Origin: Candidatus Bathyarchaeia archaeon
GTDB taxonomy: Archaea; Thermoproteota; Bathyarchaeia; Bathyarchaeales; Bathycorpusculaceae
DNA length: 38,338 nt
Reading direction: 5' to 3'
Assembly (NCBI GenBank): GCA_049512075.1
Contig: JBEKXL010000022.1
Coordinates: forward strand, 1 to 38,338
Part shown: in pieces, positions 1-38,338 of the stretch
How positions within the stretch are numbered: position 1 is the stretch's first letter
How the letters are laid out: every line of letters starts with the position of its first letter
Program-made: the position numbers and the translations under genes
The notes under the pieces: generated by a model
Databases searched by the model: none
What the model saw: only the letters and a program-made list of their open reading frames with translations
Told to the model about the DNA's origin: nothing

Positions 1-1
1 G

Positions 2-1675
2 CACGCCATCCTGCCACGTAATATCATGTTTAAACCACAAAGTAACATTCGTCCATTGAGGATTAGAAGAGTTAGTCGGATCATCAATAAGCTGAACCTT
101 CCAAGAATAAGCCATCCATGGTAAATCACAGCCGTTCGACCCGCCTGTTAGTGCGCTGCCCGGTACCAAGTCGTTGTACGGATTTTGGGCCATTGGATAA
201 GTGAAGATTTCATCCATGACCTGGTAGTCAAAGACTTCGTCGCTGAAGATAGGGTTCAGCACGTCTGGCGGAGCGTAACAGCCGTAGTAGATTATGTTGC
301 TGTCGGGCGTGTCCGACGGAGGCCCCGTGTAGGCTATTGTGTCGTTCTTCTTTGCGTTCAGCGTGATCCAGTTCAAGAGTTGTTCGTTGCCTTGTGTGCC
401 GTAGCCCAGCTCATTGATCATCCCAAGCATGCTGGTCTTGTAGGCACAATAGGTTGCTGGGCTGTAGACGCTGACCAAGTAGGCTTCGTTAACCAGAATG
501 TCCTGGACCTGCATGAGATCGCTCATGAACTGGGATTGATTCTGGTCCGTAAAGCACGCGTCCGCATAACGTGTCATGTTTGAATCGTCAACCGCGTAAA
601 TATTCGGACCGCCAGAGGTCCAAAAGGTTCCAGGCCAAATGCCTGCAGGTGTAAACTCATCGTACCACCAGTTTGGCGGCGTGAAGAAGCTGTAGCCAAG
701 CGTGACGAAGTCATATTCATACGTGTTTGGGCCCCAACCCAATATGGGGGAGGGGTAGTGCTCTGCATAAGCTATACCCATCTTTCCGACCATCGCACAG
801 AACATGTCGCCCAAGTCTTTTCGTGCGTCACTTTTTTTGACGTATCCTTGTAGCGTGTCGACGGGCTGCCCGGCTCTCGGGTTAACGTACGTGTCGGTTC
901 CGCCCCATTGACCATAGGGATCAGCGCTAGGGTAAACGACCCCCTCAGCTGTTCCCCCGTACGTCGCTAATGTGCCATTGCTATACGTGGTGAGCAGGTC
1001 TTGGAATGTTGGGTAAATAGTTTTATTGTACCAGCCGCCCCTGTAGAGGATGTACAGGGCGTTTGTCACGTTGTATTCCCATGGGTAGTTGGGGTAAGAA
1101 ACGTTCGGGTTTATGTAGCCTGCCATAAGCGGGTTCGGAATTTGGGTGTCGTCCCTCGTGGCAAAACCTTGAAGAGTGGGTCCCGCGATAACGCCGTTCT
1201 TGTCGACTACACACGCCAGCGCCTGCCTGAAGTCAGTGTAGTTCAAAGCGCTTCTGCCGTTCGGATGTGCAAGATTAGTCCAGTTACAGTTGAACCCCAG
1301 CTCATATTCACCCGCTTCGGCCATCGGTTCGACAATTATGCCCGTGTTGTTTATCGCTGTGTTATACTCAGCGCTTGTGAGCTGCCAGCCCATAACGTCA
1401 ACGCCGCCCGCATAATCTGGTGTCAGCAGGGCATTGAAGAGACTGTCTTGACCCGAAAAGAACCTGAACTGGATGGCATTCATGTTCGGGCCCGTGGTTG
1501 CATAGGTGTGAGGCATAATGGACGCCAATGTCGTTAAGACAAGCCCAATACATGCTAGAATAGCGCAGATTCTCTTGTCTACTCCTTTCCAACGTGGGCG
1601 CTCTCTAGTCTCTGTAGGATTTCTTCGAAAACGTCTCGTCCTAATTGCCTTCCCCGTTTCCAACGATTTCACCAT
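2..1675 (-). CDS. ABC transporter substrate-binding protein (family 5, peptide/nickel type); 3' end runs off the window
   Basis: Absent from the ORF track, probably because no stop lies in the window. Manual translation of the 5' part from ATG 1675: MVKSLETG...ICAILACIGLVLTTLASIMPHTYA (signal/TM)...YELGFNCNWT...SALNYTDFRQALACVVDKNGVI, resembling the SBP_bac_5 'FN...D..FRQAL...D' segment. Exact start uncertain. Confidence 0.75.
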   Translation of the reverse strand, partial: MVKSLETGKAIRTRRFRRNPTETRERPRWKGVDKRICAILACIGLVLTTLASIMPHTYATTGPNMNAIQFRFFSGQDSLFNALLTPDYAGGVDVMGWQLTSAEYNTAINNTGIIVEPMAEAGEYELGFNCNWTNLAHPNGRSALNYTDFRQALACVVDKNGVIAGPTLQGFATRDDTQIPNPLMAGYINPNVSYPNYPWEYNVTNALYILYRGGWYNKTIYPTFQDLLTTYSNGTLATYGGTAEGVVYPSADPYGQWGGTDTYVNPRAGQPVDTLQGYVKKSDARKDLGDMFCAMVGKMGIAYAEHYPSPILGWGPNTYEYDFVTLGYSFFTPPNWWYDEFTPAGIWPGTFWTSGGPNIYAVDDSNMTRYADACFTDQNQSQFMSDLMQVQDILVNEAYLVSVYSPATYCAYKTSMLGMINELGYGTQGNEQLLNWITLNAKKNDTIAYTGPPSDTPDSNIIYYGCYAPPDVLNPIFSDEVFDYQVMDEIFTYPMAQNPYNDLVPGSALTGGSNGCDLPWMAYSWKVQLIDDPTNSSNPQWTNVTLWFKHDITWQDGV

Positions 1676-1696
1676 CCAATACTTGGCCAAGGGTAC

Positions 1697-1720
1697 CTAT
1701 ATCTCTACAGTTTACAACAG
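1697..1720 (-). promoter_or_regulatory. Operator/promoter-like box, copy 1 (CTGTTGTAAACTGTAGAGATATAG read on -)
   Basis: Near-identical inverted copy at 2266-2287; lies 21 nt upstream of the SBP start. Confidence 0.5.
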
Positions 1721-1791
1721 GGCGTTGCAAAAATCGAACAGTCTCAAACCTTATACGAAAGAATGAGGTTATCTCTGTACAGGAATCATGA

Positions 1792-2262
1792 GTGAGTCAA
1801 AATTCTGCTGACAGCGAAATCGAATCCAAACTCACAGGTACGACGCGTCGAGTATATGGTTGTCTTCTGGAATCTCCAGACGGCCAATCAGGCGTGCGCG
1901 AGATAGCCAGGAAACTCAACATCAAACATCCTTCCATAGTGCTATATCACCTTCAAAAACTGGAGGAACTTGGACTCGTATATCACACCAACACTGGAGC
2001 TTACTACCTAGTCAAAGAAGTTAAGGTCGGCGTCATGAGACTGTTTTTCCGGCTTCACGGGGTTCTCTTCCCACGGCTGTTCCTCTATTCAGTGCTTCTT
2101 TCGACAATGGTCATAATCTACGTTTGCGTCTACACACAGCCAATGCTCTCGTTGGGTCCCGGCTGGATCCTGGGATACGCGACGAGTCTATTGATATCCT
2201 TCATCGCCTGTGGTGTTCTATGGTTTGAAACAATCATGATTTGGAGGGAGAAACAATTCTAG
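1792..2262 (+). CDS. Winged-HTH transcriptional regulator with two C-terminal transmembrane helices
   Basis: GVREIARKLNIKHPSIVLYHLQKLEELGLV wHTH followed by two hydrophobic segments. Confidence 0.8.
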   Translation: MSQNSADSEIESKLTGTTRRVYGCLLESPDGQSGVREIARKLNIKHPSIVLYHLQKLEELGLVYHTNTGAYYLVKEVKVGVMRLFFRLHGVLFPRLFLYSVLLSTMVIIYVCVYTQPMLSLGPGWILGYATSLLISFIACGVLWFETIMIWREKQF

Positions 2263-2265
2263 ATA

Positions 2266-2287
2266 CTGTTCTAAACTGTAGATATAG
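2266..2287 (+). promoter_or_regulatory. Operator/promoter-like box, copy 2 (CTGTTCTAAACTGTAGATATAG)
   Basis: Matches the reverse complement of 1697-1720 with one substitution and a 2-nt indel; upstream of the 2326 gene. Confidence 0.5.
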
Positions 2288-2325
2288 AAGTCTGTTCTGT
2301 GCAGTAATAGGTGAATGAATAGACA

Positions 2326-3000
2326 ATGAGAAGAAGCATGAAATTCGCTCTCGTTGCGATTATGCTGGGCACTGCGTTAAGCTTGATTCCCTACCTTATA
2401 GTTTACAGCAGCACTGGTGGAAACATGTTTGGGACCAGTGGGCCCTTCTTTGATGATTTTGAGAGTCAAACTTTGAATAGTAGATGGAAGTTCGTAGATC
2501 CCCTTGGTAACTCTTCTCTCGACCTGAGCACACGCCAAGGCTGGTTGACGATGACCACGTATTCTCTCCCAAATCGGGGCATAGCGGACGGACCTCGTTT
2601 AGTTCTATCAGACATAACTGGTGACTTTCTCGTACGCACAAGGGTTCAATTATCATCGGCCAGCCCTAACGGTAGTGCTGGCATCATAATCTGGAGAGAC
2701 AGTGAGGACTACGTTTATCTCTACGACACTCTTGACCTTGGAAATACAATCATCTTTGGTGAAACGCGTGTCAAGGTAGCGCAAGACGCGCGCGCCTCCA
2801 ATTATCGTGCAATCGATCTCATTTTGAGCAAGCGAGGGGGTAATTTCACCGCTTCGTACATTTTTGAAGGTATCGAATTCCAGGTGGATACCCTCAGTTT
2901 CACAGTGACTGGTCCTCTGGATGTGGGAGTTTCGATTGCTTCAACTCATGGAGGCAGTTTCTCAGCTTCTTTTGACTTTTTAAGCCTAGCTCCCTATTAG
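2326..3000 (+). CDS. Exported ConA-like beta-sandwich protein (DUF1349 / beta-xylosidase C-terminal-like)
   Basis: N-terminal signal/TM; FFDDFESQTLNSRW, GDFLVRTRV, AGIIIWRDSEDY and ASFDFL motifs. Confidence 0.7.
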   Translation: MRRSMKFALVAIMLGTALSLIPYLIVYSSTGGNMFGTSGPFFDDFESQTLNSRWKFVDPLGNSSLDLSTRQGWLTMTTYSLPNRGIADGPRLVLSDITGDFLVRTRVQLSSASPNGSAGIIIWRDSEDYVYLYDTLDLGNTIIFGETRVKVAQDARASNYRAIDLILSKRGGNFTASYIFEGIEFQVDTLSFTVTGPLDVGVSIASTHGGSFSASFDFLSLAPY

Positions 3001-3074
3001 TACGGGTAGCGTAACGTGCTCTGACACGTTAACTAAGCCCGTGTCAAGTCGGCATTCACGTCAATCAGTCTTGT

Positions 3075-3326
3075 CTAAAAAATCTTGCCCAGAATCGTGT
3101 TTCTCAGCTCTGCGTATTTCTTCTCAAGATATTCTTTCAGTGCGGCGGTTTCTGACGTAAGCCTCGTCTTCACCTGAGTGTTCAGGTCTCTTGCTTTCAC
3201 AATGTCCTGTTCTATCTTTTCCAAGTCATGCTTTGCAGCGTATTTTAGTTCTTCAGTCTTCTTCAATACGTCCACCTTGATTTTTCGATAATGCCCATAT
3301 AGGCTTCTTTGTAAACTTCTCACCAC
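3075..3326 (-). CDS. Hypothetical small coiled-coil protein
   Basis: 83-aa K/E-rich heptad-like ORF; no recognisable motif. Confidence 0.45.
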   Translation of the reverse strand: MVRSLQRSLYGHYRKIKVDVLKKTEELKYAAKHDLEKIEQDIVKARDLNTQVKTRLTSETAALKEYLEKKYAELRNTILGKIF

Positions 3327-3371
3327 TTTTCGAACAGTTCTCCAACCTTAAGCAATTTCACAGACCGCGCG

Positions 3372-3626
3372 CGCCATTTCTTCGCGACAAAACTCTACCT
3401 TCAGACCCGAGACATCCACTACGTGCAGAAGAAGATGGGCCACAGGAGCATAACTATCACTACCATTAACGAGAACAGCGAGCCAAACCAGGACGTGGAG
3501 ACCTACACCGTCAAAGCTGTGACCACCCAAGAAGAAGCAGAAAAGCTTATGACTTTAGGCTACGAGTTCCATTATTGCATTCAAGAAGGAGTAGATCTGT
3601 TCCACAAAAAAAGTGATAGGACTTGA
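3372..3626 (+). pseudogene. C-terminal remnant of a tyrosine recombinase/integrase
   Basis: In-frame upstream extension reads RHFFATKLYLQTRDIHYVQKKMGHRSITITTIN (box II RH...GH...TT-x-Y, with Tyr replaced by Asn, AAC). Followed by the tail YTVKAVTTQEEAEKLMTLGYEF. N-terminal part absent. Confidence 0.7.
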
Positions 3627-4597
3627 CTGAAAGGAGCAACTTGAACAAGTATGTCGTCGGCTACGACGAGAAGACCCAGTGCTGGAAGCTAGATTTCGGT
3701 ACGCATTCCGTAGAGATTCAGAACACCTTTGCCGAAATGTTTCCGATGTGGGCTGGGAGAGTTCTGATTACAGCGGACATGGAAAAATGGGCTTTGATAG
3801 CTGCCGAAGTCGCAACTGGCTTGGCGACGAGCGTGATCATGTCCCCCGCTGAGGCTGGAATCGAAAGCTTCGTCCCAGCGGGCAAAACGCCGGACAGTCG
3901 AGTTGGCGTTCTGGTACAAGTGTACAATCGCAGCAGGTTCGAGCTAAACGGACAGATGATACTACGCATAGGGCAGTGTGTGATGACGTGTCCAACGACA
4001 TCGGCTTTTGACGCCATGCCGAACGCCAAGAGAACGCTGAAGGTGGGAAGAAGTCTATGCCTGTTCGGCGACGGGTTCCAGAGAAAGGGTTTGGTAGGAC
4101 CGCGAAAGGTTTGGAAAATCCCCGTGATGGAGGGCGACTTCATCGTTGAAGACCGGTTCGGCATCGCAGAAGCCATAGCAGGCGGCAACTTCATCATCTT
4201 CGCCCAAGAGAGAGCCTCGGGCCTCAAGGCCGCGGAGGAAGCTGTGAAAGCCATAAGAGCCGGGAAAAACGAGGTTATCATGCCCTTTCCGGGGGGAATC
4301 TGCCGTTCCGGCTCGAAAGCCGGTTCTCTGAAGTACAAGCTGAAAGCTTCCACGAATCATCCTTTCTGCCCGAGGTTGAGAGAGCTTGTGCCAGATTCGC
4401 AGGTGCCCGAAGGCGTGAAATGCGTTTACGAAATCGTCATCAACGGCCTGAGCCTTGAAGCGGTCAAGAAGGCCATGGGCGACGGTGTGAAGGCTGCGGC
4501 AGGCGTGCCCGGCGTGGTCAAGATTTCGGCGGGCAACTATGGCGGTAAAATAGGTCCTTACAAGGCGTTTCTGAAAGAGGCCTTAGAAACAACCTAG
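3623..4597 (+). CDS. ftr: Formylmethanofuran--tetrahydromethanopterin N-formyltransferase
   Basis: TFAEMF, EAGIE, RIGQCVMTCPTT, FGDGFQ, AGGNF, SGSK, ASTNHPFCP, YEIVING, ISAGNYGGK signatures. Confidence 0.96.
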   Translation: MTERSNLNKYVVGYDEKTQCWKLDFGTHSVEIQNTFAEMFPMWAGRVLITADMEKWALIAAEVATGLATSVIMSPAEAGIESFVPAGKTPDSRVGVLVQVYNRSRFELNGQMILRIGQCVMTCPTTSAFDAMPNAKRTLKVGRSLCLFGDGFQRKGLVGPRKVWKIPVMEGDFIVEDRFGIAEAIAGGNFIIFAQERASGLKAAEEAVKAIRAGKNEVIMPFPGGICRSGSKAGSLKYKLKASTNHPFCPRLRELVPDSQVPEGVKCVYEIVINGLSLEAVKKAMGDGVKAAAGVPGVVKISAGNYGGKIGPYKAFLKEALETT

Positions 4598-4665
4598 GGC
4601 ACGCCCCAAAAATCTTATTTGAAGCCTCAATGTAGCTCTATCACTGAAACGTATCGTGAAAGCAT

Positions 4666-5931
4666 TTGAGTACCTCAAAAAAGACTTCCTTGGAACTGTT
4701 CAGACTCAAAAAGACACTGATGACGCTGGCCAGTAAGGAGGGGCGTGGAACTGAACTCGTCTCACTCTACGTTCCGCCTGGAAAACAGATAAGCGATGTT
4801 CTAAACACGCTCAGAGACGAGTATGGCACAGCGTCCAACATAAAGTCCACGACAACCCGGAAAAACGTCATGGACGCTATTGTGAAAGTCCAGCAGCGCC
4901 TTAAACTCTTCAAGGAACCGCCTGAAAACGGGCTGGTGATATTCTGCGGAGCCATCCCCCAGAACGGTGCCGGAAGCGAGAGAATCGAAACCTACGTGAT
5001 TATGCCGCCTGAACCGATACACATATACCTTTACAGGTGCGACGCGAGATTCCACACCGAGTACCTGCAGGAAATGCTGAGAGAAAAAGAAACCTACGGC
5101 ATACTCCTCATAGACTCCTCAGGCGCAACGCTCGCCACGCTTCAAGGCAGAAGGCTTGAAATAGTAAGGGAGATGACGTCAGGCGTGCCAGGCAAAACCC
5201 GCGCGGGTGGACAGTCTGCGAGAAGGTATGAAAGGCTCAGGGAGATGAGGCTTCAAGAATACTTCACGCGAGTAGGCGAACACGCAAACGAGATTTTTCT
5301 GCCCATTGAAAACTTGAAGGGCTTGATTATCGCTGGCCCTGGACCCACGAAGTACGATTTCGAAAAGGGCGAGTACCTCAATTACATGCTGAAGAATAAG
5401 ATCATAGACACCGTGGACACGGCTTACGTTGAGGAGCAGGGCGTCAAAGAAGTTGTTGAAAAAGCGCCGGAAGTGATGCGGAAGGTGCGCTACATAGAGG
5501 AGAGGAGGATAATGCAACAGTTTCTCTACGAAGTGGGGCATGACACGGGAAAAATCACTTACGGCGAAGAAGAAGTCAGGAGAGCCCTGGACGCGGGGGC
5601 CGTTAGGACGCTGCTGCTTTCAGAGGGACTGGAAATGACGAGAGTCACGGTGAAATGCAATGCCTGCGGCTACCAAGAACAGCACACGATGAAAAGCCAG
5701 ATGCTGACCAGTTTTGAGCAAGGCCTCTCGGGAAAACCTTGTCCAAAATGTAACGCGGCAGCCTTAGGCATTGTTGACACGCAGGATTTGATAGATGATT
5801 TCGCCAAGCTTGCAGAGTACACGAACACTGAGGTGGAGATAATATCAACCGAGACAGAAGAAGGACAGATGCTCAAGAACTCGTTCGGCGGAATAGCCGC
5901 GCTACTGCGCTTCCAGCTCCACGAACAGTAA
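4666..5931 (+). CDS. prf1: Archaeal peptide chain release factor aRF1
   Basis: TASNIKS, YRCD and GGQS motifs; CxxC..CxxC zinc-ribbon insertion in the C domain. Confidence 0.97.
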   Translation: MSTSKKTSLELFRLKKTLMTLASKEGRGTELVSLYVPPGKQISDVLNTLRDEYGTASNIKSTTTRKNVMDAIVKVQQRLKLFKEPPENGLVIFCGAIPQNGAGSERIETYVIMPPEPIHIYLYRCDARFHTEYLQEMLREKETYGILLIDSSGATLATLQGRRLEIVREMTSGVPGKTRAGGQSARRYERLREMRLQEYFTRVGEHANEIFLPIENLKGLIIAGPGPTKYDFEKGEYLNYMLKNKIIDTVDTAYVEEQGVKEVVEKAPEVMRKVRYIEERRIMQQFLYEVGHDTGKITYGEEEVRRALDAGAVRTLLLSEGLEMTRVTVKCNACGYQEQHTMKSQMLTSFEQGLSGKPCPKCNAAALGIVDTQDLIDDFAKLAEYTNTEVEIISTETEEGQMLKNSFGGIAALLRFQLHEQ

Positions 5932-5937
5932 GAACAG

Positions 5938-6213
5938 CTATGCGCCCATCAGCGCACGTTCAATCTCGCTTTTCTCTGCGTCCTTAATGAGCAACCTTTT
6001 CTGCCTAGAAGAAGAACCAGAAACAAGTTCCACCTTCTTGCCGAAAAGTCTTGAAAGCTCCTTCACCAGCTCCCTGTTGACCCTTCCTCCAACAGGCTCT
6101 TCCGAGCAGTGAACCACAATCTCATCGCCTTCAACCATGATCCTAAACTCCTTTGACCGCGGCTTCACGTAAACGTCCAAGATTAGGCCTTTCTCTGTTT
6201 CCCTGAGTTTCAT
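5938..6213 (-). CDS. DUF167 (YggU/UPF0235) family protein
   Basis: VYVKPRS, PVGGRVNRELVKELS, LVSGSSSRQK pattern. Confidence 0.9.
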   Translation of the reverse strand: MKLRETEKGLILDVYVKPRSKEFRIMVEGDEIVVHCSEEPVGGRVNRELVKELSRLFGKKVELVSGSSSRQKRLLIKDAEKSEIERALMGA

Positions 6214-6304
6214 GAAATTTCCACGCCAACGCTATGCTTAGAATCCGATTGGATAAAAGCATGTTCAAACTACAAGTGGCGACGGAAAAAGCTAAGCGGC
6301 AAAC

Positions 6305-7453
6305 ATGTTCTACAGTGTCTTGGCGTCTGAATTGAAACATCCGTCAATGTATCTGGACTGGTATGTTCATGTGCCCAAGGTAAAAAACGATTTTAGGTCC
6401 AGCGGCATTGGCCACTTCACTCGTGACCTGAGGCTGAACTGCTTGGATATGAGCGTTAACTACGATCACGGCAATCCTGAAACAGCCTTGCAACTGGCTA
6501 AGTGGTACCGTGTGAAACCTGAGAACGTTTTCATTTCAAGCGAGGGAGCTTCAGGCCAGAACGCCCGCGTCATCAGATGCTTGGCGGAGAGGAGCCGTAA
6601 GAAAGATGAAGCGGTGGTGGAGTATCCCACTTACGAACCTTTGCTTAGGCAGGTTCAGGAGCATTTCAGGCACGTGAAGAGGCTGGTGAGAAGAGAGGAA
6701 GAGGCGTACGGGCTTGACGCGGATGAGCTTCTGAAGCTTGTTTCAGACAGAACCGGTCTGCTCGTGTTGACCAATCCTCACGCTCCAAGCGGGGCAACAT
6801 CGGACGCGAAAGAGTTGAGGGAAGTGATGACTGTTGCCCGCGAGCAGGGCTTCTACGTGTTGTGCGATGAGATATACGCTGAATTTGACCGAGAAAAGGT
6901 GCCGACACTCTTCTCTGTGGACCCGGAGTGGGGCATCGTCACGACGAGCTTTACAAAAGCCTACGGTCTCGGAGGGTTGAAACTGGGCATCGCACTGGCC
7001 GAGAAGGAACTTGTCGATGAACTGTACATGGACGTGCTGAACACCGTTGGCAACAGCCCTAACATAGTGCAGCTCATCGCGGCAGACTTGCTGTCCAAGA
7101 ACAAGGAGAAGCTCGAAGAACACAAGCAAGAATGGACACATCTCAAGAATCAAACGCAAGCGTGGCTGACCGAGAATGGCCTGGAGTCCTTCCCGAGCAA
7201 GGTCGGCGTCACCTACTGGGTGAAAATGCCGATAAAAGACACGCACAAGTGGACAAACGAACACACAATCCCGCGCTATAGCTTGGCCGTAGTGCCGGGA
7301 ACGTTCTTCCTGTTCAAAAGTGACTACGCACTAACAAGGACGAACATGATAAGGCTCGGCCTCGGTAATGTAAACCCTGAAAAGCAAACCTTGGAAGAAG
7401 CCCTAGACACATTGGAAACGGCGCTGAAAACACATCAACGAAAACAAGAATGA
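6305..7453 (+). CDS. PLP-dependent aminotransferase class I/II
   Basis: PTYEP, LTNPHAPSG, LCDEIY, SFTKAYGLGGLKLG (PLP lysine), IRLG. Confidence 0.9.
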   Translation: MFYSVLASELKHPSMYLDWYVHVPKVKNDFRSSGIGHFTRDLRLNCLDMSVNYDHGNPETALQLAKWYRVKPENVFISSEGASGQNARVIRCLAERSRKKDEAVVEYPTYEPLLRQVQEHFRHVKRLVRREEEAYGLDADELLKLVSDRTGLLVLTNPHAPSGATSDAKELREVMTVAREQGFYVLCDEIYAEFDREKVPTLFSVDPEWGIVTTSFTKAYGLGGLKLGIALAEKELVDELYMDVLNTVGNSPNIVQLIAADLLSKNKEKLEEHKQEWTHLKNQTQAWLTENGLESFPSKVGVTYWVKMPIKDTHKWTNEHTIPRYSLAVVPGTFFLFKSDYALTRTNMIRLGLGNVNPEKQTLEEALDTLETALKTHQRKQE

Positions 7454-7603
7454 AAGCAATAACTATACCCGCCCGCTCTCGTGTTTGGGTTCGGACCCTT
7501 GTGTATGAGTACCTAAACCGTGATTTTTGAGGTTCGTGTTTGTCAAGAACGTTGGCATGAGCTTGGTAGATGCTGGGTTCTTTGGGCGTTGGTGTTTGTT
7601 TGG

Positions 7604-8362
7604 CTAGACGTGAGTGCTGGAGTCGTAGGGTGCTTTGACGTAGGTGATGACTTCTACCGGGCATTCGCCCGAGAGCTTCAATGTCTTCTTCCATTCTTCT
7701 CCGACGGCTATGAGGAGGAAGACTCCTGACATTTCGGCTTTGGCTTTTTTGACGAGGTTGACGAGTGCGGCTTGGGTTTCTCCGCTTTTTATCATGTCAT
7801 CTACGACGAGTACGCTGTCGCGCTTTTTGATGGCTTCTTTTGGGATGTAGATTGTTGAGGTGACGCCTGAGCCTTTGAGGAGGACATAGGTTTCTTCGAG
7901 GAAGGCTTTAACGCCGACTTCTTTGGTTCGTTTCGCGACGACGAGGTTGACGCCGAGGGCGTTTGCTACCATGGTTGCGAGGGGTATGCCGTCTACCGCG
8001 GCTGAGAGCACTTTTGTTACGCGTTTTCCCGCGAAGTTTGCGAGGGCGTGGTTGGCGGCCTGTTGCAAGATGTTGTAGTCACCTATGATTTCAGTGTTAT
8101 CAAAGTATCCGTCTTCGTCGAACCTTATTCTGCTTCGCAGCTCGGGTTCCAGGCCGACAAGTCTCGTGAGGATTTTCCAGAGCTGCTTCGCCCGTGCCGT
8201 ATTGGGCAGGACGTGGCCTTTGGCGTACCGGCTGAGGACGGTTACGGGCAGGCCGGTTTTTGACGCTAGTTCGCGATAAGTTATGTTTCGTTTATACTTA
8301 GCAGTTCTGAGAAGCTCGATGGTCATCAACCGAAGCTTCAAATCCTCTGCATGCGTGCTCAT
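7604..8362 (-). CDS. HTH + type I phosphoribosyltransferase (archaeal Apt/PurR-like regulator)
   Basis: TYRELASKTGLPVTVLSRYAKGHVLP HTH; VLVVDDMIKSGET PRPP motif. Confidence 0.9.
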   Translation of the reverse strand: MSTHAEDLKLRLMTIELLRTAKYKRNITYRELASKTGLPVTVLSRYAKGHVLPNTARAKQLWKILTRLVGLEPELRSRIRFDEDGYFDNTEIIGDYNILQQAANHALANFAGKRVTKVLSAAVDGIPLATMVANALGVNLVVAKRTKEVGVKAFLEETYVLLKGSGVTSTIYIPKEAIKKRDSVLVVDDMIKSGETQAALVNLVKKAKAEMSGVFLLIAVGEEWKKTLKLSGECPVEVITYVKAPYDSSTHV

Positions 8363-8668
8363 AACAACAGCCTCATATACACTGATAAGTCAAACCCTAG
8401 CGTGTTCTCCTTCTATTATTGCTTTTGCGATATATACTTTGCTGGGTTAGAGAAGAGCGCGTTGATGACGTCTGCTTCCAAGCGCGTTAATAATGTGAAC
8501 CGTGATACTCGCGAAGCCGCAAAGTTAAGGCAGTATTACAACCTAACGTTAGTCAGTAGGTAGGGTTCCAGAATGAGCTTTGTTCTCAGCTCGTTCAATC
8601 TTCCAGTTGCGCGTGAGGACTTTTTCCCTAGTGGTTGCTGCTGAGAATGGTAGGAGCTTCGTGCGAGG

Positions 8669-8988
8669 TTATCTCTCAAGTTCGTGACGAAGCCATTCGA
8701 GGTATTCTTTGCTTCCGGCAACGATGGGTACAGCGGTGATTTCAGGCGTTTCGTAAGGGTGTGTCTCCTTGATGGTTTTCTCAAGCTCCTTGTACAGGCT
8801 TTTTCGCTCTTGATAAGGCAGAGCCATTCTTCAGCTGTCTCTTTCCTGTTCTTCCACCAGTACGTACTTTGTATCGGGCCGATTATTTGGACACAGCCTG
8901 CGAGTCTCTTCTGCACTAGGGTCCGTGCTACTTTTTCGGCATCTTCTCTTCTCCCGGTTGTCGTGAAGATCTGGACATATTGTTTCAT
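8669..8988 (-). pseudogene. cutA: CutA divalent-cation tolerance protein, frameshifted
   Basis: MKQYVQIFTTT...LAGCVQIIGPIQSTYWW...IKSEK, then the other frame gives SLYKELEKTIKETHPYETPEITAVPIVAGSKEYLEWL. One A missing in the run at 8800-8804. Confidence 0.88.
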
Positions 8989-9153
8989 TTTGGTTCGCCT
9001 CGTTTTTTGTTTCTTGAACTCTGTTTGGTTCCAGGAAGCTCTTGAGTTTTTTGCAGGGCACAGCATTGCATTTCTCGCGCGGTTCAGTAACATGGAGGGA
9101 AACGTTTTTCAGCTGGGACGGTCTGTGCAAACGTCCCAAAGGGTTGTCTTTTC

Positions 9154-9660
9154 ATGCAGCAGCGGATGATTCGAAAGGAAGTAGTCGTCAAGGCGTCTGT
9201 AGAGGCGGCGTGGCACGCGTGGACCACACCAGAAGGTGCTGTTACGTTTTTTGCGCCAAGAGCTAATATCCGACTTGCCGTAGGCGGACCGTATGAGCTG
9301 TACTTTGACTTGGACGCTCCGGAAGGCTCGCGAGGGGGCGAGGGTTTGAAGACACTCAGCTTTCTTCCCATGGAAATGCTCTCGTTCGAATGGACTGCGC
9401 CGCCGCAATATCCCAGTGTCCGCCAGGGACCACACACATGGGTTGTCGTTCAGTTCTACCCGCTTGGCCGAAATGAAGTTCGAGTCAGACTAACCCATCT
9501 TGGCTGGAGGGAAGGCGAGGAATGGGACAAAGTTTTTCAATACTTCAAACGAGCATGGGACACTGTCCTCGGAAGGCTAGAATGTAGGTTTTCCAAGGTT
9601 CCCATCGATTGGGACAAACCTTACTCCCCTCCCCAAAACATGACGTATGAAATCCCCTGA
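9154..9660 (+). CDS. SRPBCC/AHSA1 domain protein
   Basis: ASVEAAWHAWTTPEG, VGGPYELYF, VRLTHLGW, W..VLGRL. Confidence 0.88.
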   Translation: MQQRMIRKEVVVKASVEAAWHAWTTPEGAVTFFAPRANIRLAVGGPYELYFDLDAPEGSRGGEGLKTLSFLPMEMLSFEWTAPPQYPSVRQGPHTWVVVQFYPLGRNEVRVRLTHLGWREGEEWDKVFQYFKRAWDTVLGRLECRFSKVPIDWDKPYSPPQNMTYEIP

Positions 9661-9765
9661 AAATGGGGTTGAACTGAAAAACAGAGAAAAATGAGGGAGT
9701 CGTGCGGCTAGTGCCTCTACTGGGGTTATCTACTAGAAAGGTTTTTGTGTTAACAAACATCCAGA

Positions 9766-10860
9766 ATGTTCTGTTTGCACGCAAGTGGGGGTTTGGCGTT
9801 GACTTCGAAGGTCGCTGTAGTTGAATTCGATGGAGAAAACATGGCTTCGTTGAAGCGAGCTTTCGACCTGATCGGGGGGATAGCTGACCTGAATGTTGTG
9901 GAGAGACCTGTGGTGATTAAGGTTGGAGTTTTCAGTCAGAAGGCAGAGAACCATGCATCGGTAAGCCTAGTTGACGCAATCATTCATCGCTTTGACAAGG
10001 CTCCAAAGATATTCGTTGTCGAATCTGACAATTACAGGGGTACTGGTTCAGAGAGGCTTCAAATCTGGAGGGAGCTTTACACGGAGCGAATAGTTCCCTT
10101 CAACCTTTCAGACGACTCGGATGTCAGAAAAGCGAAGATTGTGGGCCAGCAAATGGAACTGTCGCACCTGCTGTTCAAGCCCAACGTGTTGGTCGACACA
10201 CACATACTGCGTTCCTTTGAGAGTGGAAGCATCCTCAAGAACCTGTTCGGGTGCATATTGGATTCGAAGAGAATGAAATATCACAAGGTTCTTCCCACGC
10301 TTCTCGCAGATGTTTATGAGGCGATAGGCGGGGTAGACCTTGCCGTGCTTGACGGGACGTACCTCTGGCGCGGTGCAGGAGATGCTCCTGTACGAATGAA
10401 CACTGTGCTTGTTGGGAGAGATGCAGTTGCCCTGGAGACGGTTGGAGCGACTCTTGCTGGCCTTAATCCTCAAAAAATGCCAGTCATACAGGAATTTGTA
10501 AAGAGGGGTCTCGGAGAAGGTTCTCTGGAGAACATTGAGGTGGTGGGGGCTTCCCTTGAAAGTCTTCGGGAAAAATTCTCGTCCGCTGCAAAGGCTCAGA
10601 AAAAGCTTCGCGTCCGGGGCAGTGGTCCTCAAACGTGGGGTGGTCAAGCGAATCGTGCGTTTAGAGGCTTGATTCGAGAGGGATTCTTCAAGCAACCCGA
10701 TGGAAGAATAATAGAAAACGTGGTCGAGGCCTTGAAGGCCCGGGGTCTCTCGGTTGAAGATAAGCAGGGCAAAATCATGAGTTTTCTTACTCGAAGGGTC
10801 AAGAAAGGAATTTTGAAAAAATCTAGGAATTCGAATGGAATGGTTTGCTGGACAGAATAG
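9766..10860 (+). CDS. DUF362 domain protein with a C-terminal wHTH-like extension (likely start TTG 9799)
   Basis: VVIK, IFVVES, LKNLFGCI, LAVLDG, GRDAVALE, GLGE pattern. Confidence 0.8.
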   Translation: MFCLHASGGLALTSKVAVVEFDGENMASLKRAFDLIGGIADLNVVERPVVIKVGVFSQKAENHASVSLVDAIIHRFDKAPKIFVVESDNYRGTGSERLQIWRELYTERIVPFNLSDDSDVRKAKIVGQQMELSHLLFKPNVLVDTHILRSFESGSILKNLFGCILDSKRMKYHKVLPTLLADVYEAIGGVDLAVLDGTYLWRGAGDAPVRMNTVLVGRDAVALETVGATLAGLNPQKMPVIQEFVKRGLGEGSLENIEVVGASLESLREKFSSAAKAQKKLRVRGSGPQTWGGQANRAFRGLIREGFFKQPDGRIIENVVEALKARGLSVEDKQGKIMSFLTRRVKKGILKKSRNSNGMVCWTE

Positions 10861-10985
10861 TTAGGCTCAGAAATCGCGCGTTTTTTCACATGAACTTGAA
10901 TAGAGGATTTTTCTAGAACAAGGTTCCACAAGCAATATGTATTTCTTTGCTGTGAGCGAAGCATCAGGAGAAGGGAAAAGGATAG

Positions 10986-11031
10986 GGGAAGAGGCAGAAG
11001 GAGAAGGGAAAAATTTTTCGTGCCTCTTCCC
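10986..11031. terminator. 11-bp inverted repeat between convergent genes
   Basis: GGGAAGAGGCA (10986-10996) pairs with TGCCTCTTCCC (11021-11031). Confidence 0.4.
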
Positions 11032-11117
11032 TTAACCTTTGACAACACTCTTTGCAGCTTTCTATTTAATCTTTGGCATTCAACCTTGAAATCATCATTT
11101 GGCAAAAGCAGGCGCTC

Positions 11118-11645
11118 TCATGTGGACGTCAGTTGAAAACGGTATACTACAAGAGGAATCTTCTTTCCCCAAGGAGATTTCAACACTTCCTCTTTCACTT
11201 TCTTGAAACCATTCTTCTCGTAGAATGCTCTAGCGTGAGCTTCGTCCCTTCCAGCTCTGACAATGATCGTCTTCGCCCTCTTTTTCTTTTGGTCTGCAAT
11301 AGCTCTCTTCAGCAGTTTGGTGCCTATGCCCATTCTTTCGTACTCTGGAAAAACCACGATACGGTCCAGTTCCACTGTTGCGGAACCATGTCCTATGACC
11401 TGAGCAAAGCCCAGTATTTCGTGCCTATTCTTCAAAGCCAGATGGAAAGTTGCCTTTCCTGATCGAGCTGCATCTACTAGAGCTTCTTCCGAAAAAGCCT
11501 TTTTGACATATTCCTCTGGAATGCCAAATTTCACAACGTTGTCTTGGTAGAGCTTGCCATTCTTGTCTTCCAGAAGTTTCTCAATTTTCCTGCTAAGAGC
11601 CTTGATTCCGTTCTCGGTTGCTTTGCAAACATTAATGGGTTCCAT
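11118..11645 (-). CDS. GNAT family N-acetyltransferase
   Basis: VFPEYERMGIGTKLL acetyl-CoA motif; ARAFYEKNGF. Confidence 0.9.
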   Translation of the reverse strand: MEPINVCKATENGIKALSRKIEKLLEDKNGKLYQDNVVKFGIPEEYVKKAFSEEALVDAARSGKATFHLALKNRHEILGFAQVIGHGSATVELDRIVVFPEYERMGIGTKLLKRAIADQKKKRAKTIIVRAGRDEAHARAFYEKNGFKKVKEEVLKSPWGKKIPLVVYRFQLTST

Positions 11646-11724
11646 CTGAACGCACGAGTTATTTTGTTCGCAACGGTTCTAATAGCTTGTGGCATTTTTC
11701 CCACCGTAGCATAGAAAATCTGCG

Positions 11725-12255
11725 TTATTTTGAGGATGTTTTTGTCAGTGTTTTTGGTTCTTTCCATTCTTCTCTAAGGATGCTGTACATGCAGTCGTCT
11801 CTCCATTTTCCTCTGCAGTAGAAGGTTTTTCTCAGGACTCCTTCTCTCTTGAATCCAGTCTTCTCGAGAGCTTTCCATGATGCCGTGTTTTCTGGGTCAG
11901 CTTTGGCTTGAATCCTAACCGCATCTTTTGAGAGGAATAGGTAGTCGACTATTATCGTGATGGCTTCGCTGACATATCCCTTGCCTCTTTCACTTGGTAC
12001 AATGAAGTATCCAAGCTCTATTTCTCCTGCTGACAAAAAGTGGGCTATGAAGCCGATTTTGGTTCCGTCCTTTTTCTCCACAAAAAACCACTGTGCGTCT
12101 CTGAGATTGTCGTAAGTCTTTTCTAAATCCGTTCTTGTCTCTTGTCTGAATGGCTCATATTCACCCATGAACTCAGGATTGTTGTCCCATTCCTGTAAGA
12201 CTGGCAGATCTTCTCTCTCCATTATTCTAAGGTTCACGTTGTTTCCTTCAAGCAA
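11725..12255 (-). CDS. RimJ/RimL-type GNAT acetyltransferase
   Basis: ELGYFIVPSERGKGY, ENTASWKALEKTGFKREG, YSILREEW. Confidence 0.92.
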   Translation of the reverse strand: MLEGNNVNLRIMEREDLPVLQEWDNNPEFMGEYEPFRQETRTDLEKTYDNLRDAQWFFVEKKDGTKIGFIAHFLSAGEIELGYFIVPSERGKGYVSEAITIIVDYLFLSKDAVRIQAKADPENTASWKALEKTGFKREGVLRKTFYCRGKWRDDCMYSILREEWKEPKTLTKTSSK

Positions 12256-12459
12256 TACGCAACACCACTGTACACTGTGTCTCTAGTCTTCTTTCCTTTC
12301 GAAAACTCTTATATGTTATCCTGTAAACGAGGAAAGAACGGATAATTCAGCCAGTGGCGCCTTCATCGAACCTTAGCGCGCGCCCGAATCAGAACCTCAA
12401 ACAGAAACGTATTATATTTTGATACGATATCCTCTAGCGCATCAGTCTGAGGGTAGATT

Positions 12460-14250
12460 ATGCAATTTACAACTAGACCAGTTTTGATGGGAACTAATGG
12501 CATGGTTACTTCGACGCACTATCTTGCTTCTCAAGCTGGATTCTGCAGCCTCAAGCGGGGAGGCAATGCTGTTGACGCCGGAGCCACCATGTGGTTCTGC
12601 CTAACCATCCTCGAACCACATCTAGTCGGCGTCGCAGGCGAATCGCCCATCCTAATATACTCAGCTGACGAAGAGAAAGTGATCGCAGTCAACGGTCAAG
12701 GTCCAGCCCCAAAAGCAGCCACCATAGACTGGTTCAAAGAACACGGCTACGATCTGATCCCTCCAGACGGTTTCTTGCCGGCTGTCGTTCCCAGTGGCTT
12801 CGACACGTGGGTCAAGACCTTGGACAAGTTTGGAACCATGACGCTCGAAGAGGTTCTGGAACCTGCCATAGAGTTGGCAACTAAAGGTTTTCCAATCTAT
12901 CCGGAGCTTAGAAGAAGCTTAACTGAACCTAATCAACAGGTCGGCTATTCCATAAACGGGAGCAAAGTGAAATCACGACCGTTGAGCGTTGCTGAAAGAT
13001 TCCTTGAAGAATGGCGTTCTTCAGCCGAGATATACCTCGTTGAGGGACAGGTGCCTCTGGTTGGGCAAGTTATCCGTAATCCGGAGTGGGCTCGCACTTT
13101 TGAGGAGGTTGTGAAGGTCGAGAAGAAAGTTCGAAAAAACGGACGCGAGGCAGGTCTACAGGCAGCCCGAGACTATTTCTACTCAGGCCCCATCGCTCAG
13201 AAAATAGTCAAATTTATGCAGACTTTCGAGTGCCGAGACGTCTACGGCAAAGAACATCACGGTCTTCTCAGCCTAGAAGACTTGGCGGAGTACAGTGCGC
13301 GTTTCGAAGAACCGGTCACGGTCAAGTACCACGAGTATGACGTTTACAAGTGTGGACCTTGGACGCAGGGTCCAGTGCTACTGCAGCATCTGAATCTGCT
13401 CGAGGGTTTTGATCTGCGACAGATGGGTCACAACACGGTTGACTATCTTCACACGTGGGTTGAGTGCGCCAAACTTGCGTTCGCCGACCGCGAACAATAC
13501 TACGCTGACCCTGACTATGTCAAAGTGCCCTTGGATAGGCTTCTTTCAAAAGAATACGCTGACCGTCGCCGCACGCTCGTTGATCCATATCATGCATCTA
13601 TGGAGCTAAGGCCGGGGGGAAAGGCGCCTGCCAAACTGAAACCTGAAAATGTAGGGCAATCAGAGGGTGACACTGTGCATTTGGAGGCTGTGGACAGGTT
13701 TGGAAACATGATTTCCGCAACGCCCAGTGGCGCTTGGATTTCCACTTCGCCTATAATACCTGGCTTGGGGTTCTGCATGAACACTCGGGCTCAAATGTTC
13801 CATCTTGACGCCAGCCATGTCGAAAGATTAGAGTCGGGCAAAAAGCCGAGCACTACTCTAAGCCCCAGTCTGGTAATGAAAGAAGAAGAGCCTTACTTGA
13901 CCTTCGGCACTCCTGGAGCCGATCAGCAAGATCAATGGACCCTCCAATTTTTCCTGAATCACGTGGACTTTGATATGGACATTCAACTTGCTTTGGATAA
14001 GCCGACTGTTCACTCAACTCACTTTCCTGGTTCATTCTGGCCTCACGCGGCTCACCCTGGAGTCATGCACGTAGAACCAGGTATATCGGAGGAGGTGATT
14101 CTGGGACTCAAGAAGAAGGGACACAAAGTAATCGTGGACGAGCCGTGGAGCCACGGTCGCTGTTTGGCCATTCAGTACGATGTCAACACCGGGGTAATAT
14201 CTGGTGGAGCGTCGCCCCGTGGAATGAAAGCCTACGCGATAGGATGGTAG
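12460..14250 (+). CDS. ggt: Gamma-glutamyltransferase-family Ntn-hydrolase
   Basis: GGNAVDA, KLAFADR, GD|TVHL (Thr nucleophile), TLSP, FGTPGADQQ, GGASPR. Confidence 0.9.
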   Translation: MQFTTRPVLMGTNGMVTSTHYLASQAGFCSLKRGGNAVDAGATMWFCLTILEPHLVGVAGESPILIYSADEEKVIAVNGQGPAPKAATIDWFKEHGYDLIPPDGFLPAVVPSGFDTWVKTLDKFGTMTLEEVLEPAIELATKGFPIYPELRRSLTEPNQQVGYSINGSKVKSRPLSVAERFLEEWRSSAEIYLVEGQVPLVGQVIRNPEWARTFEEVVKVEKKVRKNGREAGLQAARDYFYSGPIAQKIVKFMQTFECRDVYGKEHHGLLSLEDLAEYSARFEEPVTVKYHEYDVYKCGPWTQGPVLLQHLNLLEGFDLRQMGHNTVDYLHTWVECAKLAFADREQYYADPDYVKVPLDRLLSKEYADRRRTLVDPYHASMELRPGGKAPAKLKPENVGQSEGDTVHLEAVDRFGNMISATPSGAWISTSPIIPGLGFCMNTRAQMFHLDASHVERLESGKKPSTTLSPSLVMKEEEPYLTFGTPGADQQDQWTLQFFLNHVDFDMDIQLALDKPTVHSTHFPGSFWPHAAHPGVMHVEPGISEEVILGLKKKGHKVIVDEPWSHGRCLAIQYDVNTGVISGGASPRGMKAYAIGW

Positions 14251-14324
14251 ACCCCTGCAAGATCCGAGAGAACCTTTGCAGAAAAATCGTAAAATCGACA
14301 CTAGGCTTATTAGATTGCGACAGC

Positions 14325-15449
14325 ATGGAGCTGGATGTGAAAAGTGTGATACCAGAATATGACCAGTTGAATTGGGTCATCATTCATGGCAGAGGAGTGC
14401 TTAACACTGGTCACGCGGGTACGTTCGCTCGCATTCTGGCAACTGCGGGCGTGGTCTCAGGACGAGAATCGTATTATTATATGAGATATGATGACTCTCC
14501 TGAACGGGATAACATACCCATGATTTTCTACACTGTCATGGGTAACCCTCGAATAGACGTCACCTTGCACGAAGAGGTTGAGCCTGTCGGAGAGGTTTTC
14601 AGCGCCATAGTCGTGATGGAGCCCACGATACTCGTCAGCCAGACTTCTCAGAGGGCGTTGCTGTTCGACGGTGCGAAGAAAGACGCTGTTCTTGTTGTAA
14701 ACACATCGTTATCGCCGAAGGAAATCACACGATTGGTGAAGAAGAGGTGCCTCGCGCAGGACTGGTGTGGAAAACTAGTTACGATAAGAGCCAGAGAGTA
14801 CGATGCTAACATCGCGTTTCCTCTGTTAGCCGCGTTGGTAAAGGGTTGGAGTGTTGTGAGCCTCGATGACTTACTGGATGCGCTTGATTCCGCTGGGCAC
14901 GGAGACAAGACTGGTTTGGTGAAAAGAGTCTATTCTGATGTGGAACCGGTTGAGGTCAGAATCAATGCGAAGGAAACGATGATGGCGCAGACTAGAAAGT
15001 CAAAATCATCCTGCAAATTCAAAAAGGGAACGTGGGATTCGGAGACGTACCGGAGCTACCAAAAGGCCGCGGCCGAAGCATTATCCTACGCCGAAAGAAT
15101 AAAAGCGATGCCGCCGTGGCAGGCTTTGTCCCCTGGGCTGATCGAATTCGGCCCTTCCCAGAATAAGAAAAACGTGGGGTTCACAACCTCTTTCGCTAGA
15201 TTCCTCAGACCCACGATAGATAAGAGCAAGTGTACTGATTGTAAGATGTGTTCTCTTTACTGTCCAGACGGTGCAATCGACTCCAAGCGCATTGAGGTAG
15301 ATTTGAACTATTGTAAGGGTTGCGGCATATGTGCGCGGATGTGCCCCTCGAAAGCTATAAACATGATAAGCGAACTGCTGGCGGAGGAAGGGCTGACTGA
15401 GAAGGAAATAACCGCGATTGAAGATGCACTCGTCGAGTATGGTTACTAG
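14325..15449 (+). CDS. 2-oxoacid:ferredoxin oxidoreductase gamma+delta fusion (oxalate oxidoreductase delta-like)
   Basis: HGRG N-terminus, LVVNT, two CxxCxxCxxxCP 4Fe-4S motifs; start placed at ATG 14325, after the GGT stop. Confidence 0.88.
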   Translation: MELDVKSVIPEYDQLNWVIIHGRGVLNTGHAGTFARILATAGVVSGRESYYYMRYDDSPERDNIPMIFYTVMGNPRIDVTLHEEVEPVGEVFSAIVVMEPTILVSQTSQRALLFDGAKKDAVLVVNTSLSPKEITRLVKKRCLAQDWCGKLVTIRAREYDANIAFPLLAALVKGWSVVSLDDLLDALDSAGHGDKTGLVKRVYSDVEPVEVRINAKETMMAQTRKSKSSCKFKKGTWDSETYRSYQKAAAEALSYAERIKAMPPWQALSPGLIEFGPSQNKKNVGFTTSFARFLRPTIDKSKCTDCKMCSLYCPDGAIDSKRIEVDLNYCKGCGICARMCPSKAINMISELLAEEGLTEKEITAIEDALVEYGY

Positions 15450-15452
15450 AAG

Positions 15453-16703
15453 GTGAAAATCGTGAGCACGCCGAAGACTGCTTCAAAATCTCTTACTAAA
15501 ACTGTGCCCAAGATATTCATGTGGACGGGAACGCGGGCAATAGCTGAAGCCGTGAAGCTTGCGGACGTTGACGTTATAGCTGCGTACCCTATTAGACCGT
15601 ACACTGGAGTCATGAACTCTCTGGCCAAGATGCTGGCTGACGGAGAGTTTGCCGCTGAGATAATAGGTGCAGATTCTGAACATTCACAGTTTGAAATAGC
15701 CAAACACGCGTCCGCGGTTGGAGCTAGAACCTTCGTAGGAAGCTCAGGCGTGGGCTTGACGTACGCGGCAGAACCGATAGTCGTCACGGCCATGGGACAA
15801 CTGCCCGTCGTCGCCATGGCCGGTTGCAGGGCTCTTGATGATCCGGGCAACTTCGGAATGGAATGGAACGATGTACTCACTTTTAGAGATCACGGGTGGC
15901 TTATGTCTTGGGCCAAAGATCCTCAAGAAGCCTTGGACATGACGCTGGTCGCGTACAGAGTCTCTGAAGACCGCAGGGTGCTTCTGCCAAGCTTTGTCGC
16001 AGTGGACGGCGCCGCGATAACACACATATCTGCTCCCGTCGAGCCGCCCAGCAGAGAAGGAGTTGCAAAGTTTCTCCCCCCGTACAAGCCTCAGTACCCG
16101 CTCGATCCAGCTTATGGACCTATAACTAAGGCACAGCACATAGCCCCTTCCCTCATAGGCCCCGAGCTTCGAAAAGTAGTGGATAACGCGATGGCACAAG
16201 CTAGGGAAGTGATCCAAGAAGCCTGGAAAGATTATGCAGGTTTCGTTGGAAGAGAGTATCCACCATTCATCGAGAACAAGTACATTGAGGATGCGGAAAT
16301 AGCCCTTGTGACCATGGGAGCCTATGCCAAAGACGCGGTGCACGTTGCCACAAAACTTCGACAAGAAGGCGTCAAGGTCGGCATCGTCAGGATGCGGTAT
16401 TTCCGACCCTTCCCACAGAGGGAACTTGCTGAAGCCCTGGGGAAAGTTAAGGCTGTAGGGGTGGTTGACTTTTCGTATTCTTTCGGCTCTGCAGACTCTT
16501 CAAGCGTGTTGTTTAACGAGGTTAGATCAGCATTGTATGAGAGCGGTTCACGTCCGCTGTTGATGGACTTCATGTTCGTCGGTGGTAGAGAGCCTTCTGT
16601 CGAGCATTTTGAGCAGGCTGTTAGACTGTTGCAGAAAGGTGCAGGGAAGGGAGCGGTTGAGAAACACGTGTGGTGGCCCACGCTGAGAGGTGAGAGTCCA
16701 TGA
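15453..16703 (+). CDS. 2-oxoacid:ferredoxin oxidoreductase alpha subunit (oxalate oxidoreductase-like)
   Basis: AYPIRPYT, SEHS, GSSGVG, FRPFP. Confidence 0.9.
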   Translation: MKIVSTPKTASKSLTKTVPKIFMWTGTRAIAEAVKLADVDVIAAYPIRPYTGVMNSLAKMLADGEFAAEIIGADSEHSQFEIAKHASAVGARTFVGSSGVGLTYAAEPIVVTAMGQLPVVAMAGCRALDDPGNFGMEWNDVLTFRDHGWLMSWAKDPQEALDMTLVAYRVSEDRRVLLPSFVAVDGAAITHISAPVEPPSREGVAKFLPPYKPQYPLDPAYGPITKAQHIAPSLIGPELRKVVDNAMAQAREVIQEAWKDYAGFVGREYPPFIENKYIEDAEIALVTMGAYAKDAVHVATKLRQEGVKVGIVRMRYFRPFPQRELAEALGKVKAVGVVDFSYSFGSADSSSVLFNEVRSALYESGSRPLLMDFMFVGGREPSVEHFEQAVRLLQKGAGKGAVEKHVWWPTLRGESP

Positions 16704-17683
16704 GCGAACGGCCTTTGATCAGAGCCGTCAGAGACGTTCCTTCAGTAGACCTGTACACGAGTGGTCACAGAACGTGCGCTGGCTGCGGGGCAGCCTTGGG
16801 TTACCGTCTGTTGCTTAAGGCGGCGGGTCCCAAAACGGTGGTTCTCGGCCCAACCGGATGCATGTACGTGGCGAACGGGCATCAGTTCTTGTCCTCGCCC
16901 TATTCCGTGCCTTGGTATCACACTCAGCTTGGTGCTGGAGGAGCTGCAGGCGTTGGAACGGCAGCGGCTTTCAGAAGTCTGATGATGAAGGGGAAGAGGA
17001 AGAAGGAAGACGTTAACGTCGTTGTCTATGGTGGAGACGGCGGAACCGGCGACATGGGGTTCTCAGGGTTATCGATGGCCATGGGCTACGATTACAAGAG
17101 GTTTCTGTACGTACTGTACGATAACGAATCATACGCCAACACGGGGATTCAGGCGTCAAGCACAACTCCCTGGGGAGCTTCGACAACGTTCACGCCTGTG
17201 GGCAAAATAAAAAGAATTGGCAACCTGAGAATGAAGAAGAACGTGGCCTTGATAATCGCCGCACACCCTGGTGTTAGATACGTTGCAACTGCTACGCTGT
17301 ACCCCCCTTTGGACTTCATCAACAAGACGAAGAAAGCCTTGGAGGCCGAAGGCCCAGCGTTTATTCATCTGCTAGTCCCCTGCCCGAAGGGCTGGTTCAC
17401 CGATCCAAAGTACACGCTGGACCTGAGCAGAAGCGCTTTAGAGACGGGGCTCTGGGTCTCATGGGAGTATGAAAACGGAGAATTCAGCTTGACCTATAGG
17501 CCGGAACCAAGAAAACACGTGAAGGAATATCTGAGAATGCAAAAAAGGTTCGAACACCTGACCGACGACAAAATTGAAGAAATAGAAAGAATGACCGCCA
17601 AAGAATGGGATTACTGGAAAGAGATGGACGAGCAGAAAAAAATGATGATTCCTTGGGTAGCTCCACCGTGGCCAGCATCCTAA
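16700..17683 (+). CDS. 2-oxoacid:ferredoxin oxidoreductase beta (TPP-binding) subunit
   Basis: GHRTCAGCG, GPTGCMYVAN, GGDGG...DNESYANTGIQ, PCPKGW. Confidence 0.92.
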   Translation: MSERPLIRAVRDVPSVDLYTSGHRTCAGCGAALGYRLLLKAAGPKTVVLGPTGCMYVANGHQFLSSPYSVPWYHTQLGAGGAAGVGTAAAFRSLMMKGKRKKEDVNVVVYGGDGGTGDMGFSGLSMAMGYDYKRFLYVLYDNESYANTGIQASSTTPWGASTTFTPVGKIKRIGNLRMKKNVALIIAAHPGVRYVATATLYPPLDFINKTKKALEAEGPAFIHLLVPCPKGWFTDPKYTLDLSRSALETGLWVSWEYENGEFSLTYRPEPRKHVKEYLRMQKRFEHLTDDKIEEIERMTAKEWDYWKEMDEQKKMMIPWVAPPWPAS

Positions 17684-17697
17684 GGAAGTAGCGCATG

Positions 17698-18468
17698 CTA
17701 GGTTCGCTTCCTTCTTCTGATCAAGAACACGACAAGTACTACGAGAATCGCTGCCAAAACCCCTATGATCAGGTAGCGTGATACGCCGGCAACCTCTCGC
17801 CAGTTGGCGCCTAGGTACACGCCTATATAAATTAGAAAGGCGTTCCAGAATAGACACCCACCCGTTGTGTATGCGACGAACTTCCGTAGCGGCATCTTCA
17901 CCGCGCCTGCCGGAAATGATACCAGTGTTCTGAACCCCGGGATCATGCGGCTCAGAAATACGGCGAGGCCACCGTATTTGCTGAACCACCTCTCGGCCAT
18001 TTCGAGACGTGCTTTGTTGAAAAGGAGTCTGTCCAGAGCTTTTCGCCGGGCGAGCAGGTTTGCTCCCTTCATTCCAATGTAGTAGTCAACCAGCGAACCC
18101 GTTATTCCTGCAAGAGTTGAAACCCCGATGGTTATCCAAACGTTGAGCAGACCTTGAGAAACGAGGTAGCCGGAGAACGGAAGTATGACCTCGCTTGGAA
18201 TCGGCAGAGAGCTCGCCTCAAGCAACATCAACAAGAAGATTCCTGCATACCTCCAAGACGAGACTGTTGCGGTAACCCTCTGCGTAAGCGTCACTATAGC
18301 GTTCAATATCATAGCGAGGGGTGTACCTGTGAACGAGCCTCCCTCGATCAAAGTGTCTTCCAAGGTATCCAACAAAATGATTGCAATCACAATGGCAACT
18401 ATCGCTAGAAGCAGCAGCTGCGGTGCCTTTCCTTTCAGTCTCTCAAGATTTTTTTGAGGCTTCAACAA
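17698..18468 (-). CDS. DedA family membrane protein
   Basis: LPIPSEVILPFSGY, RMIPGFRTLVSFPAG. Confidence 0.93.
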   Translation of the reverse strand: MLKPQKNLERLKGKAPQLLLLAIVAIVIAIILLDTLEDTLIEGGSFTGTPLAMILNAIVTLTQRVTATVSSWRYAGIFLLMLLEASSLPIPSEVILPFSGYLVSQGLLNVWITIGVSTLAGITGSLVDYYIGMKGANLLARRKALDRLLFNKARLEMAERWFSKYGGLAVFLSRMIPGFRTLVSFPAGAVKMPLRKFVAYTTGGCLFWNAFLIYIGVYLGANWREVAGVSRYLIIGVLAAILVVLVVFLIRRRKRT

Positions 18469-18641
18469 GCATCCCTTTGTCTACGGACGAGATTGAAATT
18501 CGACCCATCACAGTTAGCGTCCTAGGAATAAGTGTGTAACACATTTGTGCGTCGTTCTACAATAATATACAATAAAAAATGCGTGTTCTAGCTTGATGCG
18601 ACTGTGTTTTCGTGTTGCAGTTAAAAAGGAACTAAAAAGGC

Positions 18642-18890
18642 TTATTGTTTGCTCATGTTCTCCGTTTTCAGTGCAGTGGCAAGTGTCATCCATACGTTTC
18701 GCAATATCTCGCGTTTCTGAGGAGAACGTTTCCCAGAATGATTGCTGTTCTCCGCTTTTTCGGTTTGACACGGTGTCAAGCCCCAACAGTTCATTTGTTG
18801 GGCTTGTCCCACTCCAACAAGAGCAAAGGGCAAGATTGCTACACTTATCGCTATCAGGAAAACCTTCCACAGTTTCATGTTTTTCATCAC
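18642..18890 (-). CDS. Putative small exported protein
   Basis: MKLWKVFLIAISVAILPFALVGVGQA signal-peptide-like start; two Cys in the mature part. Confidence 0.4.
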   Translation of the reverse strand: MMKNMKLWKVFLIAISVAILPFALVGVGQAQQMNCWGLTPCQTEKAENSNHSGKRSPQKREILRNVWMTLATALKTENMSKQ

Positions 18891-19083
18891 TCACTTAACA
18901 GAACCCGCCATATTCAACCATATACACACTTTCATGAAGAAGCCTGATTTCCAGTGCAACATTGTCCGAGCAGATTTGCCCAATTAAGATCAGCTTGAGC
19001 GCGCTGTCCTTTGTGTTAATCGCTCTTGGGCAGAATTGATATAAGCATTATGCAGTTCACCTTATTGTTGCAGGAAAGGGACG

Positions 19084-19749
19084 ATGCAAGCAAAAAGGGC
19101 CTTGTTGGTAGCAATTCTGCTGGTAATAGTGGCGGCTGCTGTCTTTGTGGGAACTCAAGTCTGGACGGGCTTCAACAGTGGAACGAGCCCATCACCGTAC
19201 CAAGAAATCAGGGAATACAATGGAACGAACCTCGGATCAATAAATGATTTTCAGAATGAGGCGATAGCGGGCACGCAGTACATCAACGTAAGCACTTACA
19301 GGCTTGTTGTAACGGGTCTTGTGAGTAAAGAAATGGTCTACACGTACGACGAAGTCGTTAACAATCACGCGCATTACGAGAAAGTTGTCACGCTCCACTG
19401 CGTGGAAGGCTGGCAAGTCACAGCTCTATGGGAGGGTGTACTTGTGAAAGATCTTCTGGAAGATGCTGGATACAATCAAACTGCTCAGGTTGTGATATTC
19501 TATGCCCAGGACGGATACACAACGAGTCTCCCCCTCTCTTACGTAATCAGCAACGACACGATGTTGGCCTACAAAATCAACGGTGTCATCCTCCCCCCAG
19601 AACGAGGCTTCCCCCTCCGACTGGTGGCTGAAGGCAAGTTGGGGTACAAGTGGATAAAGTGGATAACGAAGATCGAAGTATCTAACGACACCAGCTTCCG
19701 AGGCTACTGGGAAGGCTACGGATACAGCAATGATGCAAACTATCCATGA
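19084..19749 (+). CDS. Molybdopterin-dependent oxidoreductase (sulfite oxidase/MsrP family), membrane anchored
   Basis: LHCVEGW, DGYTTSLP, RGFPLRLV, GYKWIKWITKIE, GYWE..GY. Confidence 0.93.
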   Translation: MQAKRALLVAILLVIVAAAVFVGTQVWTGFNSGTSPSPYQEIREYNGTNLGSINDFQNEAIAGTQYINVSTYRLVVTGLVSKEMVYTYDEVVNNHAHYEKVVTLHCVEGWQVTALWEGVLVKDLLEDAGYNQTAQVVIFYAQDGYTTSLPLSYVISNDTMLAYKINGVILPPERGFPLRLVAEGKLGYKWIKWITKIEVSNDTSFRGYWEGYGYSNDANYP

Positions 19750-19898
19750 TCACTAGTTCCTTGTGCGTTTCTGCGAAGGCAAATCATTCACGGGCATGAA
19801 ACTACCAATTGCCACTGGCGCGCGTGCACATTGAGCATGCAGAATTGAGAGAATCTTTATGCGTTGGGCAATGTTAGCTGTGTGAAGGCAATGGGACG

Positions 19899-20246
19899 AT
19901 GACTACAAAAAAAGACAGTAACTACTTGCAGAGGTTCAATCGTCTGCTCGTTTGGTTTACGCTCGTGCTGTTCATACTGCTTGTACTCTCAGGGTATGGC
20001 ATGACAAACCCAGAGGTCACGACTAGACTGACCGGAGGAATCTTCACTACTGCTTTTTCAATGTACCTGCACGTAAACTTGGTCGCGCCTGTTCTCATAT
20101 TGCTGTTGATTCACGTCTTGATCGGAATGAAAACCGCTCTAACTCGCTTGGGAATAGAAGAAGGATGGCTGCTGAACACTTTTCTGATTGTACCGGGTCT
20201 CTTCGCGGCTGCTCTGATCATTCTCATGCGGTATCTGACATTCTAA
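19899..20246 (+). CDS. Three-TM membrane protein, possible heme b partner
   Basis: Three hydrophobic helices; His in YLHVN and LIHVL. Confidence 0.65.
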   Translation: MTTKKDSNYLQRFNRLLVWFTLVLFILLVLSGYGMTNPEVTTRLTGGIFTTAFSMYLHVNLVAPVLILLLIHVLIGMKTALTRLGIEEGWLLNTFLIVPGLFAAALIILMRYLTF

Positions 20247-20427
20247 ATGTTGCAACTGCGGCTGACCAGCTTTCCTTTCAATATGGAGGAATAAAGAATC
20301 ATCGCTATGGAGACGCTCCCATTCTGCTTAAGAGCTGTTGGCCGAAAGATTGGCTTAGTAGGTGGAAAACGACATTGTTGGAGGATACGCTGAATTGTCT
20401 GTGGTTGGAGTCTCTGTTTGGGCTGTT

Positions 20428-20601
20428 ATGAGCAATGAGAATAAAGAGAAGGTCGTTGAAAGGATGGCGAGGGTGCATCAGGAACTAGGCGTTTCCCCGA
20501 GAAGCAGTTACTGTCATTATTTACGAAGCTCCGAGACCAACTGTCAACCGGCGGACAGTTGCATTCAGAGAAGCACGCAATTGTTGGCGTGCGCGGAATG
20601 A
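20428..20601 (+). CDS. Hypothetical small Cys-containing protein
   Basis: 57-aa ORF from ATG 20428 with 4 Cys. Confidence 0.35.
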   Translation: MSNENKEKVVERMARVHQELGVSPRSSYCHYLRSSETNCQPADSCIQRSTQLLACAE

Positions 20602-20626
20602 AGGGCAAAGACCGTATTCGAACGAG

Positions 20627-20869
20627 GTGGACGAGTTGAACATTGGAGGCTGGGTTCTGATCCCTTTTCCTTCATCTGCCGGGCGATACTTGATTTGTCC
20701 GCGATGTGGGAGTCAGGTTTCCTCTAACTCTAACTACTGCAATTTCTGTGGAACCCTGTTGCGTCCTGAACTTTTGTTGAAAATCTGCCCAAACTGCAAA
20801 AGCAAGATACCCGTCTCAGCTCGCTTCTGCCCTGAATGCGGACGAAAACAAAGATCCAATTCCTACTGA
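20627..20869 (+). CDS. Double zinc ribbon protein
   Basis: CPRCG..YCNFCG..CPNCK..FCPECG. Confidence 0.85.
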   Translation: MDELNIGGWVLIPFPSSAGRYLICPRCGSQVSSNSNYCNFCGTLLRPELLLKICPNCKSKIPVSARFCPECGRKQRSNSY

Positions 20870-20939
20870 ATGAAGTGTTTTTTATAGGGCAGTGAAAGCT
20901 AAGAGAAATGGGAGAGCCCATTGCCCAAGCTGGGATAGC

Positions 20940-21464
20940 ATGTTTGAACGCCGTGAAGAGATCGAGAAATGGTTTCATGAAGTCGTTGAAAGGTTTCGTT
21001 AGAAAGGAGCCGTAAGCCCTGATAAAGCGATGACTGCTGAAGAGCTGAGTCTTCCGCCGAGATTTGAGGTTGTGATGAAGAGGCGTCTGGGGCGTTTAGG
21101 CGTTTTTGTCGAAGTCAACGGCAAGTACTATCTCTCGGAGGAAAGGTTGAAACAAATAGAAGAAATGCGCTCCACGAGAATTACCGCCAGGGCTCCAAGA
21201 AAGAATATCTTGGGGCTGAGAATAGTTCAAGTGATTGCGGTTATTCTTTTCATGGCTTTCTTCTTGGTGAGTCTCCTTTTTCAGAGTTGGGAACTAAGAG
21301 TGGTATCGTTCCTCTTCCTCGCAGCTTGGCTAGTCATATCTGTACTGCAGATTTACCATCTGTTAAGGATCCGGAAAAGAATGTCTTCAAGCGCACGCAT
21401 CGACACAATGGAAACTGGAAACCATTTCACATTTCGCGAATTCTTAACTTCTCTTTTCACCTAG
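20940..21464 (+). pseudogene. Membrane protein with an in-frame TAG at codon 21
   Basis: MFERREEIEKWFHEVVERFR*KGAVSPDKAMTAEELSLPPRF; TAG at 21000-21002; two C-terminal TM helices. Confidence 0.6.
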
Positions 21465-21678
21465 AGAACAATAGGATTAGTCCACCGGCAACAATCAAGA
21501 CGGTTGCAGCGATTGCTCCCACAAAATAAGACCGCAATGCAGAGGCAAATGGTCCAGACAAAATCCCGCCTACATAACTCATGAAAGCAACAACTGCAAG
21601 CACGATTCCAGCGACAAAAAAAACAATGCCTAATATTGTCAAAGGTCTTTTCCGTTCCATCTCATCCCTTCTCTTCAT
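21457..21678 (-). CDS. Small two-TM membrane protein
   Basis: Two long hydrophobic segments; start may be the second Met. Confidence 0.6.
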   Translation of the reverse strand: MKRRDEMERKRPLTILGIVFFVAGIVLAVVAFMSYVGGILSGPFASALRSYFVGAIAATVLIVAGGLILLFSR

Positions 21679-22105
21679 CGTCCATGAGCCGCATCAAAGC
21701 ACATTCGATGTCGCGAGATTTGTTTTTGAACTTCCCACTGTTGACTTCTTTCTGAACTCATTTCCCAACGTCTCTCCGGGCGGTCCTTCAAGCTCTGATT
21801 TCTTTCTTACTCTACGATAATCTTCTTTATTTGTTTTATACTATTAACGCGTGCGGAAATGGCGGCGGATTCGAATGGGTTTGAATGTTCGTTCAGTTGC
21901 TCACTTTGAAAAACGGAAATGTCTCACGAAAAGGGACTCTTGAATTCTGTCTTCTCCGATAATTACTTTTCAGAAAAAAGTTGTGCATTGCTGGGCGTCG
22001 CACAGCGCACAGTGATTTGAGTCGCCGTTGCGTTAGGAAGTCTAATAAACTTCCAATGGTATTTCATCGCACGTTGCTATTGACAACGGAGTTGTTGACA
22101 ATCAG

Positions 22106-22627
22106 ATGTCGGACTTCGGTTTCAGCGCTATGGCTTTCATGTTTAGGGTTCGGGATTTCTTCAGGCCACGTGAGGATATCGTGAGGGAAGTTGGGCTAAG
22201 AGAGGGTTTTCACGTTCTGGACTATGGCTGTGGACCAGGCGGCTACGTGAAGCCTGTTGCTGACCTCGTTGGAGAGTCAGGCAGGATCTATGCATTGGAT
22301 ATCAGTCCGCTCGCAATCCAGACGGTTAAGAGGATTGTTGTTAAGAATCTGATGAGGAATGTTGAGACGATTCTCTCTGACTGCAGCACTGGATTGCCCG
22401 ACGACAGCGTGGATGCGGTACTGCTGTACGACGTCTTTCACAATCTGACTGACCCGAACGGGGTGTTAGAGGAACTGTATCGAGTGTTGAAGCCAGATGG
22501 AGTTTTGTCTTTCAGTGACCATCACATGAAAGAAGACAAGATAATGTCAGAATTGACGAACAAAGGATTGTTTGCGTTATTGAAAAAGGGAAAGAGGGCG
22601 TACAGTTTTGCAAAGAAGCAAGCGTAG
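22106..22627 (+). CDS. Class I SAM-dependent methyltransferase
   Basis: VLDYGCGPG, YALDI, RVLKPDG. Confidence 0.92.
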   Translation: MSDFGFSAMAFMFRVRDFFRPREDIVREVGLREGFHVLDYGCGPGGYVKPVADLVGESGRIYALDISPLAIQTVKRIVVKNLMRNVETILSDCSTGLPDDSVDAVLLYDVFHNLTDPNGVLEELYRVLKPDGVLSFSDHHMKEDKIMSELTNKGLFALLKKGKRAYSFAKKQA

Positions 22628-22639
22628 CGCGTTTGCGGC

Positions 22640-23217
22640 TTATTTCATGCCTAGTTTCTGATTCTGTTCGAGAAGTTTCATCGCCTCTGCGACGCGTTTT
22701 TTGCGTGTCTTCTCCATCTTTGCGCTGTCGATCCACAAAACAAAGTTTCTTCTGTAGCTCTCAGCCAATTTATCGAAGTTGTCCAAAGCCCTCTTGTTGG
22801 TCGCTAGGGCATCTTGCAAGTATGAGGGAATCACCAGTCCGTTTCTATGGCGCGTGCTAGCATTACTGTTGAGCCATTCCCACTGGCTCTAGCTTCTTTG
22901 ATTCTGATCAGTCCGGTTTCTGTCATCTTTCCTTCCCTGATCATCTTTTCGACTCTTTTCCTGTTTGCTTCGGACCGTCTGCTTTTGCCCCTGCGAGGCG
23001 TGAATTTCCTAGCAAACTTTTCATCGTCAAGTCTCCTTACGATGCTGTCCACCCAACCAAAGCACAGGGCTTCTTCAACTGAATCGTCATACGATATGCT
23101 GGGTTTTCCAGTGTGCTTCTTGTAATAAACCAGCCAAATCTCTTTCTTAACATCATGATTCTCTTTAAGCCAAGCACGCCAATCGTCTCGGTTTGGCACG
23201 TACAGTTCTTCAGTCAT
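22640..23217 (-). pseudogene. YdeI/OmpD-associated family protein, frameshifted
   Basis: WRAWLKENH, EEALCFGWVDS and FTPRR in one frame; IPSYLQDAL...WIDSAK.EKTRKKR in another. One G missing at 22879-22881 (GGG GAA TGG would give G-E-W). Confidence 0.88.
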
Positions 23218-23276
23218 CTCAATCAAGCTCACTCCATCGAAAGCCACATTTCAAACTTGCTCCGCGCACTAGTGAG

Positions 23277-23389
23277 TGGCGGATCCGCTGGGATTTGAAC
23301 CCAGGGCTTTCGGCTTTCTTCAGCCTCAGCGGCTTAGAAGGCCGACGCGCTTTATGGCTTAAACTGTATCCATGCTGCGCCACGGATCC
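23277..23389 (-). tRNA. tRNA-Arg(TCT) with two introns and encoded CCA
   Basis: Acceptor GGATCCG/CGGATCC, D stem GCGC/GCGC, anticodon stem TCGGC/GCCGA, T arm CTGGG-TTCAAAT-CCCAG. Introns 23352-23367 (D loop) and 23316-23334 (position 37/38). Confidence 0.93.
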
Positions 23390-23428
23390 TTTTTCGGCCA
23401 ATAAAAGGAAGGGTTTGGTTGATATATT

Positions 23429-26350
23429 TTATTCTATGTAGATCGCTGGGCGGTAGGGTTTGGCGAGTTGTGCCCTCTGTTTGGGGTCGTGGCGTTTAGT
23501 GTCTTCTTCGTTGAAAACGTGGATTTCTGCGTTCAGCTCTTTCTGGAAGAAGCTTTTTGCTTCTTCTAACGCTTCGCTCTCGTCAACAATCCCAGTTTGC
23601 ACTCGTCTCTGTTTTGTTTCTTCAGATGTTCGGTTGATTTCGTCTGCTATTTGGCCAGTGAACTTGGCTACTTCTTCAGCGTTTGCCCTCAAGTCGGGTT
23701 CTTGCATAAGCTGTTTCATGAGGTCTTTCTGCAGGACTTTTGCTGAGGCGGATTTTTCGAGGGCTTTCAGGTAGGTCTTCCATTTCCACGCGGCGGCCAC
23801 ATAGTAGCATACTCTTTTCGGTTTTGCACCTGTGGCTTTCATAATGTTCTGGGTGTCTGCGAGCACGTTCATGATGAAGGTCTCGTTTTCTTCAGCTTTG
23901 ACGTCCATTTTGGATTCGTCGGCTGTTGGCCAGGGTGTTCGGGTGATAAAGTCTTTTCCGCCGAGCATTTCCCATATTTCTTCGCACACGTGCGGGGCTA
24001 CTGGTGCCAGCATCCGTGTTTGGGCGTCTAGGACCTCGTGGAACACTTGGGCTGTTGCGGCTTTTCTTTTCGGGTTTTCCTTTTCGTCTGCGATGCGTTC
24101 CTGGTACCATTGGAAGTCTTGGTCCAGCTCATAGAGCGCGGTGTGTATGGCTTTGCGAACGGCGAGTTTGTTCATGGCTTTAGTTGCGTTTCTGATGTGC
24201 TGGTTCAGTCTGCTGAGCATCCACCTATCTATCGCTGGCAGCGTGATCTTTGGTGATTTCTTCCGTGGGGTCTTGGCGGTTTCGGAGGCGAATCTGTAGA
24301 GTTTTTCCAGTCTGTCTCGCATTGATTTGGCTATTGTGGGGCTGAAGTCGGAGTCTTGGAGTAGTTCAGCTGTGGAGACGACGCTGAGTCTTATCGGGTC
24401 TGCGCCGAACGTGGCGAGTCCTTCGCGTAGTGGTATGATGTTTCCGAAAGATTTGCTCATTTTTGCTCCTTCCATCATTACGCTGCCGTTGGTGGCTATC
24501 TGGCGAGGCCAATGTTTCTCTGGGAATATTGCGGTGTGGTTGAATATCATGAAGGTCAGGTGGTTGGGTACCAAGTCGCGTCCTGAGTGACGGCTGTCCA
24601 GTGGGTAAAAGTATGAGAATTCGGTGCGCATTTGTTCGACAGTTTTGATGTTCAGGCCGGATTTTTTAGCAAGTTCTGTCAGGTTTCCTTTTCCTAGAAA
24701 GATGTAGTCGAAAACGTCGGTCGTGAGCTGATCTGGCTGAATTTTGTTTTCTTTGATTGTTTTGACTATCGTGTAGTAGGCCATGTAGATTGTTGAGTCT
24801 GAGAGTGATTCGATGATCCAGTCCTTGTCCCATGGTAGGCGTGTGCCCATGCCTGATTTTCTTGCACAGGCTTTTTCGTGCAGCCAGTCGATGACGTTGT
24901 TGAATTCTTGTCGGAGTTCCTCGGGCAGTATTTCCATGTTATCCAGGTTCTTGTGTGCTAGTGTTTTCCATTCGGGGTTTCCGTAGTCGATGAACCATTG
25001 GTCTTGGACGATTTTGACGATGCACTCCGTCTTGCAACGGCACAACACGGGCCTGTTGAGCAGCTCGTACATGGTTGTGGCCTCGCCTTCTTGGATAAGG
25101 TCCTGTTTGACCTTGTCTTTCGCTTCAGCCACTGACATGCCAGCGTACTTGCCCGTGTTCGCTTTCATTTTTCCGTTGTGGAACTCGTGTCTGTAAACCT
25201 CTTTCGTGGCGTCCTCCAGTTTCGGGTCCGTCTGCTCTCGTATGTTCATTTTCTTGACCGCGTCGGCTGCTGGAATATCGGAGTATTCTTTGACTTCGAT
25301 GAGCGAGATGGGCTGGACAGAGTTTACGTCTTCAGCTGTTATTCCGTATTGTTTCAGTTTCTGCGGTTCTTTCTTTATGTTTTCTAGGGCGACGTAGTCG
25401 TACGGAGCGTGGCCTGGGACTGACATGACGACGCCTGTCGCGTTTTTGGGCTCAACAAAATCCGCTGGGAGTATGAGGATGTTCTTTCCTGTAGCTGGGT
25501 TTTGGACGTGTTTTCCTATGAGCTCTCTGCCTTCGACGGTCTCTTGGACTTTGACTTCTCGATTTTGGTTGGCGAGTTTTTCAGCGCTTTGTTGGCTGAT
25601 TATCCACTGTTCGCCGTCAACTGTGGCTTTGACGTATTTTGTGTTGGGGTTTAGCCAGATGTTTGTGACGCCGAATACTGTTTCAGGCCTTAACGTGGCG
25701 GCTGGATAGAAGGTGTTACCTTGCGTGAATTTGATGAGTGTGAATTCGCCTATTTCTGGTTCAACATCGCCGTCGGTGTCATGTTGGCCAACTGGGTTTC
25801 CGTCTTTGGGGCACCAGCCGACTGGATGGCTTCCTTGCGTAATGTATCCGCCTTGGCGTAGTTTTTGGAATTGCCATTCTATGAAGCGATTATAGTGCGG
25901 GTCGACTGTGGTGAATTCGCGTCTCCAGTCTATTGAGTAGCCTATTTCTTTCATGCCGGTTTTGATTTCTTGGTGGAAGTAGCGGGCCATGGCGATGGGT
26001 TCTGTGAGTTCCTTAAGCTTTTCTTTTGGAATCTTGTAGACGTTGATGAAGTCGCTGATTAGGCCTTTGTCGTTGTCTGCGAGACGTTTGGCCATGGCCA
26101 GAACTGGCGTGCCGGTGTAATGGAAGGCCATTGGCAACAGTGTGTTGTAGCCGCGCATTCGCATGTACCGTGCGTGGACATCTGCCATGGTGTAGGTTCT
26201 TCCGTGGCCGATGTGCTGGGGACTGTTGGGGTAGGGGTAGGCTACGGTTACAAAGTACTTAGGTTTGGACGGTTCTGGGTCTGTCTCGAAGATTCTGGCT
26301 TTTTCCCACTTTTTCTGCCATTTTTCCTCGATTTTTTTCAAAAACTCCAT
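23429..26350 (-). CDS. leuS: Leucine--tRNA ligase (archaeal type)
   Basis: HIGH, KMSKS, editing domain GTG-like GVVMSVPGHAPYD, C-terminal PYRPAIYIE. Confidence 0.97.
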   Translation of the reverse strand: MEFLKKIEEKWQKKWEKARIFETDPEPSKPKYFVTVAYPYPNSPQHIGHGRTYTMADVHARYMRMRGYNTLLPMAFHYTGTPVLAMAKRLADNDKGLISDFINVYKIPKEKLKELTEPIAMARYFHQEIKTGMKEIGYSIDWRREFTTVDPHYNRFIEWQFQKLRQGGYITQGSHPVGWCPKDGNPVGQHDTDGDVEPEIGEFTLIKFTQGNTFYPAATLRPETVFGVTNIWLNPNTKYVKATVDGEQWIISQQSAEKLANQNREVKVQETVEGRELIGKHVQNPATGKNILILPADFVEPKNATGVVMSVPGHAPYDYVALENIKKEPQKLKQYGITAEDVNSVQPISLIEVKEYSDIPAADAVKKMNIREQTDPKLEDATKEVYRHEFHNGKMKANTGKYAGMSVAEAKDKVKQDLIQEGEATTMYELLNRPVLCRCKTECIVKIVQDQWFIDYGNPEWKTLAHKNLDNMEILPEELRQEFNNVIDWLHEKACARKSGMGTRLPWDKDWIIESLSDSTIYMAYYTIVKTIKENKIQPDQLTTDVFDYIFLGKGNLTELAKKSGLNIKTVEQMRTEFSYFYPLDSRHSGRDLVPNHLTFMIFNHTAIFPEKHWPRQIATNGSVMMEGAKMSKSFGNIIPLREGLATFGADPIRLSVVSTAELLQDSDFSPTIAKSMRDRLEKLYRFASETAKTPRKKSPKITLPAIDRWMLSRLNQHIRNATKAMNKLAVRKAIHTALYELDQDFQWYQERIADEKENPKRKAATAQVFHEVLDAQTRMLAPVAPHVCEEIWEMLGGKDFITRTPWPTADESKMDVKAEENETFIMNVLADTQNIMKATGAKPKRVCYYVAAAWKWKTYLKALEKSASAKVLQKDLMKQLMQEPDLRANAEEVAKFTGQIADEINRTSEETKQRRVQTGIVDESEALEEAKSFFQKELNAEIHVFNEEDTKRHDPKQRAQLAKPYRPAIYIE

Positions 26351-26585
26351 AAAACTTTCTGAGTCGGTTCGTTGGGTATTAAAGGTTTTGTTCTTATGAA
26401 CAGAGAAGGCTATTCCTCACATCTAGCACCCAGGAATAACGTGCAGAAACTTGCATTAATCTTTTACTATTAGCTGTGCAATTGTTGCGCACGTGCAACT
26501 TAAGAGTAAATTACAATCTGGATATGACTATGATCTCCTTGGGTTCCAATCATGTTTCAACTTCGGTAGCCACTTGTAGATGAAT

Positions 26586-26608
26586 GTTCTAGAAGACTCC
26601 TCTAGAAC
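26586..26608. promoter_or_regulatory. Palindromic operator candidate GTTCTAGA-N7-TCTAGAAC
   Basis: Perfect 8-bp inverted repeat about 30 nt upstream of a TTTATA box (26639-26644) preceding the peptide gene. Confidence 0.4.
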
Positions 26609-26684
26609 GATATACCGAAAGGTTTTGTTTTTGCCACATTTATAGTACTTTCTTTGTCAGAAATCAAAGGAGGTGAAAAACACC

Positions 26685-26990
26685 ATGAACTTCAAAATTG
26701 TTAAACTGCTAGTCCTTTCAGCCTTATTCTTCGCAATACTGTCTGCAACTCCAATGTTCATGACAAGCACCCATGCCAATATGAAGACAGACAATCTTAC
26801 CAGCAAACCTGCGACCGAAGTCCACCCAAACGCCCACCTGACGGGTGATCCTGTTGGCGGCGGCGTTCCTAAAGTCCAGACAATGCTGATAGGTGATCCT
26901 GTTGGCGGCGGCGTTCCTAAAGTCCAGACAATGCTGATAGGTGATCCTGTTGGCGGCGGCGTTCCACTAGTCCACACGATGGCAGACTGA
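26685..26990 (+). CDS. Secreted precursor peptide with three tandem GDPVGGGVP cores
   Basis: Shine-Dalgarno GGAGGTGA before ATG 26685; Sec-type signal ending T-H-A; three in-frame 16-aa units. Confidence 0.8.
   Translation: MNFKIVKLLVLSALFFAILSATPMFMTSTHANMKTDNLTSKPATEVHPNAHLTGDPVGGGVPKVQTMLIGDPVGGGVPKVQTMLIGDPVGGGVPLVHTMAD
26844..26981 (+). repeat. 48-bp coding tandem repeat, about 2.9 copies
   Basis: Units at 26844, 26892, 26940; first two identical, third diverges after the GVP codons. Confidence 0.95.
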
Positions 26991-27048
26991 CCGTGCTTGG
27001 GCAAAATTCTAAAAGCCTTCGCTGCATATTAAATCTGGGGATAGTTCC

Positions 27049-28173
27049 TTGCCTAAGAGAGTAAGGTCAAGCAGAGAAAAGAAACTAGGTGCTCAAGATG
27101 TCGCAATCTTGGAAGGCCTGGCCTTACACAACCCGCGAAACTTGTCAGATCTTGCCGTGCAGCTCGAGATGCCCAGACCGTCCCTACGTTACAGAATCAA
27201 AAACTTACACTCCAACTTTTCTTTAAATCTCTACGGAAACATATATCACACTTTCATTGGACTCAGAAAAGTGATAGTTTCTGCCGACGCAAAACCCGGA
27301 TATGAAGAGCTACTTTATGACTGCCTGAAAACGAACGATTACTGGCTGTACGTAAGTCAATGTATCGGAGCACTCAGGTGCCTAGCCATCTACGGAATAC
27401 CCGCTGAAAAGGAGAAAGAGTTTGAAGGATTCATAAGCCAGCTTCAAGAGTTGAACTTGGTACAAAACGTCAACTATTTTTGGTCGACATGTATCCAAGT
27501 CATAAACTCGACAGGCGCATGGTTTGACAAGACATCTGAAGAATGGAGCTTTCCATGGAACTCATGGGTGGAAGAAGTGCAGAGAACTCAAGCAGAACTA
27601 CCCTATACACTCAAAGAACCCGATGCGTACACCCAGAAGGCAGATTGGCTCGACATAATGATACTTAAGGAACTCGAAAAAGACAGCACAATCAAAATGA
27701 CAGAAATAGCGAAAAAACTCGGCACGAGCCTAGAAAGAGTGATTTACCATTTCACGAACCACGTCATTGAAAAAGGAATGTTCGAAGGTTACCAAGTAAT
27801 AGCAGAACACTACAAAAACCTGTATGCAGACTCGTACTTCTTTCAGTTCTATTTCAAAAACCGGGAGGACTTGACTAAATTCGCTTGTTCACTGATGTAC
27901 AAACCATTCGCGAGGTACATGGGAAAAGAGTACGGTAAGAACCGGTTGTTTGCTCAAATCTATCTGCCCAGGGAACAATTAATCAACTTCCAAAAGGCCA
28001 TTTCAAAATTGATAAGAGCAAGATTGTTGGACACCTACGAGTATGTAATCCAAGATATGACTAGGACGGAGAGACAAACAATTTCGTACGAGTTCTTCAA
28101 AGGCAACAATTGGGAATATGATGACAAAAAATACTTGCAAAAACTACGGTCCATAATCAAACAATTCACCTAA
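27049..28173 (+). CDS. Tandem (double) HTH Lrp/AsnC-like protein
   Basis: HTH1 DVAILEGL..NLSDLAVQLEMPRPSLRYRIKNL; HTH2 DWLDIMILKELEKDS..MTEIAKKLGTS; each followed by a RAM/ferredoxin-like region. Confidence 0.8.
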   Translation: MPKRVRSSREKKLGAQDVAILEGLALHNPRNLSDLAVQLEMPRPSLRYRIKNLHSNFSLNLYGNIYHTFIGLRKVIVSADAKPGYEELLYDCLKTNDYWLYVSQCIGALRCLAIYGIPAEKEKEFEGFISQLQELNLVQNVNYFWSTCIQVINSTGAWFDKTSEEWSFPWNSWVEEVQRTQAELPYTLKEPDAYTQKADWLDIMILKELEKDSTIKMTEIAKKLGTSLERVIYHFTNHVIEKGMFEGYQVIAEHYKNLYADSYFFQFYFKNREDLTKFACSLMYKPFARYMGKEYGKNRLFAQIYLPREQLINFQKAISKLIRARLLDTYEYVIQDMTRTERQTISYEFFKGNNWEYDDKKYLQKLRSIIKQFT

Positions 28174-28281
28174 TCTCCAGATTTGCATTTCTTGTTCATT
28201 TTTAATCAGATTTTTCACCGAAAGTGAAATAAGCATAGAATCATGCTTCTAGAGGCAAGTTCTATCCGGAGTAAATAGCCC

Positions 28282-28608
28282 GTGTCAAGGAAAAAGAAAT
28301 GCCAAGTTTCCATCATTGGAATCTTTAGACCTGGTCTGGTGGGCGTAGACACTCGCACGTCCGAATTGATAGATCCCGCTCATCTGGCCGAAAGCATCGG
28401 AATCGATGAAAACCACACAGTCAAAGCAAAAATCACGATAGAAGTCGTAGAAGGACCTTGCGAACTCTGCGGAGAACTCGCGACAGGGCATCAGATCTGC
28501 CAGAAATGCGGAAAACTAGTGTGCGACAAGTGCGCAAAAACAGACTCTGGCGGCAGATACTGCCCAAAATGCTTTGCCCAAATACAATCGCTTTCAAAAC
28601 TAATCTGA
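28282..28608 (+). CDS. Zinc-finger protein
   Basis: CELC, CQKC, CDKC, CPKC (8 Cys) after a short beta-rich N domain. Confidence 0.75.
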   Translation: MSRKKKCQVSIIGIFRPGLVGVDTRTSELIDPAHLAESIGIDENHTVKAKITIEVVEGPCELCGELATGHQICQKCGKLVCDKCAKTDSGGRYCPKCFAQIQSLSKLI

Positions 28609-28854
28609 TGCTCGCCCTGCTTGCCTTGGCATGACCGAGTTATAGACCAATAACTAGGGCGCGATACGACGCGGACATTGTCATGCTGTACGGAAACCAT
28701 CCGGAAATGAGCTGGCACACGTTCCAGACTTGGGCTGGAGAACAGGATTGGAGCGCCCTTAAGCCAAATGTGACGAACCCTAGCGCGCTATGAATTCTGA
28801 ATATAGATGGGGCTTTCACAAACAAGATATTCTCTCTCCAGTAAGTTCTTGCTC

Positions 28855-29199
28855 ATGCAGCCACAGACCGGAGAACTTACGTCCGAGCCAGTGACGCTTG
28901 AAACTCAGAAAACACCGAAAACCTTCATACTGTATGAGGAGTACAGCCAGAGTGACATACTTGAGACAGTCAGAACACGCAGATTAGACTATGACAAGGC
29001 AACCCGAGAAAGACGGAAGGAACTGGAAGAAGAAGTTGAAACCGAGGTCAACAGCTTCCACAGGTGGCTTAAAGAAACGAAAAATCTCGAACCTAGTACC
29101 GCTCATTACCATTCAATCGCGCTTAAGAGCCTCCTCCTTGGGCTTCCAACAGGCGTCCAAATCGCCCAGCTCTTCAGTTTGGTGCTAGACAATCTGTGA
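28855..29199 (+). CDS. Hypothetical protein
   Basis: Charged helical ORF; SFHRWLKETKNLEPSTAHYH recalls integrase N-terminal SAM-like helices. Confidence 0.55.
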   Translation: MQPQTGELTSEPVTLETQKTPKTFILYEEYSQSDILETVRTRRLDYDKATRERRKELEEEVETEVNSFHRWLKETKNLEPSTAHYHSIALKSLLLGLPTGVQIAQLFSLVLDNL

Positions 29200-29336
29200 G
29201 AAAATCAGACCGGCAATATCCATTAGAGCAGCCCAGCAAGCCCTAATTTTTCTTGTCCATAGGTCTTCTATCCCGTCGCCACGTAACAGCATAAGAGTGA
29301 ACTTTGCTAATTCTAAGCGCGCCTATTTTGCTTTTT

Positions 29337-29819
29337 TCATCTGTTTTGCTCTGCGAATCGTTTCAGAACGTTTTTTGGCACAGGGTTGATATACTCTAGC
29401 CCAACCTGTCCGCAGGTTCGTTCAAAATCTGTGTCCGTCGTCACGATTCCTTTGGCCCTTTCTTGCAGCGCAAAAGCAAGATAAGCGCAGTCAAAGACAT
29501 CATGTTTCAGCTTCTCAGCCAATTCAAAACTCTCAACGATGGTCTCCCTTTGAAGACCGGTATAACACACCCGATCATACGCCTTAACGAAATGTTCAAT
29601 CGCCTTGGCGCTTTCTACCTGGTGGCAGCCCCACCTCCTCGTCATGATCCAATAAGCCCTGACTGGAAGAATATCCATTAGAACAGGGATGAATGCGCCT
29701 CTCAAACCTTCCTCAACAATCGGGGAAACAAATACATTGCCCGGGTGATCTTTCACCAAAAAGATTGCAAGAACATTGACGTCTAGAACCCTCTTTTCCT
29801 TATCACTATTACTCGCCAA
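29337..29819 (-). CDS. vapC: VapC-family PIN-domain toxin
   Basis: VLDVNVL, DVFDCAYLA, IVTTDTDF acidic residues. Confidence 0.88.
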   Translation of the reverse strand: MASNSDKEKRVLDVNVLAIFLVKDHPGNVFVSPIVEEGLRGAFIPVLMDILPVRAYWIMTRRWGCHQVESAKAIEHFVKAYDRVCYTGLQRETIVESFELAEKLKHDVFDCAYLAFALQERAKGIVTTDTDFERTCGQVGLEYINPVPKNVLKRFAEQNR

Positions 29820-30030
29820 AAGTCGCCTCTCCAGAATCCAAGAAGGCCTCTCTTCCCCACCTTCTCTTCTTCGAATTTACCCTGAACGCCCTCGGTACAA
29901 TAGGTTTCAGAAGAAGAACCCCCTTCTCTTCAACCAGCTCGAAGTCTGTTCCAGGCTTCAGGCCAAGCCTTTCTCTAGCTTCATTAGGAATCAAGACTCT
30001 GCCTCTTTCGTCCATTCTTGTTCTTCCCAC
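29809..30030 (-). CDS. vapB: AbrB/MazE-type antitoxin
   Basis: MDERGRVLIPNEARERLGLKPG; overlaps the PIN gene start. Confidence 0.9.
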   Translation of the reverse strand: MGRTRMDERGRVLIPNEARERLGLKPGTDFELVEEKGVLLLKPIVPRAFRVNSKKRRWGREAFLDSGEATFGE

Positions 30031-30291
30031 AATTTGTCACCCACAAAATCATAGGCATTGTACCCACTTAAACCTTTCTGAAAAATGGGCGGAAGCTCGG
30101 CCACGACATTTCGGGCTAGATATGTTTCCGACAGATATGAGGTTAGAAACTAGACGAATTTATTGAGCAATTAAAAGTCAGCGCGCGCGCTTTATGCGTT
30201 CTAGTTCGATTCGTTACTTTTTCTTTGGTTTTTTATGGTTGGGTTTTTTGGTAGAGAAGACTTATATGGCTGGATTATCCAACCATACCTC

Positions 30292-30867
30292 ATGCGTCGC
30301 TTCACGGTTCGTCATCTCGCGCTCTTCGCTGTTCTGGCTGCTTTGTGCACAGGTATCCAGTTGACGCCTCGTCCTCCGAACGTGGAGTTCACTACTTTGG
30401 TTTCTTTCTTGGCCAGCGCTGTTGTTGGAATGTCTTTCGGTGTCGGTTTGGGGGCTTTTGTAATGTTTATCAACGGATTTGTTTCGCCTTCAGGGTTTGC
30501 CGGCTTGATCATGCCGTTTCAAATGGTTGGAATGGCACTGGCAGGGGTTGCGGGCGGCCTGTACAGGCGCTCGAGGAATGGTTCTTATAATGCGCAGTCG
30601 TGTTTTGAAACGGCGGTTCTGGGGGCCTTTCTTACCCTTGTGTATGATGCACTCACCAATTTTGCTTATGCAATGCCTTCAATGTTGAACGGTCAACCAG
30701 TTTTGCCGACGTATGTGGCCGTACTCGTTTCTGGTGCCTTTCTTTCGTTAACACATGTTGTTTCCAACACTGTCATCTTTGGAGCAGGTTTCGTCCCTGT
30801 CACAAACGCCATGCAAAAACTTCTTGGAGGTGAACAAGTCTGGAAAAAAGAGTCTTTACATACGTGA
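30292..30867 (+). CDS. ECF transporter S component (CbrT-like, cobalamin candidate)
   Basis: A..AAL first helix, PNVE motif, YDALTN, HVVSN; about 6 TM. Confidence 0.75.
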   Translation: MRRFTVRHLALFAVLAALCTGIQLTPRPPNVEFTTLVSFLASAVVGMSFGVGLGAFVMFINGFVSPSGFAGLIMPFQMVGMALAGVAGGLYRRSRNGSYNAQSCFETAVLGAFLTLVYDALTNFAYAMPSMLNGQPVLPTYVAVLVSGAFLSLTHVVSNTVIFGAGFVPVTNAMQKLLGGEQVWKKESLHT

Positions 30868-31319
30868 TCTTAGCTCTTCTGGTCTGGGCAATTTGCGCCA
30901 CTGCCATGGCTGGTTACTACTTGGCGCAATACGACACTTACCGAAATGAATACAACAACCTGCTGAGACAGGTAAACATGTCAATACGAGTCAACATTCT
31001 TGTTAGTTACGGCAATGGAACAAGGACATGGTTCAACAATACTTTGCTGTCTGTCGGTTCAACAGCGTTCAGTGCCATACTTGCAGTATCAGACGTAAAG
31101 TACAAGGACTACGGAGGAACATTGGGGGTACTGGTCACATCCATAAACGGCCTAGCTGGCGATTCCACGACGCACGGATGGTTCTACTGGTACAGAGAAA
31201 CCGGCAATTCAACATGGATGTCCCCGAATTTTTCTTGCGCACAACAAATACTTCATCAAGACGACACTATTGCCTTCTCCTACGAAAGTTTCAACCCGTG
31301 GCCAACATCGCCTTCATGA
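30840..31319 (+). CDS. DUF4430 (transcobalamin C-terminal-like) membrane-anchored protein
   Basis: LVTSINGL, GWFYW, DDTIAFSY; start proposed at CTG 30840 behind GGAGGTGA. Confidence 0.75.
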   Translation: MEKRVFTYVILALLVWAICATAMAGYYLAQYDTYRNEYNNLLRQVNMSIRVNILVSYGNGTRTWFNNTLLSVGSTAFSAILAVSDVKYKDYGGTLGVLVTSINGLAGDSTTHGWFYWYRETGNSTWMSPNFSCAQQILHQDDTIAFSYESFNPWPTSPS

Positions 31320-31576
31320 GGCAGCCGTTCTTCCTTCCGAAACATCGTATTTCTTTTTTCACAGCCGTTCGGTTGAACACTTTAAAAGTGAAAATTGCTA
31401 CTATGAGTTTATGGTTCAAAACAATCATCGCACATCGGAGGGCGGGTGACATTGGAATTTCTTAAGGTGGTCCAAGCTGCGGGCAAATCTGCGCTCAGCC
31501 TCACACCTTGGTCAGGGCGCGCTTATCCCTCCCACCATACTAACGAATTACTATCTCTGACTAACAACAGCCTATA

Positions 31577-32245
31577 ATGAGGTTAATACGATTGAACCCT
31601 CTTGAAACAATCGGTAAGGTGGCAGGAAAAATCGCGCCTGGACGTTTGCCTTCCTTTGCTGAGGCCCACGTCATCAAGGCTTTGGAAGAGATCGGCCTCC
31701 AGGAAAACGTGGGCAGGCTGAAACTCTCAAAAGACCTCCACCTCGGCGAAGGCGAAGCCAGAACTCTGGTCAAACATCTCAAGAACGAAGGGCTGATTGA
31801 AGTTTCAAAATCCGGCATTTCGCTGTCTGCAGCTGGAAAAAGACTGTTGTCAGGCCTGAGAGTTCTCGTGAGCGAACAAATAGATGTTCCTTCCACGCCC
31901 TTGACAGTCGGGCCCTTCAATGTTGCAGTCCGAGTTAAAGGAATAAAAGACTCTGTACAATACGGTTTGGAACAGAGAGACGCCGCCATAATGGCGGGAG
32001 CAAAGGGAGCCACCACTCTAATCTTCACCAAGAACAGGCTCACTATGCCCGGCACGGGGAAAGATGTGTCAAAAAGCGATCCCTCCATTCTGGCTTCTCT
32101 GTCAAAACTTGATTTGAACGAGGGCGATGTCATAATAATAGGCAGCGCAGACGAAAAGATCAAGGCAGAATTCGGGGCAAAGACGGCGGCCCTCGAACTT
32201 CTCAAATCAAAAAACAAAGCCAACCTCAAGAGAAAAAGTGCGTGA
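31577..32245 (+). CDS. wHTH + DUF4443-type regulator-like protein
   Basis: GRLKLSKDLHLGEGEARTL, GLEQRDAAIMAGAKGATTL. Confidence 0.8.
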   Translation: MRLIRLNPLETIGKVAGKIAPGRLPSFAEAHVIKALEEIGLQENVGRLKLSKDLHLGEGEARTLVKHLKNEGLIEVSKSGISLSAAGKRLLSGLRVLVSEQIDVPSTPLTVGPFNVAVRVKGIKDSVQYGLEQRDAAIMAGAKGATTLIFTKNRLTMPGTGKDVSKSDPSILASLSKLDLNEGDVIIIGSADEKIKAEFGAKTAALELLKSKNKANLKRKSA

Positions 32246-32666
32246 AGTTCATTCAAACTCGGTACCGCGCGCGCCCTAACTCCTTGCACAGATTCATCTT
32301 TGCGAGAAGCCAATCGTGCCTAAATGCATTAACAGCGCGCGCGGTTCTGTTACCTCTATGTCTGTTTCATCTCCCTGTTACTTTTCGTCTGTTGGCTCAC
32401 CTTCTAAATGGTTCTGAAGTTTGCGTCGGATTCTTCTCCGTGTAAAAAATCGTCGGATGGCTCAGTATGGCGCTAAATTCTTTTATACGACTTAGCGACA
32501 AGGTACTGTTACCTCTTCGGTTGACGAGCCTATTTCTTGATGCTGTTACTTTTCGGTTGATAACATTACTACGAGCATACTGAGAGTCTCAATAAGAAAA
32601 CAGCATAAGTATTCATAGGAAATAAAATTCATAAAGTTCACTCACTCAATACGATTGGGGAGGCAA

Positions 32667-32834
32667 ATGCCCACAAAGCCTAAGAAAGAAAAGTCATTTG
32701 CCGATTTGGTCAGTGACACTTGGAGAGGCAAACCAAGAACAAGAGAAATAGCAGTGTCAAAAAGCATGCGAACGCTTGCCGATGGCAGAAAGGTTCCCGT
32801 AAAAGCACATATTAGAGAGATAGAACAGAAGTAG
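32667..32834 (+). CDS. Small basic protein, 55 aa (below the ORF track cutoff)
   Basis: GGGGAGG SD then MPTKPKKEKSFADLVSDTWRGKPRTREIAVSKSMRTLADGRKVPVKAHIREIEQK*. Confidence 0.6.
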   Translation: MPTKPKKEKSFADLVSDTWRGKPRTREIAVSKSMRTLADGRKVPVKAHIREIEQK

Positions 32835-32940
32835 TGATGTAAGTCATCGGTTGGGTTCTGTGAAGTCTGCGTCTAGTTTTGGGGGCATGCGAAAATTCGT
32901 CGGATGCTTTGCCGAAACGAGCCCATATGCCTTTTTCTCT

Positions 32941-33465
32941 CTATTCTTCCTTTTGGTTTGTTTCTAGCAGGTGTTTGGCAAGGGTTGAGAAGGTTAGGGT
33001 TCGATAGTGGAATTTGTCGGCAAGGTCGACAATGAAGCTTTCCATCCTATTCACATCTGTGTATTGACTCTCTTTCATTTCATTCATGAGTTCCCTGTAA
33101 GATGAGTAGTCCTTATGGAATGACCCCATGAATGCGTCGTAGTTCATCCCGATTCCTCTTTCAACGAGAACTATGTTAGATGGGAGAGAGGAAGCCCTCT
33201 CTTGAGCGTATTTGATTGCCTTTTCCTTATCGCTCTTGCGGATACCTTGTTTCCATGAGAAAAAAGTTAATGCAAACAGGTGATAACCTATTTTGTTGAA
33301 ATTGGGAATAATCGTGTATTCAGAGATGTAGCCTTCTTTTTCCAGTCTTGCTTTTATTCGTGATACTGTGGGCTGAGAAACGCCCAATGCCTTGGCAAGC
33401 TGTCTATCGCTCCTACAACTGTTTGTCATCAACTCAGAAATCAATCTCAGCTCAACATCTTTCAT
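32941..33465 (-). CDS. Lrp/AsnC family transcriptional regulator
   Basis: RSDRQLAKALGVSQPTVSR..LEKEGYI..YTIIPNFNKIGY. Confidence 0.9.
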   Translation of the reverse strand: MKDVELRLISELMTNSCRSDRQLAKALGVSQPTVSRIKARLEKEGYISEYTIIPNFNKIGYHLFALTFFSWKQGIRKSDKEKAIKYAQERASSLPSNIVLVERGIGMNYDAFMGSFHKDYSSYRELMNEMKESQYTDVNRMESFIVDLADKFHYRTLTFSTLAKHLLETNQKEE

Positions 33466-33706
33466 AATACCAACTCACAATCATTGCGCATGGAACACGG
33501 TTAAGCTTTTTGTTTCAAATGCACGCTAAACTCAAAGGAGCCCTATGTAGTTTTTCAGATTTTTCTTCTGTGAGTCGGTTTGAGTTACCACAGACGTAGC
33601 GCGCGCGCTAAAATGAGACTTAATGATTTGGTTTACAAAAACAGCTATTAGACGGATTCACGAATTTATTGTGCCAGTTTGAAGATTGCGGAGTGGTGCC
33701 GATTAA

Positions 33707-34384
33707 GTGGTTAGCCTTGTCTCGGTCTTTAGAAGAAAACTGTTTAGTTTGGTCTTGACTTTCAATTGCCTTCTGTGCATAGTGTATGCGATCGGACTCT
33801 TGGCGGGTTTTTATGAGGCTAATTGGAAGCTTTATCCGCCGTATCTGGTTGATGGTTCCCTTTGCTGGGTGATAATTCTAGCTTCGATTGTAAACATTTT
33901 TCCGGCCGTGAGCGTTGGTAGAGTGAAAATTGGAAGGTTATGGTTTCATCACTGCGTTTATGGGTTCGTAGTCTTGGTTTTATCCGCTATTATTCTAAAG
34001 ATGTCCACATCTGTTCCTCTAGTCAATCTATTCACGGCACGCAACGCTAGCCTGGCGATTAATGTTGGACGATTCTTTGTTTTAGGCGGTTTGACTCTTG
34101 TCTTAGATGATTTTGCCGATATCTCCATACGGTTGAGATCCGTTCTAAGTGTCTTGAAATCAAAGGCTTATCAAGCACGAAAAATTATCCACGCGACTCA
34201 ATGCCTCACGGGTCTTTTGTCTTTCTACATTTTTGTATGTGTCAGCCTCTATATTGCACAAAACCCTGCACAGGCCACCTTGGGAAATTTCATCCTAGCG
34301 GGCACTTTGCTTGTCGCAAGCCTCACCTCCGTTGGAGGTCTAGAACGAAAGATATGGCTAAACATCACACCTGAAAAAGTTTGA
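33707..34384 (+). CDS. Multi-pass membrane protein of unknown function
   Basis: About 6 hydrophobic helices; WFHH and LVLDD polar motifs. Confidence 0.7.
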   Translation: MVSLVSVFRRKLFSLVLTFNCLLCIVYAIGLLAGFYEANWKLYPPYLVDGSLCWVIILASIVNIFPAVSVGRVKIGRLWFHHCVYGFVVLVLSAIILKMSTSVPLVNLFTARNASLAINVGRFFVLGGLTLVLDDFADISIRLRSVLSVLKSKAYQARKIIHATQCLTGLLSFYIFVCVSLYIAQNPAQATLGNFILAGTLLVASLTSVGGLERKIWLNITPEKV

Positions 34385-34782
34385 GGCTGCAGAAGCGAAT
34401 AGCACGTGCGTTGAGTGATTCCTCTTGCAGATATGGAAGTGGAGCAGAAGTTTCATGGTGCTTTAGTGCAACGGCTAGCTAGGTTTGTTGAAGTTTTGCG
34501 AGTTTAGCGGGGTTTGGGTTTGGGGGTAAAGTTTTATCTTGTGCTGCTGCTGTGATGGAAGAGAAACGCACGAGGCAAAACAAGAGTTATCAGCACCTCG
34601 CTGGTCGCGACGTGCCTGTTGACAGACAGGCAGAGTGCCACCCATAGTCCCTACGCTCCTATACTTCATACAGCACTCAGATACGGAGCTTGGGGACTCT
34701 GGGTGGCTGGTAAGAGGCAACTCAGGTTGAAATGCTGTTGGAAAAGAGGCAAGGCATGACGCATTTCAAAGCCCTCTATATA

Positions 34783-34844
34783 GAAAGGAGAAAGACTACG
34801 TACTTTCTCCTTTCCGAATTAAGGGAAATCGATTACCCTTAATT
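34783..34844. repeat. Two adjacent inverted repeats
   Basis: GAAAGGAGAAAG-N8-CTTTCTCCTTTC (34783-34814) and near-perfect 28-bp palindrome AATTAAGGGAAATCGATTACCCTTAATT (34817-34844). Confidence 0.9.
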
Positions 34845-35072
34845 ATTTCCCCTAGGCTACTTCAAGAGGGCAAAAGAGGGTAAAATGGGAATTTTAGGCT
34901 AAATTCAACATCAAGAGGGGTTAAAGGCTTTCAGGAAGGGGTGAAAAGAGTTCAGGAGAACCTGCGGAATGAAAGAAAAAAGTGGAATCCCAACTCGTAA
35001 TTTTTTCAACGAAGTGAAGCGTTTTCAAGTTTTATATAGACGAGAAATGTTAGAACTAATGAGGTTGTAACA

Positions 35073-35546
35073 TTGGCAGAAGAGGGAGATATCTGCAAAG
35101 AATCCATGCTTCCTATAAAACTGCTAATAAAGAGAAAGGATTTCAGAATCTACGCTGAGGGCACGGTTTCCGCAATCTACAAAGAACTTGATTCTCTTGC
35201 TTGCTTTGCGGACAAGGTTGCAGAGAAACTGGAAATTGGTGAAGAATCCCTAGCAATTGGACACGAACCTGAAGTCTCCCCCGAAGAAATTGAGAAAATC
35301 TCAACCGCCGACATACCTTCCATAAAATCCTCTAAACGGACGATTGAAAATCTGGAGTCTTTGTTCAATACTTCATGGGGTAAGACACCAAGAACATTAG
35401 CTGAAATTATGAAAGCTCTTGAGGTCAATGCTATTCCCGACCGAATGGCCTCTGTCAACGTTTATCTAACAAGGCTCGTCCAAAGAGGGAAGCTTCGCAG
35501 AATAGAAAAAGAAGGAAAATATGTGTATTTCAAGCTGCCAGAGTGA
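35073..35546 (+). CDS. Hypothetical protein with C-terminal wHTH
   Basis: PRTLAEIMKALE...YLTRLVQRGKLRRIEKEGKYVYF. Confidence 0.7.
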   Translation: MAEEGDICKESMLPIKLLIKRKDFRIYAEGTVSAIYKELDSLACFADKVAEKLEIGEESLAIGHEPEVSPEEIEKISTADIPSIKSSKRTIENLESLFNTSWGKTPRTLAEIMKALEVNAIPDRMASVNVYLTRLVQRGKLRRIEKEGKYVYFKLPE

Positions 35547-36442
35547 ATTACTTGTCGGGGCATTATCCACCTGAGACAGGCAGAGCGATGGAAGATTCAT
35601 TTGCTGACCTTCTGGAGAGAATTGGCTATCGTGTTCAGAGAAAACGTGATGTCGAATCTGGTTTAGATATTGTAGCTACATTCAAAGGTGAACCCATCAA
35701 TCCCAAACCTTCAGGACTATGCAAGTTGTTAAGACCATCATTCTCGCCATCGGGTACGACGGCTTTTAGTTTGAAAAAGGGAGATTTCACACCCAAAGAC
35801 GTTAGCGAGCTTGTGGAGAAATTTCACAAAGCTAGGAAATCAGAAAGCGACCCTCTCAAAACACTCGAAGGTATGGTTATGGTCACGAATTACACCAGAA
35901 CCGAGGCGGATATTGACCACTTGTTATCTGAGCATGTCTATTGTTGGGAAGGACGTAGGTTGACCTTCTATTCTGCAAAAGCAAGAGCAGTTCAGAATCT
36001 GGGCCTAGCAGGTCCCACGCAAGAAATACTTGTTGAAGGAGTGCCTAGCAGTTCTTATCTTATTCAAACCGAATCGTCGAAAAGTGCAATTGTCGTGAAT
36101 ATTGCCATTTTTGTCGATACCCACGATAAGAATCTCGTCGTAAGCTCTGACCATACTGACAGACTACTCAAATTTATTTACGGAAAATCGCTCAAACCTA
36201 TCGTTGATTCAACTCAACTTGTCGTAAATGTACTGTCCGAAATTCATGTGCTAGGTCTAGCGGACGAAACTCTCGTTAGTACGGCGTACAATCAGTATGC
36301 TGAAGAATTTTCTTGTCATCCCACGGTATTCTTCCTTGAGAAACCCATGGTGTTTCAGTATGGCTCTGCACCTTGGGCTGTATTGTTTCAGTGGCAAAGA
36401 GCACAACGCTTTTCTTCGCTTCTTCCTCCTGAGAGAACGTGA
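35543..36442 (+). CDS. Restriction-endonuclease-like (PD-(D/E)xK, Mrr-like) protein
   Basis: EDSFADLLERIGYRV...GLDIVA...FSLKKG...MVMVTN; coupled to the upstream gene by GTGA overlap. Confidence 0.6.
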   Translation: MNYLSGHYPPETGRAMEDSFADLLERIGYRVQRKRDVESGLDIVATFKGEPINPKPSGLCKLLRPSFSPSGTTAFSLKKGDFTPKDVSELVEKFHKARKSESDPLKTLEGMVMVTNYTRTEADIDHLLSEHVYCWEGRRLTFYSAKARAVQNLGLAGPTQEILVEGVPSSSYLIQTESSKSAIVVNIAIFVDTHDKNLVVSSDHTDRLLKFIYGKSLKPIVDSTQLVVNVLSEIHVLGLADETLVSTAYNQYAEEFSCHPTVFFLEKPMVFQYGSAPWAVLFQWQRAQRFSSLLPPERT

Positions 36443-36464
36443 CTGAAGAGCTAGCTAGCAAGTA

Positions 36465-36794
36465 TCAACATTTGACTAGAAAATCTCTTGCAAACCTGTT
36501 TGCAGCTTTTTCCTCTGTTCTCTCAGGAATATCAACGTCATTGATGTAGGCGATGTGATGATACAACTCGTGCAACACTGTTCCCTTTGTCAATCCTCTC
36601 TTTGTGAAGTAAGCCCTATTCTGGAAGTATACGGCAATGTCTCCGTTTCCAACCTTTCTACCTTTCAGTATTATTCTCATTGGTCTTACCCCGTAGTGCT
36701 TCGTTAGGTAGTTGACCGCTTCCTGACAACCTTTAAGCTCATAGATTAGAATAAATCTCTCACGTACTCTTTTAGAAGGAAGCCTTATTCGCAT
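36465..36794 (-). CDS. ImmA/IrrE-like HExxH metallopeptidase
   Basis: TVLHELYHH...EEKAANRFA. Confidence 0.75.
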   Translation of the reverse strand: MRIRLPSKRVRERFILIYELKGCQEAVNYLTKHYGVRPMRIILKGRKVGNGDIAVYFQNRAYFTKRGLTKGTVLHELYHHIAYINDVDIPERTEEKAANRFARDFLVKC

Positions 36795-37122
36795 AAGGAC
36801 ACCCTAGGACAGTGCGACTATCCTAGGATTCCACGTAGGTTTTTCGTCTCTCAGGTATCTAGCGAACAGAAAAGCCTCTTCGTTAATCAGCGCGCGCGCA
36901 CAAGGGTAAAGTTTTATTCCTAAATGTCATGGTGTTGATACTGAGATGGAGTAATGGGTGGAAAAGGTAGAGATAAACGTAAAAGAAGAGAGAAACGTAG
37001 GGAAAGACGAAGAATGAGCAGATGATAAACAATGGTTGTTAGAAGGTAAAGTTTTATCCCAAACCCAAGCGCGCTTTGACTTCTGAACATGAAAGATTAA
37101 GGGAGATAGTATTGCTAATCAT

Positions 37123-37245
37123 CTAAGTCTCTTCATCTGCTATTGCATCATAACTAGTTTCTTCTCTGTAGGCTCCACATTCTTCGCAGATGTCAACGTC
37201 TTCTGGATTCAGATGGTCACAAATCGGGCATCTCCATTTCTTCAT
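37123..37245 (-). CDS. 40-aa RanBP2-type zinc finger microprotein
   Basis: MKKWRCPICDHLNPEDVDICEECGAYREETSYDAIADEET fits W-x-C-x2-C-x3-N-x6-C-x2-C. Confidence 0.75.
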   Translation of the reverse strand: MKKWRCPICDHLNPEDVDICEECGAYREETSYDAIADEET

Positions 37246-37405
37246 TGTTCACGGCCTCCCCCTTATTCCGTAGCGTCTCAAGGGGTCTTCTGAGCCCCTC
37301 TTCGTCTATCTCACCTTTCTCGTCCTTGAGTTCGTTTGCTATAACCAAGAATTTCCTCACTCGTTCTCTTTCTTCTTCATTCCATTCTGGCAGGTTCCAC
37401 TTCAT
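37217..37405 (-). CDS. Hypothetical small acidic protein
   Basis: 62-aa ORF upstream of and overlapping the zinc finger gene. Confidence 0.5.
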   Translation of the reverse strand: MKWNLPEWNEEERERVRKFLVIANELKDEKGEIDEEGLRRPLETLRNKGEAVNNEEMEMPDL

Positions 37406-37916
37406 TCGTATGGCAGCCTTTTCCCCTTCTTTTCAGCCCTTTTTCTCAACATATTATACCAAGGGGTAATTTTTTTTAAATTTACCCCCTTAGTAGTATC
37501 GTATATGATCTGAGAGCTTTCTTGGTTGAAGAGCCTTCTTGAAGACATAACAGCGAACCGTAGCGGATATTACTGCTAGTTTTTCCGAGCACGAAGCACT
37601 ACGTGCCTCTCCTTGTGTGTACCACCTGAGTGGTGCCGAGCGCCCAGCGAGGCACTCCAGAAAACCATTAATCAGAAGCAACACACACAAGGGTAAAGTT
37701 TTATCCAACCAACCACTACCACAGTCACTCACTCGACCAATCACTCAAACTCAGTCACTGCCACTGCCAACTCCTACCTCTATACCTATACCTACCTACC
37801 CATATACAACGCACACGCACACGGAGTGAGTGTGAGAAGGACAAGCACGCGCTAGGCATGCACTGCAAACGCGAATTTCTTCTTCAGTTTCGAATCGCCC
37901 TATCCCTTCAAACTGA

Positions 37917-38255
37917 CTACTGAGGTTCAAGTAGAATATCCTTCCCTTCAACTTTCACCACATATGCAGGTTCATCTTTGATCTTTGGGTGCATGAAAGG
38001 AATCTTTGGACCAGAAACAACTTTGCCGGTTGTGACGTCAAATTTTGCCCTATGCTTGGGACAGGTCACCGTATTTCCCTCTAACATTCCTTTTGAAAGG
38101 TCGCCGCGCATGTGTGTGCAAATATTTCCGATGGCGTAATAGACGTCGTTTACGTTGGCTATCAAAACTTCTTTTTCAGCAAGCTTTACGACCTTTATTT
38201 GTCCCAGAGGGATCTCTGACGTTTCAGCAACTTTCACAAGAGTCAATTTTCCCAC
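37917..38255 (-). CDS. Rieske [2Fe-2S] ferredoxin
   Basis: CTH...CPKH..KFDVTTG. Confidence 0.93.
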   Translation of the reverse strand: MGKLTLVKVAETSEIPLGQIKVVKLAEKEVLIANVNDVYYAIGNICTHMRGDLSKGMLEGNTVTCPKHRAKFDVTTGKVVSGPKIPFMHPKIKDEPAYVVKVEGKDILLEPQ

Positions 38256-38338
38256 GTCCGTTCTTCATATTTTTCTCTCCAATTTTCAATCGCCATTAAT
38301 TGCTAATCGCAGGTGCTTGCCGCAAATACTTCGTGTCC

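Follow-up and report, generated by a model that had tools for sequence, protein, structure and literature searches.

An oxalate-oxidoreductase-like enzyme of an archaeal clade with an uncharged residue at the switch position

Oxalate oxidoreductase (OOR) is, to our knowledge, the sole OFOR known to act without CoA, and its mechanism is based on one enzyme from one bacterium. The four-subunit archaeal pyruvate:ferredoxin oxidoreductase (POR) is CoA-dependent, and we take the Gly-rich GGQG loop of domain III to be the CoA-binding site. We also assume that Asp116 and Gln211 are active-site residues of OOR, and that Ile123 of PFOR is a pyruvate contact. The roles of the OOR residues Arg31-alpha and Arg109-alpha are those given in PMC5020499. 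In the titles and abstracts of the literature we found no archaeal OOR, and no link of OOR or of its YPIRP motif to Bathyarchaeota.

We analyzed a stretch of 38,338 nucleotides (hereafter the window) from a Candidatus Bathyarchaeia archaeon. The list of its ORFs places between positions 14325 and 17683 an operon with the gene order gamma-delta, alpha, beta, all on the forward strand (Table 1). An alternative GTG start of gamma-delta at 14145 would create an overlap with the upstream gene, and the start of alpha is tentative, since neither its exact position nor the first ~20 residues are secure. The host of the operon is a peat archaeon. CdhC was found in its genome, and Ftr is encoded within the window. 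Judged by its sequence, the operon encodes a three-subunit OFOR-family enzyme of an uncharacterized archaeal clade in the OOR-like ("YPIRP") branch.

Table 1. Genes and motifs of the operon, in window coordinates
Feature	Position	Strand	Remarks
Fused gamma-delta ("delta"-type) subunit	14325..15449	+	ORF, ATG start, 374 aa
HGRGVLN loop, domain III of gamma-delta	14385..14405	+	POR gamma subunits have HGRGGQG there
Alpha subunit, domains I + II	15453..16703	+	ORF, 416 aa counted from GTG 15453
YPIRP, alpha residues 45-49	15585..15599	+	Arg48 = OOR Arg31-alpha equivalent
Switch-loop equivalent RALDDPGNFG, alpha residues 126-135	15828..15857	+	Asn133 codon 15849-15851
Beta subunit, domain VI	16700..17683	+	ORF, 327 aa

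Three subunits of the OOR-like branch

A domain search matched alpha to POR_N (PF01855, 3.4e-47) and PFOR_II (PF17147, 2.7e-24), beta to TPP_enzyme_C (PF02775, 3.4e-16), and residues 296-347 of gamma-delta to Fer4 families; PF01558 had no match in gamma-delta. The features of the OFOR superfamily are all present: domains I and II, the TPP-binding domain VI, ferredoxin-type clusters, and the Cys motifs, with beta holding both the TPP-binding GDGG...NTG motif and the cysteines of the proximal [4Fe-4S] cluster. For each of the three subunits the top NCBIfam match is the OOR model. The scores lie below the equivalog cut-offs of these models, at 387.5 bits vs 500 for alpha (NF045791), 352.7 vs 590 for beta (NF045792), and 94.7 vs 230 for gamma-delta (NF045790, aligned over residues 14-351). 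As a control, two representatives of the true-OOR clade (P0123 and P0133) reached 583.1 and 532.7 bits with NF045791. Alpha scored 304.9 bits with the PorA_Arch model.

The original prediction had likened the enzyme to the OOR of Moorella thermoacetica, citing motifs in alpha, beta, and gamma. These motifs (YPIRP, RALDDPGNFG, GHRTCAGCG, GPTGCMYVAN, and HGRGVLN) are all found in the sequence, and their matches are not due to chance because the proteins are strongly homologous. Alignment with phmmer supports the likeness: the M. thermoacetica enzyme is the best PDB match of all three subunits, with 5c4i_A for alpha (1.1e-98, 334 bits), 5c4i_C for beta (3.9e-90), and 5c4i_B for delta (3.4e-16).

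We placed the enzyme in a careful tree of 68 rows, where an archaeal clade, a bacterial clade with Ala at the switch position (Ala-type), and true OOR are each supported at 100/100. The archaeal and Ala-type clades join at 99/97 and are then joined by true OOR, and the three YPIRP clades are split from the POR/VOR-type four-subunit rows at 96/86. A quick tree of 165 rows agrees with this topology. The true-OOR clade owes its name to the NF045791 scores of its members and to their DPPGDFG motif, the Moorella sequence itself being absent from the rows of the tree. In these trees the window enzyme lies outside true OOR, in the separate archaeal clade. The phylogeny is thus OOR-like, as had been expected, and given the 96/86 split the objection that the enzyme might cluster with POR/VOR fails. 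The other features of four-subunit POR/VOR enzymes, namely YPITP, a separate gamma with GRGGQG, and a separate delta, are also absent from the operon. The hosts of the archaeal clade are Bathyarchaeia, Thermoprotei-type orders, Thermoplasmatota, Methanomethylicia, and non-ammonia-oxidizing Nitrososphaeria. Close homologues carry the public name "pyruvate ferredoxin oxidoreductase alpha subunit".

The proposed fusion of gamma to the ferredoxin domain holds, both being encoded in a single ORF. Its product begins with a domain III whose Gly-rich loop is degenerate; a long linker connects this to the ferredoxin domain at the C-terminus, where the two [4Fe-4S] motifs are CTDCKMCSLYCP and CKGCGICARMCP. 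An AF2 model of this subunit (pLDDT 85.2, pTM 0.88) found the OOR delta chains 5exd, 5c4i, and 5exe as best Foldseek matches (E 8e-19 to 8e-17, with a TM on target of 0.72-0.82); PFOR followed at ~5e-12. As modeled, gamma-delta folds like OOR delta along its full length. The loss of the Gly-rich motif was also correctly anticipated: the loop reads HGRGVLNTG, vs HGRGGQG in both POR/VOR-type gammas of the same genome (C2 and C17). It is HGRGV[ILW][HN]TG across the archaeal clade, YRGI[FY]QK in the bacterial sister clade, and ARGVVMN in M. thermoacetica OOR, and in all three clades the delta is fused, contains RY.DSPER, and has three inserted residues where GGQG would stand.

Window beta has GHRTCAGCG as well as the OOR-type motifs GPTGCMYVAN and YDNESYANTGIQ, and the Asn of its YANTG is the equivalent of OOR Asn143-beta. 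The beta subunit of the archaeal POR 9bt4 has instead NPTGCLEVMT and VDNEAYMNTGIQ. TGCMYVAN and YDNESYANT are common to the three clades and rare in POR/VOR-type rows.

Arginines and switch position of alpha

In the phmmer alignment with 5c4i_A, OOR R109-T-L-D-P-P-G-D116-F-G stands against R126-A-L-D-D-P-G-N133-F-G of window alpha. Both OOR arginines are kept, Arg31-alpha as Arg48 and Arg109-alpha as Arg126, while Asn133 stands at the position of Asp116, Asp130 at that of Pro113, and His229 at that of Gln211. The YPIRP arginine is invariant in the archaeal clade (35/35 rows), its bacterial sister (24/24), and true OOR (19/19); the same column is Thr in 76 of the 87 POR/VOR-type rows. The alpha signatures common to the three clades and rare in POR/VOR-type rows are R48, Y50, Q79, G96, D129, G132, F134, G135, and W153. 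At 19 alpha positions the archaeal clade shows a fixed difference from true OOR.

The switch position itself is Asn in 118 and Ser in 2 of the 120 closest homologues, and R[AS]LDDPGNFGMEW is found in all 34 related loci that cover the region. It is Ala in 119/119 sequences of the bacterial sister clade, and Asp in true OOR (DPPGDFG). In the POR/VOR-type outgroup, 37 of the 87 rows have Asn and 23 Ser; the nearest outgroup rows have S, N, N, G, S, and N, which points to an uncharged ancestral state, Asn or Ser. Parsimony on this column gives Ser as the bottom-up set at the outgroup side. Since Asn and Ser are the commonest states of the outgroup, Asp is more likely a derived state of the Moorella-type clade. 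Hence, the alignment columns suggest that the switch Asp is more likely a novelty of true OOR than an ancestral trait. The original prediction had described an Asp-to-Asn change. The correspondence of Asp116 and Asn133 is real, but it is unlikely to represent a departure from an OOR ancestor, as Asn is fixed in an archaeal clade that lies outside true OOR.

Candidate substrate and genomic context

We give about an even chance to the window enzyme being a CoA-independent oxalate-type oxidoreductase. Such an enzyme would hold TPP and the proximal cluster with alpha and beta, and two further [4Fe-4S] clusters with gamma-delta. Arg48 and Arg126 would grip between them a small, doubly polar C2 acid, for which oxalate is the most probable candidate, and the attack of the TPP ylide on it would release CO2. 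Two electrons would then reach ferredoxin by way of the three clusters, with no acyl-CoA product, and the reduced ferredoxin and CO2 could supply the archaeal Wood-Ljungdahl pathway in the host. The Asp116 "switch" would be unused, the uncharged, ancestral-like Asn being kept with an extra Asp three residues before it. Homology, architecture, cofactor motifs, placement in the tree, and residue states are shown by the analysis, whereas the choice of substrate, the independence from CoA, and a possible role of Asp130 are inferred.

Beyond the three operon genes, no neighbour recurs in more than 5 of the 37 archaeal loci. In five of these loci the operon is adjoined by an MFS gene of the oxalate/formate-antiporter (OFA) family, of which L011 passes TIGR04259 (382.9 vs 335) and L022 passes TIGR00890 (405 vs 374.85); those of L021, L030, and L031 are below the cut-offs. 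Among the 80 bacterial sister loci, the arrangement regulator, gamma-delta, alpha, beta, MFS was found in 10, a GntR/FCD regulator in 27, and a TctABC transporter in 7-10, and the six MFS proteins tested from this clade all pass TIGR04259 (456-479 vs 335). In both sister clades, OFA-type genes alone recur as functional neighbours. The SfMCT L-lactate model scores near or above its own cut-off on these proteins. OFA-family proteins are also carriers of other small carboxylates.

In some relatives the transporter genes beside the operon speak for oxalate. The host genome gives no such support, as we found no OFA-family transporter in it (best match 50.6 bits). Across the class, co-occurrence at E<=1e-60 is not enriched: an OFA-family gene accompanies the operon in 2 of its 17 genomes (G137 and G218), and one is present in 35 of the 284 genomes without the operon. 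These 17 are drawn from 301 sampled Bathyarchaeia genomes, and the operon is present in none of the 48 other genomes of the host's family. This patchy distribution is what one would expect of an accessory catabolic enzyme. A search of the host genome, which is 99.76% complete, gave no oxalyl-CoA decarboxylase (best 138.7 bits vs a cut-off of 739) and no formyl-CoA transferase, and no conserved neighbour in it points to oxalate. It does encode two canonical sets of the POR/VOR type, in which gamma and delta are separate proteins, and a third, more distant alpha homologue.

A GGT-family amidase gene lies directly upstream of the operon on the same strand in the window and in L005, L007, and L008, and farther away and inverted in L006; this linkage is confined to the window and these four closest relatives. 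A role of its product as oxamate amidohydrolase is at most a lead, given this narrow linkage and scores of 441 bits to 6j3a vs 71.8 to 5hft, the latter presumably HpxW. PMC5270733 describes HpxW as converting oxamate to oxalate. In L011, a formamidase-family gene is found downstream of the operon. Two peat metatranscriptome libraries contain short contigs 90-98% identical across the operon, with X19 covering 18 of 30 bins, mostly within 14340-17615, and X20 covering 9 of 30. They give a weak hint of transcription of operons of this type in peat, and only that, because the contigs belong to relatives and DNA carry-over is possible.

The same type of enzyme might instead act on a different C2-C3 acid that is small and either polar or anionic (e.g., glyoxylate, oxamate, mesoxalate, or hydroxypyruvate), with or without a need for CoA. 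The pocket could have been retuned by the changes at Asn133, His229, and Trp138, and this would be in line with the fixed active-site-region differences from true OOR, the scores below the OOR equivalog cut-offs, the missing OFA transporter of the host, and the lack of enrichment in the class, with the GGT-family and L011 formamidase-family neighbours hinting at amide- or ureide-type feedstocks. However, both arginines and the beta motifs are identical to those of OOR, the only recurrent functional neighbours are of the oxalate/formate-antiporter type in both sister clades, and the GGT-family protein, linked in five loci, resembles ordinary GGTs (6j3a) far more than 5hft. We consider this reading rather unlikely, though far from negligible. 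Much more improbable is the reading of the public annotation, an isoenzyme of the ordinary CoA-dependent oxidoreductases of pyruvate or 2-ketoisovalerate with ferredoxin. The names of the homologues, the PorA_Arch score, and the fact that Asn is the commonest POR/VOR-type switch state agree with it, but Arg replaces the Thr of YPITP, domain III lacks its Gly-rich loop, gamma is joined to delta in one chain, the tree separates the two groups, and two canonical sets of the POR/VOR type are encoded elsewhere in the genome.

The chance that a widespread archaeal clade needs neither CoA nor the Asp116 switch to oxidize oxalate, with CO2 and reduced ferredoxin as products, seems to us slightly less than even, and a clade with a new OFOR substrate specificity roughly half as probable as that. 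Two large conserved sister clades, the archaeal one with Asn and the bacterial one with Ala, keep the arginines and the mobile loop and lack the proposed catalytic Asp. If they are oxalate oxidoreductases, they provide a direct test of the proposed mechanism and extend anaerobic oxalate oxidation to archaea; the bait-and-switch Asp would then be a lineage-specific refinement and no requirement of one-carbon TPP chemistry, and peat Bathyarchaeia with Wood-Ljungdahl genes could draw on plant or fungal oxalate to feed this pathway. Otherwise, the two clades stand for a new OFOR specificity. Whichever reading holds, thousands of database entries named "pyruvate ferredoxin oxidoreductase" are probably mislabelled.

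Comparison with described enzymes and with the bacterial sister clade

The archaeal four-subunit POR of Methanosarcina acetivorans (9bt4) belongs to the same superfamily as the window enzyme, has the same domain set, and is its second-best PDB match (alpha 2.7e-64 with 9bt4_B, beta 8.7e-67). It also has Asn at the column aligned with Asn133. In contrast to the window enzyme, it has YPITP, separate gamma and delta subunits, the loop SAPINIW, and other beta motifs.

The OOR of M. thermoacetica (EC 1.2.7.10; 5c4i, 5exd, 5exe) likewise has three subunits with domains III-V fused in a "delta". The two enzymes share the YPIRP Arg, the second Arg (R109/R126), the Phe after the switch residue, the beta motifs GPTGCMYVAN and YDNESYANTGIQ (with Asn143-beta), a set of three [4Fe-4S] motifs, and a domain III that has lost the Gly-rich loop. 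They differ in that the window enzyme has Asn for Asp116, Asp for Pro113, His for Gln211, and Trp where OOR has the His of G-x-E-H. Domain III is only ~22% identical between them, and gamma-delta is ~60 residues longer than its Moorella counterpart (374 vs 315 aa), the extra length being judged from the model to sit in a low-confidence linker. The Moorella enzyme is bacterial and the window enzyme archaeal, its clade being the sister-of-sister of true OOR. Closer to the archaeal clade is the uncharacterized Ala-type clade of NC10/Methylomirabilis, Binatia, Nitrospinota, Dehalococcoidia, Armatimonadota, and other bacteria, which is annotated as POR. The two clades have in common the order gamma-delta, alpha, beta, the YPIRP and RY.DSPER motifs, and LDDPG-x-FG with the extra Asp, and they can be told apart by YPIRPYD in the bacteria and YPIRPYT in the archaea.

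Operon structure and closest solved relatives

The contig comes from an archaeal genome of 2.73 Mb and 99.76% completeness, and its positions 14325-17683 hold three open reading frames (ORFs) that share one orientation and almost abut. All the motifs quoted in the original prediction (HGRGVLN, YPIRP, RALDDPGNFG, GHRTCAGCG, and GPTGCMYVAN) were found in their translations. Pfam assigns POR_N and PFOR_II to alpha, TPP_enzyme_C to beta, and only ferredoxin-type domains (residues 296-347) to gamma-delta. An alternative GTG start of the latter at 14145 would produce an overlap of about 100 nt with the upstream gene.

Features of the contig discussed in the text
Feature	Positions	Strand	Remark
Formylmethanofuran:H4MPT formyltransferase (Ftr)	3623-4597	+	
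aRF1	4666-5931	+	
GGT-family gene	12460-14250	+	Ends 75 nt before the operon
Gamma-delta subunit	14325-15449	+	374 aa from ATG 14325
Alpha subunit	15453-16703	+	416 aa ORF
Beta subunit	16700-17683	+	327 aa ORF
DedA/VTT-family membrane protein	17698-18468	-	Just downstream of the operon
Sulfite-oxidase/MsrP-like molybdopterin oxidoreductase and small membrane protein	19084-20246	+	After DedA
Leucyl-tRNA synthetase (LeuRS)	23429-26350	-	

We compared each subunit with all PDB chains by sequence search. The top match was in every case the corresponding subunit of the Moorella thermoacetica oxalate oxidoreductase (OOR), with E-values of 1.1e-98 for alpha (334 bits), 3.9e-90 for beta, and 3.4e-16 for gamma-delta, the latter coming mostly from the ferredoxin part. 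The runner-up was the four-subunit PFOR of Methanosarcina acetivorans (9bt4), with 221 bits for alpha and 229 for beta. The AlphaFold2 model of gamma-delta (pLDDT 85.2, pTM 0.88, 44 input sequences) has OOR delta chains as best structural matches (E 8e-19 to 8e-17, TM on target 0.72-0.82, 340-360 columns), followed by PFOR at about 5e-12, and lone POR gamma subunits cover just its first domain. Residues ~215-290, which link domain III to the ferredoxin domain, are helical and basic, with a pLDDT of 62-69. At 374 aa, the subunit exceeds the Moorella OOR delta (315 aa) by about 60 residues, and domain III is only ~22% identical; the extra length likely sits in this low-confidence linker.

Loop types and phylogeny

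We searched the window alpha against 1.84 billion cluster representatives. Only a handful of full-length representatives stand above the POR-like bulk: P0121 (61% identity), P0122 (48%), P0123 (44%), and P0124 (47%). The representatives bearing YPIRP fall into three motif types, namely DPPGDFG (Asp type), DDPGAFG (Ala type), and the window's DDPGNFG (Asn type). Two alphas of the Asp type, P0123 and P0133, exceed the OOR alpha cut-off, with 583 and 533 bits. Wider lists of homologues show each type to be fixed. The 120 best matches of the window alpha carry Asn in 118 cases and Ser in two, and R[AS]LDDPGNFGMEW is the loop sequence throughout the 34 related genome loci in which the region is present. 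The further matches of P0122 all have DDPGAFG (119/119), while 114 of the 118 matches of P0123 have D[PA]PGDFG, three more keep the Asp, and one has no such loop motif. By source names, the Ala type is bacterial (NC10, Binatia, Nitrospinota, Dehalococcoidia, Tectomicrobia, and Armatimonadota), and the Asn type is found in metagenome-assembled genomes (MAGs) of Bathyarchaeia, Desulfurococcales, Sulfolobales, Fervidicoccaceae, Thermoplasmatota, Methanomethylicia, and Nitrososphaeria. The alpha orthologue at G267:C328:10712-11953, also from Bathyarchaeia, contains an in-frame TGA that could reflect a sequencing error, a pseudogene, or recoding.

A quick maximum likelihood tree was built from 165 alphas: 35 of the Asn/Ser type, 24 Ala, 19 Asp, and 87 of the POR/VOR type, including two paralogues from the window's own genome. 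The Ala and Asp lists had been thinned to every fifth full-length protein. A more careful tree used a 68-row subsample (every second or third row); its bootstrap was not fully settled (correlation 0.982), and the two trees are concordant. In the careful tree each loop type is monophyletic (100/100), the Asn type groups with the Ala type as its sister (99/97), and the three YPIRP types separate from the POR/VOR-type rows (96/86). The clustering with POR/VOR clades named as a refutation of the original prediction is not seen. In both trees the window enzyme lies outside the true OOR clade. Hence, the topology places it neither among POR/VOR nor within true OOR, and an ordinary POR/VOR is very improbable.

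The assignment as OOR-like holds. Shared residues, the fused subunit, and the trees support it, and the NCBIfam OOR models are the top matches of all three subunits. However, the scores are below the equivalog cut-offs (387.5 bits vs 500 for alpha, 352.7 vs 590 for beta, and 94.7 vs 230 for gamma-delta with the delta model), and in the trees the enzyme does not fall inside true OOR. The alpha P0151 ('LPIRP' and 'RVLDQPGSFGPEM') forms a long deep branch separate from the three YPIRP clades, with an Arg-bearing motif and an OOR-like loop carrying Ser; it may represent a fourth OOR-like lineage.

Gene neighbourhood, host, and probable function

The order gamma-delta, alpha, beta is kept in 37 archaeal loci, around which no other gene is widely recurrent. 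The gene seen most often beside the operon encodes an MFS transporter of the oxalate/formate-antiporter (OFA) family (5 of the 37). One of these (locus L011) exceeds the oxalate/formate antiporter equivalog cut-off (382.9 vs 335) and another (L022) that of the OFA family model (405 vs 374.85); those of L021, L030, and L031 are below the cut-offs. The L011 operon is flanked by the MFS gene (2219-3613, -) and, downstream, a formamidase/acetamidase-family gene (7629-8525, +). Among 80 bacterial metagenome loci of the Ala type, a GntR/FCD regulator gene typically precedes gamma-delta, alpha, and beta, with a transporter gene after them. We counted the regulator in at least 27, MFS and TctC in at least 10 each, and TctB and TctA in at least 7 each, which are lower bounds because many metagenome contigs end early. 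The downstream transporter is either an OFA-type MFS or the tripartite tricarboxylate transporter TctCBA, and some loci have PdxS/PdxT (SOR_SNZ, SNO) genes upstream. All six Ala-type MFS proteins checked exceed the oxalate/formate antiporter equivalog cut-off (456-479 bits).

Linkage of the gamma-glutamyltranspeptidase (GGT)-family gene with the operon is confined to five loci, the window and the four closest to it (L005-L008). In the window, L005, L007, and L008 the gene immediately precedes the operon and is co-oriented with it; in L006 it is more distant and inverted. The GGT family includes the oxalate-forming oxamate amidohydrolase HpxW. The window protein is far closer to 6j3a (441 bits) than to 5hft (71.8 bits), which we take to be HpxW. 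The DedA gene is also found in L005 and L006.

The nearest public loci are in Bathyarchaeia MAGs (alpha identity up to 97%), and the stretch was found in peat, wetland, and sediment metagenomes. With its Ftr, aRF1, and LeuRS genes, the window is confirmed as coming from an archaeon that has C1-carrier metabolism. The genome also encodes CdhC, which together with the formyltransferase indicates that Wood-Ljungdahl pathway genes are present. The operon is patchy, being found in none of the 48 other sampled genomes of its family, which fits an accessory catabolic function. In two peat metatranscriptome libraries, short contigs match parts of each of the three genes at 90-98% identity, with mostly no cover of the flanks except for short pieces in the GGT and DedA genes; as these come from relatives and may reflect DNA carry-over, they are a weak hint of expression.

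We consider CoA-independent oxalate oxidation the most likely function, with about an even chance: the enzyme would oxidise oxalate to CO2 without CoA, reducing ferredoxin. The OFA-type MFS genes beside the operons are the strongest pointer to oxalate, and they occur in clades that lack Asp116. The main rival, a related small polar acid as substrate, is less probable. The L-lactate transporter model is also near its own cut-off on the same MFS proteins, and a whole-genome search of the window's genome revealed no OFA-family transporter (best match 50.6 bits). Across 301 evenly sampled Bathyarchaeia genomes (E<=1e-120 for the operon, E<=1e-60 for OFA), we identified the operon in 17 and OFA-family matches in 37, with no enrichment of OFA with the operon: by the genome lists, both occur in 2 of the 17 operon genomes, against OFA in 35 of the 284 operon-less ones. 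In one genome (G218) the two are about 1.8 kb apart on one contig. The classical CoA-dependent oxalate route was not found in the window's genome (best oxc 138.7 bits vs a cut-off of 739, no frc match). Judged by titles and abstracts, no paper among the literature matches describes an archaeal OOR-like enzyme, a statement on which the primary OOR papers and their phylogeny may bear.

The active site compared with OOR

The three clades share features that are rare in POR/VOR-type rows: R48, Y50, Q79, G96, D129, G132, F134, G135, and W153 in alpha, TGCMYVAN and YDNESYANT in beta, and the fused subunit with RY.DSPER in gamma-delta. Their gamma-delta also has a three-residue insertion at the site of GGQG in POR gammas, and the POR/VOR gammas of the window's own genome read HGRGGQG. 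R31, R109, and D116 of the OOR alpha are active-site residues (PMC5020499). Counted along the PDB alignment, the Asn of the beta motif YANTG corresponds to OOR Asn143. We take this residue and F117 and Q211 of alpha to be further active-site residues; of the resulting six, four are kept and two changed in the window.

As originally noted, OOR Asp116 is Asn here: the alignment sets R109-T-L-D-P-P-G-D116-F-G on R126-A-L-D-D-P-G-N133-F-G. This had been described as an Asp-to-Asn change. A better reading is that the archaeal lineage, a sister group, never gained the Moorella Asp, since the outgroup is mostly Asn/Ser. Among the 87 POR/VOR-type rows, this column has Asn in 37, Ser in 23, Thr in 9, and Gly in 8; the nearest outgroup rows have S, N, N, G, S, and N, the deep-branching P0151 (LDQPGSFG) has Ser, and in the PDB alignment the PFORs of M. 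acetivorans and M. thermoacetica have Asn and Ile. Given the outgroup rows and P0151, the uncharged Asn/Ser is, on this comparison, the ancestral-like state, and Asp would most simply be an innovation of the Moorella-type clade. Position 130 is Asp in the Asn and Ala clades vs Pro in true OOR, and the acidic residue may take a different place in the loop, a lead based on clade-level fixed differences from one or two events and not on covariation.

The new elements contributed by the window are the archaeal Asn-type clade, its kinship with the Ala type, and the polarity of Asp versus Asn. Relative to true OOR, 19 alpha differences are fixed, among them N133, D130, H229, and W138 where OOR has D116, P113, Q211, and His.
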